Shown: positions 1-64,000, numbered from the stretch's first letter. The stretch: DNA of 64,000 nt from a virus (IMGVR_UViG_3300027674_000001:1-64000); one strand, 5' to 3'. Translations and numbers: made by a program. The notes: generated by a model from the sequence alone, not told the origin.

Positions 1-1
1 C

Positions 2-529
2 AACCTTCAAATACGCAAACGAGCCACCGGCACAGGTAAGGCACAGTGGATCGATTACATGTTAGGTAAGCGAGCCGTCCCGTACGGATTCCCGGAAGCG
101 TTCCTATGCTCGCCGTCGTTTACCTCTCTCGGGTTCCAATCACACCGGGTAATTGATATCGATGAGGCTGTGGCGTGGATCATGGTATTGTACCGGACGT
201 GGAGTAAACCGTGGAAAGATCACAAGAGCATGCGAGTCCTGTACGATAACACAGGAGATGGGAAGAAGGACAAGGACGACTCGGCGCACGGGCCACCTAA
301 GCCACCCGGTACCCTACTCCCGACTGATCGCAATAGTAAACTCATGTACCGAGCTGGGGTCGCGAGTAAGTTGGCTCGCGGTATCGGGTACGAGAAGGCG
401 GTAGCCGCCGCGGGACATTTCCCTAGTGTTAAATCAATGGTCAACGCGAGCGCGGAAGAATGGGCGCTCGTATCTGGGTTTGGACGTGTCATGGCAACCG
501 CGGTGTATGATAAGGTGAGAGAGGAGTAA
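2..529 (+). CDS. Partial CDS with its 5' end outside the window. Function unknown, with a helix-hairpin-helix-like C-terminus (possible nuclease or DNA-binding protein)
   Basis: The frame is open from base 2 to the stop at 527-529, so the listed 59..529 ORF probably starts upstream of the window. The C-terminal GIGYEKAVAAAGHFPSV...GFGRVMA resembles tandem HhH motifs. The function is a guess. Confidence 0.45.
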   Translation, partial: NLQIRKRATGTGKAQWIDYMLGKRAVPYGFPEAFLCSPSFTSLGFQSHRVIDIDEAVAWIMVLYRTWSKPWKDHKSMRVLYDNTGDGKKDKDDSAHGPPKPPGTLLPTDRNSKLMYRAGVASKLARGIGYEKAVAAAGHFPSVKSMVNASAEEWALVSGFGRVMATAVYDKVREE

Positions 530-530
530 C

Positions 531-1178
531 GTGGGCGGCTGCAATAGCTGGCATGGTGGACATCGATGCTCTAACCCTGCCGAGTATAGACTACTGCACC
601 CAGATGGATCATTTAATCCTGGCGGGTGGATCTGTGGCAAGTGTGCCGCCGAGGTAATTGAGGAGTATGCGGAGAAACTAGGAGAGACGTGGGATATCGC
701 ACCACTAGAGGAGTCAACCGGAATACCCGCGCCCGAGACAACGAAAGAGAGGACGTTTACCATGCCATTACAGTGTGATCGTTGGCCCCCGCCCTATACT
801 GCTCGTTGCCCTAATCCCGCGCTCTATCGCCTCACTCGCACCCATCCCATCGAAGGAGTCCAGTACCTTGGCGGGCCGGTATGCGCGGAGTGTGCCGGGG
901 TCATCCTGTCCGAGGAAGAGAACGAGAGAGTAGCGGCGGGCGGCCCGTGGGACGTAGAGGAGATTGACCCGGAAACCCTTGCCGCTGCCCACCTTGACCC
1001 CTTGCCTGAGAACGTACCTACCCCTCAGGGCGCTCCCCGATTCCTGTACACCATCCCTCCGATTCCCTCGAAGGTTGAACGGGTGACTAAGTACCAGAGA
1101 GCTACCGCGCCCGCCACTCCGCGCCGACGTAGTACCCACAGTACCATTGACGTTGCTGGACTTAATGAGGACATGTAA
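531..1178 (+). CDS. Hypothetical protein with two tandem Cys-rich (zinc-ribbon-like) modules
   Basis: GTG start one base after the upstream stop. Two similar modules (C..NPAEYRLL...GKCAAEV and C.NPALYRLT...CAECAGV). Ends in TIDVAGLNEDM. Confidence 0.55.
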   Translation: MGGCNSWHGGHRCSNPAEYRLLHPDGSFNPGGWICGKCAAEVIEEYAEKLGETWDIAPLEESTGIPAPETTKERTFTMPLQCDRWPPPYTARCPNPALYRLTRTHPIEGVQYLGGPVCAECAGVILSEEENERVAAGGPWDVEEIDPETLAAAHLDPLPENVPTPQGAPRFLYTIPPIPSKVERVTKYQRATAPATPRRRSTHSTIDVAGLNEDM

Positions 1179-1184
1179 ACCGCT

Positions 1185-2627
1185 ATGACTTATCACTTCA
1201 TCGAAGGCGATATATTCGACATACTCCCGGGGTTTGAAGATGCCTCGTTCGATGCTTGCTTTTGTGACCCTCCATACCACATTTCGTTTATGTCGCGTAC
1301 TTGGGATAAAGGGGATGTTGCATTCCGTCCTGAGACTTGGGCAGAAGTATTCAGGGTACTTAAACCGGGCGCGCCATTGCTGGCATTCGGTGGCACTCGC
1401 ACCGTCCACAGGTTGACGTGTGCGATTGAGGATGCAGGGTTTGAGATCCGGGATACGTTGATGTGGCTTTACGGTTCTGGGTTTCCAAAAAGTCACGATA
1501 TAAGTAAAGGGATAGACAAGGCGCTTGGGCTAGAGCGAGAAGTGATCGGGCAGAAGATGCGCCCAGATGGTAAAGCAATGATTGACGCACGGCCCAATAA
1601 CTTCGATGGATCATTAGAAGGTTGGGATAGGCCGTGGAAGAAAGATCGCGCAAAGGTTGAGTTACAAGCATCAATCACCGCCCCCGCCTCTCCCGAATCC
1701 GCGCTATGGTCTGGCTATGGTACCGCGTTAAAACCAGCATGGGAGAGTATTATACTCGCGATGAAGCCATTAGATAGCGGGCTCACGTACGCTGAGAATG
1801 CGATGAAGCATGGGGTAGCGGGGTTGAATGTAGATGGTGCTAGGGTTAATGTTGATGGTGAGCGTCCACACATACAGCGCACTAATGACAAGTCTCTAGA
1901 TGGCGACGTATACGGTAGCGGTATAAATGGATCGAGAAGTTTAGGCACATTCAGTACCGGCCGCTGGCCCGCGAACCTTCTCCTATCCCACAGCGAGCAA
2001 TGCGTTGAAGGCACAGATGAAATATATGTATGCGCGGACGATTGCCCTGTTAGGCTGCTGGATAAGCAGAGTGGACAGACACGCTCACCAGATAAACCAG
2101 TAACCCAAGGTGTCAACTCTCGCGGCAGCGGATATAAAGTCGCCAAGGAACGCATAGATGCTGGTGGTGTAGGCTACGGTGACCGTGGTGGTGCCTCTCG
2201 ATTTTTTTACCAAGCCAAGGTTTCAACTCGCGAAAGAAACATGGGGGGAATCAATTGCTCCCATCCAACTCTCAAGCCTATTTCGTTATGTAAATACCTC
2301 GCAACTCTCATCCTTCCACCAGCCCACACCGATGGCTCCCCCCGCTCTCTACTCACTCCGTTCTCCGGCGCGGGCTCCGAAGTCTTGGGCTCCCTCCGCG
2401 CGGGCTGGGAGTATGTGATAGGGGTTGAGAGTGACCCGGAATCCGTGGCGTGGGCTGAGTGTAGGGTAGCGGCTGGATTGGGTGAGACGGTTCCCCCAAT
2501 GCCGTCTGCTTTCGCCAAGGCGCCCAGATCAGGACAAGACACCAGCCTCAATCCCTCACCTAGAACGGCTAGACAGGGCAAGGGGACGAGAATTGACGCG
2601 GACGCCTTGAATGAGGGAATCGACTAA
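1185..2627 (+). CDS. DNA N6-adenine/N4-cytosine methyltransferase (beta-class, DPPY type)
   Basis: Motif IV DPPY (FCDPPYH) lies near the N-terminus and AdoMet motif I (PFSGAGSE) near the C-terminus, which is the beta-class order. 480-aa ORF. The C-terminal tail is RIDADALNEGID. Confidence 0.85.
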   Translation: MTYHFIEGDIFDILPGFEDASFDACFCDPPYHISFMSRTWDKGDVAFRPETWAEVFRVLKPGAPLLAFGGTRTVHRLTCAIEDAGFEIRDTLMWLYGSGFPKSHDISKGIDKALGLEREVIGQKMRPDGKAMIDARPNNFDGSLEGWDRPWKKDRAKVELQASITAPASPESALWSGYGTALKPAWESIILAMKPLDSGLTYAENAMKHGVAGLNVDGARVNVDGERPHIQRTNDKSLDGDVYGSGINGSRSLGTFSTGRWPANLLLSHSEQCVEGTDEIYVCADDCPVRLLDKQSGQTRSPDKPVTQGVNSRGSGYKVAKERIDAGGVGYGDRGGASRFFYQAKVSTRERNMGGINCSHPTLKPISLCKYLATLILPPAHTDGSPRSLLTPFSGAGSEVLGSLRAGWEYVIGVESDPESVAWAECRVAAGLGETVPPMPSAFAKAPRSGQDTSLNPSPRTARQGKGTRIDADALNEGID

Positions 2628-2633
2628 GGGTAC

Positions 2634-2662
2634 TTGACAGGGTACCCTATCCATGGTAGCGT
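2634..2662 (+). promoter_or_regulatory. Sigma70-type promoter P1 (member of the conserved family)
   Basis: TTGACA 2634-2639, 17-nt spacer, TGG-TAGCGT with the -10 at 2657-2662. The -35 lies between complementary arms GGGTAC 2628-2633 and GTACCC 2642-2647. Confidence 0.6.
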
Positions 2663-2829
2663 CCTCCTTAGAGGACTAAAGACTAGCGGGGGTCGCGAGA
2701 CAAAAGGCCCGCCACATCTAAGCTGAGTCCGCCCCGTTTAGTCCTCTCTTGTGATCCCCTGCCGCTCTCCCGGATTCGCCGGAACGGGTGGCCGCCGTCA
2801 TCTACTCTCGGAAGGAAGGTACTCACCCT

Positions 2830-3246
2830 ATGCCCATCGCGAACACCGCCACACACGCCGCCAAGACTCCCGCCGCTCCCAAGCCCCCCAAGGCCGCTGG
2901 CACCAGCGTCAACAAGTCCGGTGCTCCCCGCGCCCCCAAGGGTCCCTCTCTCGTCTGGACCTCTGGCAAGGGGTCCATGGATGCCGTCCTCGTCAACGCC
3001 GCTCGCACTCAGGCCGCCGAGGGCAACGGGCTCGTGTACATTGGCCCGCTCGTGGACTCCCTCAAGTCCAGCCCGCTGTTCGCCGATGCCGTGGCCGCTG
3101 GCACCCTCACCCAGGCCAAGGTGAGTAGCCGTATCGCCAAGCTGCGGGCCTTCGGAGTCATCCTGCCCAAGAGCGGGCGCAACCGCTCCCAGGTGGACGT
3201 TGCGGGGCTCAACGAGGGAGTGGAGGCCGAGCTGGCCGCCGAGTAG
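2830..3246 (+). CDS. Lys/Ala/Pro-rich basic protein (histone-like/DNA-binding candidate), apparently monocistronic
   Basis: ATG 2830 follows GGAAGGAAGG. The N-terminus is AKTPAAPKPPKAAGTSVNKSGAPRAPKGP. The gene is visibly GC-richer than its neighbours. It has its own promoter upstream and terminator downstream. The C-terminus carries VDVAGLNEG. Confidence 0.65.
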   Translation: MPIANTATHAAKTPAAPKPPKAAGTSVNKSGAPRAPKGPSLVWTSGKGSMDAVLVNAARTQAAEGNGLVYIGPLVDSLKSSPLFADAVAAGTLTQAKVSSRIAKLRAFGVILPKSGRNRSQVDVAGLNEGVEAELAAE

Positions 3247-3277
3247 GTCAAAGACCGAGACAGACCATCTCCTCGCA

Positions 3278-3317
3278 AGCCACGGGGTTGTGTACCGCCC
3301 GCCCCGTGGCTCTTTTT
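3278..3317 (+). terminator. Rho-independent terminator
   Basis: 10-bp stem AGCCACGGGG 3278-3287 / CCCCGTGGCT 3302-3311, followed by TCTTTTTC. Confidence 0.7.
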
Positions 3318-3374
3318 CGTCCAGCCAGCGCGTGGGTTCCGGGACGCGGTTCCGGGCCTAGGGCCTTGGGGTCC

Positions 3375-3403
3375 TTGACAGGGACCCCGGCCTGTGGTAA
3401 GGT
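3375..3403 (+). promoter_or_regulatory. Sigma70-type promoter P2 (conserved family)
   Basis: TTGACA 3375-3380, 17 nt, TGG-TAAGGT with the -10 at 3398-3403. 7-bp arms GGGGTCC 3368-3374 / GGACCCC 3382-3388 flank the -35. Confidence 0.65.
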
Positions 3404-3495
3404 GGAACCCGTGCTCAGTTGCTTGATAACGCGGTAGCGATGGGCCGAGGACGACTCGGTGGCATCTGAGCACAATTAAAAACGAGGTGACCCCC

Positions 3496-3786
3496 ATGTT
3501 GCGATTCGTTGACGTGCGAGGGTACGGTACTGATGGCAGGTTCTCTTACTACAACACGGTCACAGGCAAGTATCTAGAACTAGACGGCGATCAGATATGG
3601 GATTCGATGCAAGAGGTAGAAGAGAGTCACACGAGCGACAGATCGGGGGCAGGGCTAGAATACCCGCTTGATCGACTTCAAACGATTACACCCCAATGGG
3701 CATTTATTCAGTCCACAGAAGAGGAGATGCAAGAAGCCATCTATAGATTCTACGGCGTGGGTGCTGTGGTAGGGCAGAGGCCATGA
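3496..3786 (+). CDS. Hypothetical protein
   Basis: ORF with ATG 3496 about 9 nt after ACGAGG. GTG 3487 is an alternative start. It is the first gene after P2. Confidence 0.55.
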   Translation: MLRFVDVRGYGTDGRFSYYNTVTGKYLELDGDQIWDSMQEVEESHTSDRSGAGLEYPLDRLQTITPQWAFIQSTEEEMQEAIYRFYGVGAVVGQRP

Positions 3787-3989
3787 AAATTATAATCGGT
3801 GGAGTAAATCTCACCATCCCACTCGATCAGCGTATCGACGTAGCGCGGCAAGTGGTGGGCCAGCTAGAGCAGTGCGAAATACTCCCCGTGTTTGAGGGGA
3901 TACCCGATCACGTCAAAGTGTGGATAGCCGATTGGGATGCAGGCGTGAAGAAGAGAGCACTTCGCCAGATGCTGAAGGGGGGACGTTGA
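3783..3989 (+). CDS. Hypothetical protein
   Basis: 68-aa ORF. Its start overlaps the upstream stop (ATGA), suggesting translational coupling. Confidence 0.5.
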   Translation: MKIIIGGVNLTIPLDQRIDVARQVVGQLEQCEILPVFEGIPDHVKVWIADWDAGVKKRALRQMLKGGR

Positions 3990-4405
3990 TGTCAATTTCT
4001 GTCAACCGCACCGGGTACCTAGTCACGTACTCTATCCCAGTCCGCGAGCTTGGTAAGGGTCCAGCCCCGCACGATGGCGGATACCGTACCTACGCCTGCG
4101 CCGACGAAGCCGCACTGGCCGCGCTTATCCTCCGGTTAACTGGACGTGAACTGAGTACGTATCCGAGACGGTCCACACACCCACAGTGGAAAGAAAAGAG
4201 CGAGAGCATCATGTGGACTATCCCCGGAGTCCAAATCGCGCACCCGCTCCATATCTACTCGACGAGTACAGGATGCGAAACGGAGATAGCGACAGTGTGC
4301 GGTCATGTGAGATTCGGGACGACACTCTCATGTGTCAAGGATTACGGGCACAAGGGCCAACACAACTACGGTAGAACCAAAAGGCACACGGCCCCGTGTT
4401 CGTAG
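3989..4405 (+). CDS. Hypothetical protein
   Basis: In-frame ATG 3989 overlaps the upstream TGA. The listed 3920 start would overlap the previous gene by 70 nt. Confidence 0.5.
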   Translation: MSISVNRTGYLVTYSIPVRELGKGPAPHDGGYRTYACADEAALAALILRLTGRELSTYPRRSTHPQWKEKSESIMWTIPGVQIAHPLHIYSTSTGCETEIATVCGHVRFGTTLSCVKDYGHKGQHNYGRTKRHTAPCS

Positions 4406-4680
4406 CCACCGCAGCTAAGATCCACTCGGCTCGTTGTGGGGGATTCGCTACCGCTCCCATCGATGATCTCATCTTCGCCGCGAGCCATGACGGTTGGTGT
4501 CCATCATTCATCCACTGGCTGAGAGAGAATCGATATCTCCGGTGGCCCAACACCCCGGACGTACTCCGATACTACGGATGGGTGGCGAATGAAGATCTCA
4601 CCATGGCGCGATTCGACACGGTACCCGGGTGGAAGTTTGCGGCGGCGTTGGATGAGATGGAACCAAGGAGTAACTGTTGA
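4396..4680 (+). CDS. Hypothetical protein
   Basis: 94-aa ORF in a tightly packed co-directional array. Confidence 0.5.
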   Translation: MFVATAAKIHSARCGGFATAPIDDLIFAASHDGWCPSFIHWLRENRYLRWPNTPDVLRYYGWVANEDLTMARFDTVPGWKFAAALDEMEPRSNC

Positions 4681-5207
4681 CCGCGCGAGGTGACACCGTG
4701 ACCCGCTTAATTACTCTTTCGATATCCACCTATATAGGTACATCGTTTCTCGCCACCCATTACTATGGACGCCTATACAATACCGCCGATGACGAATATT
4801 CCTCCATAGACGTAGAGCGTCCGATGACCCACCGAGAGATTGTCGCCGCGAACAAGGAAGCGGGGCACTCTGTATGCGAGCGCGGGGACATGACTAGTCG
4901 CCTTCTTAGTGAGGATGAGGTACATAAGGTGGCTATCAAGTGGTACAAGGCCCACTCCGATGCCTTCGATGATGCGGTACTCCTAGAGGGCCATTTCGCG
5001 TCGTGTGATCCCAAGAAGGCTATCGCCGGTCCACCGGATATCGTAGCGCGGATTAACTCCTTGTGGGAAGCATGGGAGACAATGAACGGATGGGACGGTG
5101 GTAATAGAATAGGTGCGCGAGCCGTGGCAAAGGTATGGGATGAGTTGATGAAGGAAATTAGGCAAGGAGGGATAACCCCGTGGACTCCGATCAATCCGCT
5201 ATCCTAA
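4677..5207 (+). CDS. Hypothetical protein
   Basis: 176-aa ORF with a TTG start overlapping the upstream stop. GTG 4698 is an alternative start. Confidence 0.55.
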   Translation: MTARGDTVTRLITLSISTYIGTSFLATHYYGRLYNTADDEYSSIDVERPMTHREIVAANKEAGHSVCERGDMTSRLLSEDEVHKVAIKWYKAHSDAFDDAVLLEGHFASCDPKKAIAGPPDIVARINSLWEAWETMNGWDGGNRIGARAVAKVWDELMKEIRQGGITPWTPINPLS

Positions 5208-5671
5208 CTCTCCTCCGCGCCCGTGGCCCTCTAACAGTCTCCCAAATCGCGGATGCCATCTATCCCAATGGTACTGGGTTCATGGAAGATTGTGGCCTAA
5301 GCGCGGGAGACAAGATAGACCTAGAACTGTCTCGCCTACAATACTCGGTAGAAGAGATAGGAAGAGATGACGAGGGCGAAGGCATCTACTCCGCTACCAC
5401 TCCCGAACGGTACGCGGAACTACGCAAGATTGCCCGCTGCGACATGGCACAGTGGCTTAGGGATGTTCGCTCTAAGATGCGGCGGAAGGCTAGGGACACA
5501 GACCAGGACCTATATAACGAGATTGATTACCACCTGTACCGAGCCACCCTTAGCGAGCGCCGCCATATCATGCGAGCGAGTAAGCGGCCAGTGGGGGAGA
5601 TGGTAGCCGAGTTTAACGCGAAGGGTTTAAGGTGTATTAATGACATAGAGAGGGAGAAAGGTACGCTATGA
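5180..5671 (+). CDS. Hypothetical protein with an N-terminal winged-helix-like segment
   Basis: 163-aa ORF. ILTLLRARGPLTVSQIADAIY resembles a MarR/wHTH recognition region. Weak call. Confidence 0.5.
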   Translation: MDSDQSAILTLLRARGPLTVSQIADAIYPNGTGFMEDCGLSAGDKIDLELSRLQYSVEEIGRDDEGEGIYSATTPERYAELRKIARCDMAQWLRDVRSKMRRKARDTDQDLYNEIDYHLYRATLSERRHIMRASKRPVGEMVAEFNAKGLRCINDIEREKGTL

Positions 5672-5997
5672 CAATCGACGAAGCCATCGCCCAGTGCGAT
5701 ATCCGCAATTACCGGAAAGATGTCAGATGGGTACCCAACCCCAATGAACCAGTCGAGTTTATCCCTGTGTACAGTGTAGATAGCGGCCAAGCAGATATCA
5801 GCGGGCCAACCGATGCACTATTAATGTTATTTATGTGCGGTGTAAGTAGTGTGGACGGTAATGATGTGATCCGCACTATCCGTACTCGTGACTATATATG
5901 TAATCCTGTAGATATCATGGTGATTAAGGTTGAGAGTACAACTGACAAAGAGTCAAGCCAAGGTAACATCATCTGGCGTCGGCCTACATCAGTATGA
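5668..5997 (+). CDS. Hypothetical protein
   Basis: 109-aa ORF with ATGA overlaps at both ends. Confidence 0.5.
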   Translation: MTIDEAIAQCDIRNYRKDVRWVPNPNEPVEFIPVYSVDSGQADISGPTDALLMLFMCGVSSVDGNDVIRTIRTRDYICNPVDIMVIKVESTTDKESSQGNIIWRRPTSV

Positions 5998-7418
5998 TAG
6001 TAGTCCCTGGTGCTGGCCGCCTACCTAACCTCGTGCTGCTTTGTGGGGAAGCTCCCGGCGCACAGGAAGCCGAGAAGGGAGAGCCATTTATAGGACGTAG
6101 CGGGCAAGAACAAAGCTGGTATTTATCCCGCCACAACCTTAACGTCCGCAACTGGTATCGTACCAACGTCTCGAAATGCTGGCATGGTGATAATCGCGAC
6201 CCCTCCCGCGAAGATATCGAGGAGTGGACTCCTGTACTCCTCTCCGAAATAGAACAATGCTCCCCCTCGCTCGTGATAGCAGTCGGGAGGTTCGCCGCTC
6301 GATTCTTCCTCGGGGAATCGGTAGAGATGGATATGGTTCACGGGCTACCCCATCGCCCCGGTGCCTTCGATCCCTCGCGTATATCCCGCGCGCCCAAGGG
6401 GTGTGTTATCCTGCCCGTGACGCACCCAGCTAGTGTCTTCCACGGCTCCGATGACAAGAAGAATGATATCCGGGCGCTGGTAGACTGGGATTACTCTCAG
6501 GCCGCGCAAGTGTTAGCTTTGATTAAATCCGGCCGCGCCCACGAGATAGACTACCGTGGTGACGAATATCCCAATCCGCACTATGAAGACGTATCGGGTC
6601 AATTCATCTCTGATTACATCGCCGCTAAAGTCACTCTCGGCGGGGTGCAATCCATGGCGCTTGACACCGAGGGAGTACCGGGCGCCGAGTGGTCTATACA
6701 GGTGAGCTTAGACCCAGGTGAGGGATTCTTACTCAGGTGCGCTCGCGATGACTTCCAGGTGGGGATAGCGGCATTACAGGAGGCGGTAGATAAAGGTATC
6801 TTGGTTATAACCCATGACGCCTCCACCCCTGCCGGCTGCTGCTACGATACCATCATGGCGCGCGGTATGGGGCTCGATTTATCCCGAGCATCCAACATCT
6901 TCAACACGATGACAGCGCTGTACCTATTACGTTTCGAGCCCCAAGGACTCAAGCCCGCAGCTTGGCGCTGGTGTGGCATGCGCATGACAGACTATGAGAG
7001 CCTAATCGGCGACATCGGCTACCGGAAGCAATTCGAGTACCTATGTAGGGTACTGGATTACCGAGATTCCCCTTGGCCTACAATTGAACCTCGAATGGTG
7101 CACGAACACGATGGCACCTCGCGCGTATATTCGCCCCATGGCATAGAGCAATCGGCCCGGAGTATCGTTCTCGATATCGCCAACGGTAAGCTAGACAAGG
7201 ACGGGAATCCGCCCGATCCGTGGAAGCGATGGAAGCAAGTCCTACCGGAGATTAGAGAGATTACCTCGCGGGTGCTAGGCCCCATGCCTACAGGTAATCT
7301 AGGGGATATACCTCTAGAGGACGCCACTATCTACGCAGCTAAAGATGCCGACGCTTCCTTACGACTGTATTACGCGCTGTCGGATGAATTGCGGCGACGG
7401 GATCTAACACAGGCATAA
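5994..7418 (+). CDS. Family-4 uracil-DNA-glycosylase-like domain fused to a PolA-type 3'-5' exonuclease domain (N-terminal part of a split DNA polymerase)
   Basis: UDG4-type motifs GEAPG..E...G.PF.GRSG and THPAS. Exonuclease motifs MALDTEG (ExoI) and YAAKDADAS (ExoIII). The ORF ends at the usual exo/pol domain boundary. Confidence 0.85.
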   Translation: MIVVPGAGRLPNLVLLCGEAPGAQEAEKGEPFIGRSGQEQSWYLSRHNLNVRNWYRTNVSKCWHGDNRDPSREDIEEWTPVLLSEIEQCSPSLVIAVGRFAARFFLGESVEMDMVHGLPHRPGAFDPSRISRAPKGCVILPVTHPASVFHGSDDKKNDIRALVDWDYSQAAQVLALIKSGRAHEIDYRGDEYPNPHYEDVSGQFISDYIAAKVTLGGVQSMALDTEGVPGAEWSIQVSLDPGEGFLLRCARDDFQVGIAALQEAVDKGILVITHDASTPAGCCYDTIMARGMGLDLSRASNIFNTMTALYLLRFEPQGLKPAAWRWCGMRMTDYESLIGDIGYRKQFEYLCRVLDYRDSPWPTIEPRMVHEHDGTSRVYSPHGIEQSARSIVLDIANGKLDKDGNPPDPWKRWKQVLPEIREITSRVLGPMPTGNLGDIPLEDATIYAAKDADASLRLYYALSDELRRRDLTQA

Positions 7419-7424
7419 ACAGAC

Positions 7425-8525
7425 ATGCCAGCTTACTACAACGAGATAGACCCATTCGTGGCCAATTGGCTAGAGTGGCTAGTTAAAGTTGAGATGATCG
7501 CGGATGGCGTGGTAGATAGGCGCTCTATCAAGGACGTTATGCCAAGTGACTTGAACGGGTTTACTCAGTGTCATTTCTTCGCGGGTATAGGCGGCTGGTC
7601 GTATGCGTTACGGTTGACTGGATGGCCCGATAATAGACCCGTGTGGACAGGCTCATGCCCATGTCAACCGTTCTCAGGTGCAGGGCTAATGCTGGGAGAG
7701 AATGATGATAGGCACCTCTGGCCAAGTTGGTTTGATCTCATTGCGCAGTGCCAACCTCCAATCATCTTTGGAGAACAAGTTGCAAGCCCGCCTGGACGTG
7801 AATGGCTCGATACTGTATCAGCTAATTTGGAAGCATTGGACTATGCCATCGGGGCGGCGGATCTGTGCGCTGCGGGCATCGGTGCCCCGCACATCAGGCA
7901 ACGGCTGTGGTTCGTGGCCGAGTCCACGAGCGACCGATACGGGGAGACGCGGATGGAAGCCGAGTCCCGGAGAGGGCAATGTACAACTCGACAGGATGGC
8001 AGCGATGTGGCTAGCGGGGTATCCAACACCAAACACCCGCGATCACCATGCACAGGGGGCAACCCACAACACGAAAGCTCAATCGTCGTCACTGGCAACA
8101 AAGTTAGAGAAGAAAGCGCGGCCTATGGGCTGGCCAACCCCGATGGCAGGAACACCGAAACAGAAGGGTTACAACGAAGCCGGCAACACGGACAGCAGCC
8201 GAAAGACGGTCGCACTATTATCAGGTTGGCCCACGACTCGTTCCAGCGATGCAGAGAAGAACGTGCGAACGATAGAAGGGAGCGCCCGCGAGATGGCAAG
8301 GAAGGGCACAGCGCAGGACTTGAACCAAGCGGCGACACTAACCTATGGGCCTTGTGCGAATGGCTCCCATACTCAGATGGTAGATCGCGGCCAGTTGAAC
8401 CCGGCACATTCCCGTTGGCTCATGGGATTCCCCGACGTGTGGGACGATTGCGCGGATATGGTAACGCGATAGTACCTCAAGTCGCCGCTGAGTTTATAGG
8501 TGCATATCTGGATACAGAACAATGA
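7425..8525 (+). CDS. DNA (cytosine-5)-methyltransferase with an anomalous reading-frame structure
   Basis: This frame carries motifs I FFAGIGG, IV PCQPFS, VI FGEQV, VIII QRLWF and X GNAIVPQV. The central third is Arg-rich and low-complexity, while the overlapping ORF 7702..8472 carries family-typical target-recognition motifs. See the finding on this gene. Confidence 0.7.
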   Translation: MPAYYNEIDPFVANWLEWLVKVEMIADGVVDRRSIKDVMPSDLNGFTQCHFFAGIGGWSYALRLTGWPDNRPVWTGSCPCQPFSGAGLMLGENDDRHLWPSWFDLIAQCQPPIIFGEQVASPPGREWLDTVSANLEALDYAIGAADLCAAGIGAPHIRQRLWFVAESTSDRYGETRMEAESRRGQCTTRQDGSDVASGVSNTKHPRSPCTGGNPQHESSIVVTGNKVREESAAYGLANPDGRNTETEGLQRSRQHGQQPKDGRTIIRLAHDSFQRCREERANDRRERPRDGKEGHSAGLEPSGDTNLWALCEWLPYSDGRSRPVEPGTFPLAHGIPRRVGRLRGYGNAIVPQVAAEFIGAYLDTEQ

Positions 8526-9802
8526 CTGGCCGCCACACCACCATGGAAGAGTGTATGGCGGTACTCCCGATATTCGAGGAGATGCAGCGGAATGGTATGC
8601 CCGCATCCCGATCATACTTCGAGGCCCTATCCGCCGAGATGTGGCAGCGTATGTCCACGGTTCAACGACGTATATCCACGGAATACTTCGATGGCCGCCC
8701 GTTCAATCCCAATTCCACCAAGCAAGTGGCAACCCTTCTCCGTCGTCGCGGACTCGTGGGGCATAAGCGGACCCAAGCGGGCGCTGTATCTACCTCCGAG
8801 AAGTCCATAGGGCACTTGCAATTCACGGACCCCGCGATTCATGACGTATTCGAGTGGCGGGAGTACGAGCATATCAAAGACGCATTCTGTCAACCCATCT
8901 TAGGTAAATTCGACCCCGCTAACCCGGACGATATCCAACCCATCCGGTGTGTTATCCGTACTACTCGCATCCCTACGCGGCGGATAGCTGCTAGTGACCC
9001 TAATCTACTCGCTATGCCGGTGCGCACCGAGGAAGGACGTAAAGTGCGAACCGGGTTCATATGCCCCGAGGGTGAGGTATTCGGAGCTTGGGACTACTCG
9101 CAATTAGAAATGCGCTGCATGGCGCACGAATCGCGCGACCCCCTCATGTGTCAACTGTTTTACGAGAATCGAGATATCCACACCGAGACAGCGGCTCGAA
9201 TATTCAAGATACCGCTAGATCAGGTAGATAAGTTCAAGCATCGTATCCCGGCGAAAAATTCGGGATTTGGAATTCTATATGGGATACAAGGCGAAGGACT
9301 GTTAACCCAACTCCGGATGCTCGGCATCGAGGGATGGACTAAAGAGTCTTGCCAAAAACTAATCGGTGACTGGTTGGACGTGTTCCAAGGAGTAAAAGAG
9401 TACATCGCGCGGACAGCGGTAGAGGTGGCGAAAGTCGGCTATGTGCGGGACTACTCAGGAGCCTATCGCTACATCCCTGGAATCCGCCACTACGACCGCA
9501 AGATAGCCGCAGAGGCCGCACGGTTAGCAGTGAGTCAACGTATCCAGGGCTTGGCGCAAACCATGATACAGCGAGCGATGATTTATCTCCGGCCCCAGAT
9601 ACGCTCTATGCAGGATAGTGGGCTTAACGTTAAGTGGCGCCTTCAAGTGCATGACGAATTACTTAAGTCGTTCACCCCGGACTTGTGGGAGCCATTAGAT
9701 TACATCGTCCGGGATGCGTTAGTTAACCACAGCGGGATAGAGTTAAGAGTGCCGATAGAGTGTGAAGGTAAGTACGCCTCTAGGTGGTCTGATCTTAAGT
9801 GA
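8522..9802 (+). CDS. Family-A DNA polymerase, polymerase domain only (C-terminal part of the split polymerase)
   Basis: Motif A DYSQLEMR, motif B RIPAKNSGFGILYG, motif C QVHDEL. The ATG overlaps the methyltransferase stop (ATGA). Confidence 0.9.
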   Translation: MTGRHTTMEECMAVLPIFEEMQRNGMPASRSYFEALSAEMWQRMSTVQRRISTEYFDGRPFNPNSTKQVATLLRRRGLVGHKRTQAGAVSTSEKSIGHLQFTDPAIHDVFEWREYEHIKDAFCQPILGKFDPANPDDIQPIRCVIRTTRIPTRRIAASDPNLLAMPVRTEEGRKVRTGFICPEGEVFGAWDYSQLEMRCMAHESRDPLMCQLFYENRDIHTETAARIFKIPLDQVDKFKHRIPAKNSGFGILYGIQGEGLLTQLRMLGIEGWTKESCQKLIGDWLDVFQGVKEYIARTAVEVAKVGYVRDYSGAYRYIPGIRHYDRKIAAEAARLAVSQRIQGLAQTMIQRAMIYLRPQIRSMQDSGLNVKWRLQVHDELLKSFTPDLWEPLDYIVRDALVNHSGIELRVPIECEGKYASRWSDLK

Positions 9803-9812
9803 GGTTAAGGCT

Positions 9813-10493
9813 ATGCCCTACGCTAATATAGAAGTTGGAAGAATGAAAGCCAGAGAGAGGTATCTCAGAAACAAGGAAGCTATTGACTCTGCATCAAGAG
9901 AATACTATTGGAAGAATAAAGAACGAATAAACTCCAAGAGGAGAAAACCAATCCAAAGTGCAAGCGAAAGAGCCGACCATTTAACTGCCAAACTAAGGGC
10001 TAGGTTCCAGAGTTACCTACGTCGTAATAAGGTAACTGGGTGCTTAGAGTGGATGGGCTATAAAGATGTTCACGGATATGGTAAACTGTGGATAGGTAGC
10101 CAGAAAGATGGCACCCTTAGAAAGGAAATGTCTCATCGCGTTGCGTGGATTCTAGCTGGTAAAGAGATTACACCAGAGAAACCATTTATCCTGCACAATT
10201 GCCCATGCGGCGACAATCCCTCGTGTTGCGAGATCGCGCATCTATGGGATGGCACAGCAGCAGACAATAATACCGATAGATCAAGAAAGGACAGAAGTAG
10301 ACGCAGTGAGCTAGGACTCCCTAGAGGTGTTCAACCAAATTACACTCAGAAGGAATCTTACCAAGCCCGTATTCAAGTGGGCAGTAAGCAAATCTACATC
10401 GGATCGTATAGCTCAATCGAAGAGGCTAGGCAAGCTGTAGAAGCTGCCGGCGGATGGAGACAAGAAGAGAGCGGCGGCGATGCCACCACGTAA
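9813..10493 (+). CDS. HNH homing endonuclease with a C-terminal AP2-like DNA-binding domain (free-standing mobile gene)
   Basis: GCLEWMGYKDVHGYG...SHRVAW...LHNCPCGDNPSCCEIAHLWDGTAADN is an HNH_3-type signature. YQARIQVGSKQIYIGSYSSIEEA is AP2-like. The gene is visibly AT-rich relative to its flanks. The start was moved to ATG 9813. Confidence 0.85.
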   Translation: MPYANIEVGRMKARERYLRNKEAIDSASREYYWKNKERINSKRRKPIQSASERADHLTAKLRARFQSYLRRNKVTGCLEWMGYKDVHGYGKLWIGSQKDGTLRKEMSHRVAWILAGKEITPEKPFILHNCPCGDNPSCCEIAHLWDGTAADNNTDRSRKDRSRRSELGLPRGVQPNYTQKESYQARIQVGSKQIYIGSYSSIEEARQAVEAAGGWRQEESGGDATT

Positions 10494-10635
10494 CCGTCAC
10501 CGCCACTCTATCCCCTCGCGCCGTCGTAATCGCGGGTACCGATTTCTCCCCCTCGTGGCGTCCGTGCTAAGTTGTCATCTTGTGATCTGGTCAACCCGTA
10601 GATCGGGGATTCTAGGCCCCCCAAGAAGACGGGCC

Positions 10636-10665
10636 TTGACAGGGACCCCCCGAGGATGGTAGTCT
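10636..10665 (+). promoter_or_regulatory. Sigma70-type promoter P3 (conserved family)
   Basis: TTGACA 10636-10641, 18 nt, TGG-TAGTCT with the -10 at 10660-10665. The flanking arms GGGCC/GGACC have one mismatch. Confidence 0.6.
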
Positions 10666-10674
10666 TTTGGGGCG

Positions 10675-10875
10675 ATGAGCGAGCGAGTAGAGGACCGACA
10701 AAACGGGGCAGGGTGCCACCTGTCACGGGCAGCGGCTCGGCAACTGGGCGATGACCCGGATACACGGGCGAACCCGGATACCGTGGCATGCGACAAATCG
10801 GTCGCCGTGGCACACGGACAGCGGGAGACGGTGGACGCATACTCTCGCCGCTTGCCCATCGCGTTGCACCTTTGA
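10675..10875 (+). CDS. Possible small protein (66 aa) on a very short leader
   Basis: The ATG lies 10 nt after the P3 -10 element. No Shine-Dalgarno sequence. Composition is not clearly coding. Alternatively this region is a 230-nt untranslated leader. Confidence 0.3.
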   Translation: MSERVEDRQNGAGCHLSRAAARQLGDDPDTRANPDTVACDKSVAVAHGQRETVDAYSRRLPIALHL

Positions 10876-10891
10876 TCTAATTCACTAGCCA

Positions 10892-11077
10892 ATGTACCAG
10901 CCAACCGCTATCGAGATCGCCCGTCACGGCTACACCGAATCGGACGACGCATTACGCCTATCATTCGGTGCGTACTTCCGCGAGTGTGAGAGGGTGTTTC
11001 TAGAGAGATTAGAGGAACTGGTGTCTCAAGAGATCGCTAAGCAAATCACCGCGGATGGGTACGGGATCAAGGTCTAA
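10892..11077 (+). CDS. Hypothetical protein
   Basis: 61-aa ORF with no obvious RBS. Confidence 0.4.
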   Translation: MYQPTAIEIARHGYTESDDALRLSFGAYFRECERVFLERLEELVSQEIAKQITADGYGIKV

Positions 11078-11084
11078 ACTCGCC

Positions 11085-11279
11085 ATGGACGCCGTTACTA
11101 GGCTATTGGACTTCCTCGATGCCATCTTTAATTCTAAGGATGAAGATCCGCACGTTATCCCATATGCGTCCAGTTGGGATATCGACGTATACGATAAGTC
11201 ACCTCTAGGCAACGGGTATACGATGTGGGAGACGGGTAAACGGTTGCTCGCGGACGCCAAGGCGGAACTCAACTCATGA
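11085..11279 (+). CDS. Hypothetical protein
   Basis: ATG 11085 is the first non-overlapping start within the listed ORF 11055..11279. Confidence 0.45.
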   Translation: MDAVTRLLDFLDAIFNSKDEDPHVIPYASSWDIDVYDKSPLGNGYTMWETGKRLLADAKAELNS

Positions 11280-11542
11280 AATGCCTATTAGGTACGGACG
11301 ATTGGGAGGTGATCTATCTCACTGTTTGCGTACCTCTCGTACACCTTAACATCGATGGACAGAGCATTCCAGAAGTCGTCCCAAGCGAGCGCTCGCTAAG
11401 CGCGTCGTTCGATACCGTTGAAGCAGATGTGCCCGATGAGTTAGTGGCCAGATACCTTGCCGCTAATAAGGAATTCGAGGAAGTGCAGCACGAGTTGTCT
11501 AATATCTTGGGCGACGATGCACGGGACGCGATATGTCGATAG
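11276..11542 (+). CDS. Hypothetical acidic protein
   Basis: 88-aa ORF with an ATGA overlap with the upstream gene. Confidence 0.5.
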   Translation: MKCLLGTDDWEVIYLTVCVPLVHLNIDGQSIPEVVPSERSLSASFDTVEADVPDELVARYLAANKEFEEVQHELSNILGDDARDAICR

Positions 11543-11552
11543 GGCTACTACC

Positions 11553-12284
11553 ATGTCGATAGACGTACAAGGGCTTAACCAACTCGAGAACCCCGCGCAT
11601 TATTCCACCGCGGAGGGCGACCCCACTTTACATAGTTTGCAACGCTCACGAACGAGACGGCAACCGGGCGAGTGGGAGGAGTTATACTTCCAATTTCTCT
11701 GCGAGGGTAAGACTCGCGAAGTGGCCGCCGCGCTCGCTGGGGTTACTCGCCAGGCTCCATTTCTCCGTCGTAAATCCGATGTGTACTTCGCCGAGATGGA
11801 GTATGCCAGCGTACAGATGGGTACGGCGGATTTATTGAATGATGCGCGGGATGTAATCAAAGAACGGGCGCGCGGGTATGAGAGAGTATTGATCCATCTA
11901 CTATCTCACCGAGGGGTTAACGCTAAGACTATCGTAGAGACGAGTGGACCAAATGGTGGGCCACAACAAGTCAACGTGACAGGTGGCGTGGGTGGCGTGG
12001 GCGCGTTTGACATTGACGCTATCCCAATGCCGATTGATGTTAAGCGAGCGGTGGTCGCGCGCATGGAAGAGATTGAGGCGATGATAGCACCGTACCGGGG
12101 GAACATGAATGGACCAAAGCCAAATGTGGGGCAGCTTGCTACTGGAGATCGCGGTAATGGGGTTAGCATTCTTGGTGGGGTACGTGGGGATGCGATGGAT
12201 AGACAGGAGAAGGTAATCAACGTAGCACAGGCACAGGTTACCGCACAGTCCCGCCCGCGCCCGCTTGTGAGGTTACCGATATGA
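11553..12284 (+). CDS. Hypothetical protein with a helix-turn-helix-like segment
   Basis: ATG 11553 lies just after the upstream stop. GKTREVAAALAGVTRQAPFLR resembles an HTH. The N-terminus MSIDVQGLNQLE resembles the tail motif of the three left-end proteins. Confidence 0.55.
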   Translation: MSIDVQGLNQLENPAHYSTAEGDPTLHSLQRSRTRRQPGEWEELYFQFLCEGKTREVAAALAGVTRQAPFLRRKSDVYFAEMEYASVQMGTADLLNDARDVIKERARGYERVLIHLLSHRGVNAKTIVETSGPNGGPQQVNVTGGVGGVGAFDIDAIPMPIDVKRAVVARMEEIEAMIAPYRGNMNGPKPNVGQLATGDRGNGVSILGGVRGDAMDRQEKVINVAQAQVTAQSRPRPLVRLPI

Positions 12285-12297
12285 GAGCCCGTGAACT

Positions 12298-12645
12298 GTG
12301 CTAGTAATCACACAGAGGAGTATTATACTTGGTGTGTCGAAGGCGTGGGATACCCAATACGGCGGTACTCCCGATGACCCGCACCACGAGCTGATAGGCA
12401 AGCGCCTACGTGAGCTTGATCTGTCTACTGCATCCAAGCGCACCGTAAACAAGATCATCGGCAATGACTCGTGGACTAGGCTGCCTGCTTGTGATGAGTG
12501 TGGACAGAAGAATGTACCTGTGTCTGTGCGCGTAGGCCAGGAGCCTGACTGGGAAAGCCGCACCGCTACCTTGTGTGTGCCGTGTCTATGTAAGGCTGTA
12601 AAGGAGGCAGAGGCTCAACTCTCTGCGATTGCGGCCTATGGCTAA
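12298..12645 (+). CDS. Hypothetical protein with a Cys4 zinc-ribbon-like motif
   Basis: CDECG...CVPCLC pairs. The start is uncertain. Confidence 0.5.
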   Translation: MLVITQRSIILGVSKAWDTQYGGTPDDPHHELIGKRLRELDLSTASKRTVNKIIGNDSWTRLPACDECGQKNVPVSVRVGQEPDWESRTATLCVPCLCKAVKEAEAQLSAIAAYG

Positions 12646-12853
12646 TTCCGCCTACGCTCTCGACTACATTAACGGTGACTCACCCGACTCCCCCGTCCGT
12701 GGAGCCCACGATGGATTCCACGATTTAACCCGCCGCCACATTAGCCTAATCCCACTAGTCAGCCGTTACCGGGGCCACGAGCGCCATTTAGAACGGTTGA
12801 TCGATCAATGGGAGACGTTAGATAGAAAGGTGAGCACCGATGGAGTTGCGTAA
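12638..12853 (+). CDS. Hypothetical protein
   Basis: ATG 12638 overlaps the upstream stop region and is in frame with the listed ORF 12629. Confidence 0.45.
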   Translation: MANSAYALDYINGDSPDSPVRGAHDGFHDLTRRHISLIPLVSRYRGHERHLERLIDQWETLDRKVSTDGVA

Positions 12854-12940
12854 ACCATTGGATAGAAAGGAGTCATCGCAATGATTGTGGCTTGGATGGG
12901 CGCCATCCGAGTGGAACCTGAAAAGGTTGGAGGCTAGATA

Positions 12941-13204
12941 ATGGGTAACACTGCCGCTGAGCACGTACTCCGCACGATAATGACTAATGCTGAGTACGAC
13001 GGTGTAGTCGAGCAGTTGATGGCCATCCGCGCCGAAGTACTCAAATCGCAAGAATCTGGCAAGACCATAACCGTGTCAGGTTCTTGGTGGCGTCCTTCGC
13101 ACCTATTACCATTCTCCGCGCTAGATCCTCCAATTGATAAGTACAAGCCAGGTAATATGCACATCGACCTGCACATTGAATTCCTCGGTACTGAAGAAAG
13201 GTAG
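12941..13204 (+). CDS. Hypothetical protein
   Basis: 87-aa ORF preceded by GGTTGGAGG. Confidence 0.5.
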   Translation: MGNTAAEHVLRTIMTNAEYDGVVEQLMAIRAEVLKSQESGKTITVSGSWWRPSHLLPFSALDPPIDKYKPGNMHIDLHIEFLGTEER

Positions 13205-13216
13205 GATAACCCACCT

Positions 13217-14107
13217 ATGAGCAACGGAGCCCCTGAGCACGTACGTATCGCCGCTATATCCCCTCTCCATAGCCGCGATCACAAGTTCCCTATCATCCTC
13301 GACGATTACGCCGACAACGGGACCGTAAACCAGAAGCTTCTATCCTCTGCCAACTCTCTCGCGGTGTCGGTCCTACGTCCAGACCTCATCTCTGCACTAG
13401 TCGCCCAGCGGCGCCTGTTGAATTACCTCACTCTCCAATCCACCCATGGTCATATGTCCCTCGGTACTGGCCACTTCGATATCAACGAGCAATTTGCATC
13501 CGATCCTCATGCCGCGTTACATGGTGGGTGGGCGGCGATGGCCCTGTACGAGACTCACCTAGCCCGGGATCAGTTCCATATCGATCGCCTCACCCCCGCT
13601 CTTGCAGCGGCTATGATCGATTGGTGGGCGGCCCACTTACTCGGGCTGAGCCACTTCTGGGTAACGGGTGCCGGGGTCCGCATGCCATGCGCCCGCGCGA
13701 AATTTCTCCCAGGCCAGTTTACGTGGGAAAGCCGAGTGTACGCGCGTGTGATGTTAGGCGAGAGCGGACACACGGCGGCCCAGAAGTACGGGGGTATCCC
13801 ACCGGGGGCTAAGTACGTATTCGATGTGGTGTTAGAATCGTGTAAGCCACTATTCCCAGCGATTAAGGCGAGAATGGCTACCGTGGCGCTGAAACTTGGT
13901 AACCCGATTAGGCGATGGGATGGCGCCGGGCCTAACGGTGGATTCGTCGCCGCGTACGTGAGGGACAGTCCAGATGTAATGGCCCCGATGGGTTGGTGTA
14001 TCGTAGATGGCCAAGGAAAGATCACAGGTAATAACAGGTTGCTATCGGAGGGGTTCAATACGTCGGGACCCGAGCCCAACGGACTACCTACCATAGTAAT
14101 CGGATAA
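13217..14107 (+). CDS. Hypothetical protein (296 aa)
   Basis: Long ORF with RBS GAAAGGTAGG. No family recognised by eye. Confidence 0.6.
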   Translation: MSNGAPEHVRIAAISPLHSRDHKFPIILDDYADNGTVNQKLLSSANSLAVSVLRPDLISALVAQRRLLNYLTLQSTHGHMSLGTGHFDINEQFASDPHAALHGGWAAMALYETHLARDQFHIDRLTPALAAAMIDWWAAHLLGLSHFWVTGAGVRMPCARAKFLPGQFTWESRVYARVMLGESGHTAAQKYGGIPPGAKYVFDVVLESCKPLFPAIKARMATVALKLGNPIRRWDGAGPNGGFVAAYVRDSPDVMAPMGWCIVDGQGKITGNNRLLSEGFNTSGPEPNGLPTIVIG

Positions 14108-14131
14108 CCCGGGTGAACAACAACGAGATAT

Positions 14132-14578
14132 ATGAGTGCGGGTGTGGGTGTACGTGTTAGGGAATGGAAGTGTACAACCGATATGAAAAGTTGGACAGAT
14201 AGCAGATTCGGTAATCGCCTCCATAAATCGTGGTGGAAGCGCAGACATTACTTAGATCATACGATGGAACTGTCTCATTGGCCGTGGTGGATGTTGCGGC
14301 GTTGGTTGAAATGGTTCACATGGCGTATACATCTGGGCTCATTCTGCACTGAGATGTGCCAACGGTGTGGCCGTTGTCAACCCTTGGTATGGTGGGCTGA
14401 TGATGAGATATGGCAAATAGTGTCCGGGGTAACTGGGCCGAGCAGAGGTGGCGCGTATTGTCCTGAGTGCTTTGATTGTCTATTTAAGCGAAAAACTGGC
14501 ATTCTTTTAAGTTGGGCACCGGAGATCCATGAAGCGCGCATAGAGAGGTGGGATAAATGGAGAGCGGAGAATAAATGA
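14132..14578 (+). CDS. Hypothetical Trp/Cys-rich protein
   Basis: 148-aa ORF with CQRCGRC...CPECFDC zinc-ribbon-like pairs. Confidence 0.5.
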   Translation: MSAGVGVRVREWKCTTDMKSWTDSRFGNRLHKSWWKRRHYLDHTMELSHWPWWMLRRWLKWFTWRIHLGSFCTEMCQRCGRCQPLVWWADDEIWQIVSGVTGPSRGGAYCPECFDCLFKRKTGILLSWAPEIHEARIERWDKWRAENK

Positions 14579-14805
14579 TCGACGACTCTCCATACGGGCG
14601 CCCACGACTCCGCGCTGAGCACGCTAAATACATGCGCGCAGATGCCACCATTCGTAACCTTCGCCGCCACGATCACCACTACGATAACCCTATAACCGGC
14701 GAACCCAACCGTATTGCGTGGTGCGCGTACTACCGTGAGCAACTAATTAACCTTGGCGTGATAGTGCCTACCGGCATCGTGTCGGACTCTGGCACTGAGC
14801 AATAA
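14575..14805 (+). CDS. Hypothetical protein
   Basis: 76-aa ORF with an ATGA overlap. Confidence 0.5.
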   Translation: MIDDSPYGRPRLRAEHAKYMRADATIRNLRRHDHHYDNPITGEPNRIAWCAYYREQLINLGVIVPTGIVSDSGTEQ

Positions 14806-14807
14806 GT

Positions 14808-14867
14808 CAACCGTACAACCGTACAACCGTACAACCGTACAACCGTACAACCGTACAATGTACAACG
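14808..14867. repeat. Tandem octamer repeat (CAACCGTA) x6 perfect, plus two degenerate units
   Basis: Perfect copies at 14808, 14816, 14824, 14832, 14840 and 14848, then CAATGTA and CAACG. Located in the intergenic gap ending about 20 nt before ATG 14889. Confidence 0.95.
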
Positions 14868-14888
14868 AAAGGTAGGTAACCCACCACC

Positions 14889-15632
14889 ATGAGCCAGACA
14901 TTTAACCCTCCCAAGTCCGTTGCCGAGTGCGCCGTCAACGCGGGGCTCGGCCGTACCCAGTGCATTAGTTACTTTACCCCCGATGGCATCCAAACCAAAT
15001 CCACCCTCGCTGGCACCATCGTCCCCGAGCATCATCTAGATTTCTCGGGGGATCGGCATGTGCTCGCCGATTCGATGGTGGCCCGCTATGGCAAGGGGCT
15101 TGGATTCCCGTGGGAGCACGCTACCCCTGGTAACCCTGTAGAGTTCACGCCCACTCCTGTCTACGCTTACGCGGGGGATTTAGACGAACTCAAATGGGGT
15201 GTGACGGGGATGGTGCTCACCGCCTTGCTGTTCGGTGGGTGGTTCGGGCGCAGCGGGCTAGTTCTCCCGTACACCCTCACCGTGGAGGACGCTGCTGATA
15301 TTCTCGTGCTGTGGGATTTAGCGGTGGCTCTGGGCCAGTCCTCTGGCGGTATCAGCAGCGTGGGAGGGGTGTCGATATTCCCGGCCGCCATCGTGGTGGA
15401 CACGCTCCCTACCGAAGGCGTCCTCACGGGTCAACCATACCAAGTCAAGTCCACGGGCGAAGTGTGGATCTATAACGGGACGAAGTGGAATAGTCAAGGG
15501 GTGCAAGGCGCGGGTGCAGCGGGTGGAACGGGCGCGGGCTCTGGCACCGTCTCACTCGCCACCCTCACTGCTGCCGTCGTGGGTATCCAAGCCCAGATGG
15601 CCACACTCAAGAAGAAACTGGGGATTAAGTAG
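14889..15632 (+). CDS. Hypothetical protein (247 aa) with a Gly/Ala-rich C-terminal region
   Basis: ORF with RBS GAAAGGTAGG. No family recognised. Confidence 0.6.
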   Translation: MSQTFNPPKSVAECAVNAGLGRTQCISYFTPDGIQTKSTLAGTIVPEHHLDFSGDRHVLADSMVARYGKGLGFPWEHATPGNPVEFTPTPVYAYAGDLDELKWGVTGMVLTALLFGGWFGRSGLVLPYTLTVEDAADILVLWDLAVALGQSSGGISSVGGVSIFPAAIVVDTLPTEGVLTGQPYQVKSTGEVWIYNGTKWNSQGVQGAGAAGGTGAGSGTVSLATLTAAVVGIQAQMATLKKKLGIK

Positions 15633-15647
15633 AGTAAGACACACGCC

Positions 15648-15669
15648 TAGACATCAACTAGACATCAAC
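15648..15669. repeat. Tandem 11-bp repeat TAGACATCAAC x2 (a third partial GAGACAT at 15677)
   Basis: Read directly from the sequence. It lies upstream of the lipoprotein gene and contains TAGACA -35-like hexamers. Confidence 0.8.
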
Positions 15670-15712
15670 ACACACCGAGACATTAAAACCACAAGGAGCC
15701 ACGACGATAACC

Positions 15713-16225
15713 ATGAGACACCTAACTCGATTCATTCCCATCGCTCTATCTACTTTCATCCTCACGGTTGCTCTACTCGCGGGCTCTGGGTGCGCTGCCA
15801 CGAATGCAGCCATCCACTCGGCAGCGGGTACCGTGGCGAGCGCCACCACAGCAACAGGGGTAACCGGACAAGTGGGGCAGCTCCAAGTCCTCACTGGCAA
15901 CTTGGACGCTGACTTGTTCCGCGCCCTAATGTCCATCCGTGCGGGCCTCATGCAGTTCTCCGTAGCGGCGGCGGGTGACCCTGCTCTAACCGTTATCGCC
16001 AATAACCAGATAGCTAGGTTTAACTCGGCCGCCGCTGAGATAGTCCATTTCCGGGCGCTGTTTGGGGTGGTGAATGCAGCGGTGAGTGAGGGGGTGAGCC
16101 TACAGGGGCAACCGGTGGACTGGACTCAGCTCACCCCGATCGGGCCGGTGGGGACGGCGCCCCCGGTGAGCCCTGCCACGAGCCCGAGCCCGAGCGCCCC
16201 TGCACCCAAGCCCCCGGGCAGGTAG
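15713..16225 (+). CDS. Putative secreted protein or lipoprotein
   Basis: The N-terminus MRHLTRFIPIALSTFILTVALLAGSGC has a signal-peptide shape with a Cys after Gly. RBS AAGGAG. Pro-rich C-terminus. Confidence 0.55.
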   Translation: MRHLTRFIPIALSTFILTVALLAGSGCAATNAAIHSAAGTVASATTATGVTGQVGQLQVLTGNLDADLFRALMSIRAGLMQFSVAAAGDPALTVIANNQIARFNSAAAEIVHFRALFGVVNAAVSEGVSLQGQPVDWTQLTPIGPVGTAPPVSPATSPSPSAPAPKPPGR

Positions 16226-16257
16226 ATCGGGGCGCAGGCGTCAACGTAGCGTGTGCG

Positions 16258-16323
16258 CGCCCGGGGTGGAATCGCTGTGGTGCCTGAGTGTGCCGGCCGG
16301 CGGGACCTCCCGGGCGTTTTCTT
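16258..16323 (+). terminator. Possible terminator (long-loop hairpin plus T-tract)
   Basis: CGCCCGGG 16258-16265 pairs with CCCGGGCG 16309-16316, followed by TTTTCTT. The large 43-nt loop makes this weak. Confidence 0.3.
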
Positions 16324-16374
16324 GTCTACTCAGTCGCTTCAATACTTCCGTGAGCTTGCCGGCCCCTCTAGTCC

Positions 16375-16404
16375 TTGACAGGGACCACCCGCGCGTGCTA
16401 CGCT
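16375..16404 (+). promoter_or_regulatory. Sigma70-type promoter P4 (conserved family)
   Basis: TTGACA 16375-16380, 18 nt, TGC-TACGCT with the -10 at 16399-16404. Followed by an about 270-nt leader before ATG 16677. Confidence 0.6.
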
Positions 16405-16676
16405 CAGTCTTTCCGGCACCGTGAATGGCGCGCCCAAGCGAACCCGATAACCTCGAGCCTGCACCTGTGATAGGTGGTACAGGCTCTCGATTATTCTGTT
16501 GCTATTGCCAAGTGTATGCTACCGTGCCACACCATTGCCCCGACCGAGTACACCATCTCGCTGGTATCCGTTACTCCTGCGCGCCATACAGATCCGCGAG
16601 TAGTAACCAGGTTGACATGTTCTCTGGCCGCCGATCGTTACACATGGGCGAGATGGATTAGAGCATAATATAGCCA

Positions 16677-17057
16677 ATGAATACAAGAAACCCAACTCCG
16701 CTAAGCGCTCTCGCTCCTCCCGCTCCTCCCGCTCCTCCCGCTCCTCCCGTCTCTCGTTCTGCTGTATTCATCTCGCCCACATCTCGCCACACCGTTACCC
16801 CGTTCGACTCTACACCCGACACGTATACGTTAGATGGGGTGGTGTATCAATACGTTGGGACTTCGGATGGGGCGGCGTTCTACATGACGGATGAGCAGAT
16901 AGATAAAGCTGGGTATGCTCTTGCATCTCCTCGATACCTTGATTCGTTTGTCACATGTAACGGGTTGGGGCCTTGGTGTGAGCAATGCGGCGATTGTCTC
17001 GTGTGTTACGGTGAGGACGTATGTACGGTTACCGGAGAGCCGCACTCGTGCCCATAA
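16677..17057 (+). CDS. Hypothetical protein with a (PAP)n tract and a Cys-rich C-terminus
   Basis: 126-aa ORF. A 9-bp repeat GCTCCTCCC x4 at 16713-16748 encodes PAPPAPPAPPAP. The C-terminus has CEQCGDCLVC. Confidence 0.5.
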   Translation: MNTRNPTPLSALAPPAPPAPPAPPVSRSAVFISPTSRHTVTPFDSTPDTYTLDGVVYQYVGTSDGAAFYMTDEQIDKAGYALASPRYLDSFVTCNGLGPWCEQCGDCLVCYGEDVCTVTGEPHSCP

Positions 17058-17785
17058 AGCAACCCGAGACACCTGTGCCACCGAAGCCCGCACCACCCCG
17101 CAGTAATCTAATCCATCTCCCTGTTGGGGATCACGGATATACGCGAGGTAAGAAGGAACGCAAGCAGCATGAGCACTCGGTGGGGTACGGTACTGAGGAC
17201 TTCGATATTATCGATGAGTTAACCGTTAACCGAGATCAGTACTCAGTGGGGCCAGAGGACAAGTGCTTTAATCTATCTATGCTCGACTTCCCGTCCTTAT
17301 GCTCTATCGCGGTTAACGGTATCAAGGCTCGAATGGGGTTAAACAGTATTCGTATTGGGGTTCACACGATCATATCATGTTGCATAGCTAACGCCATTAC
17401 CATCATAGATAAACGAGATCATACACGGCAAACCCTAGAATCACGGGAGAGATTCGATCTCAGTAATCCCGACGCCGATGGTTATATAATCACTCAACTT
17501 AATAAGTGGTTCGATCAGTTTGCGGGGGAGATCGTGTTCAGCGGAGAACGGCAGAATATTAAATTGCCGCTTGGAGTGGGGTCTAGCTTGAGCGAGCTGT
17601 CAAAGGGGTTGGGGTTGGGCAATCCCACCATGGCAGTCATATGCTCTATGCTTACACTAAGTACTCAGTCGTCCGTTAATCGCCACCATAGGGCTGCCAT
17701 GAGCCGACACGTAGAGGACTTCTACCAGTTGATAAGAGTGAGGATAGATGGGATTGATGCGCTGATGGAGAGGTTTAACCTGTGA
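17021..17785 (+). CDS. Hypothetical protein (254 aa)
   Basis: Long ORF, somewhat AT-richer than its surroundings. It overlaps the upstream gene by 37 nt. No family recognised. Confidence 0.5.
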   Translation: MYGYRRAALVPIKQPETPVPPKPAPPRSNLIHLPVGDHGYTRGKKERKQHEHSVGYGTEDFDIIDELTVNRDQYSVGPEDKCFNLSMLDFPSLCSIAVNGIKARMGLNSIRIGVHTIISCCIANAITIIDKRDHTRQTLESRERFDLSNPDADGYIITQLNKWFDQFAGEIVFSGERQNIKLPLGVGSSLSELSKGLGLGNPTMAVICSMLTLSTQSSVNRHHRAAMSRHVEDFYQLIRVRIDGIDALMERFNL

Positions 17786-17891
17786 CTAGGAGCAACGTTA
17801 GTCACTCTAGTCATGTTCTAGGAAATGTGACTAGGATGACTAGCACCTATTCGATTGGCGTAAATGCGGCGTATTTTAGTCACTTAGTCAC
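17782..17891. repeat. Array of seven CTAGTCA(C/T)-type sites in both orientations
   Basis: GTGACTAG at 17782 and 17827, ATGACTAG at 17836, TAGTCAC at 17799, 17877 and 17885, TAGTCAT at 17808. All lie within a 160-bp intergenic gap. Confidence 0.85.
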
Positions 17892-17944
17892 GGATTACTC
17901 ACGCGCGCACGCGTACATTACTTCTCTAGAGGAGCCCCCAGCCC

Positions 17945-18466
17945 ATGAAGCCCACACCTAGAACCCCTAAGCGTGCAACCCGAGAGAGTAATCGCCCGAG
18001 TAACCGATGGTGGAAAATATGGGTAAGCGGGGAGTCTGATGACTTGATGGCAGTAAGGTACTATGGCACTAAGAAAGATGCACTAGATAAAGCAGCCGTG
18101 CATTTCTTGTGCCAGGTTAGCCATCTAGAAATAGTTGAACCCAAGCTAGCAGAAATAGTTGAACCCAAGCTAGCGAGTGTGGAGGATTGCTTACACAATC
18201 TTATCGACCATCCTCGACATTACACGAGCCACCCCAGCGGAGTTGAATGCATAACCATCATCGAACACTTCACCCATAACGTTGGCGCGGCGATTAAATA
18301 CCTGTGGCGAGCGGGGTTGAAGTACCCGAGTAACACAATGACTTACGCTGAGATACAGGAGGCACGGCTAGAGGATTTACGTAAAGCCAAGTGGTACATT
18401 AACCGCGAGATTCAACGTAGACTAACAGAACGAGAGAACAAGGCGCGCGAGGTGGTGAATGACTAA
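17945..18466 (+). CDS. DUF3310-like phage protein
   Basis: HPRHYTSHPSGVECITIIEHF...AAIKYLWRAGLK matches the conserved core I associate with DUF3310. Contains a 24-bp tandem duplication at 18128-18175. Confidence 0.55.
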   Translation: MKPTPRTPKRATRESNRPSNRWWKIWVSGESDDLMAVRYYGTKKDALDKAAVHFLCQVSHLEIVEPKLAEIVEPKLASVEDCLHNLIDHPRHYTSHPSGVECITIIEHFTHNVGAAIKYLWRAGLKYPSNTMTYAEIQEARLEDLRKAKWYINREIQRRLTERENKAREVVND

Positions 18467-18764
18467 GCGGTTAACTGGACTAGGCTCATCCCCTCTTGAC
18501 GCCATTGGAGTGGATACTGGACCCGCTCACGATCACCCAGTAGATAAACTCCTGCGAGGTAAGGCGACAACGAGAGATTACGATAAGGAGTACCGTATAC
18601 CCCCATCGCTAGTGCCCCCCATCATTGCATGGAAGTGTACTAGGTGTAAGCGCATATGGAGCACAAGAAACACGCCCGAGATGGGAGTTATGCCATGTTC
18701 TGAAACCGGATGGGCGCACGAGATAGAACCCGTGAGAGCGCCAAGAGGTCAGGAAAGGAGTTAA
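18459..18764 (+). CDS. Hypothetical protein
   Basis: 101-aa ORF overlapping the upstream stop. Confidence 0.45.
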   Translation: MTKRLTGLGSSPLDAIGVDTGPAHDHPVDKLLRGKATTRDYDKEYRIPPSLVPPIIAWKCTRCKRIWSTRNTPEMGVMPCSETGWAHEIEPVRAPRGQERS

Positions 18765-18771
18765 CCCGCGC

Positions 18772-19143
18772 ATGAGCGACGATTTAACCTGCAACCCGAT
18801 ACCGATACATGACACACCTATAACCCCCACGCCAATCTACCGTGGAGAGTTATCCGAGGTACGCTCCCAACTCTCCGAGGTGCTAGCCAAGTTACAGATA
18901 GCCCCAGCTGGTGCCAGTGCCACACCTGCGCCGGTATTCTCCGTACTAGACTTCATCACGCTAATGTCCACCATCGAACGTACCGCGTTGGACGTGGCAT
19001 GGCAGAGTGTACCCAAGAACGCACCCACCGCGCAATTGACGGATTGGTTGACGCGGGCGGAGGTGGTAGCCAAGTACATGCGGCGGCGATTGGGGTTACC
19101 GGAGAGTGTGGTGCAAGCGCCGGTGCCGCCCATTACTACGTAA
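18772..19143 (+). CDS. Hypothetical protein (small terminase candidate by position only)
   Basis: 123-aa ORF immediately upstream of the large terminase gene. No motif support. Confidence 0.45.
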   Translation: MSDDLTCNPIPIHDTPITPTPIYRGELSEVRSQLSEVLAKLQIAPAGASATPAPVFSVLDFITLMSTIERTALDVAWQSVPKNAPTAQLTDWLTRAEVVAKYMRRRLGLPESVVQAPVPPITT

Positions 19144-19153
19144 CATTTGCCCT

Positions 19154-20641
19154 ATGCCTATTGCACCTCGCTCTACTGTCGAGCCTGTGCCCCCTCTTAC
19201 CTACGCGGGTGCTATACAGGAATTATCTCGCGCCGATCAATGGCAAGCATCCCTAGCCCGAGACTCCCTCCGCGATTTCATCAAACAGAATTGGACAATC
19301 GTAGAGCCCATTAAGAAGCTTATCTGGAACTGGCATCACTATGTATTCTGCGATGTGTTAGAACAGATTACCGCTGGCAAGATACGACGTATCGTAATTA
19401 ACGTGCCCCCAGGTAGCTCGAAAAGTCTTTTTGCATCCGTTTTTTGGCCAGCGTGGGAATGGGCTAAAGATCCATCTCTCCGCTACCTAACCGCGTCCTA
19501 TACCGATGCCAACACCATCCGAGATAACCGTAACGTTAGATTCATCGTTACCTCGGATAACTACAAAAAGTATTACTGGGCCAACCCCACCCACGTAGAC
19601 TTGGTGGCACTCGACGCTGCCCAATCCGCCAAGATTCGATTTGACACCACCGCTAAGGGTTGGCGTATCGCTACCTCTGTCGGCGGCATCGGTACCGGCG
19701 AGCACCCTGACAGAATTATTATCGATGATCCGTTGAAGGCTAAGGATGCCGACTCCGATGTAGAGTTAGCCGCGTGTCAAACATGGTTCGACGGTACTAT
19801 CTCCACACGTGGCGCGAGCGAACGAATCGCGATAGTGGTAATCATGCAGCGGTTACATAGGAGAGATCTAAGCGGGTATCTATTGGGTAAGGGTGGCTGG
19901 GATCACTTAATGCTCCCGATGAGATTCGATCCCAAGCGGGCCGATCCAAGGGACATGAGAACCCAACCGGGCGAATTATTGTGGCCAGAGTTGTGGACGG
20001 AAGCGAAGGTGCGACAAGAGGAGATAGACCTAAACCAATTTGGGGCCTCGGGGCAGCTACAACAAGATCCAGTACCAGCCGGTGGTGGCCTATTCAAACG
20101 AGAGTGGTTTACATTCGTGGATCAATCACCAGCCCGGTGCCGCCGATGCCGAGGATGGGATACCGCAGACACCCCCGGCGGAGGCAACTGGACGGTTGGA
20201 ACTAGGTTAGGGTACGATGATGAAATGGGCGACACCTACATAGAGCACAACATCCGAGGGCAATGGGGGCCAGGTGAGGTATCTACTAATATCAAGATGG
20301 CAGCCGAAATGGACGGGGTAGCATGTCTTATTCGCGAGGGCAGCGGGAGTGGTAAGGCTACAACCGAGGCGAGGGGTAAGATGCTAGCCCGGTACGATTA
20401 CGCCGCTGCCCCCGAGACTACCAAGACGGGTAATAAGATTCAACGAGCTAGCCCATTCCGTGCGCAGTGTGAGCTGGGTAAGGTTAAGATAGTGAGAGGA
20501 CCGTGGAATGAAATGTATATTGATGTGTTGTGTTCGTTTCCTGTTGGGGTTGTGGATGATGACGTGGACAGTACGAGCAACGCGTATAATGGACTCGTGG
20601 GAGATATGGAAGCAATGGATGGATTAGGGGTGACATGGTGA
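19154..20641 (+). CDS. Terminase large subunit
   Basis: Walker A-like VPPGSSKS, Walker B-like RIIIDDP, then the IVVIMQRLH segment and a C-terminal nuclease-like region typical of TerL. ATG 19154 is the first start after the upstream stop. Confidence 0.85.
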   Translation: MPIAPRSTVEPVPPLTYAGAIQELSRADQWQASLARDSLRDFIKQNWTIVEPIKKLIWNWHHYVFCDVLEQITAGKIRRIVINVPPGSSKSLFASVFWPAWEWAKDPSLRYLTASYTDANTIRDNRNVRFIVTSDNYKKYYWANPTHVDLVALDAAQSAKIRFDTTAKGWRIATSVGGIGTGEHPDRIIIDDPLKAKDADSDVELAACQTWFDGTISTRGASERIAIVVIMQRLHRRDLSGYLLGKGGWDHLMLPMRFDPKRADPRDMRTQPGELLWPELWTEAKVRQEEIDLNQFGASGQLQQDPVPAGGGLFKREWFTFVDQSPARCRRCRGWDTADTPGGGNWTVGTRLGYDDEMGDTYIEHNIRGQWGPGEVSTNIKMAAEMDGVACLIREGSGSGKATTEARGKMLARYDYAAAPETTKTGNKIQRASPFRAQCELGKVKIVRGPWNEMYIDVLCSFPVGVVDDDVDSTSNAYNGLVGDMEAMDGLGVTW

Positions 20642-20657
20642 AAGGAGAACTACTTCG

Positions 20658-20846
20658 ATGGACAACGTTGAACGGTTGAAACTGTACCCCCATCTGGTCG
20701 ATGAGTTGATAGCGCAAGTGGACGATTTACTTATCAACGAGGATTGCCCATGTGCGCGTACACATCGCCACCCATGCCCACGATGTAAGGTAACTATCGT
20801 GCAAGCACAGGAATTACTTCGGCGGCTCTGGTACAGGCGAGGGTAA
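20658..20846 (+). CDS. Hypothetical small protein
   Basis: 62-aa ORF after TerL with CPCA...CPRC Cys pairs. Confidence 0.45.
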   Translation: MDNVERLKLYPHLVDELIAQVDDLLINEDCPCARTHRHPCPRCKVTIVQAQELLRRLWYRRG

Positions 20847-20854
20847 TCTGGTCC

Positions 20855-20884
20855 TTGACACGGGCGCGGGCTCCGTGCTACGCT
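20855..20884 (+). promoter_or_regulatory. Sigma70-type promoter P5 (conserved family, 3' arm degenerate)
   Basis: TTGACA 20855-20860, 18 nt, TGC-TACGCT with the -10 at 20879-20884. Confidence 0.6.
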
Positions 20885-20892
20885 CGCCCACA

Positions 20893-20979
20893 ATGACCCT
20901 GCGACGGTTCTTCGGCAAGTCTCCCCCGCTGGTAGGGCGCCCCTCTCCCGTCCTGATGACCAGCGGGGGAGCTTTTTAA
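20893..20979 (+). CDS. Candidate 28-codon leader micro-ORF spanning the terminator hairpin
   Basis: ATG 20893 lies 9 nt after the P5 -10 element. The ORF reads through both arms of the hairpin and stops at TAA 20977-20979, inside the T-tract. Purely positional evidence. Confidence 0.25.
   Translation: MTLRRFFGKSPPLVGRPSPVLMTSGGAF
20921..20977 (+). terminator. Rho-independent terminator/attenuator
   Basis: 13-bp stem CTCCCCCGCTGGT 20921-20933 / ACCAGCGGGGGAG 20959-20971, followed by CTTTTT. Confidence 0.7.
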
Positions 20980-21008
20980 TTTCACCCCGTCAACCCTTGT
21001 CAATCCGC

Positions 21009-21422
21009 ATGCGCATCCCCGACATCAACGTAGTCGTCAACTTCTCCGAAGAGGACCGGGATTTAATCCGCTCGGTACTCATCGGGCTAACCAGACTGGA
21101 GATCCTAATGTCAAAGAATACCGATGCACTCGCCGCCTTGGAAGCCATTGAAACCACTCTCGCCGCCGATGAGGCTCTAGAAGAGAGCGACCTTACCGCG
21201 TTGACCGCTGAGGTTACCGCGTTGAAGGCTCAGCTGGCCACCGCCACCGCCGAAGATAACTCCGCTGAGATCGCCACGACTACGGCCGCGATTACTGCAT
21301 TGGATGCCAAGATCAAGGCGAGTATTGCAGCGGCGCAGGGAGCACTACCGCCAGCGCCACCCGTGACCCCTCCTGCTACAATATTGCCGCAGGGTATTGA
21401 CAAGGGGCGCGCTCCGGCCTAG
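21009..21422 (+). CDS. Ala-rich coiled-coil protein
   Basis: ORF with ATG 21009 (TTG 20997 is an alternative start). Long Ala/Leu/Thr heptad-like region and a Pro-rich tail. Confidence 0.5.
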   Translation: MRIPDINVVVNFSEEDRDLIRSVLIGLTRLEILMSKNTDALAALEAIETTLAADEALEESDLTALTAEVTALKAQLATATAEDNSAEIATTTAAITALDAKIKASIAAAQGALPPAPPVTPPATILPQGIDKGRAPA

Positions 21423-21425
21423 AAT
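21397..21425 (+). promoter_or_regulatory. Sigma70-type promoter P6
   Basis: TTGACA 21397-21402, 17 nt, TAGAAT 21420-21425. It lies inside the 3' end of the upstream ORF. Confidence 0.6.
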
Positions 21426-21432
21426 GGATCAC

Positions 21433-21804
21433 ATGAGCAGCTTCCTTTCCGCCGCCGCCGAGCAGCACCTCGCCCGCCTACAGCGAATCGTCTCCGCGGA
21501 GCGCATGTTGCGAGAGTACCCTGATCGATGCATGGCAATGAGGATGGCACTAGGGATGAAACGTCCTGCGCTCGCGGAAGCATTGGGAGTGACAGATGAC
21601 ACCATCGCGAACCGAGAGACGGGACGCCATTCACCTGTAGGGGAAGCAGCGGTGGCTCATCTTGAATACCTAGAGCGAGCCATCGAGATAACCCATACAC
21701 CTAGAGCAAGGGTCGAGGCAATCTATCGGGAGCTTTACATGGCGCGCGGTGGACCACCTCGAATACCGCGAGAGAGAACGAGCTACAATGAATGCTCCCG
21801 ATAA
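21433..21804 (+). CDS. XRE-family helix-turn-helix regulator, probably on a leaderless mRNA
   Basis: MKRPALAEALGVTDDTIANRETG is a classic XRE HTH. ATG 21433 lies 8 nt after the -10 element and has no Shine-Dalgarno sequence. Confidence 0.65.
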   Translation: MSSFLSAAAEQHLARLQRIVSAERMLREYPDRCMAMRMALGMKRPALAEALGVTDDTIANRETGRHSPVGEAAVAHLEYLERAIEITHTPRARVEAIYRELYMARGGPPRIPRERTSYNECSR

Positions 21805-22063
21805 ATCCTCCCTCGCCGCAGAACTAGACGCGGTGGAACGTGAGCGTAGATCCCTTCACGGCGGCACTCGATTAATCGGGTGGGTTCCTGACACCCGAAA
21901 CCAGGACACTCACACTCACCCTGATCGCTTAGTGCTGTCGGATCGCAACGGTAAGCCGGTCCATAAGGAGCAAGTCATCCGATCGCGCGATGGGAGACTG
22001 TACCGGATCGCGGGTGATGGTAGCCTACGGAGAATTAAACCCAACAGTGGGGGTAAGCCATAG
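21788..22063 (+). CDS. Hypothetical protein
   Basis: ATG 21788 within the listed ORF 21749..22063. It overlaps the regulator's 3' end by 17 nt. Confidence 0.45.
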   Translation: MNAPDKSSLAAELDAVERERRSLHGGTRLIGWVPDTRNQDTHTHPDRLVLSDRNGKPVHKEQVIRSRDGRLYRIAGDGSLRRIKPNSGGKP

Positions 22064-22419
22064 TGCCATTCATCCAAATCGACATGAGTGCTTTCTCTGG
22101 ACTCACTGGCAACTATAAAACCTACGTGGCGGCGTTCGTCGGCATCGTGGGTAATGCCCTCGCGGTGTTCCATGTCGTCACTCTCACGCCTGATCAACTT
22201 CTCTCGGCTAACGCGGTCGTCGGGATGGTGGTCGCTATATTCCTCCGAATGGGTGTGAAGAAGGCACAGGTGGCGGCGGCGGATGCCACGAGCGCCGCGA
22301 ATCGGGCCGCCACTACAGTAGCGATGGCCGCTAATTCAATACCAATACCTAAACCAGTGTCCACCGCTCTCCCCTCTCTCGCTGCTGACATGACAGAGCA
22401 TGCAGGTACCAAACTGTAA
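22063..22419 (+). CDS. Membrane protein with two predicted TM helices (holin candidate)
   Basis: Hydrophobic stretches YVAAFVGIVGNALAVFHVV and AVVGMVVAIFL followed by a charged tail. The holin call is positional and weak. Confidence 0.45.
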   Translation: MPFIQIDMSAFSGLTGNYKTYVAAFVGIVGNALAVFHVVTLTPDQLLSANAVVGMVVAIFLRMGVKKAQVAAADATSAANRAATTVAMAANSIPIPKPVSTALPSLAADMTEHAGTKL

Positions 22420-22439
22420 ACTGTAAGGGGTGCGCACTT

Positions 22440-22871
22440 ATGAGGCATACTATGCGAATTGTCACCATGGTTTCCACTGTGCTCCTACTTGGCATCGTCA
22501 CCCTTGGTTGTCGCTCGATCAACCCCGGGCCTCACTCCTACTGGATTGGCAGCGTCAAGGCCGATTGCGCTGCCCTCTACGACCCCACCACCAATCTGGC
22601 TTGGCACTGCGGTCATCCCCCGCCGCGCGCGGGCGCTGGCCACGCCTGCGGCCCCTCTTCGGACGAAACAGCCCAGCTGCAAGCTGAGCTGCTGGCACTG
22701 AGCAGCAAGCCCGGGGCGCCTTCCACCACGGGTGACGCCATGCGGACGCGCATCATTGAGCAGGCGCTCTCCGGCCCGAGATTCTGCCCCAGCCCAGATG
22801 TCTTCTGCGGGTACCCTGTCGATTGTAAACTCAATACGGCCGGGGTGGTGAACGTGGGGGCTAAACCGTGA
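22440..22871 (+). CDS. Cys-rich lipoprotein
   Basis: The signal peptide MRIVTMVSTVLLLGIVTLGC has lipobox L-G-C. RBS AAGGGG. The mature part contains about 7 Cys. Confidence 0.6.
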   Translation: MRHTMRIVTMVSTVLLLGIVTLGCRSINPGPHSYWIGSVKADCAALYDPTTNLAWHCGHPPPRAGAGHACGPSSDETAQLQAELLALSSKPGAPSTTGDAMRTRIIEQALSGPRFCPSPDVFCGYPVDCKLNTAGVVNVGAKP

Positions 22872-23219
22872 TCCTCATTCCGGCCTGCATCCTCTGCGCT
22901 CAGGTGTCGATCGGCAAAATCATTTTGCTGCCGCGACCAGCGTGCTTCACCTTCCGCTATGGTGGCGTCGAACTGCAAATTTGCGAGCATGGCGGTGCCC
23001 AGCAGGAGCAGGCGCAGGCCGCGCCGGAGGAAGGGCGATGAGGGCCACCTACGGACCTTTCCTGCCGTCCAAGACGAGACGGCGCTCGCGCAAGGCGATA
23101 CCGCGGAGGGCCGCTCCTGCGGTTGTCACGCTGGCGTTCCTGGCCGAGGCGTTCCCGCGCGAGCGCCGTGCGCTTACCGCTTGCAGGCGCGGTCTGGGCG
23201 TTCAGACGGGATACGAGCC

Positions 23220-23639
23220 ATGATGACCCGCGCCCCCTGCCTGCTCGCCCTCGCCGCCGCGTTGCTCGCCGGGTGTGCATCCACCCCTTGCTCTAATCCC
23301 ATACTATCCCACTCGCGCCATATCGATATCTCCTCTGGCACTGATATCCCAGGAGTAGTCTTGGGTGTGGTAGTCAACATGTGCGTGGAAACGGAGCGGG
23401 CTAATTGGGGTGCAGGTAAGCAAGAAGGCCGCCCCCACTGCTGGGTAAAGGTGAAGGTAGCACGGACGACGGGCGATCTAGGTTCTTGGTTTCGTGATTC
23501 CCGGTGGTTTGGCAATGACTGTAGCGGTGTGCCATTTAACCCTGGTGATCTCGTGTGGGTGCCGCTAGGTGCCGGTGTTATAACCCATAGGCGATACGAT
23601 TTTGACGCTATGGCCGCGCACGAAGCAGGCCACGAATAG
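23220..23639 (+). CDS. Lipoprotein ending in an HEAGH motif
   Basis: MMTRAPCLLALAAALLAGC has lipobox LAGC. ATG 23220 lies within the listed ORF 22959..23639. The last residues are AAHEAGHE. Confidence 0.55.
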   Translation: MMTRAPCLLALAAALLAGCASTPCSNPILSHSRHIDISSGTDIPGVVLGVVVNMCVETERANWGAGKQEGRPHCWVKVKVARTTGDLGSWFRDSRWFGNDCSGVPFNPGDLVWVPLGAGVITHRRYDFDAMAAHEAGHE

Positions 23640-23655
23640 GGCAGGGTCCCCAGCA

Positions 23656-24174
23656 ATGACGGGCACGCAACGTACAAAGCGCACAGGGCGCCGTGTTATC
23701 GATACCACTAGCACTGGAATACCTGTGGACGCTAGTGGCGGTCCAACCATTGACCCCACCGCCAATGTCCTCAACTTGGTAGAGGCGGCTATCCAACGCC
23801 AGGACGACCTCCGCAATCTTACCGAGAGATACGCTAAGGATTTATCGGATCTCCGCGAACGGTATCAGGAGAAATTAGCTGAGGCCGAATCTAAGCGGGT
23901 AGACGCCAACGCTCTCGCAGAATCGCGCCGAATAGACGCCTTGCTCGCTGCTAGCCAGAACGCTGTAACCCTTGCCTCAATCGAGGGTAAAGGTACTGCT
24001 GCCGCTCTCGCCGAGCGAGTGGATGCCTCAGCTAAAGCCCTAGCCCAAGGTAGCGGACGTGATCTTGGTATGGGTATGGGCATGAAAATGGTTATTGGGT
24101 TTGTGGCGTTATTCGGGACCCTGATGACTCTCGCCGGTGCGGGTGTTCTACTGTGGACGATATTACACAAATAG
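23656..24174 (+). CDS. Coiled-coil protein with a C-terminal transmembrane anchor
   Basis: ATG 23656. Charged heptad-like central region. C-terminal MVIGFVALFGTLMTLAGAGVLLWTIL. Confidence 0.55.
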   Translation: MTGTQRTKRTGRRVIDTTSTGIPVDASGGPTIDPTANVLNLVEAAIQRQDDLRNLTERYAKDLSDLRERYQEKLAEAESKRVDANALAESRRIDALLAASQNAVTLASIEGKGTAAALAERVDASAKALAQGSGRDLGMGMGMKMVIGFVALFGTLMTLAGAGVLLWTILHK

Positions 24175-24184
24175 GCACAGTACA

Positions 24185-24511
24185 TTGGACTCTTATAAAT
24201 CCCGCTGGTGTAAGTGCCATCGATGCCCTCAAGGCCAACCCCCTTGCATCGGTGCGGACTGTCTATGGTTCGGGGATAATCTAGTCAAGTCCATCGTAGC
24301 CGCAGAGGATGCTGACAGGGGAGAACGAGAGCGAGTCAACCGGGGCGGGGCCAACACTAGTGTACGCCAAGCCAACGAAGCGCGACGTGCCTCTGCTTTA
24401 GCTCGTGCTCGTACTCAAGCAGAGGATAGCGGATTCCAAGTGGAGCGGGGCCGAGATGGCGAGTATATTGTAACGGAGAAGGATGGGAGTAAGCGAGTGG
24501 TGAAGATGTGA
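24185..24511 (+). CDS. Hypothetical basic protein, start uncertain
   Basis: TTG 24185 is the first in-frame start after the upstream stop; the listed ORF begins at 24137. Cys-rich N-terminus and Arg/Ala-rich middle. Confidence 0.4.
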   Translation: MDSYKSRWCKCHRCPQGQPPCIGADCLWFGDNLVKSIVAAEDADRGERERVNRGGANTSVRQANEARRASALARARTQAEDSGFQVERGRDGEYIVTEKDGSKRVVKM

Positions 24512-25332
24512 TACCTGATAAGGATAAGGTTCATTGTGTTATGTTCTCGGGTGGAATAAGCTCGTGGGCCGCTGCTTGGCGCGTTCGTGAACGCTATCCC
24601 GACTGTGGTATTATTGCCCTGTTCGCAGATACCAACATGGAAGACGAGGATTTGTACCGATTTCTGGATGAGGCAGCCGACTCTGTGGGGGCGTGTCTTA
24701 TAAAGATATCTGATGGCCGCACTCCTTGGGAAGTGTTCCGAGACGTGAGGTTCTTGGGAAATAGTAGAGTAGACCCATGCTCCAAGATACTAAAGAGAGA
24801 CTTACTAGATAAGTGGAGAAATGACAACTTGGAACGAGACGCCACTATCCTATACGTCGGCATAGACTGGACAGAGCAGCACAGATACCAGAATGTTAAG
24901 GGGCGCATGTACCCATGGAGAGTAGATGCACCCCTATGTGAGCCACCATATTTCAGTAAGAACCGAGCCCGTGATTTACTTCTAGAAATAGGTATCCAGC
25001 CCCCACGATTGTACAGCTTGGGGTTCTCTCATAACAACTGTGGCGGATTCTGTATTAAGGCTGGACATGCTCACTTTGCTAATCTATTACGGACAATGCC
25101 AGATAGGTATGCTTACCATGAGGGTAAAGAAGAGGAAATTAGACAACAGCTCGGCAAAGATGTGTCTATCCTGGTTGATAGGGCAGGCGGCACTAAGAAG
25201 CCCATGACACTCAAAGACTTTCGCGAGAGAATTACTTGCGGGGAGGATTATGACAGATATGACATTGGCGGTTGTGGGTGCTTCTCTGGCCCAGTAGACG
25301 CAATCCCTAGCGAGTCCCTACCGTTGACCTAG
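24508..25332 (+). CDS. PAPS-reductase/PP-loop ATP-pyrophosphatase family protein
   Basis: N-terminal PP-loop VMFSGGISSWAAAW, then the conserved-looking D..R.LGNSRVDPCSK and Cys clusters NNCGGFC and GGCGCF. Confidence 0.75.
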   Translation: MIPDKDKVHCVMFSGGISSWAAAWRVRERYPDCGIIALFADTNMEDEDLYRFLDEAADSVGACLIKISDGRTPWEVFRDVRFLGNSRVDPCSKILKRDLLDKWRNDNLERDATILYVGIDWTEQHRYQNVKGRMYPWRVDAPLCEPPYFSKNRARDLLLEIGIQPPRLYSLGFSHNNCGGFCIKAGHAHFANLLRTMPDRYAYHEGKEEEIRQQLGKDVSILVDRAGGTKKPMTLKDFRERITCGEDYDRYDIGGCGCFSGPVDAIPSESLPLT

Positions 25333-25468
25333 CCTCCACCCCTACATCTTGCGAGGGGTAGAATCCTACCCACTCCGTGGTACAACTTGCCCCCGAGGAC
25401 CTATCTCCTTGGGAGCCCGCACCTACTCACCGTCTCGCCTCTCCGGGTCCACCCGGGGTACCCGAGCC

Positions 25469-27274
25469 ATGGCTGCCCGGGATGCCCACGAGCTATCCCT
25501 TGCCCACGGTACCGCTGCTGGCCCTGGCCCAGAGGACCCTACCGCCTCCGCTACCCTCCGTTCGGCCGAGTCCGATCTCCTAGGTAGGGCGCGCCTCGCC
25601 GAGCGGTTCTCTGCTCTCCGGGACGGCATCGGGTACGGTGGCCGGCGCGATTACTACCGTCTCCTAGGCTACAAGGAACGTCTACTCCCGCAGGATTACC
25701 GAGCGCGGTATAAGCGGGGGGGTATCGCCGAGCGGTGTGTTGAAGCCTACCCCAAGGCTACGTGGTCAGGTGGCGCCTCGATCGTCGAAGACCCCGATCC
25801 CAATAACGTTACTGAGTTCGAGGACAAGACTACTACCCTCTGTGATCGTCTCGCCGTCTGGAAGGAGATCATCAAACTAGATATCCAAATGGGGCTAGGC
25901 CGGTACGCAGCTCTCCTTATCGGTACGGGTGACAAGGATCTAGAGGAGCCCCTGAAATCCGGCTCTCTCTCCGGCCCTGAAGACATTATCTACATCACCC
26001 CGCTTACCGAGGACCGAGCCCAAATCCAGCAGAGCATTACCGACACCACCGATCCACGGTTTGGCCTACCTGAGTTCTACATGTGTTATCTTGGTATCCC
26101 GGCCTATTCCATGGTTGAGGATGACATTGGCCCATACTCTGGCGCCTCTCATGCTGTAACCAAGCGAGTCCATCACACGCGAATTATTCACGCGGCCGAG
26201 CAGTGTCTATTTGATAATGTATTCGGTAAGCCCCGCCTCCGTGCCGTGTGGAACTATCTAGATGACTTGTTAAAGGTGTCCGGTGGTGGCGCTGAAGCCT
26301 CCTGGCAGCGGGTAGATCCCGGTATCCACGTGAACATCGACAAGGACCTCCGCATAGGGAAGGAGGAGCTTAAAGCCCTGCGCGAGATGATTGAGGAGTA
26401 CCAGCACGGGGGTATATCGCGTCTCATCCCCACTCGTGGTGCCGATGTTAAGATGTTGAACGCCCTCGTGGACAAGTGGGGGCCTAACCAAGATGCCGTC
26501 ACTCGGTTGATTTGCGCCGTGCTCGCTATACCCCATCGCGTACTTATGGGGAGCGAGAGAGGGGAGATGGCGTCAACCCAAGACCGGGATAACTGGTCCG
26601 ACCGTGTAGCGGAGAGACGGCAGGAGTTTGGTATCCCACTAGTCCGTGCATTCATTAGTCGTCTACAGGAATTTGGCGCGCTACCTGATGTGGATGACTA
26701 TGAGATTCAGTGGCCCGATGAGGAGGAATTAAACGAGCAAGAGAAGGGAGCCCTACTTCTCACTTACGCCCAAGCCAACCACAACAACGGGGAAGTAATC
26801 ATAACCGCCAACGAGATGCGCGATCAAGTACTAAGTCTACCTCCGCTTGTGGTAGAACCCGCCACTGATGCCAACGGTAACCCGATCGACCCCACCCAAG
26901 TAGCGGCAGATGGGTCTACTGATGTACCGGGCCAAGGTAATAAGCCACTCAACAATACCCCTACATCGGGTGATACTGCGGGGGCTCCGGGTACTCCGGG
27001 CGCACCAGGTACAGGCACAGGTTCGGGCGGGCCTACTGCCACCGATCAACAGCGGATGGTGCAACCGGATCTAGTTGTTGGTAACCCTGGTAGCCCTGGC
27101 AAGGTTAAGTCCTCGTCCTCGTCCTCGTCCTCATCTGTAATCCGGGTAAGTGCCATCCGGTTTGCATCTGGCAAGACAATCCCCATCGCCAAGATTCGAT
27201 CGCCGGAAGTGCGCCGCCTAATTGCCACCAAGCTATCCGTACAGCGTAAATTACGACGCAACGGGCTACTGTAA
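25469..27274 (+). CDS. Portal protein (DUF1073-like)
   Basis: Size, position upstream of the protease/scaffold and capsid genes, and the segment YRLLGYKERLLPQDYRARYKRGGIAERCVEAYPKATW typical of DUF1073 portals. ATG 25469 was preferred over the listed 25349. The C-terminus has Gly/Pro-rich and poly-Ser tracts. Confidence 0.75.
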   Translation: MAARDAHELSLAHGTAAGPGPEDPTASATLRSAESDLLGRARLAERFSALRDGIGYGGRRDYYRLLGYKERLLPQDYRARYKRGGIAERCVEAYPKATWSGGASIVEDPDPNNVTEFEDKTTTLCDRLAVWKEIIKLDIQMGLGRYAALLIGTGDKDLEEPLKSGSLSGPEDIIYITPLTEDRAQIQQSITDTTDPRFGLPEFYMCYLGIPAYSMVEDDIGPYSGASHAVTKRVHHTRIIHAAEQCLFDNVFGKPRLRAVWNYLDDLLKVSGGGAEASWQRVDPGIHVNIDKDLRIGKEELKALREMIEEYQHGGISRLIPTRGADVKMLNALVDKWGPNQDAVTRLICAVLAIPHRVLMGSERGEMASTQDRDNWSDRVAERRQEFGIPLVRAFISRLQEFGALPDVDDYEIQWPDEEELNEQEKGALLLTYAQANHNNGEVIITANEMRDQVLSLPPLVVEPATDANGNPIDPTQVAADGSTDVPGQGNKPLNNTPTSGDTAGAPGTPGAPGTGTGSGGPTATDQQRMVQPDLVVGNPGSPGKVKSSSSSSSSSVIRVSAIRFASGKTIPIAKIRSPEVRRLIATKLSVQRKLRRNGLL

Positions 27275-29091
27275 TGGACTCCCTTACTTCTCATCTTGTC
27301 CAGTTCCGATGTGCCATAGGGGGTGATGGGGCCAAGATTCGATCCGCCAAATATAACGGTACGGATTACGTAGTGGCGCCCGTAGTGATATTTATCGCGG
27401 ATACCGTGATCCACCCGGTTAACGCCGCCGAGCCCGAACTAGTCACGGCGAGGGCGTTACGTGTGGCCCCTGGTGGCTGGAATAGCCGTCCGATTATCAT
27501 GGATCATCCTCACAACGGCGACGACTACACAAGTGCCAATGACCCTGAAATACTAGAACAATTGCAATTTGGCACGATCTTTCACGCAAAGTATCATAAT
27601 AATCGAGTCATCGCGGACGCGTACCTAGATCCGGCCCGGGCGAAGGTAGTAGGCCCCGATGCTGTGGACGTAATCGAGCGGTTGAGATCTGGGAAGATGG
27701 TGGAAACTAGCGGGTGTGCGTATACCGTGGCGCGGCTAGAGTCCGGTACCCACTCTTCCGGTAAACGTTACGGTGCGGTATGGGTGGAGATTACCCCGGA
27801 CCATCTCGCTATGTTACCCCGGGGTACGGAAGGCGCTTGCTCAGTGGACATGGGCTGTGGGATGCCGAGAGCCGCACGAGCTAACAATCACGATCAAACA
27901 AAAGGAGCACATACCGTGGCATCTACTGTGAAAGCAAACAAAGATAAGATCAAGGGTGCCGTGGCTCGCTTCACTTCCCAAGTATCGCGGCTGTCCGCTG
28001 CCGGTACCGACTCCCAAGGCCAAGAGGATGCGGAGAAGATCCAATACGAGACTATTTCCAAGATGCTAGACGCGGCTAGTGCCAGCTTGGAATCCGCAAG
28101 GACTTTAGCCGCCTCGCTTATTGCCATGGGAGATGGTGCGGAGGAAGAGGTAGAGGACGCTTGCCTCGAATCCATCCGCGCTATGTGCATGCAAGCTACT
28201 GGCGATCTATACGCCGTGAGTAGTGCATGCTGGGATGCCTTGGACGATAACTCAGTGGGGGAGGGTGGTGAAGTTGTCCCGGTGGTAATCGTCGGTGATA
28301 CCCGATATAACGCCGGAGCCCGCCACAACTCCACCGATCAAAAGAACGTGCAACAGGTGCATGACATGAGCGTCAAACTAGGCGCTGACTGTGCCCCCGC
28401 TAAAGCCTCTTCCGCCGCTACTGCCGCCACCACCACCGCCAAACCGTGCGGATGTAAAGATAACGCTGCCCAACCAACTGAAGGAGCCATTACTATGAGC
28501 AACGCAAAGTCGGACCTGATTGGGCAGCTGATCGCCAGTAAGGATCATCCTAGCCCATTCACCGAGGATGACCGGAAGACTCTTGAAGGGTTCTCCGAAG
28601 AGAAGTTGACCGCGCTAGCTGCCACGGTTAAGGCGAGCGTGGCAGCGGTACAGGTTAAGGACAAGACGCCGGAGCCCGTTGCCGTGGTGACCCCTGCCGC
28701 CGCTGCATCCGCGCCTACTACCCCTAAGACTCCCGATGAGATCGAGACGGAGTTTCTAGCCCGCGCGGACGTGCCCCAGTCCGTCAAGGACGCCATGCAG
28801 GAACGTAAGCTAGCAGTGGCGGCCAAGCGAGCCCAGCTAGTCTCTGGCATCCTCAAGGCATCGTCCGGCATCTACACCAAGGAGCGGCTGGAGTCCAAAC
28901 CCACCGAGGACTTGGAGGAGTTGGCTAGGTTTGCCAAGGTAGCCATGCCCAAGGACTTCTCTGGCGCTGGTGGCGTGTTCCCCGATAAGTTGGACGAGAA
29001 GCCCGCTATCAGGGTACCCCCCGACTCGTTGGAAGATGGTCGTAAGCTCCGGGCAGCACGGCAGGCGGCCATGTCGGGCAAGGCTAACTAA
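27274..29091 (+). CDS. DUF2213-like prohead protease/scaffold protein
   Basis: The N-terminus YNGTDYVVAPVVIFIADTVI...GGWNSRPIIMDHP resembles DUF2213, which commonly follows DUF1073 portals. The C-terminal half is Ala/Lys/Glu-rich and scaffold-like. Confidence 0.6.
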   Translation: MDSLTSHLVQFRCAIGGDGAKIRSAKYNGTDYVVAPVVIFIADTVIHPVNAAEPELVTARALRVAPGGWNSRPIIMDHPHNGDDYTSANDPEILEQLQFGTIFHAKYHNNRVIADAYLDPARAKVVGPDAVDVIERLRSGKMVETSGCAYTVARLESGTHSSGKRYGAVWVEITPDHLAMLPRGTEGACSVDMGCGMPRAARANNHDQTKGAHTVASTVKANKDKIKGAVARFTSQVSRLSAAGTDSQGQEDAEKIQYETISKMLDAASASLESARTLAASLIAMGDGAEEEVEDACLESIRAMCMQATGDLYAVSSACWDALDDNSVGEGGEVVPVVIVGDTRYNAGARHNSTDQKNVQQVHDMSVKLGADCAPAKASSAATAATTTAKPCGCKDNAAQPTEGAITMSNAKSDLIGQLIASKDHPSPFTEDDRKTLEGFSEEKLTALAATVKASVAAVQVKDKTPEPVAVVTPAAAASAPTTPKTPDEIETEFLARADVPQSVKDAMQERKLAVAAKRAQLVSGILKASSGIYTKERLESKPTEDLEELARFAKVAMPKDFSGAGGVFPDKLDEKPAIRVPPDSLEDGRKLRAARQAAMSGKAN

Positions 29092-29142
29092 CCCACAATC
29101 TTAACCAATCAAGATAACGTATAACGGGAGACATACCCCACC

Positions 29143-29616
29143 ATGGCCTACAATCTGGAAACCCACGCACCCAACACGATCATTCTCTCGGGGCGTAAAG
29201 AGCACGAGATTGTCAATGATCTCCCTGTCGTCGCGGTAGGAGCCAAGCCCGGTATGTTCGTGGAAGGCTACCTAGCTCCTGGTAACATCCGTGCATGGCG
29301 ACCCCACAGCGATGCCGCCCGCGAGCTAAGTGCATTTATTCTTCTCGAACAGGATATCGAGAACCTTACCGTAGATTCCCCCTATGGTAGCGGTGACCTT
29401 GCCATCGTTCACCCGGTTCGCGCGGGAATGACACTATGGGCGCTACTCCCATCAGGCCAGAACATCGCCGCGATGGATTTCCTTCAGAGTAATGGTGATG
29501 GCCGCGTGAAGGCCGCCAGCGCCGTCACCGCTGCTGCAAACGTCGCGCGAATCCAAGCACTGGAAGCCATTGGCCCAACCACCGTAGATACCCGTATCCG
29601 GGTGCAAGTGGTTTAA
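29143..29616 (+). CDS. Capsid accessory/decoration protein candidate
   Basis: 157-aa ORF between the scaffold and major capsid genes with a strong RBS context. Call is by position only. Confidence 0.45.
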   Translation: MAYNLETHAPNTIILSGRKEHEIVNDLPVVAVGAKPGMFVEGYLAPGNIRAWRPHSDAARELSAFILLEQDIENLTVDSPYGSGDLAIVHPVRAGMTLWALLPSGQNIAAMDFLQSNGDGRVKAASAVTAAANVARIQALEAIGPTTVDTRIRVQVV

Positions 29617-29678
29617 CCAGTAGATACTTAGATACCTAGAACCCTGAACACGATATCCCGATAGGAGACACAACCACC

Positions 29679-30713
29679 ATGCTACCGGAAATCTCTATTG
29701 CCCCTCCCTCGATCTTTGAGGGAGTGCCCGCTGAGTACCACGATAACCCGATCGGGTACATTCGCTCGTGTGCGCCCTTGCCCCTCCACGCGGAGGAATT
29801 GATTGACAAGGCGATTACCCAGGTGGCCCTAGAGCGCCTGGTGATTGCTGACGACATCGATTCCATGGGGCTCTCCACTCCCCTCCCCAACTGGCTAGCG
29901 GTAATGAACTTCCGTTGGCAGAAAATGTCAAAGATCGGAAACGCTGTCTTCTCCATGCTGCCGGACGTACGGGGCGAGGATGACAAGGTAGACCTTGGGA
30001 TCGATAGCTTGCCCATCTACTGTATTACGTCAAAGTTCAACCTGCACGCCCGTCTATTCTCCGAGTGGGAGCGGACCGGAATCCCCATCGATACCACCAT
30101 GGTGCAGCAGCACACGCGGCGGGTGAGTGAGGCCATCGAGGTATCCACCATCTGGGGTCCGCCTGCTAACTTCCAAGTCAACGGGGCCACGGTTCCCGGA
30201 CTCCTTACCGCGCCTAACGGTTCCATCTTCCAGTACTCCTCTAACCTCAAGTGGGATGATCCCTCGAAAACTGGTATCGAAATAGTGGATGATGTGCTCG
30301 GCATGATCGACGCCGAGCAGGCCAACCAGATGTATGGCCCATACATCCTCTATGTCGGGACGAAGTACGGCAACGTCCTTAACCAAGATTACAAGACTGC
30401 CAACGTCAACACGGTTACCACCCGTCAGCGCCTCTTGGAAATCGAGGAAATCTCGGCAATCAAGAAGGCGGATCGTCTCCCCAAAGACACCGTGTTGATG
30501 ATTCAGCCCACGTCCAACGTAGTCAAGATGATTAAGGGCCAGAGTCCTACCGCTGTCTCGTGGATGGAAGGCCCCCCTGGACTCCAGACTCGCCGGTACA
30601 TGATTCTCGCGTGTATGATCCCCCAGGTAATCGAAACCTACTCCGGTGGCACGAATAACGCTGGTCAGAGCGGCGTAGTCATCGGGACTAGTAACGGAGT
30701 TGTGGGGCAGTAG
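29679..30713 (+). CDS. Major capsid protein (HK97-fold, encapsulin-like family)
   Basis: 344 aa, in the position expected after the scaffold and decoration genes. Its segments resemble the encapsulin/linocin-type shell proteins used by DUF1073/DUF2213 phages. Confidence 0.7.
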   Translation: MLPEISIAPPSIFEGVPAEYHDNPIGYIRSCAPLPLHAEELIDKAITQVALERLVIADDIDSMGLSTPLPNWLAVMNFRWQKMSKIGNAVFSMLPDVRGEDDKVDLGIDSLPIYCITSKFNLHARLFSEWERTGIPIDTTMVQQHTRRVSEAIEVSTIWGPPANFQVNGATVPGLLTAPNGSIFQYSSNLKWDDPSKTGIEIVDDVLGMIDAEQANQMYGPYILYVGTKYGNVLNQDYKTANVNTVTTRQRLLEIEEISAIKKADRLPKDTVLMIQPTSNVVKMIKGQSPTAVSWMEGPPGLQTRRYMILACMIPQVIETYSGGTNNAGQSGVVIGTSNGVVGQ

Positions 30714-30736
30714 GGCAGTAGGGCAATGGGGTAGTA
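30705..30736 (+). repeat. G-rich octamer tandem repeat forming a canonical G-quadruplex motif
   Basis: GGGCAGTA GGGCAGTA GGGCAATG GGGTAGTA. The G3+ tracts at 30705, 30713, 30721 and 30728 are separated by 4-5 nt. It overlaps the capsid stop codon (30711-30713). Confidence 0.7.
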
Positions 30737-30804
30737 GGACGCGAACGAGTCAACCGATAACCAATCACCAGCCACGTATCCTCTAGGGAGGTAAGACACC
30801 AATC

Positions 30805-31440
30805 ATGGCTTCTACAGCAACCGCAACCACAGATACAGACACCGGCACCGATACCGCCGCGCCTAAGGTAACCGTACCTACTCGCCGATATCGTCTCCTT
30901 CGTGGCACCATTGCACGCCGCGAACACGCTATTGCCCACCGTGACGCATCTACTGGCAAGATTAACGATCAGTACCTTAACGGTACTACGGTGGTGTATT
31001 GCGCGTACGACCCCGAGAAGGAAAACTCCGCTGGCAACATTATCGAGCTTACCGATGATGAGGCCGGCCCGTATCTTGAAGCCAATCCCCCTCGCGTGGA
31101 GTTGATCGGTGGCCATGGTGCGCATCGGGTGGCCGCGCGTCCCACTCCGTCTACTCAGGCTCAGGCTCCGCAGGCCCCAGTAGAGTCCTCGCCAGTACCC
31201 CGTCCCGCCGCGCTGATTCCTGCGCCTGCACCCGAAACGCTAGAGGAGTTGGCGCCCGATGGCAACGATAATGACATGGTAGCTATCATGTTTGGTCTAC
31301 TCGCTCCAGCGGCCATCGAGCTAATCAATGGCATGGAAACCGTGGCAGAATTGCAATCCGCTCGATACGGCGAATTGGCTGGGCGTAACCGTAAGGGAGT
31401 CATTGACGCCATCGATGCCCGGATGCCGGACGAGGTGTAA
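30805..31440 (+). CDS. Hypothetical head-module protein with a Thr/Asp-rich N-terminus
   Basis: 211-aa ORF with RBS GGGAGG. N-terminus MASTATATTDTDTGTDT. Pro/Ala-rich middle. Confidence 0.55.
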   Translation: MASTATATTDTDTGTDTAAPKVTVPTRRYRLLRGTIARREHAIAHRDASTGKINDQYLNGTTVVYCAYDPEKENSAGNIIELTDDEAGPYLEANPPRVELIGGHGAHRVAARPTPSTQAQAPQAPVESSPVPRPAALIPAPAPETLEELAPDGNDNDMVAIMFGLLAPAAIELINGMETVAELQSARYGELAGRNRKGVIDAIDARMPDEV

Positions 31441-31588
31441 CCGTGGCCTACATAAGATATCTGGCGAAAAGATACTTAAGACCGATAACTGTGAGACGGG
31501 AGAGAAGGAGAGGCATAGATCACCGGGCCGTGTATTTGTTTGGTGTCAGAGTGGGCATCATAGAAGACTAACCAAATAAGATACTCCG

Positions 31589-32269
31589 ATGCCCATCTCT
31601 CTCATTACCACGGTCGGTGATCCTGCGGCGAATTCCTATACCTCTCAACTGGAATTCGTACAATACATTGCCGTGCGGTTCCCGCCGATCGCGTGGGCTC
31701 TAGCTGCATCCCAATTAGTGCCACCTGTGCTATCTCCCGCGAATGGCCCCGCGAGCGATCTATTGAATGCAACCCTCATCGCCGCTGCCCGTGAACTAGA
31801 CAACTGTTTCCGGTGGAACGGTACCGTAGATGCCATCACATTCCCTAACCAAGTCCGTGCTCACCCTCGCAAGGGACTACTTACTCGCAATGGCCAACCG
31901 CTCGACCCCGCCTCTATCGCGGTAGACTTGAAGAATGCTCAGTGTGAGTTCGCCCTACAGTTGAACGTGAGCGATTTACTGGGGGATATCCAGCAACTCA
32001 AGCAGCACGTCGCATCCGTCAAGGCCGGCTCGGTACAGGTGAATTTCCAACAGCATCTAATGGCTACGTACGACTCAGCCGATATAGACGTGCGTATGCG
32101 AGGCCCGGCATTCAACGCAGTGTCGAACGTAGTCCCAGACGAAGTGCGACGACTCTTAGTCCCATCGTGGTACCGCATGCCCCACGTCCGGCGAAACGTC
32201 ATCGTGGGAGTGTTCACAGGCTCGGGCCGCTATCACCACCTTGGAGAGTTGGACGGAGACGACGATTAA
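31589..32269 (+). CDS. Head-tail connector candidate (gp6-like)
   Basis: The N-terminus GDPAANSYTSQLEFVQY resembles the start of gp6-like connector proteins, and the position fits. Confidence 0.45.
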   Translation: MPISLITTVGDPAANSYTSQLEFVQYIAVRFPPIAWALAASQLVPPVLSPANGPASDLLNATLIAAARELDNCFRWNGTVDAITFPNQVRAHPRKGLLTRNGQPLDPASIAVDLKNAQCEFALQLNVSDLLGDIQQLKQHVASVKAGSVQVNFQQHLMATYDSADIDVRMRGPAFNAVSNVVPDEVRRLLVPSWYRMPHVRRNVIVGVFTGSGRYHHLGELDGDDD

Positions 32270-32302
32270 CCCACACGTTATACTAAGGGAGGTACGCAAC
32301 TC

Positions 32303-32761
32303 ATGGGCGCGACATTCGATATCAAGGTAGTTAAGGGCAACCGGGCGGTACAATATCACCCCACCCACATTGCTGAGAAAAACGTATGGCCAAATTCCCC
32401 CGCTGGCCGCCGTTATCTTGCCATGCTGGATATGACGGAGGTGCAGGTACAGGAAGCTATCGATGACGGTGAAATCGGGGAGGCACCCGGCACCTACATT
32501 GAACTCTGCGGACTCGATAAGCGCCTATTTCCCACTGGCGGCTTTACCGTGCATATATCTGGTGGTAACCACGATAACCCCGAGTGTATACCCGCTGATG
32601 TAGTGTACTCGCTCAGAGACAATGGTGATACCAAGGACAAGTGGCCCAGTGCAGCCATGCGAGCCCAGCTAGAAATGGTAAAGGCTGGATGGCGCCCTGA
32701 TCGCGGTGAGGCTATGCCCGAGAGTCCAGAGCCCGAAGTAGCAGAGGGGGTGGCACCGTGA
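32303..32761 (+). CDS. Hypothetical structural-module protein
   Basis: 152-aa ORF with RBS AAGGGAGG. Confidence 0.5.
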   Translation: MGATFDIKVVKGNRAVQYHPTHIAEKNVWPNSPAGRRYLAMLDMTEVQVQEAIDDGEIGEAPGTYIELCGLDKRLFPTGGFTVHISGGNHDNPECIPADVVYSLRDNGDTKDKWPSAAMRAQLEMVKAGWRPDRGEAMPESPEPEVAEGVAP

Positions 32762-32973
32762 GCGAGCGTGACCCCGGAATCATCGTCATAGCCAAAGCCC
32801 GTATCCGGTACATTGATATTGGTGCGCCAAAAGGCAATCAACCGCAGACTAGTTATTACGTGTGCGGTCCAGTACGTGGTACCTTGGCGGAAGCGGAGAG
32901 CGATGCAGATATATTAAACAAAGCCCTCTGGGCAGATCGTATGAAGAATCGCGAAGAGGGGGCTAGTGGTTAA
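32758..32973 (+). CDS. Hypothetical protein
   Basis: 71-aa ORF with a GTGA overlap. Confidence 0.45.
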   Translation: MSERDPGIIVIAKARIRYIDIGAPKGNQPQTSYYVCGPVRGTLAEAESDADILNKALWADRMKNREEGASG

Positions 32974-33386
32974 TGGCCTTCCCCGTCGAATTACTCCGGC
33001 TCGGCGTTGGGATCGCGTCCCACCTAACCGCTGGCGTCCAGCAACCCGTGACTATTGAACCGTGGATCGGTCAAACCGCGCACGGACCATCGTACGGTGC
33101 GCCTGTCACATTCGATGGTCAATCCTCGGGCCACCCTATGCCCTTGGTAGACCTCACCACTAAGCAACGGGTAGTCAAGGGCCAATGGATCAACGTTGCC
33201 GGGACACTTACATTTCTTGGCGACGTAGCTCCCAACGGTGCTCCCGGTAGATTAGAGCCAATCGATACCCGGGACCGGATTACCCTCGCGGATGGTACCC
33301 GGTGGCCTATAGTCCAATCAGGGGGGTTTAATGATCCGGGTACAGGGCGCCCGTTGGCCCCCGAAGTGTGGCTAGGGGCAAGATGA
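32973..33386 (+). CDS. Hypothetical structural-module protein (head-closure candidate by position)
   Basis: 137-aa ORF with a TAATG overlap. Confidence 0.5.
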   Translation: MAFPVELLRLGVGIASHLTAGVQQPVTIEPWIGQTAHGPSYGAPVTFDGQSSGHPMPLVDLTTKQRVVKGQWINVAGTLTFLGDVAPNGAPGRLEPIDTRDRITLADGTRWPIVQSGGFNDPGTGRPLAPEVWLGAR

Positions 33387-33925
33387 TGGCTAAGCTAAGT
33401 GAATTTAACGAGATAGTGTGGAATGATCCACGGTTGCCTATGCACCCAGAGATGCATTTCTCTGTGTCTAAGGCAATGATATACGAGCCTGTTATCGCGC
33501 TAGATAAAAGTAGAATACTAGTAGCGGATACAGCCCGTATCGACGCCTTTTGTAAGCTACATGGTGGAGATGGTATCTATATTGGCGATCGTGTACACAT
33601 CTCATCGTTCTGTGATCTAAATATAGGTGGTGGGTATCTGATCTTGGAAGATGGTTCAACTCTTTCCCCTGGTGTCATGATCGTAACCGGATCTAGTGTT
33701 CCTGCACCCGGCCGATCGTGCTCGGCAATCTCGCCTGATGTGGTGATATCCAAGTCATTCGTTCGCGTAAATAAGAACGCGACCATATTCACAGGAGCAA
33801 TTATCCTCCCAGGTGTAACCATTGGGGAGGGTGCAGTAGTCGCGGCCGGTGCCATGGTTAACCACGATGTCCCGGATGGTGACACCTGGGGTTGCGTTCC
33901 AGCGCGGAGACTCCACCTAGTATGA
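33383..33925 (+). CDS. Left-handed beta-helix (hexapeptide-repeat) acetyltransferase
   Basis: Hexapeptide periodicity IGDRVHISSFCDLNIGGG...IFTGAIILPGVTIGEGAVVAAGAMV, as in LacA/WbbJ-type O-acetyltransferases. Confidence 0.8.
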   Translation: MMAKLSEFNEIVWNDPRLPMHPEMHFSVSKAMIYEPVIALDKSRILVADTARIDAFCKLHGGDGIYIGDRVHISSFCDLNIGGGYLILEDGSTLSPGVMIVTGSSVPAPGRSCSAISPDVVISKSFVRVNKNATIFTGAIILPGVTIGEGAVVAAGAMVNHDVPDGDTWGCVPARRLHLV

Positions 33926-34632
33926 ATATCGCGGTTGTCTCCCTTTTCCGTAACATGGTCGGACGTATTGATCCGTATATGGCGCAAATCGATACCCTAC
34001 AGCGCCACGTATGGCTCGATTCTACCGATCACACGGTTAGAGTAATAGCGGTAACTGGTGATAACACGGACGCTACCGAGGATGAATTACAGGTGTCTGC
34101 AAATCGTTATCGTGTGCCACTGTCCATCGTCAAGTGTAATCATGGGCTCCAAGTATTTCCGTCGTGCGAGGACCCCAATAGACTCGCGGCGCTTACCAAG
34201 GTATTGATGGCTGGTATGCGAGCTGTAAGCCATGACAAGTACGGAGACGATGTTGTCCTATATGTTGAGTCTGATTTGATATGGAATCCGCACCAAGTGG
34301 GATCGATCATAGATATGGCGTATCGGCGTGATGGCTACTTTGATATTATCGCGCCCATGATCTTCTGTGGTGATGGCTCTCAGTTCTATGATGTGTGGGG
34401 GTTTAGGCACGATGGTGCTAGGTTCTCATGGGATGCTCCATATACCCATGATCTACTGTACGGTGGAATAACTGAGCTAGATAGTGTGGGTTCGTGTTTC
34501 GCGTGTAGGGCGAAAGTGGCAGAGAAGGTTACCCCTATTGGTAAACTGGCCCTTGTATCGTGGTGTAACGGAGCGCGGGCGCAAGGGTATCAAGTCGGGG
34601 TCGCGCAAGGGTTTCGCGTGAGTCATCCATGA
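33922..34632 (+). CDS. Putative GT-A-like nucleotide-sugar transferase
   Basis: Rossmann-like N-terminus MNIAVVSLFRN and a DxD-like YVESD. Sits among glycosyltransferase genes. Weak by sequence alone. Confidence 0.4.
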   Translation: MNIAVVSLFRNMVGRIDPYMAQIDTLQRHVWLDSTDHTVRVIAVTGDNTDATEDELQVSANRYRVPLSIVKCNHGLQVFPSCEDPNRLAALTKVLMAGMRAVSHDKYGDDVVLYVESDLIWNPHQVGSIIDMAYRRDGYFDIIAPMIFCGDGSQFYDVWGFRHDGARFSWDAPYTHDLLYGGITELDSVGSCFACRAKVAEKVTPIGKLALVSWCNGARAQGYQVGVAQGFRVSHP

Positions 34633-34913
34633 ACGTGATAGCTACTCATATACTTGACAAGATAGACGCCGCGGATACTCTCGGCATCCCTGGTGCCTTC
34701 CAATTCGAGGCAAACGATAAAGGGATATTTTATGTTTGCCCGTGCGGTTGTCAATCATTGGGGTTTCTTGGATTTCGTGGACTTGAGGACAAGGAGCGGC
34801 CATCTTGGGAGTGGGATGGGAACAGGGAGAAGCCAACGCTATCGCCCAGTATATTGCGGCGGGCTTGCGGATGGCACGGGTTCTTACGTGGTGGTGCATG
34901 GGAGTCTTGTTAA
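34629..34913 (+). CDS. Small zinc-binding protein (DUF6527-like)
   Basis: CPCGC...W.WDGN.EKPTLSPSI...C.WHGFLR.G pattern. The family name is from memory and unverified. Confidence 0.45.
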   Translation: MNVIATHILDKIDAADTLGIPGAFQFEANDKGIFYVCPCGCQSLGFLGFRGLEDKERPSWEWDGNREKPTLSPSILRRACGWHGFLRGGAWESC

Positions 34914-34940
34914 CGTAATACTAAGGGAGGGATATAACCG

Positions 34941-35861
34941 ATGCGAGTACATGTCAAGCCGACCGGGTTACATAGCAGAGCCATGGTGCGGGTATCTAAT
35001 GCACTAACCCGTTACGCGCCCACGGGGATAGAGATAGTAGATGACCCGAGCCCGAGTGAATGTGATCTAGTGGTGTTACATGTGATCGGGCGGGATGCGA
35101 TTACGGTAGCTGAGCAGATGAATCAATGCGAGCAGAGATGGGCGGTGATCCAATATTGCCTAAAAACGGCGGGGTTTAGCCGAGAGACTTGTAAAGACTG
35201 GTTTGAGTTGTGGCGCGGCGCTGAGTGCTTGTGGAGCTACTATGATCTATCCGATGCGGCTAGCGTGGACGGATGGGATTTCTACTACGCTCCCCTCGGT
35301 CTAGACGATGCATTCCTATCTCGCTCCCACATCTCCTCCCCATCTTCTCGCCCATTCATCCTCACGTCCGGTTATGTCTCTGGCCCCGGTGCAGAACCCA
35401 TTGCCGAGGTGTGGGAGGCCGCGCGTAGACTGGGGATTAATGCCGTGCATATTGGCCCTAAAGTAGTAGAGGGGATGACAACGTATCCACCCGATTGGGA
35501 CGCGCGCCACCAGATATCCGATGGGGAGTTAGCCGAGTTGTATGCGCGGGCTACTTGGGTGGCCGCCCTTCGACATGTAGAGGGATTCGAGTTGCCCGCG
35601 GCGGAAGGACTCGCGTGTGGCGCTCGCCCCATCGTATTTTCTCAGCCCGCGCTATGGCACTGGTATGGTGACCATGCGATATACGTCCTCGATCAAAGCG
35701 GGGAGCCTCTGATTCAAGAACTGTGCAAGGTAATGAGGTATGTACCGGAGCCTGTAAGCGCCAAGGAGCACGAACAGGTAGTACGGAAATTCAACTGGGA
35801 GCGAGTGTGTACCGGGTTCTGGGCGCGAGTGCAAGCTAGCATAGGCGAGGTAGCCGCGTGA
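34941..35861 (+). CDS. GT-B fold glycosyltransferase (GT4-like)
   Basis: C-terminal signature VEGFELPAAEGLACGARPIVF matches the E(G)FG.P..EA.A.G.P motif of GT4 enzymes. Confidence 0.6.
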   Translation: MRVHVKPTGLHSRAMVRVSNALTRYAPTGIEIVDDPSPSECDLVVLHVIGRDAITVAEQMNQCEQRWAVIQYCLKTAGFSRETCKDWFELWRGAECLWSYYDLSDAASVDGWDFYYAPLGLDDAFLSRSHISSPSSRPFILTSGYVSGPGAEPIAEVWEAARRLGINAVHIGPKVVEGMTTYPPDWDARHQISDGELAELYARATWVAALRHVEGFELPAAEGLACGARPIVFSQPALWHWYGDHAIYVLDQSGEPLIQELCKVMRYVPEPVSAKEHEQVVRKFNWERVCTGFWARVQASIGEVAA

Positions 35862-36244
35862 ATTTCTCATTTGACCTAGACGGTACGATCACCGCCCACA
35901 CTGCGGTATTCGTGGCCTTTGGTAAAGCTCTCCGGGCAGCGGGGCACCGTGTCACGATACTGACAGGTATTGACTTGGGCACCTTCCATGGCCGGCGCAC
36001 CACAAAATATCCAGAACTCGCGGACACGTCTTGGTATGACGATGTTGTGACCGCAGATGACTACAACGCGAACGAGCGAGCGTTAGCGGCACAGGTAATT
36101 AATGGCAATCTAGATAATCACATTCTCGTGGGTATGTTCAAGCGGAGGATATGCCGAGAGCGTGGTATCGCGGCCCACTTCGACGATGACATATCCCATG
36201 TAAGCCCAGAACCCGGCACTGCATTATTCGGGGTGATCCGGTGA
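35858..36244 (+). CDS. HAD-superfamily hydrolase-like protein
   Basis: The N-terminal FSFDLDGTIT is HAD motif I (DxDGT). Confidence 0.6.
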   Translation: MNFSFDLDGTITAHTAVFVAFGKALRAAGHRVTILTGIDLGTFHGRRTTKYPELADTSWYDDVVTADDYNANERALAAQVINGNLDNHILVGMFKRRICRERGIAAHFDDDISHVSPEPGTALFGVIR

Positions 36245-38211
36245 AGGTGCTCTGGGTCGGAGACGCAGTGGTAAGTAGTGGGTTTAGTAAGTGTACCCAT
36301 TCCGTGTGCGATAACCTCCACGCGAATGGGCATACCGTTAACGTGCTAGGCATGTCATACCATGGTGATCCACACAAGTACCCATATGACATATATCCGT
36401 GTGTCCAGCCGCTAGACTTCGGCGGTGACGCATACGGTACCCTGCGCCTCCCAATCCTCTGTAAACGGCTCAACCCCGACGTGATTGTACTCCTGAATGA
36501 TCCGTGGAACATCAACGATCCGAATAATCAACCGTCTTACCTTGACATGCTCAAGCGAACCAAGATTGGCACCCCTGTAATCGCTTGGCTCGCGGTAGAC
36601 GGGCTCAACCAGAAGGCCGCACCCACCCTAAACGATCTAACACACGTAGTCGTGTGGACTCAATTCGCAGCGGATGAACTGATCAAGAGCGGATATAAAG
36701 GCCCCATCTCTATCGTTCCTCTCGGGGTGGACACCTCAGTATTCAACCCCAAGGATCAAGCCGAGAGCCGCGCCAAGGTATGCCCGCCAACGCTCCCTCC
36801 CGATGCCTACCTAGTCGGCGCCGTGGGACGTAATCAACCACGCAAGCGGCTCGATCTCACCATCTCGTACTTCGCCGATTGGGTTACCCGGTGCGATATC
36901 CCTAACGCCTATCTCTACCTCCACATCGGCCCAACCGGCGACGTGGGGTGTGATATTCATTCACTGGTACGATACTACGGGATGGCGGGGAGCGAAGGAA
37001 AGCCAGGACGCGTCATCATCGCTGAAACCCCTCTCGGCATGGGCTACGATGAGTCCATCATGCCGTACGTCTATTCCGCGCTCGATTGCTACCTGAGTAC
37101 GTCCCAAGGCGAGGGGTGGAATCTTCCGATGTTAGAGGCGATGGCCTGTGGCGTACCCGTTATTGGCCCTGATTGGGCTGGCCCGGGTTCATGGGCTCGC
37201 TCGGCAGCCGTCCTCATCCCCTGCACTACTACCGCTCTCACCGCTCCCATTAACGCACTCGCTTACACCATCGGCGGGATACCCGATCAACGTCACACAG
37301 TTAACATGCTCAACATGTTGTACCGGAGCGATGCCCACCGAGAGATGCACAGTAGACTTGGATTGGAATTGGCTAAGAGTCTATCTTGGCATCGCACCGG
37401 AGACATGATGCGTGGGGTAATCGAGTCGGTTGTAAAGGAGCGCACAGATAAGCGGGCAATGGTTGCGGTGCCACCTGTACCACCAAAGGTTAACGTGTGT
37501 GTGACTGTCCTTACTCGATATGATCTCCTGAGATCCTTTCTCCTATCGCTGGATGCCAGCACGATCACACCTCATGCTGTGTATATTGTAGATAATGGAC
37601 AAAGTCCAGACAAGATAAAAGAGGCCATCGCTGGGACATGTGAAAAGATCGCGTGTGTAGAGGTGGCTGGCCCTTCGCGCCGCCGTGGTCTAGCAGAATC
37701 GTGGAATTGGTTCCTAGGTCGTACTCGCGGCGAAGACCGCATCATATGTAACGATGATATCGAATTCGGCCCGCAATCCATAGAGCGAATGATCGCCGCT
37801 ACAACCGATCTAGCGTTTCCTGTTGGCATTGGATTCTCGTGCTTTTTGATCCGTGATACTTGCGTCAAGAAAATTGGCCTATTCGATGAGAAACTGTCTC
37901 CGGGATTCGCATACTTTGAAGACTGTGATTACATGACGCGAAAGGATAAGTACAACGAAACCCATGGCGGTAATGATGCTGTATCTATGGTTGATATCCA
38001 CGACACTGATATTAAGCACTTGGGCCACGGTACGCAGCGTGGTGACTTCGACGCAGAAGGAATCAAGGAATTCCGCCGTAACTACTTCGCGGCACAAGAG
38101 CGGTATATTGCCAAGTGGGGAACGTTGCCACCTGGGCTAAACCGTCTACAGGAGTCAGATGTAGAGGAGATCGGGGAGATAGTGGAATTGAGAGAGGGTA
38201 CCCATGGGTAA
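36241..38211 (+). CDS. Bifunctional glycosyltransferase (N-terminal GT4-like, C-terminal GT2-like)
   Basis: GT4 signature SQGEGWNLPMLEAMACGVPVIGP. The C-terminal half has VCVTVLTRYDLL...YIVDNGQS and NDDIEF (DxD), typical of GT2. Confidence 0.8.
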   Translation: MKVLWVGDAVVSSGFSKCTHSVCDNLHANGHTVNVLGMSYHGDPHKYPYDIYPCVQPLDFGGDAYGTLRLPILCKRLNPDVIVLLNDPWNINDPNNQPSYLDMLKRTKIGTPVIAWLAVDGLNQKAAPTLNDLTHVVVWTQFAADELIKSGYKGPISIVPLGVDTSVFNPKDQAESRAKVCPPTLPPDAYLVGAVGRNQPRKRLDLTISYFADWVTRCDIPNAYLYLHIGPTGDVGCDIHSLVRYYGMAGSEGKPGRVIIAETPLGMGYDESIMPYVYSALDCYLSTSQGEGWNLPMLEAMACGVPVIGPDWAGPGSWARSAAVLIPCTTTALTAPINALAYTIGGIPDQRHTVNMLNMLYRSDAHREMHSRLGLELAKSLSWHRTGDMMRGVIESVVKERTDKRAMVAVPPVPPKVNVCVTVLTRYDLLRSFLLSLDASTITPHAVYIVDNGQSPDKIKEAIAGTCEKIACVEVAGPSRRRGLAESWNWFLGRTRGEDRIICNDDIEFGPQSIERMIAATTDLAFPVGIGFSCFLIRDTCVKKIGLFDEKLSPGFAYFEDCDYMTRKDKYNETHGGNDAVSMVDIHDTDIKHLGHGTQRGDFDAEGIKEFRRNYFAAQERYIAKWGTLPPGLNRLQESDVEEIGEIVELREGTHG

Positions 38212-38626
38212 ATTCACTCTCTCGGGCGCAGACATCCTCGCTCGCAAGCTGGACGAAATCAAGCTGGAACTCCGCACTAAACTTGACGCGGCAATGGGCG
38301 AGGAAGCGGACGCGATTCTAGCAGACGCACAAGAGAACTACGTGCCAGAGGACTCAGGCGATCTAAAGGACTCAGGGGTAGTCACAGAAAGCAAGATAGT
38401 CACATTAGATGGCCCAATCGAGTATGGCATATCGTTTGGCGATGATAAGACAGCCGCGTATGCCATAAGTGTGCATGAGTATCCCAGCGAGCATGATCCT
38501 CGCTCGTGGAAAGCGGCCAAGGATGGCGTCCACTTCCGTAAAGGTGGGCCAAAATATTTGGAGATCCCGTTCCGTAAGGCTGAGAGTGGGATGCTTGAGC
38601 GGATCGCGTCCAAGGTGAAGCTATGA
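38204..38626 (+). CDS. HK97 gp10-family neck/tail-completion protein
   Basis: The motif YVPEDSGDLKDSG and the downstream AAYAISVHE fit the gp10 family pattern (VP.dTG.L..S ... YA..vE). Confidence 0.65.
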   Translation: MGKFTLSGADILARKLDEIKLELRTKLDAAMGEEADAILADAQENYVPEDSGDLKDSGVVTESKIVTLDGPIEYGISFGDDKTAAYAISVHEYPSEHDPRSWKAAKDGVHFRKGGPKYLEIPFRKAESGMLERIASKVKL

Positions 38627-38898
38627 TCCAAGGCCCAAACGTCAATAAGCTAATCGTGTGTAAAATGTCTATCCAAGGCGTTCCGAAGGATACACCCGAT
38701 CCGCTTAGGGCTGTTGCAGAATTCTTCGCCAGCACCGAGAACCTAAAAGAGCACGCTAAGGAGGCTACTGAGTGGGTTGAGCAAGCTATATTAGCTGTTA
38801 AGTTAGCCCCAGATAACAAGTGGGGTAATGACGATGAAGCTATAGCGGGCGAGATACTGCGCAGGATAGACGAGATAAAAGCCTCTAAAGTAAACTAG
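38623..38898 (+). CDS. Hypothetical protein
   Basis: 91-aa ORF with an ATGA overlap. Confidence 0.45.
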   Translation: MIQGPNVNKLIVCKMSIQGVPKDTPDPLRAVAEFFASTENLKEHAKEATEWVEQAILAVKLAPDNKWGNDDEAIAGEILRRIDEIKASKVN

Positions 38899-38902
38899 TG
38901 CC

Positions 38903-39319
38903 ATGCCTACGACTACGTTCTATCTCTACATTGAAGCAGTACAGGACCCATTCAGCATCGGGGTGGACTCCTCTAACCGTGCCATGTATTCGTGCAATTA
39001 CGTCTCTTGTGCCCGTTCACCCGCAGACCGGTTCACGGATGATCTAATCTCCGTCCTCACTAATCTCGGGCTCGCTACTGCCGGCACTGACACATTCTCC
39101 GGGAGTATTGCTACCATCCCCCCACAAGGCGCTGGCCCATTTACTCTCATCCTCAAGAGTAGTGGATTTGGCCCGGATCAAACCCATGCGAATGATACCT
39201 ACACTCGCCCGGCCGCCCAGATCATCGTATTCGCGGCCGATGACACTGTAGCCCAATCCCACGCTTACGCTATCTTTCACGCCCTCCATGGCATACGTAA
39301 CTCCTCGGTCACGTCATGA
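38903..39319 (+). CDS. Tail terminator/completion candidate
   Basis: 138-aa ORF immediately upstream of the major tail protein gene. Positional call. Confidence 0.45.
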   Translation: MPTTTFYLYIEAVQDPFSIGVDSSNRAMYSCNYVSCARSPADRFTDDLISVLTNLGLATAGTDTFSGSIATIPPQGAGPFTLILKSSGFGPDQTHANDTYTRPAAQIIVFAADDTVAQSHAYAIFHALHGIRNSSVTS

Positions 39320-39392
39320 GAGAGTACCACAATACAGCAGTACCCACCCCTCATGTTAACGCGGCTCATGTGGCCGAAGGAGAACAGTAACC

Positions 39393-39860
39393 ATGCCCAG
39401 CAGCAGTAATGCGATCAGCGGCCACGGCGTACAGATGGCCATCGAAAAGTTTGGTGATCCATCGGGACAGTTTACCGTGGTCGCTGAGCTAACCGGCGAT
39501 ATCAAGCGGCCAGAGCTATCCCGTCCCGAGGTAGAAGTTACGCCTCATAATGATGACATAGACACTTGGGTGTTGTCGGTTGCTACCCGAGCGGCTGTGC
39601 CATTTACCTGTAACTTCATTTACAATGACCCTACCCACGATTTCTCGACTGGTTTCCAGAAGCTCTTCGCTGCCAATCAGATTTTCGGGGTGAGGTTGCG
39701 CGGTCCCAACGGTGCATCGGGAGCCAATGAAGTCATCTTGTCCGCGCAGGTGCAGAAGATCGGCGTAGTGGACAAGATCAAGGGAGTAGAAGAGGTAATG
39801 GTCACCCTTCGCCCCCACGGTTACATGCTTGTAGATGGTAAGCCGTTCCCACACGCGTAA
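39393..39860 (+). CDS. Major tail protein
   Basis: 155-aa ORF with RBS AAGGAG, located directly before the chaperone pair and tape measure. Confidence 0.6.
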   Translation: MPSSSNAISGHGVQMAIEKFGDPSGQFTVVAELTGDIKRPELSRPEVEVTPHNDDIDTWVLSVATRAAVPFTCNFIYNDPTHDFSTGFQKLFAANQIFGVRLRGPNGASGANEVILSAQVQKIGVVDKIKGVEEVMVTLRPHGYMLVDGKPFPHA

Positions 39861-39919
39861 CACAGGTTAACCATAACCTTTAACCCCAATCGTCTTACTA
39901 AGGAAGGTAGGCACCGCTC

Positions 39920-40375
39920 ATGGCAACTCGTAAGAAGGTAACGAAGCGCGTCACTCCCATCTCAGCTGGCCCTCGCACCCTCTCCGCACGTGATCTCCGC
40001 ATCAGCCAGAAGCTAACCCCCATCCACGTTCCCGAGTACGGCGGCATCGTGTACAAGCGGGAGCTTCCTGCGTCCGTTATGATCTCCCGCCCGGCTGTAG
40101 CCGATCCCAACGACCCCATTCAGCAACAAAACACCGTCTCATACTTCATCTGTAAGTCGATCGTTGACGAGAACGGTAACCAGATTTTCGCCGACGAAGA
40201 GGCAGACACGCTCCGGGACATCCTCAGCATCTCTGTCTATACCCTATTCACCCAAGCCGTTACGGGTTCCGGTGGTGCCGCCGGTACTGCTGGACTCTCT
40301 CTCACCGATAAGGATGGCGGTGCACTCCCAAACGATTCTACGGCAACCCGCTCCTCCGATTCGGATACAGACTAG
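39920..40375 (+). CDS. Tail assembly chaperone (gpG-like)
   Basis: Position between the major tail and tape measure genes. Contains a slippery heptamer near its 3' end. Confidence 0.6.
   Translation: MATRKKVTKRVTPISAGPRTLSARDLRISQKLTPIHVPEYGGIVYKRELPASVMISRPAVADPNDPIQQQNTVSYFICKSIVDENGNQIFADEEADTLRDILSISVYTLFTQAVTGSGGAAGTAGLSLTDKDGGALPNDSTATRSSDSDTD
40327..40333 (+). other. Candidate -1 programmed frameshift heptamer C CCA AAC
   Basis: X XXY YYZ pattern in the G frame (codons CTC CCA AAC), 40 nt before the G stop. The -1 frame is open from at least 40321 into ORF 40390..40821. Confidence 0.5.
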
Positions 40376-40389
40376 CACTCCAATTAGGG

Positions 40390-40821
40390 GTGTGGAACGT
40401 CGAAGGAGAGGGCGGGTTGCTGTCCGAGACTGGGATGTCTTGGGAGCAGTTTAGGGCATGGATCGACTACGCACAAGTTGACCCGTTTGGCTCAGAACGA
40501 GGTGATATGCAAGCTGCCCTAATCGCGCACACAGCAGACAACGTGAGCAGGACACTAATAAACGTCAACCGGGACCCCGATAAGTCCAACCCGGTTAAAC
40601 CGAGTAAGATAACCGATTTCCTACTCAGGTTCGGAGAGGATGAGAAGAAAGCTAAAGAGGCGGGTACCCGAGGTGCTGTGGAACCCGCTCGCCGCCATAA
40701 CCGTATCCTATCCTCCGCTGGTTGGCAAAGAACCGTGGCACAGATTAAAGACGTTGCTGATATCGCCAGTGCCACTAGGAAAACTCGCGATAGGGACACT
40801 GGTGAAATAAAGTATGAATAG
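40390..40821 (+). CDS. Tail assembly chaperone extension (gpT-like), probably made as a G-T fusion
   Basis: It is in the -1 frame relative to 39920..40375. WEQFRAWIDYAQVDPFGSERGDMQAALIAHT resembles gpT-type chaperone sequences. Confidence 0.6.
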   Translation: MWNVEGEGGLLSETGMSWEQFRAWIDYAQVDPFGSERGDMQAALIAHTADNVSRTLINVNRDPDKSNPVKPSKITDFLLRFGEDEKKAKEAGTRGAVEPARRHNRILSSAGWQRTVAQIKDVADIASATRKTRDRDTGEIKYE

Positions 40822-41611
40822 CGCGAGGGGGGTGTACGAGATTAGAAACACCGTTAACGGGAAACGGTACATCGGGTCTACGTCTTTAACTTTCGCGAAA
40901 AGGTGGGCACAGCACAGTAGCGACTTGAGACTTGGTAAACACCCCAATAGCCACCTTCAACGTTCGTGGAACAAACACGGTCCAAGGTTATTCACTTTCA
41001 AGATACTCCTGGTATGTAGTCAAGCGGACTTACTGATGTTTGAGAAAAGGTGCATCGATAGACTAAAACCTGAATACAACATTTGTCCTGTGGCGGGGTC
41101 GCGCATAGGGGTGAAACTAACAGACGAACAAAAGGCGAGGATATCAAAGGCTCACACAGGTAAGAAACTCTCCGCCGAACATAGGGCAAAGCTAATTAAG
41201 TCGCTTCTAGGGAACAAGCATCGCTTAGGGCATCATCCATCGGAGGAGACAAGGGCAAAGATAGGGTTAGCGAGTCGAAGCAATAAATACAATCTAGGGC
41301 GCAAGCCCACTGCCGAAACACGAGCAAAGATGAGCACTGCGAGACTGGGGAAGAAGTGTCCTAAGTCACCAGAGCAAAGGGCTAATATATCCAAGGCGCT
41401 CTCGGGCAATAGTAATCGTTTGGGGCGTAAAGCCTCAGAAGAGACACGAGATAGGTTGAGGGTGTCTCACTTGGGGCATAAGCACTCCGAAGAGACAAAA
41501 GCTAAAATGAGGCTAGCGAGATACAACCGCAAGCCAATCTCAGAAGAGACACGGGCCAAGATGAAGTTAGCTTGGATTCTGCGCAAGCAAAGTAAAGGTA
41601 TAGGCGCATAA
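40814..41611 (+). CDS. GIY-YIG homing endonuclease with multiple NUMOD3-like repeats (free-standing mobile gene)
   Basis: GVYEIRNTVNGKRYIGST (GIY..YIG), R..QH and N motifs, then about 7 repeats of the type S.EHR.KIS.A..G. Markedly AT-rich. Confidence 0.85.
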   Translation: MNSARGVYEIRNTVNGKRYIGSTSLTFAKRWAQHSSDLRLGKHPNSHLQRSWNKHGPRLFTFKILLVCSQADLLMFEKRCIDRLKPEYNICPVAGSRIGVKLTDEQKARISKAHTGKKLSAEHRAKLIKSLLGNKHRLGHHPSEETRAKIGLASRSNKYNLGRKPTAETRAKMSTARLGKKCPKSPEQRANISKALSGNSNRLGRKASEETRDRLRVSHLGHKHSEETKAKMRLARYNRKPISEETRAKMKLAWILRKQSKGIGA

Positions 41612-41613
41612 AG

Positions 41614-44600
41614 ATGGCCTTGGATATTGGAGCTATACAAGCCACCCTAACCATGACCGAGGATTTCTCGGTTGTGTTGGCCAAGGTGCGCGATGAGCTA
41701 GATAAAACCGGGGTAAGGACACAACAGGTTGGCGATAACATAGACGCCTCCACACAGAAGATTCAATCAGCGTACAACCGTCTTGCGAGTAGTCTGGACC
41801 CTGCTACCGCCGGTGCCATTAAATACACTCAAGCCCACTCTACTCTATCGGCGGCCTTAGACAAGGGCATCATCTCCCACGAGACGTACACAACATCTCT
41901 CACTGCCGCCGGAGAGAAATTCCTTACGGCCGGTACCAGTGCTCAATCCTTCCGTGATCTAATTGCAGGTGTAACCGAAATCGCGGGGCAATGTGGCACT
42001 GCTACGGCCGAGCTAGGTGGTAAGCTAGACAGTCTCATAGGTAACTTCTCTGGGCTTGGTGCCGCTGTAGCTGCCATGGGGCCACTTGTTCTCCCCATAG
42101 CTGCTATCGCTGCTGCCCTAGCCGTGGTCGCCGCGGGATTCGAGGCAGTAAAGATATCGTACGACTTTATCAAGGACGCTGTAACGGAGGGCATGAAAAC
42201 CCAGGCGATCATAGAGCAACTTAATAACACCCTACGCAACACGGGCTCGGCATCAGGGTTAAGTAGCGCCGACATGATTAAGTACGCAGATTCCCTTCAA
42301 TGGGTTAGTGGCGCTAGTAAGGACGCCATCATCCAAGGCGAGGGGATGCTAGCCCGGTTTACCAAGATAGGTCCGGATGCGTTCAAGCCTGCTACCCAAC
42401 TCGCTCTCGATTTCGCCCAAGCCACTGGCCGCGATGTGCCTGAGTCATTCAAGCTAATTGGTGTGGCACTAGAAGGGGGTCAGAAAGCCTTCCGTGCCCT
42501 CGTTGACGTGGGGATTATCCTCGATACAGGGCAGAAGGCGCGCCTCAAAGACATGTTGGCCATGGGGGACGTGGCGGCCTACCAAGCCCTCATGATGGAA
42601 GCCCTCCGGAGTAAGGTTGCCGGGGCCGCCGCTGCTTATGAGCAAACCTTGGCAGGCTCTATCAATAGAGCTGAGAAGGAGTTAAAAGCAGCCAAGGAGA
42701 CTATTGGTTCTGAGGTTATCCCTGCGCTGGAGGACTTGTTTAGAGTAGTAACCGGGACTGCTGGTGGCTGGGATCAAATACACATTAAGATTCAATCTGC
42801 CGCAACTTATATCGGTGAAGCCGTTCGTAATATGGTGTACGGGGTAGCGTCGCAGCTAATTGAATGGAACATTGACTGGTATGAAGCCAAGGCATCGTTC
42901 TTGAGTTTTGAAGAAGGGTTATTAAGTGTTAGTGAGCCTGTGTCTAAATTTATGTCGAACGTCCTCCATATTCCATTTGTGGATATCAGCGATAAACTTA
43001 ACAAGGTAAGGACCGACATACAGGACACAACGGATGACATAAACACTCAAGCGGTCAATTTGGCTACTCTCACTTTACAGTATAATGAGCATCGGAAGGC
43101 CCTTGAAGGTAATACCATTGTCCTCCCAAAGGTTAAGACCGGACTTGAAGACCTTAAAGCGGCACAGAAGAGTGCAGGGGAAGCTGCTGATGGTGCCCGG
43201 GCCGCCGTAGATAAGTACATTGTTAGCCTGCAAACCCAGGAGGCCACCCTAAGCAATTCTATCGCGAGTAATCAGGCTCTACTCGTGGCCCTTGATAGCG
43301 GACTCCCTGCATATGAGGCTCTAAAGCAGCGGCAGATTACATCCGATGCTGTAACCAAGGCCATCACCGCAAGCAATAAGACGTACCAGGATCAACTAAT
43401 ATCATTAGATAAAACCCTCTCTGGTTTAGAGAGTAAACAAGATAAGGATACCACCCATAAGGTTAATTACGGTGCGGCTATTGTGGGGGTACAGGAGCAG
43501 ATAGCCCGACTCACTAGCGAACACGATAAATACATTGTCAAGATAAAGGAACTCATCCCATTAGAGATTGCGGATAAGGAAGCGGTAGCTGAGAGAGATG
43601 CGGCGTTGAAGGCTACTCTTGCTAATACCCAAGCCGTTGCCATTGCTCGTGCTCAGTTAGCCGATGCTGAGAGTAGGTATACCAGTACCGCCGCTCAAGT
43701 CACTATCGTTATCGCCGCTCAGAACAAAGCCTTCTCTGAACTCCATGTGATGAGCGGGCAGGCATATGATGATCGTGTCCGCGAGTTAACCCAACAGGCC
43801 CAATACATTCAAGGGTTGAAGGATCAGAAGTTTATCCAAGATCAGATTAACGCGGCCACCGATGCGATGGCTAAGCTCCGTGCGCAGATAGCGGACACCA
43901 ACGAATTAAACTCGGTAACCCAAGCGTATGGTGCGACGATCTCCGGTATCCTGTCCAAGTATGGGCTATTGTCTACCTCTACCCGTGAACTCAACATCCA
44001 AACCCAACTCCGCAATGATCTCCAGAAGGATCGCATAGCGGCCAATTCCAAGGAAGCCCAAGACCTAGAGAAATTCATCAGAGCCCAGGACGCCTATACC
44101 CTATCCCTCAAGGCCACCCAGGCCCAAATCGAGGCCAACCAAGCTGTATGGAAATCGTACGATGCCACGATAACCAACAGTAATCAGCAATTCCTATCTG
44201 GGTTAAATACCCTCATCGAAACGGGCAAACTAAACTTCCAGACATTCGTAACCCAACTAGAGGACATCTGGCTCAAAGGTATAGAGCAGATGATTGCTGC
44301 TGCCCTAGAAAGAAATGTCGTTGATAGTTGGACAAGAGGGCTTACTGGTGCGGCTAACCCTGGGGGTACCCCTTCCGCTCAATTTGCTGCTGCTGTGGCC
44401 CAATTCGGCACATACGTCAACGCCTTAACCACTGGTAGTGGATTAGGTGGCGGGGTCGGCGGTGCTGGTGCCGGAGTATGGTCTGGCTTTAGTGCCCCCA
44501 TCGCTAACTTATCTAGCGCGAGCAATGTTCAACAGACCGCGGCCAGTAATCAACAAGTGGCAGCTGTATCACAACTATCTGCCGCCGATGCGTTCACCAA

Positions 44601-47379
44601 GGGCGCGGCCATCGAGGCGACTACCGCGCAGATGAATCAAGCGACCGCGTATATCAATCAGGCATCAGCGGCGACTAATACAGGTAGTAGTGTCATTGGC
44701 GCTGGCGGTGCCGCTGCCGGCGCCTCTGGCTTTAGTAGTTTCCTTGGCGCCGTTGGGCTATTTATCATAGCGGTGGGGTTAATCAACCAATACACATCCC
44801 GAGAGGATGCAGCCCAAGCAGCCCGCGAATTTAACACTCAAGGTGATATCTTTATCGGGAACCTGGGTCCGTCGCTAGCTCGATACATTGTCCAGCCACC
44901 GCGTCTCCCGACTGGTATTGGAGGTGATCCTCCGCACGGTCCTGTGGGCGATGAAGGTGGTGGCGGTGGCCACGATCCTGGCATAATGAAGTCCGCTGCG
45001 GCAGCCGTACAATCGTTTCAATCGGCATATGGCGCAATCGGTGCCCTAATCAACAATCTTACTGCGGTAGGTAGGCAATTTACCTCCGCTATTCAATCGT
45101 TCCTATTGCAGCTGCAATCCGCCATGGGCGGGCTCATTACGTTTATGCCCAACGTGAGCGTGCTACTATCCGCCGACGGTAAAAAGTACGCCGTCACGGT
45201 AGGCGGCGCGGTAATCGGGTTCTTTAACAATCTCACCGACGCCACTAACGCCGGAATTATTGCTGGGCTACAGCACGCTACCTTTACTGGTGCCGCGAAG
45301 GCTATCGAAGACTACATACATAACGCGGTTAATATCCCGGGTATGGACCCGCAGACCCTTCTCAACAATGTAAAGACTCTAGCGGGTATCCTCCAAGCCC
45401 AAGCCGATGTACTCGCGGGTGCTGGCGCGGCCATCGCCAACGCGATGCAGAAGATAGTAGACACGGCTCAACAGGAGCGAGCCGCTGTCGAGTCCATGGG
45501 GATTAGTGGCGCCGATTTAATTACATTCCTTAAGGCCATCGGTGACGCTGAAGTCGCTGGCATCATGCAGCAGCGAAATCTCCTCACTGGTACAAAGGAA
45601 ACCAATAAGCAGATCCAAGAAGAGCAAGCAGCGGCGTTCAATGCCAAACTAGCGATAGCGCAGGCTGAAGTCGCCACTGAGATATATACAGTAGAGGGGC
45701 AGATTCAAGCGGTCTTGGGCATGGTCAACTTCGGCATCGGGGTGATAACTCTAGCCCAGCTCCTGGTCCAGACCACGATCATTCTTTCACAGGCTGGTAC
45801 GGATTTCGTCAATAATTTAATCGCCGAATACAACGCGCTTCAAGGGCTGCACGACCAGCTTATGGCGATCAAGCCGGTGGCCCCCGGCGACGTCAAGGTA
45901 CCTGGCAGCGGTGCCACTCAATCAGTCACAACGCTAGCTCAAGCTCTCCAAATTCTCGATCAAGCAGCACTCGCTCTGGCCCAATTCGGCCTATCCGCGT
46001 ACCGGGCTGCACTCCTCAAAATCGAAACCGATATCCATAATCAGGAGAAAGGGTTAAGGGCTACCTCTCAAGCCTATCGTGATCTAGAGCAGGCCGAGCG
46101 CGACCAGATAGCCCTTCTCAATGCGCAAACCCAAGCGGCGACCGATGCCACGGTTATCCCCCTCATCCAGCAAGCCCATGGGATATCTACATTCCGTATA
46201 TCCCTCGCCACCCTTCAACGTCAATTCGATGACTTGTATGCTACTGAGAAAGCCCTAGGTGCGGGTAGTGCGGAACTCGGCCGTATCCGGGTGGCCGAGC
46301 TCCAAGCCGAGCACAATCTAGTCATGCAGATAGTGGGGGCACTATCCCTCCCTATCGACACCGCCCAAGCCAACGCCAAGAAGTATTCCGACGCCATCGA
46401 GGCACTTAACATTGGCCTCGCCGATGGAGCTATTACCGCCTCTCAATGGGCCGCTGAGATGGCCCAGATTACTCAAAAGGCCCAAGCCGACATCCTCACG
46501 ATGATAGAGAACATCTATACATCGGTAGGGGATACGGCCGATGCGGAGAAGATAAAGGAGCAATTACAACAGATAAATTTTGAAATCCAATTGGCTCAGT
46601 TGCAAGTCATGGCAGCGGCGTTACTAGCTACTGGCGCTATAACCCAAGCTCTATACGATCAAGTGCAACGAATCGAGGCGTACTATACGGACCCAGCCCA
46701 TCAACCTAACTGGGCAGCTATCAATGCGGGTGCCAGCGCGGCGGCTAGCGGAGTCCAGTCCTCGGCTAGCTCCATAGCGTCTGCGCTACAAACCCTAATT
46801 ACCGCCTTCCACACCGCCAAAGACAACATCATGAAGCTGTACGATAGCCTTACATCGGGGACTATGGGAGGGGTGGCACCTGATAAGGCCATCGCAGCGG
46901 CTCGTGCCCAGTATGATGCCGCGATGGCCCTAGCCGACACGGGGGATCTCGTTGGCCTCCAGAACGCGCCCGCTGCCGCCCAAGCGTGGATTACCGCGCT
47001 AAAGGCATATAGCCCATCCTTGTACGATATCGAGTTGCCTAATATCGAAGCCGAACTATTGAAATTAGGCCACAGCACCACGGTACACGACGCCACCACC
47101 GGAATGACCTACTCTGAGCAATTGCAACAAACAGCTAACACCACCCTAGCTAGCATAGGTACCACCCTTACAGGTTCTGCTACTACCCTGAGTACCGGCA
47201 TGACCACTCTATCTACGTCGTCACAAATGCAGTCTGGCCTCCAAACCCAAATGGTGCAACAGGGCGCCCAAACCATGACTCTCCTCCGCTCGATAGACAA
47301 CAGGCTCGCTAACCCCCCCAATGGGTTAGTGGGACAGAAGCGCCCTACGGGGACTAATCAACTGTTAAGGGCAGCGTAA
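41614..47379 (+). CDS. Tail tape measure protein
   Basis: 1921 aa, Ala/Gln/Leu-rich and coiled-coil-like, with Gly-rich hydrophobic segments. Canonical position after the chaperones. Confidence 0.9.
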   Translation: MALDIGAIQATLTMTEDFSVVLAKVRDELDKTGVRTQQVGDNIDASTQKIQSAYNRLASSLDPATAGAIKYTQAHSTLSAALDKGIISHETYTTSLTAAGEKFLTAGTSAQSFRDLIAGVTEIAGQCGTATAELGGKLDSLIGNFSGLGAAVAAMGPLVLPIAAIAAALAVVAAGFEAVKISYDFIKDAVTEGMKTQAIIEQLNNTLRNTGSASGLSSADMIKYADSLQWVSGASKDAIIQGEGMLARFTKIGPDAFKPATQLALDFAQATGRDVPESFKLIGVALEGGQKAFRALVDVGIILDTGQKARLKDMLAMGDVAAYQALMMEALRSKVAGAAAAYEQTLAGSINRAEKELKAAKETIGSEVIPALEDLFRVVTGTAGGWDQIHIKIQSAATYIGEAVRNMVYGVASQLIEWNIDWYEAKASFLSFEEGLLSVSEPVSKFMSNVLHIPFVDISDKLNKVRTDIQDTTDDINTQAVNLATLTLQYNEHRKALEGNTIVLPKVKTGLEDLKAAQKSAGEAADGARAAVDKYIVSLQTQEATLSNSIASNQALLVALDSGLPAYEALKQRQITSDAVTKAITASNKTYQDQLISLDKTLSGLESKQDKDTTHKVNYGAAIVGVQEQIARLTSEHDKYIVKIKELIPLEIADKEAVAERDAALKATLANTQAVAIARAQLADAESRYTSTAAQVTIVIAAQNKAFSELHVMSGQAYDDRVRELTQQAQYIQGLKDQKFIQDQINAATDAMAKLRAQIADTNELNSVTQAYGATISGILSKYGLLSTSTRELNIQTQLRNDLQKDRIAANSKEAQDLEKFIRAQDAYTLSLKATQAQIEANQAVWKSYDATITNSNQQFLSGLNTLIETGKLNFQTFVTQLEDIWLKGIEQMIAAALERNVVDSWTRGLTGAANPGGTPSAQFAAAVAQFGTYVNALTTGSGLGGGVGGAGAGVWSGFSAPIANLSSASNVQQTAASNQQVAAVSQLSAADAFTKGAAIEATTAQMNQATAYINQASAATNTGSSVIGAGGAAAGASGFSSFLGAVGLFIIAVGLINQYTSREDAAQAAREFNTQGDIFIGNLGPSLARYIVQPPRLPTGIGGDPPHGPVGDEGGGGGHDPGIMKSAAAAVQSFQSAYGAIGALINNLTAVGRQFTSAIQSFLLQLQSAMGGLITFMPNVSVLLSADGKKYAVTVGGAVIGFFNNLTDATNAGIIAGLQHATFTGAAKAIEDYIHNAVNIPGMDPQTLLNNVKTLAGILQAQADVLAGAGAAIANAMQKIVDTAQQERAAVESMGISGADLITFLKAIGDAEVAGIMQQRNLLTGTKETNKQIQEEQAAAFNAKLAIAQAEVATEIYTVEGQIQAVLGMVNFGIGVITLAQLLVQTTIILSQAGTDFVNNLIAEYNALQGLHDQLMAIKPVAPGDVKVPGSGATQSVTTLAQALQILDQAALALAQFGLSAYRAALLKIETDIHNQEKGLRATSQAYRDLEQAERDQIALLNAQTQAATDATVIPLIQQAHGISTFRISLATLQRQFDDLYATEKALGAGSAELGRIRVAELQAEHNLVMQIVGALSLPIDTAQANAKKYSDAIEALNIGLADGAITASQWAAEMAQITQKAQADILTMIENIYTSVGDTADAEKIKEQLQQINFEIQLAQLQVMAAALLATGAITQALYDQVQRIEAYYTDPAHQPNWAAINAGASAAASGVQSSASSIASALQTLITAFHTAKDNIMKLYDSLTSGTMGGVAPDKAIAAARAQYDAAMALADTGDLVGLQNAPAAAQAWITALKAYSPSLYDIELPNIEAELLKLGHSTTVHDATTGMTYSEQLQQTANTTLASIGTTLTGSATTLSTGMTTLSTSSQMQSGLQTQMVQQGAQTMTLLRSIDNRLANPPNGLVGQKRPTGTNQLLRAA

Positions 47380-47407
47380 CGATAAATGGTTTGGGGCTTA
47401 ATGGCTT

Positions 47408-49774
47408 ATGAGTAACCATGGCACTACGCTAGGTGATTTCGCTCTCGGGGGGTTTCCGTCCGCCGATTCGCAATCAATCGCGGACCCTCTCCCAGGTATC
47501 CTATCTGACCCCAGCGCGCGGAGGGAGTTTCTATTACGAGCCACCCCCTCGGCGTACGTGGCAAAGGGATTTGTGCAAGATGGGTTTGTGAGCGGGGCCA
47601 ACGTGGATCTTAGCACGGGAGGATACACTAGTAAGCCAACCGATGCCCCCTATAAACTCTTCCCCCCTGGTGTAGGTAAACCCTATGCGCTGTCCGTGGC
47701 TCTTCCTCTCCCTGCCGCTCAGACCGCACCCCAGGACCCTAGCGCCAAGCCAGGCGACCCCGATCTATCCGGTGGCTCCACTCTCACCATCGGGGATATC
47801 ATCATTAACGATCCAGAGACGTTGCGTGACACCGATGCGCTCTATGATTGGCTAGGGGCTAACGTTGACCTGTACCTCGGTAAACCCGATGATCCGTTAA
47901 CCCTATTCACTCGATTCTTCAGTGGGGCCAGTGCAGGGATTAAGTACAATATCGATTCGTGGTCCATCCTGATGCGGGATGCGCGGTTCCAACTTAAGCG
48001 GCGCTTACAGACTACTAGGTATATCGGATCTGGTGCAGCGCTTAGACTATCCACTGCCGGTGATAAGGTAGTCATGGCTGGCTTCCCGTCCCAAACCGGC
48101 TCCATTACTGTAGAAGCATGGATAAATGTAACCAATGTTGCCACGAGTAATCAACGGTGGATATCCCAGGAAGATAGCACGGGCGCAGGCCATGGGTGGG
48201 AGTTGGGTACGGGAGTACCGGGCGACGTGAGATTCCTAACTCGTGGATTATCATCCGTTGCCATGGATACGGTAATCACCGTGGGGCGGCATCACGTGGC
48301 TTGTGTGTGGGATGCTGTGGCCAAGACTAAAACCATCCTAATCGATGGGGTGGTGGCAGGGCTAATTACGGGGGTAACCGGGGCATTGGCCGCCAGTTCC
48401 GCCCCTTTGCAATTCTTCACCGATACTCTGGGTAATCCCTCGGCCGCTGTGGGGACTACTCTAGATGAAGTGCGGATTTGGAACGTGGTGAGGACTCAAA
48501 CCGAAATCCAAACCAACATGGGGCGGGTGTTGGTAGGTAACGAAACAGGGCTCATCGGACTCTGGCACTTGGACGAAGGTAATGGCACTGCTACCGCCGA
48601 CTCTAGCCCAACCGGTGCCAATGGGACTATTACCGGGTGTCAGTGGGTAGGGAGCCTAGAGGGAGACTCATCGATCGCCGGCACTCCTAAACCTCGCGCA
48701 CTAGGGTTGAAGCGACAAGTTACAGGTAAGCTAGTAGACTCCCAGCACTTGGTATATCAACTCAATGACGGGAGCATGCAAGGGATTGACGCGGGCCGCG
48801 ACTCCGGAACTACGTTTACACTTGGGGTGGATCTCGCCGACATATACTCCGCTAGTCCTGCGCCCGCGACATACAACACATGTCTGGCTAAGGGACTCGC
48901 TCGTCTAGGCTCCTCCCCCATAGGGCAAATCACGTGGGATATTCGTGGGGATAACTCCGGCCCACTTGGATATCAATCCACCGCCGCTGGTATCAATCGC
49001 AAGATTGCTACCCAGTGGGGCGGTAAGAACGATCCTAGTGATTTAGACGTAGCATCGTACTCCGCCCTCAGTAGTCTCCAGCCCGCCACCATTGGACTCT
49101 ATTACGACTCTGATATAAACGTGGATGCAGCGATGGACGATGCCGTGAAGATGGCCGCGTGTTGGTGGAGTCCCACTCGCACTGGAACCATTACAGTTGG
49201 GCGGATCGATCCCCCTGAGAACCAAGTAGCTACGGTATCTCTCACCGCTGAGAATCTCGCAGACCCCGATGTAACCGGCACAGGTAGCTCAGCGACTCTA
49301 GAGATTGGGACACCGATTGGTGTAAGGGTTGGACACGTAATATTAGGTTACCGTCCTTATCAAACCGTTCTCACAGGCACCCAGAGTGCCCAGAGCCTAT
49401 CTCTCGCCACCCGTAATGATCTTGCCCAACCATACCGATGGGTGTACTCAGACGACCCCAACGCGAGCCCCGATGCCGACACGCTCACGATAGTTACTGG
49501 CATCGATGATCCCGCTGCCGCACAGGTTGAATGCGATAGACAATTGGTCATGTGGAAGGTGGACCGGCGAACCCGAGTAATGACGATAGATTCCGGCATC
49601 CTCTCATATTACATCGGGACGGTGTTTAACGTTACATTACCGCGATACGACCTCACCTCGGGTAAAAACATGACGGCTATAGGCATCGCTGAGGACATGG
49701 GGTCCCAGAGTACAGGGGGCGGGATGAGTAGCGCACCCTCCCCCGATAAATTCGACGTTACTCTGTTTAGTTGA
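47408..49774 (+). CDS. Distal tail/baseplate protein with an inserted LamG (concanavalin-like) domain
   Basis: First gene after the tape measure. ITVEAWINV...HHVACVWD...[17 protein letters not shown] matches the Laminin_G_3 pattern. Confidence 0.65.
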
Positions 49775-49795
49775 GAGGGTGAACGGTAGATTACC

Positions 49796-50650
49796 ATGGG
49801 CAACGCATACCTTCTGAGTTCTAAACTATCCGACGCGGCGACGATTGTGGCATCGGATGCGGTAGGTAACGCGGGTGCGGCCAACCTGTTGATATCGCGT
49901 CCACGGTTGAAGTATCGCTCGATAACCGCCACCCCTAACTTGGTACTGGACTTTGGGGCTCCCACGACAATCGATACCGTAGTCCATGGGTTTATCAACG
50001 GGATGGCGGGTGACACGTTTACTCTCCGTATGGCCAGTGCCCAAGGTAAGCTCACCGATGGCACGGCAGAATTTAATGCGGCGGCAATCGCTCAACCCGT
50101 GTGGCCTGTAGGGAGCAACCTAGCCGCGTATGATCAGATGCATCGTGGATATAAACTCCCATCGGCTCAAACCCTCCGATGGGCTCGAATCGATTACGGA
50201 TTCTCGGGTAACTCAGATGGATTCGTGGACATGGGACGGCTCATCCTCGGTAAGAGGATCGAGCCCAGTATTAGCGTTAAGGGTGGGTGGACCCCCGGTG
50301 GACTAGAGGCCATCGCGGAAACTGTGGACTTGAGTGGTGAAGAGAGCCCGCGTCAAATGGGGACTAAGAGAGATTTGCAAGCCACGTGGCACGATGTAAC
50401 CCAATCGGAGATGAACGCGATTTACGAGATGTTGTTAGAGAGAGGGAGTGCTAAGGATCTCGCTATGGTAATTGACCCAGACTCTATCTACCCGATGAGT
50501 CAAACAGTAATCGGGCGGGTTAAACAGAAGTTTACATTCCCCCAGACGATTAATACCGGGAGTGATCCATTGGGTAGCGGTGGACGTAGTGGGCTACACT
50601 TTACTGTGGTGGTGATAGTCAGTGAAATGGCACCCTTGCTGATGAATTGA
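49796..50650 (+). CDS. Tail-tip-associated protein
   Basis: 284-aa ORF in the tail module. No motif recognised. Confidence 0.5.
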   Translation: MGNAYLLSSKLSDAATIVASDAVGNAGAANLLISRPRLKYRSITATPNLVLDFGAPTTIDTVVHGFINGMAGDTFTLRMASAQGKLTDGTAEFNAAAIAQPVWPVGSNLAAYDQMHRGYKLPSAQTLRWARIDYGFSGNSDGFVDMGRLILGKRIEPSISVKGGWTPGGLEAIAETVDLSGEESPRQMGTKRDLQATWHDVTQSEMNAIYEMLLERGSAKDLAMVIDPDSIYPMSQTVIGRVKQKFTFPQTINTGSDPLGSGGRSGLHFTVVVIVSEMAPLLMN

Positions 50651-50663
50651 CAATCAAGCCAAA

Positions 50664-51080
50664 ATGTGCTATGGTCCTGCTGTGATAGACGCTGAATATC
50701 TTAATGGAGGCGAACCTGGTTTATCCCAGACTCTGGCCCCTTTGCGCCAATCTACCACTTACACGTATGGAAGAGATCTGCGATTAATGGCGTGTCATGT
50801 GATTGATTTGCTAGATAAATCTGGTAAAGCTAATTACTGCTCTAGAAAGTGTTTTGGCGAGAGTAAACGTGCCGGTATGCCTGGTCGTATTTATTGGAAG
50901 ACCGCTATGGACAATTATTTTGTCAAATATGCTCGCAGGGGAATGGTGTTATCTGATATGGTTCCTGTGTTGTCATCGTTGACGGAGTTTGCAGGTATGC
51001 GTGTTACCGTCCCGGCTTTGAGACGAAGATACAATAAACTGAAAGATGCCGGCGTACTGTTACCTCAACTAGGAGAGTAA
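50664..51080 (+). CDS. Hypothetical protein in an AT-rich island
   Basis: 138-aa ORF, visibly AT-richer than the flanking tail genes. Confidence 0.45.
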   Translation: MCYGPAVIDAEYLNGGEPGLSQTLAPLRQSTTYTYGRDLRLMACHVIDLLDKSGKANYCSRKCFGESKRAGMPGRIYWKTAMDNYFVKYARRGMVLSDMVPVLSSLTEFAGMRVTVPALRRRYNKLKDAGVLLPQLGE

Positions 51081-51084
51081 ATCT

Positions 51085-51984
51085 GTGTCTACTGCTTACC
51101 CGATACTCTGTTTGGTTCAGACTAGCACAACTGGAAACAGTACCCCGTACAACGTAATCGAGACTAGCATTAAACCAGGGTATAGGAGCCTCACCCAAGC
51201 TACGTTAGATCTATCGATAACTTCAGGTCAACAAGTGTACTACATATGCCGCCAATCCAATGTAACCAACGGCCCTGCGTTGTTTGAATATGGTAAAGGC
51301 ACTTGGGACAATGTCGCTAAAACTGTCTCTCGTGACAGTATAATCCAGTCCTCAAATGGCGGTAATAGCGTGGCATGGGGGGCATCGGTAAAGGATCTTT
51401 ACGTTAGCGATGTGTCTGGTGCTCTATTTCTCCAAGCGGCGAATAATCTAAGCGATCTAGCTAACATCGCGGCGGCTAGAGGGGTATTGGGGTTGGGTAG
51501 TGCCGCTTTGGTTGATACTGCGGCTGTAGGAGGTAGCGGAGAAGCTGGCGAGGTACCACTACTAGACGGTGGAGGTAACATCCCCCTGTCGATGTTGGGT
51601 AATGCACCAGGAGCACCATTCCCTGCTGGTACCGCTCTCCCTTTCTATCAAGACTCCGCGCCCCCTGGTTGGACGATAACAACCGCTATAACAGACAAGA
51701 TTCTAAAGATAACCAAAGGGAGTGCGGCTAGTGACACGACTGGCGGAACTAGTGACGGTGGTATTGGCGGATGGGATAACAGTTGGGGGATAACAGTCGC
51801 TGGCCATGTGCTAGGTGCTACGGAGGTACCTGTTTCGGTAGCTGGGACTGCCGGGTCTAGTGGCCCTCCCACTATCGCGGATCTCGTCACGTCTCAAGCC
51901 TCAGCCGCGCACGCGCACACGCTTTCTAGTTCCACCCAATGGAGGCCACCAGCAGCCTATTTCATCATTTGCACCAAGAACTAG
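51085..51984 (+). CDS. Tail fibre protein with a C-terminal tail-collar-like domain
   Basis: FPAGTALPFYQDSAPPGWT and the terminal AHAHTL...PPAAYFIICTK resemble the phage tail collar domain pattern (P.GW ... H.H ... P.y..l.y.I). Confidence 0.6.
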   Translation: MSTAYPILCLVQTSTTGNSTPYNVIETSIKPGYRSLTQATLDLSITSGQQVYYICRQSNVTNGPALFEYGKGTWDNVAKTVSRDSIIQSSNGGNSVAWGASVKDLYVSDVSGALFLQAANNLSDLANIAAARGVLGLGSAALVDTAAVGGSGEAGEVPLLDGGGNIPLSMLGNAPGAPFPAGTALPFYQDSAPPGWTITTAITDKILKITKGSAASDTTGGTSDGGIGGWDNSWGITVAGHVLGATEVPVSVAGTAGSSGPPTIADLVTSQASAAHAHTLSSSTQWRPPAAYFIICTKN

Positions 51985-52002
51985 GAAAGCGAGACATTAC
52001 CG

Positions 52003-52731
52003 ATGAGCGAGATAGATCACCCGTTCCGCAATGCCTTCAAATGCCGTCTGTGGGTTAAAGGAACCGCATGTCTGTGCCCTGCATGGTTATCAGTCACACA
52101 GGAGCACGATAAGTCCACTGGCGAACCGTCGAGCCACGTCACTGGGTGTGCGTTTCAACTACTCCCGTGGTTACTGACAGGCCCCATCGTCAAGTCATCG
52201 CAGGTATTAGATGAGGTAGGGGCAATGCGCAAGGACGTTCAACATGCCCAGAGAATAGTCGGGGATTTGAGCGTCCTTGCGAGGATAGGTGTAACTATGT
52301 TAGCAGCCGCCAGGGATTCGGGTAATGGACAAAATCTGCATCTCACCAAGCTCTTCTCCAGGAGGGATGAAATCCTGCCAGAAGATAATCGAAGTGGTAC
52401 ACCAGCCAGTGACAAGCGCCTCGCAAGTGGGGATCAAGCTACCGAGACACCGGAGCTGGACTTGGCCCCCACTAGCCGTATTGACGAACACGGCAACCTC
52501 GATAACGTTGCCACCGTTGCCGAAGAGGGAGATTCCCGCTACTCGTCCAGTGACGTAGATGCCAGGAGTCTGGGCGTGGGCGGTAGCGGTACTGGTGAGA
52601 GCGCACAGGGTGAAGATAGTAATGGCGATGGCGCGGACGGCGCGGACGGCACGGACGACGGTTCTCCTAGTCATGGTCATGGCTTGTTTCCTCCTTTGTC
52701 TATACCTTACAACCCCACACCATACGCCTAA
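52003..52731 (+). CDS. Hypothetical acidic protein
   Basis: 242-aa ORF. Its C-terminal Gly/Asp-rich tract is encoded by 9-bp repeats (GGCGCGGAC). Confidence 0.45.
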   Translation: MSEIDHPFRNAFKCRLWVKGTACLCPAWLSVTQEHDKSTGEPSSHVTGCAFQLLPWLLTGPIVKSSQVLDEVGAMRKDVQHAQRIVGDLSVLARIGVTMLAAARDSGNGQNLHLTKLFSRRDEILPEDNRSGTPASDKRLASGDQATETPELDLAPTSRIDEHGNLDNVATVAEEGDSRYSSSDVDARSLGVGGSGTGESAQGEDSNGDGADGADGTDDGSPSHGHGLFPPLSIPYNPTPYA

Positions 52732-52740
52732 AGGTGGCCA

Positions 52741-55548
52741 ATGTCAATACCACGTAGAATCGTCCTCGCTCTTCCTCTCGCCCTAGCCCTGTTCGCCGGT
52801 ATCCCCGCTTCCTCTCTCTGGGGCCAGATTTGCCCTCAACCCATTACTCTCCGCGCCGGTACATGTCTCGCTGGTACCACCTCATGCTCGACTAAAGGTA
52901 ACACTCTCACCTTCTCCGATATGGACGCGAATCTTATAGATGTCGATGCCCTGTGTAACTCTCTCGTCCCTGCTACTCCCACCACTCGCGGTATCTCCGT
53001 CCAATCAATCACGTACAACGTCAAGGACCCAACTTACGGTGCCCTAGGTGACGGTGTAACCAATGACACCGCTGCAATCCAAGCAGCCATTACCGCTGCG
53101 GGTATAGCAGGAGGCGGTACCGTCTACATCCCCGAGGGCACCTATAAGATATCAACCCTCACATCTACCGCGTTGGGTGTGTACATCATGGGGGCTGGCA
53201 ACAACGCAACCACCCTCACATCCACCGCCACCACCGGAGATATCATCGCATTTGGCAATATCTCCTCAGCCTACACTCCCTGTGGTGGCCTTCGTAACGT
53301 CGCGATTAAGTCCAGTGTCACCCGTACATCTGGCGCCGCTCTCACCATCGACGGTTGCCAGAATGGGTGGTTTGAAGGGTTATTCATCGCTCCCACCCAC
53401 GGTGACGGTATCCATATCGCCCCTACCAACCATCTCGCCGCCAACCTCTTCATCCGAGATAGTATAATCAATCTCACGGGCAACGGGTTCGTAGGTATCC
53501 TAATCCAAGGCGGTAATGATAGATTCATTCGCTCCCTATCGATCGATGGGGGGCTCGGTACTGGTGGCGCTGCCATCGAAATCCAGAACTCTGGCGGTGA
53601 TTGGGTCACTGACACCGAAACCGCGCGATTCGACTATGGGGTGTGGATCAACCCTGGTACAGGACAATCCGTCACTTGGGGCAACATGTATAACGTTCTC
53701 GCCGACACCAACAATATCAACGGGATTAGGATCGCGGCGACGGGCTCCGGGTCTATCTCTGCCGAAACGTTTACATCCGTCTGGACGAGTACGAATGGAC
53801 CCGGAGTGGCGACAGGGCGAGGCATCTACATAGGTGGCGGTGCAGCCGGTCTAACCTTCATCGCTCCCCGAGTCATCAACAATGGCGGCCACGGTATCGA
53901 GATTGCCGGGAGTACTGGAATAACCATCTCGGGCGCACGAGTATCGAGCAACGGGCAAGCCGCGAGTAATACGTACGACGCTATCAACGTCAATTCCTCC
54001 GTTGGGTTCTTTAGAATCCAAAACAGCGATCTACCGGGCGCGGGCGCATCATTCTCCGCTGGCCAACGCTACGGAGTAAATATCGCTGCCGGCTCCGATA
54101 ACTACATGGTAACGGGTAACGATTTAACCGGGAACATGTCTGGGGGGGTGTTCAATGCCCCTGGCCTCGCTGCCACCCGTAAGGTATGCGGTAATTTACC
54201 GTTTGACGCTACGTGTGTGGATCTCCCCCCATCCGCCAGCGTCACCGATGCCATGCTGGTCAGTGGGTATTCCGGGGTAGGCGCGTGCGGGAGCCATACA
54301 TGGGCTAGCACCCTCAATCGTAACGCTATCCAAACCTGTACCCAACCTAACTACACTGATCTAACGGGGGTATTACCCAACCCTAGCGCATCCACCCTCG
54401 GCGGTATCGAGTCCCTAGCCGCTGTCGCGAGTAAATGGATTAACACTATTTCTACCAGTGGCGTACCGAGTGCAACCCAACCAGCGTTTACCGATATCTC
54501 CGGTACAGTGGGCGCGGGCCAACTACCCAACCCTTCAGCATCTACTCTAGGTGGAGTACAATCCTTGGCATCCTCGGCATCCAAGTGGATTAATCAGATA
54601 TCCACGAGCGGTGTACCGAGTGCTACTCAGCCCGCTTTCACCGATATATCTGGTGTAGCAACTGGGGCACAGCTACCTAACCCATCGGCTACTACACTAG
54701 GCGGTGTTGAGTCCTTGGCTACCGTAGCCTCGAAATGGATTAACACCATCTCCACCTCCGGTGTACCAAGTGCAACTCAACCAGCATTCACGGACATTAG
54801 CGGTGCCGCGTCCACCGCTCAAATCCCTTCGGTGGTATTCGCATCCGGCACCGACACTGTAACCAATACTTCCACCCAAGTCCACATCACCAATACCGAT
54901 GCGTCGGCTAACCCGCCATTCTTCTACTGTACCCACAATCGTAGTGCGGGGCCTCTCTTGGGTGGCGACGGGGTATGTGGATTATATGGGGATTTTCTAA
55001 ACAGTGCCTCCGCTACTAAGGAAGCGTTCTACATCCACGGTAACGTTGTCAGCCCTACATCTGGCTCTGAGACGGCACAGGTGCTATTCGATGTCATGGG
55101 CGGGGGTGGTACGGTTGGATCGGTAGCGTCTATGCTCACGTTGGCGGGCGGCGCATCACCAATAAATACTCTAACGGGCCACCTAGTCTCTGGTGCAGTT
55201 AGCACTAATCCCACCGTGGCATGCACTGGCACCGGCACATCCCCACCCGCTCCATCTATCGCCGGTACCGATACAGCGTTTATTATCACGATGAACACTG
55301 GTACCGCGCCGAGTAGTTCCGGCACATGCACTACTACATTCGCGCACGCCTACGTAACCAATGCCCCCGTTATGGCGTGTATGCTGGTGTCGGGTGCGAG
55401 CGCTTGGGGGAATACGGCATCGTTGGAATTAACCACCGAGAGCGTATCCGCGCCGGTGTTGACATGGACTAATGCTGTAGCGGGGGTACTCGGGATACTT
55501 ACAGGATCGTCAAGTTACAAGATGAGTTGTATTATCGTGGGTCGATAA
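52741..55548 (+). CDS. Tailspike/depolymerase-like protein with a pectate-lyase-3-type beta-helix
   Basis: YNVKDPTYGALGDGVTNDTAAIQAAI...GGGTVYIPEGTYKIS is the Pectate_lyase_3 N-terminal signature. 935 aa, last gene of the plus-strand structural block. Confidence 0.8.
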   Translation: MSIPRRIVLALPLALALFAGIPASSLWGQICPQPITLRAGTCLAGTTSCSTKGNTLTFSDMDANLIDVDALCNSLVPATPTTRGISVQSITYNVKDPTYGALGDGVTNDTAAIQAAITAAGIAGGGTVYIPEGTYKISTLTSTALGVYIMGAGNNATTLTSTATTGDIIAFGNISSAYTPCGGLRNVAIKSSVTRTSGAALTIDGCQNGWFEGLFIAPTHGDGIHIAPTNHLAANLFIRDSIINLTGNGFVGILIQGGNDRFIRSLSIDGGLGTGGAAIEIQNSGGDWVTDTETARFDYGVWINPGTGQSVTWGNMYNVLADTNNINGIRIAATGSGSISAETFTSVWTSTNGPGVATGRGIYIGGGAAGLTFIAPRVINNGGHGIEIAGSTGITISGARVSSNGQAASNTYDAINVNSSVGFFRIQNSDLPGAGASFSAGQRYGVNIAAGSDNYMVTGNDLTGNMSGGVFNAPGLAATRKVCGNLPFDATCVDLPPSASVTDAMLVSGYSGVGACGSHTWASTLNRNAIQTCTQPNYTDLTGVLPNPSASTLGGIESLAAVASKWINTISTSGVPSATQPAFTDISGTVGAGQLPNPSASTLGGVQSLASSASKWINQISTSGVPSATQPAFTDISGVATGAQLPNPSATTLGGVESLATVASKWINTISTSGVPSATQPAFTDISGAASTAQIPSVVFASGTDTVTNTSTQVHITNTDASANPPFFYCTHNRSAGPLLGGDGVCGLYGDFLNSASATKEAFYIHGNVVSPTSGSETAQVLFDVMGGGGTVGSVASMLTLAGGASPINTLTGHLVSGAVSTNPTVACTGTGTSPPAPSIAGTDTAFIITMNTGTAPSSSGTCTTTFAHAYVTNAPVMACMLVSGASAWGNTASLELTTESVSAPVLTWTNAVAGVLGILTGSSSYKMSCIIVGR
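54373..54822 (+). repeat. Three tandem 150-bp (50-aa) repeats inside the tailspike gene
   Basis: LPNPSA(S/T)TLGG(I/V)(E/Q)SLA..ASKWIN.ISTSGVPSATQPAFTDISG units start at 54373, 54523 and 54673. Confidence 0.9.
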
Positions 55549-55727
55549 GTTATTTCAACCAGAGGGAAGATGCCGCTTCTTGAAAGCGTTCCATCGCTCT
55601 CTCGCGGCAGCCCACTCTAGGCATAGGGGGCAATTGGCCCCATGTGTGCCCTTCTCGTCCCAGTGCATATGCCCGCGCCCTGCCTGCATTGCCGTCTCTG
55701 CGGCGGCAACTATCATCTCGGTTATCG

Positions 55728-55928
55728 TCACTGTGTCTCCCTCCCAACCATTCGCCGTGTCACCCTAGCCGCCTTCTCCCGGAGACTCGTTACCGCTTTA
55801 TCCCGTGACGCCCTACCAGCGGTATAGCAAGCCAACCCATACGCGAGTATGAGGGTACCGAAGTAGACTAACTCGGCAGAGTGGAGTATGGTGATGATTG
55901 AGCCCATGGGAATTATCCTCCTAGTCAT
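55728..55928 (-). CDS. Small membrane protein (about 60-66 aa), first gene of the leftward transcript
   Basis: Hydrophobic LVYFGTLILAYGLACY segment. The minus-strand ATG at 55928 lies 6 nt after the P7 -10 element (leaderless option). The alternative ATG at 55907 is preceded by AGGAGG. Confidence 0.5.
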   Translation of the reverse strand: MTRRIIPMGSIITILHSAELVYFGTLILAYGLACYTAGRASRDKAVTSLREKAARVTRRMVGRETQ

Positions 55929-55933
55929 GTCTG

Positions 55934-55963
55934 ACACTACCTCACGGGGAGAGTCCCTGTCAA
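55934..55963 (-). promoter_or_regulatory. Sigma70-type promoter P7 (conserved family, leftward)
   Basis: On the minus strand: TTGACA (complement of 55958-55963), 18 nt, TAGTGT (complement of 55934-55939). Arms GAGTCC 55951-55956 / GGACTC 55964-55969. Confidence 0.55.
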
Positions 55964-56000
55964 GGACTCCCATTCGTCCACTACACCACTGCGGCCGCCG

Positions 56001-56020
56001 CTTGTGAAACTTGTCACAAG
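56001..56020. promoter_or_regulatory. Candidate operator palindrome between the divergent promoters
   Basis: CTTGTGA-aacttg-TCACAAG, perfect 7-bp inverted arms, located between P7 and P8. Confidence 0.4.
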
Positions 56021-56060
56021 CTGGTCAGCACCGGGGCACGTGGGCGCGTCTTGGGGGGCC

Positions 56061-56089
56061 TAGACAGGGACCCCCTTCTGTGGTACGCT
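56061..56089 (+). promoter_or_regulatory. Sigma70-type promoter P8 (conserved family, -35 variant TAGACA)
   Basis: TAGACA 56061-56066, 17 nt, TGG-TACGCT with the -10 at 56084-56089. Confidence 0.55.
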
Positions 56090-56095
56090 CCTCCT

Positions 56096-56530
56096 ATGCC
56101 CCGCTCCAGCGCTGCCGCGACCCTCGCTCTCGAGCCCGAGCCCGATATTCTCTCCCTCTCTCTCGCGCGCGTACCACCCATCGCCTTAGCCGCTGCTACA
56201 CCCGTGGCGGCTGCTGGAGCGGGCCATGACTCCCCTCTCTTGCTCATCGCCGAGCTAGACCATGTAATCGCGGAGATGACGTACCATGGGCTGTCCCGGG
56301 CCACGGGGTTGAGTCGGAGCCATATCACCGGGATACTCAAGGGCCGGCGGAATTGCACCGTGGCCTATGCGGAGAGGTTGGCGGTAGGACTCGGGGTGAG
56401 TACGGCTGAGCTATTGGCATACTCGGGGGCTAAGAGGGTAGGCTACCTGGCTACCTTGAACGGTGGCAGGGCTGGCGGTAAGAAGGCTGGTAAGGCTCCC
56501 GGTAAGTCCCGTCGTAAACGGGCCAGATAG
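56096..56530 (+). CDS. XRE-like helix-turn-helix regulator, probably leaderless
   Basis: LSRATGLSRSHITGILKGRRNCTVAYAERLAVGLGVSTAELL is HTH_XRE-like. ATG 56096 lies 7 nt after the -10 element. Basic C-terminal tail. Confidence 0.6.
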   Translation: MPRSSAAATLALEPEPDILSLSLARVPPIALAAATPVAAAGAGHDSPLLLIAELDHVIAEMTYHGLSRATGLSRSHITGILKGRRNCTVAYAERLAVGLGVSTAELLAYSGAKRVGYLATLNGGRAGGKKAGKAPGKSRRKRAR

Positions 56531-56616
56531 CCCCTAGATAACTTTCTCGCCGTAACCAAAGTCTCAATGATGCCATACACTTACGAGGAATTGAGCGATT
56601 TGGGGGTTGAGGGTCC

Positions 56617-56646
56617 TTGACAGGGACCCTGGACGGGGGGTACTCT
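56617..56646 (+). promoter_or_regulatory. Sigma70-type promoter P9 (conserved family)
   Basis: TTGACA 56617-56622, 18 nt, TACTCT 56641-56646. 7-bp arms AGGGTCC 56610-56616 / GGACCCT 56624-56630. Confidence 0.6.
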
Positions 56647-56652
56647 ACACCC

Positions 56653-56850
56653 ATGGTAACCACCTGGAAGGTTCGCACGACGCAGCACACCCGGACGCTC
56701 ACCAACGGCACCAAGTACGTACATGCATACTACACCCCTATGTGGGTAACCGAGGGCGGTGTCTGGAACGTGTACCCCGACGTGTTCTCAGATCGCTCCC
56801 ATGCCGCTCGGATCGCCAAGCGGCTTAGCTTAGGGCAGGAGATCGCATAG
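56653..56850 (+). CDS. Hypothetical small protein, probably leaderless
   Basis: ATG 56653 lies 7 nt after the P9 -10 element. 65 aa. Confidence 0.5.
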   Translation: MVTTWKVRTTQHTRTLTNGTKYVHAYYTPMWVTEGGVWNVYPDVFSDRSHAARIAKRLSLGQEIA

Positions 56851-56892
56851 ACAGGGGCGCCGGCACATAAGCCAGCCCAAGGAGAAGATGAG

Positions 56893-57132
56893 ATGACAAC
56901 CGCACACACCTCCACCATCTACCCGTTCACGTCTGTTACCCGCCAGTGGGAAGACTGGGGGATCAAGGTCCGCAAGATCGGGGCTAAGTCGTGGTCATTC
57001 GTGACTCCGCGTGGTGGCACCATCCGCCTAAAGATCCATGCGGCCCGCTTCACCAGTAACGCTGTTGCCGCTACTATCGTACAGATGACGAAGGACAACC
57101 CGGGATACGAGTTCAAGAAAGCTATCCTGTAG
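56893..57132 (+). CDS. Hypothetical protein
   Basis: 79-aa ORF with RBS AAGGAGAAG. Confidence 0.5.
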   Translation: MTTAHTSTIYPFTSVTRQWEDWGIKVRKIGAKSWSFVTPRGGTIRLKIHAARFTSNAVAATIVQMTKDNPGYEFKKAIL

Positions 57133-57182
57133 AGCACTCGTCTCACCACCCTCTCACGGTCGTACATACAAGGAGAGACACC

Positions 57183-57377
57183 ATGCAAGACTATACGATT
57201 TACATCATCCCGGTAAAGACAGGTGTTCGTGCGCGCTGTGGTGGCCCCTACAAGGCAGAGACAGCGGAGGGCGCGCTAGATGCGTACTTCGCTGATTTCC
57301 CCGATGAGGCCCCATCCGCGGAGGGGAACGAGTATGACGAGAACGAGTACGATGCTGCGCCCGAGGTGCACTCATGA
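57183..57377 (+). CDS. Hypothetical acidic protein
   Basis: 64-aa ORF with RBS AAGGAGAG. Confidence 0.5.
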   Translation: MQDYTIYIIPVKTGVRARCGGPYKAETAEGALDAYFADFPDEAPSAEGNEYDENEYDAAPEVHS

Positions 57378-58924
57378 GCCCTGTCATCGGACTCCCGCTC
57401 CCGCCCAAGGTAACCCTCTCTCGCTACCAAGAGGCCATCATCGCCCGGGTGAGGGAGTCATCCACGCGAGTTATCCGCCTTGTGGTGAACGCAGTCGCAG
57501 GCAGCGGTAAGACCCACACTCTCAAAGCCATCTGCCGCGAGATCCCCTCATCCGCGAATAGCCTCTTCCTCGCGTTTAACAAGCATATAGCCGAAACCCT
57601 CAAGTCAACCCTCCCTCGCCACGTAGAGGTGAAAACCTGCCATGCGTTCGGGTTGGCCGCTGTCTCCGCGCACTTGGGCCGGGTGCAAGTCAACTCGGGC
57701 AAGTACAGTCAACTCATCTACGCTAAGACGAAGGAGATCGCAGAGGGCAAGTTCACTGCGGATAGCTGGACTATGGGAGAGATGAGCTTTCAAACCATTC
57801 GATCCACCCTCATGTCCCTACATCGTCTCGGTACCGCAAATCTGATCGATTTCTCTTCCACTGATGCACTCGACGCTCTATGCGCCCAATACGGTATCCA
57901 GTTGAACGGGAACCGGGCTACCATCTACGCGGCCATTCAAGCGGTGGTAGCGGATGGGTTGCGGCAAGCCCAAACGCAGAAGGTAGTAGACTTCTCGGAT
58001 ATGTTGTGGCTCCCGCATGTCCTCGATATCCGACTCCCCGCGCGGGATTGGATACTCATCGACGAATTACAAGACTTGTCAAGAGCACAACGTAGCCTTG
58101 CTATGCGAGCCACGGACGATCACACTAACATCGTAGGCGTGGGGGATCGCCGGCAATCGATCCAAGGTTTCGCGGGGGCAGATTGCGACAGCGTAGACAA
58201 CTTCGTGGCTTGCACGGACGCGGAGGAATTGCCCCTCTCGATCTGCTACCGTTGCCCCGAGTCACATATCGCCCTCGCTCAAGAGATCGTCCCTGAGATC
58301 GAAGCCCGGGAGGATGCACCAGAAGGCGTGATTCAACACTTGCCTTACAGTGCCGTGTCCACCCATGTGCGCGTGGGCGACATGCTCATCTGTCGTACTA
58401 CCGCCCCCCTCATCAAACTCTGCATCCACCTCATCGGCCGCCGTATGCCCGCGAAGGTTCGCGGCCGGGACATCGCCAATCAACTTACCGACATCGTAGC
58501 GGACGTGGCGAAGGTAGCGGGGTTTGAGTACCGAGGATTCCAAGGCACCCTGTCGGACTACCTCTCACGCAAGGTGGCGAAGTTAGAGGGCAAGCACGAC
58601 AGCGAGCAAGCTATTGAGGCGCTTACCGACAAGTGCGATGGGGTGAGGGCGTGTTACGAGTCATTCACGGACGCGCGGACGGTGGATGAGTTGAGTAGGG
58701 CAATCGAGAACCTGTTTAGCGACCAGGACTCCGCGATAGTCCTCTCCACGGTACATCGGGCGAAGGGACTGGAAGCAGATCGGGTATTCATCCTGTGCCC
58801 CGAAAAGTTACCCCTAGTGTGGAAGGGACAGAGGCCAGAGCAACTAGCCCAAGAACTCAACTTGAAATATGTGAGTCTAACGAGGTCTAAGGAAACCCTA
58901 GTATTCGTGGAAAGTGAGAGGTGA
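57374..58924 (+). CDS. UvrD/PcrA-like superfamily-1 DNA helicase
   Basis: Walker A AVAGSGKTHTL, motif II ILIDELQD, motif III-like GDRRQSI and the C-terminal STVHRAKGLEADRVFI motif. Confidence 0.85.
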   Translation: MSPVIGLPLPPKVTLSRYQEAIIARVRESSTRVIRLVVNAVAGSGKTHTLKAICREIPSSANSLFLAFNKHIAETLKSTLPRHVEVKTCHAFGLAAVSAHLGRVQVNSGKYSQLIYAKTKEIAEGKFTADSWTMGEMSFQTIRSTLMSLHRLGTANLIDFSSTDALDALCAQYGIQLNGNRATIYAAIQAVVADGLRQAQTQKVVDFSDMLWLPHVLDIRLPARDWILIDELQDLSRAQRSLAMRATDDHTNIVGVGDRRQSIQGFAGADCDSVDNFVACTDAEELPLSICYRCPESHIALAQEIVPEIEAREDAPEGVIQHLPYSAVSTHVRVGDMLICRTTAPLIKLCIHLIGRRMPAKVRGRDIANQLTDIVADVAKVAGFEYRGFQGTLSDYLSRKVAKLEGKHDSEQAIEALTDKCDGVRACYESFTDARTVDELSRAIENLFSDQDSAIVLSTVHRAKGLEADRVFILCPEKLPLVWKGQRPEQLAQELNLKYVSLTRSKETLVFVESER

Positions 58925-58928
58925 CTAA

Positions 58929-59216
58929 GTGATTACGATTACGTTCCCCGTTCCACCCGGTAAGCGAGTGTCCATCATCAACTCAACCCAAGCGTGTGTA
59001 GAGTTGACTGAGCGAGCGGATGATATCTTGGTGGAGATCACTAATTCCCCTGGTCCCGTTGACATGGCTGTCCATACCGAGCCGCTAGCGAGTAACATGA
59101 CCATGGGCCAAGCTGGCGATGACAAGGGTATTTCTCTACTGAAACATGCCGCTGATATCGAGCGGATGATCCGAGAGGAAGAAGCTGGCCCATTCGCCGA
59201 AGAAAGCGAGAGGTGA
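58929..59216 (+). CDS. Hypothetical protein
   Basis: 95-aa ORF with a GTG start. Confidence 0.45.
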   Translation: MITITFPVPPGKRVSIINSTQACVELTERADDILVEITNSPGPVDMAVHTEPLASNMTMGQAGDDKGISLLKHAADIERMIREEEAGPFAEESER

Positions 59217-59220
59217 GAAC

Positions 59221-59436
59221 GTGAACCAAGCTAACCATACAGCCGCTACCAACGCGATTCGTATCGCTCTCTTGGGGTGGGGTCGCTCCGGCAAGTATGT
59301 GTCCCGCGAAGTATTCCTCTTCCGAGATCGTGCAAGGGGATGGCGCTCGATAGGTCAACCCATCGGTGACAAGATCGCTGAACTCTACGAAGCCGCTGCT
59401 GATGAGCGTGAGGCCGGCCTAGACCCGTGCAGATAG
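59221..59436 (+). CDS. Hypothetical protein
   Basis: 71-aa ORF with a GTG start. Confidence 0.45.
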   Translation: MNQANHTAATNAIRIALLGWGRSGKYVSREVFLFRDRARGWRSIGQPIGDKIAELYEAAADEREAGLDPCR

Positions 59437-59448
59437 GCGTGGTATCCC

Positions 59449-59868
59449 ATGCGCGATCACCTAGACACTCACGTAGCCGCACGGTTCCTATCCCGGTTCG
59501 GGCTCGCTATCGGGCTCAATGAACTACTCTATCTCGAACGGGAGATTACCTCGGGCTCCCATCGGTGTATCGGAGTACAGGAGGCTCGTGAGCCAGGCAA
59601 CGGGAGTCCAGGTCACCGCGAGCGGCACATCTACTCTATGGCTATATCGATACCCGGGCGCACCCCAGTGGCTCTGTACGCAGTCTGGGACCCCGAGAGT
59701 AGGAGAGTGGTGAGCGTATTACCTCCTTCATGGGCCGTGCCCCACGGTAAGCTATGGGGCGATGGGGGTAAGGTACACGACGGTAGGACGAGTAGGAAGG
59801 ACCCACGAGATGACGCGTACCAGAGGGAGCGCAGGCCACGACGGGAACCCATCAGACGGGGAGCGTAA
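59449..59868 (+). CDS. Hypothetical protein with an Arg-rich tail
   Basis: 139-aa ORF. Confidence 0.45.
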   Translation: MRDHLDTHVAARFLSRFGLAIGLNELLYLEREITSGSHRCIGVQEAREPGNGSPGHRERHIYSMAISIPGRTPVALYAVWDPESRRVVSVLPPSWAVPHGKLWGDGGKVHDGRTSRKDPRDDAYQRERRPRREPIRRGA

Positions 59869-59956
59869 TTAAGTGTCTACCCTATATGTAGGACAAATGC
59901 CGACATAGAATGACCCTAAAGTGTAATGATTACATGGTATCGATGAGGATAAGGGC

Positions 59957-59985
59957 TTGACTCGGGGTAGATAGGGAGGTAGTAT
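59957..59985 (+). promoter_or_regulatory. Candidate sigma70-type promoter P10 (not of the hairpin family)
   Basis: TTGACT 59957-59962, 17 nt, TAGTAT 59980-59985, in an AT-rich 150-bp gap. Confidence 0.45.
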
Positions 59986-60021
59986 GACCTTGGATGAAGG
60001 TACTAGAGAGGAGATGAAGAG

Positions 60022-60150
60022 ATGACCGATAAGGAACTGCGCGAATGGGATAGGCTGTCAGACCTCTGGGCCACAGGCAAGGCAACCAAGGCTCAGATGC
60101 TTCGCTGCTTGCAGCTTGACCGCAAGGCTGAGAAGGCGGCACAGTCATGA
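60022..60150 (+). CDS. Small hypothetical protein (42 aa, below the ORF-track cutoff)
   Basis: ATG 60022 follows GAGAGGAGATGAAGAG. The stop TGA 60148-60150 overlaps the next ATG (ATGA). Confidence 0.4.
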   Translation: MTDKELREWDRLSDLWATGKATKAQMLRCLQLDRKAEKAAQS

Positions 60151-60374
60151 CCCTTGCCCAAGCACTGGCCCACCTAGACGACTCCGAATCCCTCTCCCTC
60201 CCCGATCCGTGCGAGGACTGCCACAACAACGGTGGATGGTTCGACCGTGGCGTGTGGGTCGATTGCTCCTGTGTGCGGGAGAAGGCGGAACGGGACGAGC
60301 TAGCCCTACGTGACGCCGTGAAGGCCCACAACCGGAGGCATGGGCGGGATGAGACGTGGGACGGTGTACTGTGA
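60147..60374 (+). CDS. Hypothetical Cys-rich protein
   Basis: 75-aa ORF with CEDCHNNG...CSC. Confidence 0.45.
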   Translation: MTLAQALAHLDDSESLSLPDPCEDCHNNGGWFDRGVWVDCSCVREKAERDELALRDAVKAHNRRHGRDETWDGVL

Positions 60375-60688
60375 CCCGTAACACTATCCAGTTCACTGCA
60401 ACTGATCCTAGCGATGGGGTGGTCTGCTGCCCTATTAGCCCAAGCCATCAACTCAGTGCGGATGCCCAAGTTGGGTGGTACTACTGTTACCAGTGCGGCA
60501 AGAGCTACTATGAAAAGTCTAGGTCCGTCCTCGTGTATGAGGTGACCTACTTCGACTCTATCCGCTCCCGCGCAAGTAAGCACTCGATCATGGTCCAGTC
60601 GTTCGCCAACCGATCCGACGCGGATGCGTTTGCGGACAAACACACCCTCTACGGTCGGCGCGCGAAAGTGGAAGAGGTGAGCAAGTGA
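60371..60688 (+). CDS. Hypothetical protein with a zinc-ribbon-like motif
   Basis: GTG 60371 overlaps the upstream stop (GTGA). CCPIS...CYQCG motif. Confidence 0.45.
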   Translation: MTRNTIQFTATDPSDGVVCCPISPSHQLSADAQVGWYYCYQCGKSYYEKSRSVLVYEVTYFDSIRSRASKHSIMVQSFANRSDADAFADKHTLYGRRAKVEEVSK

Positions 60689-61086
60689 TCGGTTCCACCC
60701 CTGTCACTTGGCGCGTGCCGTCATCCTACACCGCCGCTCAACTGGTGCAGGCCGTCCAAGTGGCCAAGGCCCGTCTCGCGGCCGGGGTGTGCGATCGGTT
60801 CAATACTTCCGATTGGGCATCCGACCCCATGACCGTAACTGAGTACCTTGCTTGGTTCCGCAAGTGCCTCCACGAGAAGGCCAGTAGGGGGCAAGTGCGA
60901 CACGGGCGTAAGCTCTCGGGGATCTACCAGCTTGAACTCTCTCGTGATGCCCAGAGGCTACGTGGACTCGGCAGCGGTAACCGTCTCGTAACCCCAGAGG
61001 TGCGGGCGCGAGTAGGGGATCATATCCACAGACACGTTGATGGCGCTGTGACCGTATGCCAGTGTCCAGAGAGCAAGTGCGTATGA
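60685..61086 (+). CDS. Hypothetical protein
   Basis: 133-aa ORF with a GTGA overlap. Confidence 0.45.
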   Translation: MIGSTPVTWRVPSSYTAAQLVQAVQVAKARLAAGVCDRFNTSDWASDPMTVTEYLAWFRKCLHEKASRGQVRHGRKLSGIYQLELSRDAQRLRGLGSGNRLVTPEVRARVGDHIHRHVDGAVTVCQCPESKCV

Positions 61087-61370
61087 GCCCGCGCGATCTC
61101 ACGGGGTACACCAAGACAACCGCTAGGCACGGCGGCGAGTCGTGCAGCGGACACCCAGTCAAGACTTCGGCCGATCTCTACCGTACCATCGATGGCGAGC
61201 ACTATGTCTGCTGGACAGCTGGCGATGGAACTCCCCTGAGAGCGGCACTCTACCGCCATGCTGGTGTTCGATGCTCTCGGCGCGGTAACGAGATATTCGT
61301 ACATCACATGGATCAGCCCAAGGCTATAGACGTTGACCGGAAGTATGGGGCGGGGATGGGGTGGGCATGA
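61083..61370 (+). CDS. Hypothetical protein
   Basis: ATG 61083 overlaps the upstream stop (ATGA). Confidence 0.45.
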   Translation: MSPRDLTGYTKTTARHGGESCSGHPVKTSADLYRTIDGEHYVCWTAGDGTPLRAALYRHAGVRCSRRGNEIFVHHMDQPKAIDVDRKYGAGMGWA

Positions 61371-61666
61371 CTACTCCCACCCCCACCTCTGCGTGGATCT
61401 CCTCCATTGCCTACCGAATGGGTTACCTCGCTTTATTCCTGCGTTGTGAGGACATACATGATCCACCAGTAGCTCTTCTCTATGGGCCGTCTCTAGAGGA
61501 TATAAGGCCGATCCCGTCATGGCTTCCCGGATTACTCGCCGCTGGCACGGGTAAGCGGTCTATCGGGCGCGCGTATAACACCCTGGTCAAGGGTAGGTAC
61601 GCATACCAGAGGGTCGAGGGTTGGAAACAGGTTGCCGATCTACGGAGGATGATGCGTGATGAATAG
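61367..61666 (+). CDS. Hypothetical protein (KTSC-domain-like)
   Basis: SSIAYRMGYLALFLR...SIGRAYNTLVKGRYAYQRVE loosely fits the KTSC pattern. ATGA overlap. Confidence 0.4.
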   Translation: MTTPTPTSAWISSIAYRMGYLALFLRCEDIHDPPVALLYGPSLEDIRPIPSWLPGLLAAGTGKRSIGRAYNTLVKGRYAYQRVEGWKQVADLRRMMRDE

Positions 61667-61865
61667 GGACGCCATTCAACTTGGTGATATCATACAATCT
61701 AGAGAGTCGGGGGTCTGCGGAAGAGTGTATAGTGTGTTTCTCGGCGAGGGTAATCTCACCGTGGCCACTATCTTTACCGTCCCTAGACGCGATGATTCTC
61801 TGTCTGGTAACGACTACATTACTTTGCCTGTTGATGATCTGGTCGTAGTGGGTCGCACATATTAA
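61656..61865 (+). CDS. Hypothetical protein
   Basis: 69-aa ORF. Confidence 0.4.
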   Translation: MMNRDAIQLGDIIQSRESGVCGRVYSVFLGEGNLTVATIFTVPRRDDSLSGNDYITLPVDDLVVVGRTY

Positions 61866-61895
61866 CCAGTTGAAGGCGATGATGGGAGGCATAGT

Positions 61896-62111
61896 ATGAA
61901 AGTTACTAATTTCACAACCAACGAACGGGCGGCCATTGCCAACTTTCACCCTACAAGCACGTACATCATGCGAAAGTCGGCACTGCAAATGCTCTTACTC
62001 AACCATCCGCGTCCTGCGCTATGGAAGGGCGAGGAGTACAAGATCAAGTCAACGCATATCGGGGTAGGCGTCTACGAAGTTACCGGCGACTTCAATTGGA
62101 GAGGAGTGTAA
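61896..62111 (+). CDS. Hypothetical protein
   Basis: 71-aa ORF with RBS GGGAGG. Confidence 0.45.
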   Translation: MKVTNFTTNERAAIANFHPTSTYIMRKSALQMLLLNHPRPALWKGEEYKIKSTHIGVGVYEVTGDFNWRGV

Positions 62112-62116
62112 CCACC

Positions 62117-62473
62117 ATGGCCACCGCGCGAGTAACCACTACCGTTGAAGTCCCATCCGTGTCCACCCTCCGCGACTTGAAGGCTCGCCGCGCGCTCCCA
62201 TCTCTATGCGCGGCATACCGAGACTTGCGGGCTCAGATCAAGGCCCTAGAGGACTCCGCTAAGCCCATCGCCGCCGAGATAGCCGAGCATGCCGAACGGG
62301 CCGGGGTGGATAAGGTAGATGGCGAGGGGTGGAGGTTGAACAAGTGCAAGGGGAAAAAGAGCATCAGCAAGACGGCCCTACTAGAGCACGGAGTAAGCAT
62401 GCTCACGATTGAGCTATCCACAACGGAAGGTGCGCCATATTACAAGGTGCTTGGGCGAGACGAGAAGGAGTAG
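62117..62473 (+). CDS. Hypothetical protein
   Basis: ATG 62117 is the first start after the upstream stop, within the listed ORF 62021..62473. Confidence 0.5.
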   Translation: MATARVTTTVEVPSVSTLRDLKARRALPSLCAAYRDLRAQIKALEDSAKPIAAEIAEHAERAGVDKVDGEGWRLNKCKGKKSISKTALLEHGVSMLTIELSTTEGAPYYKVLGRDEKE

Positions 62474-62477
62474 CCCT

Positions 62478-62618
62478 GTGTCGCTCATCTGGTACTCCGT
62501 CCTCATTCTCCGCGCTATCGGGGTCGTCGTGGCCCTAGGCGCGCTCGTGGTAGTTGGCGTATTCGCGTGTGGAGTGGTGATGGGGGTTAAGGAAGTAAGG
62601 AGGATGATGTGGCGATAA
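62478..62618 (+). CDS. Small membrane protein (46 aa)
   Basis: GTG 62478. Almost entirely hydrophobic: LIWYSVLILRAIGVVVALGALVVVGVFACGVVMG. Confidence 0.35.
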   Translation: MSLIWYSVLILRAIGVVVALGALVVVGVFACGVVMGVKEVRRMMWR

Positions 62619-62806
62619 CCGAAACAGATGGCAAGGGGCACAACGAGATATCCGATCTACTTTCGGAGAGAGCTAGATTGCGGGCTCCTCTGCGTCGATT
62701 CATTGAAACTCATTTTAAGCTCCACAGTGGGGAGCCTGATTTCGATGCAGTGTGCAAGGAGATGGGGATAAGCAAAGTTACTCGTATCTACGGCAGAGGG
62801 GAATAG
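62609..62806 (+). CDS. Hypothetical protein
   Basis: 65-aa ORF. Confidence 0.4.
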   Translation: MAITETDGKGHNEISDLLSERARLRAPLRRFIETHFKLHSGEPDFDAVCKEMGISKVTRIYGRGE

Positions 62807-64000
62807 TGCTCCCCGTTGACCTTGGCCTGCCAGAGTCCCGGTTCCCCGGTTACCGCCCCGGACAGGAGCCCGCTATCCTCGACCTCTCTACCTCTGAGGC
62901 TCGGTTCGATCTCTTGAATTCTCCGGTTGGCTCGGGTAAGTCGCTAGTCAACATGTCCACCGCGTTACTCAAAGGCGACCGCGTCCTGTACCTTGTGAGT
63001 AACAAGGGATTACAAGCTCAGGTGGCCGCCGACTTCGGTTGCATCGGTATGGTGAACATATCAGGCCATTCCCACTACTCCTGTGCATCGTCCTCGCTTG
63101 ACCCCGATACCGGAGACTTCGACGGGTTGGAATGCGACCGCGAACGGTGCGAGTATTGGCCACTAGTAGCCGCCGCTCACGCGAGTAATTCCGTCGTCAC
63201 TAATTACGCGCACCATGTCACCATCGGCAAGTCTGATGATCCTGACCGATTGGGTAAATTCGATCTCATCGTGTTAGACGAAGCCCACCTAGCGCCTGAT
63301 CTACTGGTGGACTTGCTATCCGTGCGGGTGTCCAATCGCGCTATCCATCGGTTACTAGGCATCGACACCCCCGCGCATACCGCTGATGTATCCGAGTGGG
63401 TTAAGTGGGCCGGTACTGCGGTAACTGAGGCCCGGGCGAAGTATAGATCTCTCCGGCGCGCCATTGACTCGCGAGGATACGTGGGAGACGATGGGAAGGA
63501 GCTAAGTAAGCTATCTCGCTTGGGGAAGGATCTCTCCCGCCTCGCGGCGAGTGTCACAGATGGCACCAAGTGGGTAGTGGCCGAGCATACCACTCGCGCG
63601 GTAAAGCTCTCCCCCGTGTGGGCCAACCGATACGCGGAACAGTGCCTATACCGTGGCATCTCCAAGGTTCTCCTATCCTCTGCCACACTATCTATCGATA
63701 TCTGTAAATATCTCGGGATCGATTCAACGGTGCCAGGGCTCGCTTACTATCGTGAGGTGGAGAGTACATTCGATCCGAGACGGCGCCCGTTCTACTACAT
63801 CCCCACTGTCCGGGTCGATAGCAAGATGACAGAAGGATCAATGAGACTCTTAATGAATCGGGTCGACTCGTGGATAGAAGGCCGCTTAGATCGTAAGGGA
63901 GTCATCCACTCCCGCTCATACAGGTATGCCAATGATGTAGTACGAAGAAGTAAGTACAAGGATATCATGTTACACCATAACACGGATACGGCGCGCCAAG
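62806..64000 (+). CDS. DinG/XPD (Rad3)-like superfamily-2 helicase, 3' end outside the window
   Basis: Open frame from GTG 62806 to the window end; it is absent from the ORF track because it has no stop. Walker A SPVGSGKS, DEAH box VLDEAH, a Cys cluster (C..C...C) between them as in the FeS-domain helicases, and VIHSRSY later. Confidence 0.75.
   Translation, partial: MLPVDLGLPESRFPGYRPGQEPAILDLSTSEARFDLLNSPVGSGKSLVNMSTALLKGDRVLYLVSNKGLQAQVAADFGCIGMVNISGHSHYSCASSSLDPDTGDFDGLECDRERCEYWPLVAAAHASNSVVTNYAHHVTIGKSDDPDRLGKFDLIVLDEAHLAPDLLVDLLSVRVSNRAIHRLLGIDTPAHTADVSEWVKWAGTAVTEARAKYRSLRRAIDSRGYVGDDGKELSKLSRLGKDLSRLAASVTDGTKWVVAEHTTRAVKLSPVWANRYAEQCLYRGISKVLLSSATLSIDICKYLGIDSTVPGLAYYREVESTFDPRRRPFYYIPTVRVDSKMTEGSMRLLMNRVDSWIEGRLDRKGVIHSRSYRYANDVVRRSKYKDIMLHHNTDTARQ

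Follow-up and report, generated by a model that had tools for sequence, protein, structure and literature searches.

Why does a siphovirus carry a set of sugar-modifying enzymes among the genes that join its head to its tail, and what do these enzymes modify? We addressed the question in a window of 64,000 nucleotides of viral DNA (IMGVR_UViG_3300027674_000001:1-64000, the whole stretch that was analysed), in which six genes on the + strand, at positions 33383-38211, are flanked 5' by a connector-like gene and 3' by an HK97 gp10-like tail-completion gene.

A coupled cassette among the neck genes

The cassette and its boundaries comprise the following features.

32973..33386, + strand: 137-aa putative head-closure/connector protein, upstream boundary (weak connector match to phrog_3881, 0.001)
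33383..33925, + strand: ORF1, left-handed beta-helix (hexapeptide) sugar O-acetyltransferase, Maa/LacA/WbbJ/WcaF-like (Pfam Hexapep, 1.3e-9)
33922..34632, + strand: ORF2, GT-A fold glycosyltransferase (homolog families, AF2 model, Foldseek)
34629..34913, + strand: ORF3, 94-aa DUF6527/BubE-like zinc protein with a Ser-His dyad, putative peptidase (PF20137, 1.4e-16; phrog_15183, 2.6e-22)
34941..35861, + strand: ORF4, compact 306-aa GT-B glycosyltransferase of GT4 type, EX7E at E214..E222 (profile, AF2, Foldseek)
35858..36244, + strand: ORF5, probable cap-less HAD-superfamily phosphatase (motifs DxDGT, T-G, K, DD)
36241..37470, + strand: ORF6 N-terminal domain, B736L-like GT4 (GT-B, EX7E), the anchor enzyme (Glyco_trans_1_4, Glyco_transf_4, Glycos_transf_1; phrog_2170, 1e-34)
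37471..38211, + strand: ORF6 C-terminal domain, GT2 (GT-A) fused to the GT4 (PF00535, 2.8e-7, residues 419-521; phrog_29879, 2e-18)
38204..38626, + strand: HK97 gp10-like tail-completion/Neck1 protein, downstream boundary (phrog_5, 5.2e-8; weak PF04883)

When genes were called independently on the source contig (ENA ERZ923212 k127_275921, 69,772 bp), those of the cassette came out identical. Read from the sequence, the 137-aa gene and ORF1 share an ATGA overlap at 33383-33386. Overlaps of 4 nt join ORF1 to ORF2 (which starts at 33922, not 33919), ORF2 to ORF3, ORF4 to ORF5 and ORF5 to ORF6, and ORF6 overlaps the gp10-like gene by 8 nt; a spacer of 27 nt separates ORF3 from ORF4 and contains a strong AAGGGAGGG ribosome-binding site. 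A crude scan of the + strand from 30,000 to 39,500 detected neither a sigma-70-like promoter nor an intrinsic terminator. GC3 is lower in ORF1-3. The first-pass annotation had described six coupled genes between a head-completion-type ORF and a gp10-like neck gene and had suggested their co-transcription with virion genes. All of the ORFs are indeed present on the + strand, and the overlaps, together with the lack of an internal promoter or terminator signal in the scan, support coupling to the late virion genes.

No membrane segment was found in the six cassette proteins, the highest 19-residue Kyte-Doolittle mean being 1.72, in the beta-helix repeats of ORF1. Across the window no ORF has more than three hydrophobic segments, and we found no flippase-like ORF, GtrA, thymidylate-synthase-like hydroxymethylase or TET/JBP enzyme. 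Hydropathy of the six proteins and the ORF scan thus uphold the earlier observation that the cassette lacks membrane segments and a flippase or GtrA gene.

Enzymes of the cassette

Profile and structure searches confirmed four glycosyltransferase modules and one acetyltransferase, and made the HAD assignment probable, in agreement with the functions first proposed from sequence. In ORF6, several Pfam families score above their own cut-offs. Phage-sized contigs yielded 645 homologs of its GT4 domain, at about 50% identity, and the family profile matches chlorovirus NY-2A B736L (PDB 3oy2) over its full length with an E value of 1.2e-26. Among related loci, L008, L009 and L040 share the GT4-GT2 fusion and L004 lacks it; in some relatives methyltransferase domains take the place of GT2. 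These fusions tie the GT4 to tailoring enzymes.

The hexapeptide repeats of ORF1 place it among sugar O-acetyltransferases. NCBIfam matches to maltose O-acetyltransferase, WcaF and WbbJ cover residues 46-176, the longest matches being to maltose/galactoside O-acetyltransferases and WbbJ/WcaF; the PDB match is maltose O-acetyltransferase 1ocx (2.8e-8), and homologs of ORF1 recur in related cassettes. As a single sequence ORF2 has only a weak Pfam match (GT2, 0.0077). Several of its 73 homologs match PF11735/PF00535, the family keeps an invariant DxD-like motif (E117-S118-D119), and its AF2 model (pLDDT 96.6) has as best Foldseek match in the PDB COLGALT1 (E 2e-11, TMq 0.65), followed by mimivirus R699, TarP and GalNAc-T2. 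In the viral library, ORF2 matches GT-A proteins of giant viruses and uncultured phages.

ORF3 had been called a small Zn protein. The zinc site stands, and PF20137 narrows the identity to a putative DUF6527/BubE-type Ser-His peptidase. Phage homologs conserve CPCGC, S74, C80 and H83, in agreement with the C4 zinc site and Ser/His dyad reported for BubE (bioRxiv 10.1101/2024.11.21.623953). Like BubE of the bacterial Bub ubiquitination-like operons, ORF3 covers the whole PF20137 model, with its C-x-C-x-C...C zinc ligands and Ser/His pair intact; unlike BubE, it is a lone phage gene with no E1/E2/Ubl partner nearby and no hydrophobic extension. It is retained in the closest relative, L004. Because lone ORF3 relatives in other phages do not adjoin glycosyltransferases, the protein is probably a passenger or has a separate function, and its membership of the cassette pathway is uncertain.

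ORF4 has 499 homologs, profile matches to PDB 7qsg (5.7e-8) and 6kih (1.7e-6), and an AF2 model (pLDDT 94.8) for which Foldseek returned MshA, SPS, BshA, PimA and Gtf3; an enzyme of this type occurs in at least 13 of the 39 evaluable related cassettes. ORF5 is far rarer, with only 30 relatives out of 1.84 billion representatives. Its Pfam and PDB profile matches are weak, HAD motifs I-IV are kept in 20 homologs, and L040 carries a homolog (60% identity) in the equivalent position. Judged by its motifs, ORF5 is a probable cap-less HAD phosphatase.

The pairing of GT4 and HAD enzymes raises the question of a target that is neither virion nor envelope: a host cytoplasmic protein or small molecule, modified to take over the cell or to counter its defences. 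The product could also be a free oligosaccharide or a glycoside resembling a compatible solute, with a GT4 and a HAD phosphatase working together in the manner of MshA/MshA2 or sucrose-phosphate synthase/phosphatase. The best annotated relatives of the GT4 modules (MshA, BshA, sucrose-phosphate synthase) do use small phospho-acceptors, the HAD-like gene lies directly 5' of the GT4, and many GT4 homologs match GT4-conflict (PF20706), a Pfam family of predicted effectors of biological-conflict systems. However, the HAD gene occurs in only one of 39 evaluable cassettes besides the window whereas the GT4 is universal, and multi-GT cassettes with tailoring enzymes make oligosaccharides rather than simple glycosides. 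Nor does such a target give any rationale for the fixed placement in the neck module. We therefore regard it as rather improbable.

The locus in related phages and the likely target

Dozens of uncultured soil phages have a comparable locus, and its set of enzymes differs from phage to phage. Of 54 distinct loci that could be evaluated, 51 place the GT4 within 1 kb 5' of gp10-like, terminator or tail-tube homologs, with the gp10-like gene as a conserved neighbour, and two prophages on Acidobacteriota contigs of 4.4 and 5.8 Mb have the GT4 in the same position upstream of neck/tail genes. On the other side, homologs of the 137-aa connector-like protein directly precede the variable cassette in many related loci. 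The stretch 5' of the GT4 is hypervariable (0.8-7 kb) and encodes hexapeptide acetyltransferases, GT-A, GT-B, GT2 and GT32 enzymes, CmcI-like rhamnosyl O-methyltransferases (10 loci), DegT sugar aminotransferases (5 loci), as well as an NDP-hexose C-methyltransferase and B12-radical-SAM enzymes. Such variable tailoring content marks a surface glycan that is under diversifying selection. The idea of an inserted island thus fits the variable 5' part but not the 3' GT4, which is fixed in position and conserved in a large clade of uncultured phages rather than acquired in a one-off insertion.

Across these loci the GT4 retains 40-56% identity, against 27-47% for the less conserved capsid, portal and tail proteins, and its N-terminal domain is as conserved as the donor domain (58% vs 57%). 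In GT-B enzymes the N-terminal domain binds the acceptor. The conservation of GT4 therefore points to one conserved acceptor across the clade.

Could this acceptor belong to the host envelope? The cassette might alter an envelope glycoconjugate (LPS/O-antigen, capsule, EPS or a lipid-linked precursor) at the cytoplasmic face, late in infection or in lysogens, and thereby block superinfection or keep progeny off cell debris. Soluble GT4/GT2 enzymes can use undecaprenyl-linked precursors at the inner membrane face, so the missing membrane segments are compatible with such a target. O-antigen/EPS loci typically encode GT4 and GT2 enzymes, WbbJ/WcaF-type O-acetyltransferases, CmcI-like methyltransferases and DegT aminotransferases, prophages of the clade exist in Acidobacteriota genomes, and hypervariability would also suit serotype conversion of a host surface. 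Yet the window lacks a flippase, GtrA, a polytopic membrane protein and an initiating phosphoglycosyl transferase, and its larger ORFs include no integrase that we could find. Lysogenic-conversion morons usually lie near attachment or immunity regions; the cassette genes, unlike such morons, overlap late connector/tail genes and have no promoter or terminator of their own that we detected. The neck-adjacent position in nearly all evaluable loci is likewise difficult to reconcile with a host-surface role, and we consider an envelope target unlikely.

Phage DNA is a far more doubtful target. Phage GT-B and GT-A enzymes do include DNA glycosyltransferases of the T4 type, and DNA glycans are diverse; moreover, genes for a C5-cytosine and an N6/N4 methylase are present in the window, so the phage DNA carries some form of modification. 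Glycosylation of hypermodified bases at or just before packaging would serve to evade restriction. Making the hydroxymethyl acceptor, however, needs a dCMP/dUMP hydroxymethylase or a TET/JBP dioxygenase, neither of which is among the roughly 35 larger ORFs of the window (about 5.8 kb of the contig lie outside it). The cassette sits inside the neck genes, 25 kb away from the replication/methylase genes, and three to four GTs with O-acetyl-, amino-, C-methyl- and O-methyl-sugar tailoring exceed the elaboration cited for DNA glycans in the literature considered. With hydroxymethylase, TET/JBP, flippase and GtrA all missing from the window, we agree with the initial ranking of DNA and host envelope as less likely targets.

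We assign a probability of about 0.55 to the cassette being a late, cytoplasmic glycan-building and tailoring set of a soil siphovirus that glycosylates virion proteins. The closest solved structures, chlorovirus B736L/A546L and COLGALT1, come from protein-glycosylating viruses or are protein-glycosylating enzymes. Beside the observed gene content, enzyme folds and families, coupling, fixed position and hypervariability, we infer an order of steps, sugar donors and a protein acceptor. The cassette genes would be transcribed and translated jointly with those for head completion and tail completion. The GT4 domain of ORF6, a soluble enzyme, would then place the first sugar, taken from a host nucleotide sugar, on the conserved acceptor, most likely a co-made structural protein of the capsid, tail tube or neck. 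Extension of the glycan would fall to the GT2 domain of ORF6, to ORF4 (compact, GT4-like) and to the GT-A enzyme ORF2, and its O-acetylation to ORF1; ORF5, the HAD-like protein, may remove phosphate from a sugar-phosphate intermediate. The outcome would be a virion coated with glycan. Since tailoring enzymes are swapped among related phages, this glycan is probably phage-specific, like strain-specific O-antigens.

Comparative data and precedents thus leave the originally suggested cytoplasmic pathway, an acetylated oligosaccharide on virion proteins, as the best single explanation, but not with the acceptor tracts suggested alongside it. Ser/Thr tracts exist at 27129-27155 (a range out of frame by one base) and 30808-30860; the former is a poly-Ser run in the C-terminal region of the portal, the latter the Thr-rich N-terminus of a 211-aa protein. 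Neither is conserved in cassette-bearing relatives, and the 211-aa protein is recognisable in only four loci (L004, L026, L029 and L003, the window's own contig). Brevundimonas phage MaInes has zero GT genes from capsid to tape-measure, and the N-terminus of its post-capsid protein is still Thr/Ala-rich. Three other proteins are speculative candidate acceptors.

29679..30713, + strand: major capsid protein, DUF6260/HK97-like (PF19774, 5e-15; phrog_771)
38903..39319, + strand: tail-terminator-like protein, 138 aa (weak Phage_tail_terminator_6 on homologs)
39393..39860, + strand: putative major tail (tube) protein, 155 aa (position, between terminator and tail chaperones)

The capsid protein is 32% identical to the annotated capsid of Brevundimonas phages, and its C-terminal tail is longer than in relatives, yet not Ser/Thr-rich. 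In the terminator-like protein Ser+Thr make up 21.7% of residues, and a motif R-N-x-T/S-V recurs at the C-terminus; most loci have its homologs next after the GT4/gp10-like genes. The putative tail-tube protein has no family match and is conserved alongside the GT4. No conserved Ser/Thr-rich tail was found across the clade on capsid, tail-tube, terminator or gp10-like proteins.

Comparison with known systems

Seroconversion cassettes (GtrABC and the O-acetyltransferases of Shigella/Salmonella phages) resemble the window cassette as phage-borne glycosyl- and acetyl-transferases that create glycan diversity. They are, however, membrane-embedded (GtrA flippase, GtrB, polytopic GtrC/Oac), expressed from prophages near the attachment site and directed at periplasmic O-antigen, and the window cassette shows none of these membrane, attachment-site or periplasmic features. 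Its soluble enzymes, in a window with no flippase or GtrA, bear out the initial view that this is not a classical O-antigen seroconversion cassette.

Chloroviruses glycosylate their own capsid protein autonomously in the cytoplasm, with A064R and other enzymes (PMC9614988). The phage GT4 aligns with chlorovirus B736L (NY-2A; PDB 3OY2/3OY7; PBCV-1 ortholog A546L) over residues 1-390 vs 1-393 with EX7E conserved; both systems are encoded by the virus, consist of soluble enzymes and need neither ER nor periplasm, and the GT-tailoring domain fusions parallel A064R. B736L/A546L binds GDP-mannose although the NY-2A capsid glycan contains no mannose, and its donor and acceptor are not established. 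Chlorovirus glycans, in contrast, are N-linked to the capsid of a eukaryotic virus, and the genomic setting is unrelated.

Closer in setting are Pontimonas phage phiPsal1 (MG835450), with the order capsid, GT1, methyltransferase, GT2, neck and tail completion, and Synechococcus phages S-CBS4 and S-EIVl, with GT1 genes inside structural modules (in S-CBS4 between portal and head genes). All three encode a homologous GT4 (27-30% identity, E 2e-8 to 5e-35), and phiPsal1 shares in addition a GT2 and the placement of the GT block between capsid and neck/tail-completion genes. Their cassettes, known from annotation, are smaller and belong to unrelated capsid lineages with hosts among Actinobacteria or Cyanobacteria.

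Of the mycobacteriophage glycosylation cassettes considered (Corndog gp35-38, Che8 gp108-110 and Myrna), that of Corndog, located within the structural operon (PMC4351075), has a role in capsid and tail-tube glycosylation according to Freeman 2023 (Cell Host Microbe 31:1216), as cited in PMC11600133 and PMC12363180. The window phage has a DUF6260-type capsid, Acidobacteriota relatives and likely non-actinobacterial hosts, and its cassette is inserted at connector/tail-completion genes, that of Corndog at portal/protease. A Corndog O-methyltransferase contrasts with an acetyltransferase, HAD-like protein and BubE-like peptidase in the window cassette, which is known from its genes alone. By tblastn ORF6 has no mycobacteriophage match, and hhalign gave the ORF2 family at most 28% probability against gp36-38, with local DxD-region similarity to gp37 only; the proteins are not orthologs. 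Nevertheless, both cassettes combine soluble glycosyltransferases with a sugar-tailoring enzyme set in a siphovirus late structural operon, and the Corndog proteins are made in infected cells without being part of the virion. By analogy, we adopt Corndog-type virion glycosylation as the working model for the window cassette.

A cassette coupled to the virion genes

The six genes ORF1 to ORF6, lying between a connector-like gene and a gp10-like gene, are best read as a cassette for cytoplasmic glycosylation of virion proteins during assembly, a reading to which we assign a probability of roughly 0.55. The window, 64 kb out of a 69,772-bp soil-metagenome contig (ENA ERZ923212 k127_275921), has a siphovirus-type gene order, which also includes replication and methylase genes, tail chaperones, a 1,921-aa tape measure and tail proteins of the LamG and pectate-lyase types.

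Genes of the cassette and its surroundings
19106-20641, terminase
25349-27274, portal, with head genes downstream
29679-30713, major capsid protein, DUF6260/HK97-like
31589-32269, Ad1-type adaptor
32973-33386, 137-aa putative connector
33383-33925 (+), ORF1, hexapeptide-repeat acyltransferase
33922-34632 (+), ORF2, predicted GT-A glycosyltransferase
34629-34913 (+), ORF3, DUF6527 domain (PF20137, 1.4e-16)
34941-35861 (+), ORF4, predicted compact GT-B enzyme, GT4-like
35858-36244 (+), ORF5, HAD phosphatase motifs
36241-38211 (+), ORF6, clear GT4 + GT2 fusion
38204-38626, HK97 gp10-like tail-completion/Neck1 protein

The first-pass annotation had described six + strand ORFs filling 33383-38211. 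Their coordinates were borne out, and the independent gene call of the source contig agrees with them. Overlaps of 4 or 8 nt occur at no fewer than five of the seven cassette junctions, both boundaries with virion genes among them; the sole spacer within the cassette, 27 nt long, carries a strong Shine-Dalgarno sequence; and a crude scan of 30.0-39.5 kb returned no promoter-like or terminator-like site on the + strand. The matching gene calls, the junctions and the absence of internal signals together confirm the observation. The phage's glycosyltransferase genes thus lie inside the run of late connector and tail genes and share bases with them, a layout that predicts expression together with the virion genes. 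A Megablast search of 50,697 phage genomes with the island gave no match and hence no close cultured relative.

A hydropathy scan detected no credible membrane segment in the six cassette proteins, no window ORF with four or more hydrophobic segments and no polytopic flippase-like ORF, in line with the earlier view that predicted membrane segments and a flippase or GtrA were missing. The window thus does not contain the GtrA flippase and polytopic GtrC/Oac or Wzx protein of a Gtr-type O-antigen seroconversion system. These results bear on the possibility that the cassette modifies a host-envelope glycoconjugate. The enzyme types would fit such a role, but the locus has no membrane component, is embedded in the late operon and sits in the neck module, and we consider this explanation unlikely. 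Glycosylation of phage DNA is far less probable again: about 35 window ORFs, in a scan confined to the window and to ORFs of at least 120 aa, gave no Pfam match to a thymidylate-synthase-like hydroxymethylase or to TET/JBP, and the cassette is distant from the replication genes.

Several other features of the window deserve mention. A 265-aa homing endonuclease of the GIY-YIG/NUMOD type (40814-41611, +; phrog_314, 4.8e-41) separates the genes for the tail-assembly chaperones from that for the tape measure, as an insertion, and a fragment of a homolog occupies another position in one compared locus (L008, 5151-5549). A C5-cytosine methylase gene (7425-8525) stands between a fusion of a UDG-superfamily domain with a 3'-5' exonuclease (5994-7418, +) and a DNA polymerase A domain (8522-9802, +); the polymerase appears to have been split by this insertion. 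A 935-aa pectate-lyase-like beta-helix protein (52741-55548, +) with an N-terminal hydrophobic, signal-peptide-like segment, MSIPRRIVLALPLALALFAGIPASS, is probably a tailspike or depolymerase.

Enzymes encoded by the cassette

The N-terminal domain of ORF6 scored above the cut-offs of GT4 models (PF13692, 34.0 bits, cut-off 27; PF13439, 32.4 bits, cut-off 28.5; PF00534, 31.3, cut-off 26.4). Its EX7E motif, GEGWNLPMLEAMACG, belongs to the C-terminal Rossmann domain; 35 homologs show no variation at E291 and E299, which align with GEGFGLCSAEG of B736L, the GT-B enzyme of chlorovirus NY-2A. Since single-sequence PDB searches with ORF2, ORF4 and ORF6 returned nothing useful, family profiles and AlphaFold2 models were needed. 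The GT4 profile matched the GT-B structure 3oy2, which is B736L, over its full length (E 1.2e-26) and far ahead of other structures. The next, MshA and sucrose-phosphate synthase (SPS) at 1e-11, matched in the donor domain only, whereas the match to B736L included an aligned EX7E. This part of ORF6 is accordingly predicted to belong to the retaining GT4 glycosyltransferases of GT-B fold, and its C-terminal domain to GT2 (PF00535, 31.1 bits, cut-off 23.3, residues 419-521; phrog_29879, 2e-18). Many of the GT4 homologs also carry precomputed matches to PF20706 (GT4-conflict), which the window protein matches weakly (E 0.041); that family goes back to domains predicted to be effectors in immune and conflict systems of bacteria and invertebrates (PMC8195603).

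ORF4 stayed under the Pfam cut-off as a single sequence, while its family profile detected GT4 structures (7qsg, 5.7e-8). Its model (pLDDT 94.8) superposes on MshA, SPS, BshA and PimA (Foldseek TMq 0.64-0.73), and its EX7E residues, E214 and E222, are invariant. Two Rossmann-like domains, a GT4-type donor domain and the EX7E motif make ORF4 a predicted GT4-like GT-B enzyme.

ORF2 alone was likewise weak against Pfam, with a GT2 score below cut-off, and its 73 relatives include matches to PF11735 and PF00535. An alignment-based model (pLDDT 96.6) gave 286 Foldseek matches in the PDB at E<=0.001, mostly to GT-A enzymes. The best was COLGALT1, the galactosyltransferase that acts on hydroxylysine in human collagen (E 2e-11, TMq 0.65); mimivirus R699, TarP and GalNAc-T2 came next. 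In the viral library the nearest proteins were GT-A proteins of giant viruses and uncultured phages. With an invariant DxD-type motif, E117-S118-D119, the model points to a glycosyltransferase of GT-A fold.

ORF1 belongs to the hexapeptide-repeat superfamily (Pfam Hexapep 37.8, cut-off 27). The proteins that it resembles over the greatest length are maltose/galactoside O-acetyltransferases and two enzymes that O-acetylate polysaccharides, WbbJ and WcaF. Residues 46-176 match Maa, WcaF and WbbJ with scores far below the equivalog cut-offs, so that an O- rather than N-acetyltransferase subfamily is only suggested. The labels first given to the glycosyltransferase modules (ORF2, ORF4 and ORF6) and to the acetyltransferase have therefore held, the former by profile and/or fold, the latter by the Hexapep match.

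ORF5 carries the HAD motifs in order and conserved (D6, D8, T10, T36-G37, K95, D109). Relatives are rare, 30 among 1.84 billion representatives, and the four motifs are conserved in all of them. ORF5 itself has no Pfam match, four of 20 homologs match HAD models weakly, and the best HAD structure in a PDB profile search was weak (E 0.44). With motifs conserved but profile matches weak, we regard it as a probable HAD phosphatase. This neighbour, together with the MshA- and SPS-like relatives of the glycosyltransferases, could speak for a small molecule or a host protein as the target of the cassette; the HAD gene is rare in the clade, and we hold this explanation to be somewhat less probable than action on the host envelope.

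ORF3 matches PF20137 with 60.6 bits (cut-off 23.6), and its zinc ligands C37, C39 and C41 (CPCGC) and C80, as well as S74 and H83, are conserved in phage homologs. A 2024 preprint (bioRxiv 10.1101/2024.11.21.623953) shows that BubE, a DUF6527 protein, is a serine peptidase with a zinc finger and a Ser-His dyad, and that it takes off ubiquitin-like conjugates. The family match, the C4 zinc site and the dyad make ORF3 a predicted serine peptidase of DUF6527/BubE type. No E1, E2 or Ubl family match was found among the cassette and flanking genes, and the neighbours of ORF3 are glycosyltransferases; the locus does not have the gene set of a Bub ubiquitination-like operon. We also considered DUF6527 as a regular partner of glycosyltransferases and rejected the idea, as its homologs in five viral contigs and 11 phage genomes stand in different surroundings. 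Given these unrelated contexts, ORF3 is treated as a probable passenger, possibly an independent counter-defence peptidase; the closest relative of the window (L004) retains it. Phages that infect Thiobacimonas, Rhodovulum, Caulobacter, Rhizobium and Microcystis, and viral contigs as well, carry lone DUF6527/BubE-like genes (L013-L017, H40-H50), with neither E1, E2 and Ubl partners nor adjoining glycosyltransferases. Judged by sequence, the lone phage proteins could be deconjugases that counter bacterial ubiquitin-like (Bub/Bil) systems, and the locus flags them as candidate counter-defence genes.

A position-fixed GT4 and a variable 5' part

MaInes and StAshley, two phages of Brevundimonas, are the nearest in culture; their portal and capsid proteins are 32-38% identical to those of the window. 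Neither phage has glycosyltransferase genes between capsid and tape measure, and against them the six-gene block does look like an insertion. As comparators free of glycosyltransferases they were nevertheless rejected: homology is confined to the head genes and the tail module differs, which makes them a poor control.

We therefore turn to relatives of the ORF6 GT4 domain, of which there are about 645 (protein clusters; about 50% identity), many on contigs of 55-70 kb. Neighbourhoods came from four look-ups and, in addition, from IMG/VR, GTDB genomes and JGI metagenomes (the best 80 of 337 confirmed matches), and merging of near-duplicates left 80 distinct loci. The single-sequence scan of IMG/VR contributed three loci, far fewer than the profile scan of the JGI data. 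In 51 of the 54 loci with enough downstream sequence, the GT4 gene lies within 1 kb upstream of gp10-like, terminator-like or tail-tube-like homologs. The notion of an inserted island thus survives with respect to the Brevundimonas phages, but the locus is no sporadic island. Within loci, GT4 is 40-56% identical as compared with 27-47% for capsid, portal or tail proteins, and its N-terminal domain is as well conserved (58%) as the donor-binding domain (57%). In GT-B enzymes the acceptor is bound by the N-terminal domain.

Two of the compared loci are prophages, on Acidobacteriota contigs of 4.4 and 5.8 Mb, and are distant relatives with 44% GT4 identity. Both come from metagenome-assembled genomes (CBDFKO010000002.1, 491887-513041; CBDFKD010000002.1, 1857-23011) and keep portal, capsid, GT4 and terminator in the same order. 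They offer a lead to the hosts of the clade, and the only clue of this kind. A search for an integrase among the larger ORFs of the window found none.

The stretch upstream of GT4 is variable, the interval from the homolog of the 137-aa connector to GT4 ranging from 0.8 to 7 kb. A trio of hexapeptide acetyltransferase, GT-A and compact GT-B enzymes recurs as in the window. Among the compared loci, ten carry CmcI-like rhamnosyl O-methyltransferases and five DegT/EryC1 sugar aminotransferases; NDP-hexose C-methyltransferase, B12-radical-SAM enzymes, GT2, GT32 and class-I methyltransferases are also found. The fusion partner of GT4 varies as well, being GT2 in some relatives and methyltransferase domains in others. 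In the window, ORF1-3 (33383-34913) have a GC content of 0.49-0.52 and GC3 of 0.45-0.50, against 0.53-0.59 and 0.57-0.62 for ORF4-6 (34941-38211) and the flanking virion genes, which hints that the 5' part was acquired more recently and that the 3' anchor is older. The fixed position and conservation of GT4 and the variability of the adjoining stretch thus indicate a conserved anchor enzyme with a fast-evolving tailoring cassette in the neck module.

Candidate acceptors and comparison with known systems

Gene content, folds, coupling, fixed position and hypervariability are what the analysis shows; the acceptor, the donors and the order of steps are our inference. In the proposed scheme, the conserved GT4 would begin by priming an acceptor that is itself conserved, and the glycan would then be lengthened by the GT2 domain together with ORF4 and ORF2. 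O-acetylation of the glycan would fall to ORF1, and the substrate of ORF5 may be a sugar phosphate. Glycosylation of virion proteins, as proposed in the first-pass annotation, remains the best-supported reading, whereas the Ser/Thr-rich acceptors proposed with it find no support. The portal does have nine consecutive serines near its C-terminus (27110-27139, residues ~588-597), for which the earlier coordinates, 27129-27155, were one base out of frame; the run is not a conserved feature of cassette-bearing relatives. The Thr-rich N-terminus of the 211-aa post-capsid protein is also unconserved in these relatives. The post-capsid protein of MaInes has a similar Thr/Ala-rich N-terminus, so such a sequence can occur without glycosyltransferase genes in the capsid-to-tail region. 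Across about 50 loci, the C-termini of capsid, tail-tube, terminator and gp10-like homologs showed no consistent Ser/Thr enrichment, and only the window and its closest relative have a capsid protein with an extended C-terminus. The tail-terminator-like protein (38903-39319, +; homologs in loci L005-L096) has a recurrent C-terminal R-N-x-T/S-V motif, RNSSV in the window and RNVTV, RNQTV or RNTTV elsewhere, which is missing in several relatives. It resembles an N-glycosylation sequon but may be just a structural strand.

A bolder joint reading can be formulated, which taken as a whole we consider improbable. The locus would be the phage counterpart of an O-antigen locus, a position-fixed source of a fast-diversifying virion glycan coat, widespread in uncultured soil siphoviruses, some of which lysogenise Acidobacteriota. 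The B736L-like GT4 would prime one conserved neck, tail or capsid protein, and swappable enzymes would add a phage-specific glycan. This glycan would shield virion proteins from tagging defences, such as Bil/Bub-type conjugation of ubiquitin-like proteins to tail proteins, and the BubE-like peptidase would be a companion counter-defence that strips such tags. Were all this true, glycosylation of virions would count as a general trait of phages, important in ecological terms, and not as an actinobacteriophage peculiarity, with an evolutionary link to the capsid glycosylation of giant viruses.

To our knowledge, experiments have demonstrated virion glycosylation by phage enzymes in no more than a few mycobacteriophages, in which it alters antibody recognition. 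The locus and its 80 distinct relatives, from a clade with 337 confirmed metagenome matches, suggest that a non-orthologous solution is central to a large group of soil phages, with one conserved enzyme in a proposed priming role and a hypervariable set of tailoring enzymes. Confirmation of the target would carry virion glycosylation far past the actinobacteriophages, and probably into phages of Acidobacteriota, tie the phage enzymes to the chlorovirus A546L/B736L glycosyltransferase, and open up a natural collection of soluble enzymes that glycosylate proteins or tailor sugars. It would also raise the question of what selects virion glycan diversity in soil: defence evasion, adhesion or protease stability.

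Among known systems, chloroviruses encode the cytoplasmic enzymes by which their capsid protein is glycosylated; of these viruses' enzymes, B736L/A546L is uncharacterised, as it binds GDP-mannose yet the NY-2A capsid glycan contains no mannose (PMC9614988). Mycobacteriophages are the functional precedent among phages. Their enzymes are reported to glycosylate capsid and tail-tube subunits (Freeman 2023, as cited in PMC11600133 and PMC12363180). In Corndog, the stretch from portal to protease holds genes for three glycosyltransferases and an O-methyltransferase, the products being expressed in infected cells and absent from virions (PMC4351075). The window shares with them the placement of phage glycosyltransferase genes among virion genes. 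Homology to the validated mycobacteriophage enzymes was not found in the comparisons made: tblastn with ORF6 gave no mycobacteriophage match, and no orthology of the ORF2 family to the Corndog enzymes could be detected (hhalign probability 0.06% for gp36, 28% for gp37 and 0.9% for gp38), the likeness being no wider than a generic DxD region. In Synechococcus phage S-CBS4, by annotation, a GT4 homolog lies between portal and head genes. A cassette for virion glycosylation in a structural operon is thus already known; new are the different, apparently large clade of uncultured soil phages, the different anchor enzyme, related to a chlorovirus glycosyltransferase, and a diversification pattern that is O-antigen-like. 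The isolated Pontimonas phage phiPsal1, an actinobacterial phage (MG835450, 6979-9351), is annotated with the order capsid, GT1, methyltransferase, GT2, neck and tail completion; an HK97-type capsid gene and a gp6-like neck gene flank the block, and the methyltransferase gene is on the opposite strand. The placement of this block is that of the cassette in the window, and phiPsal1 is a tractable system for testing virion glycosylation.
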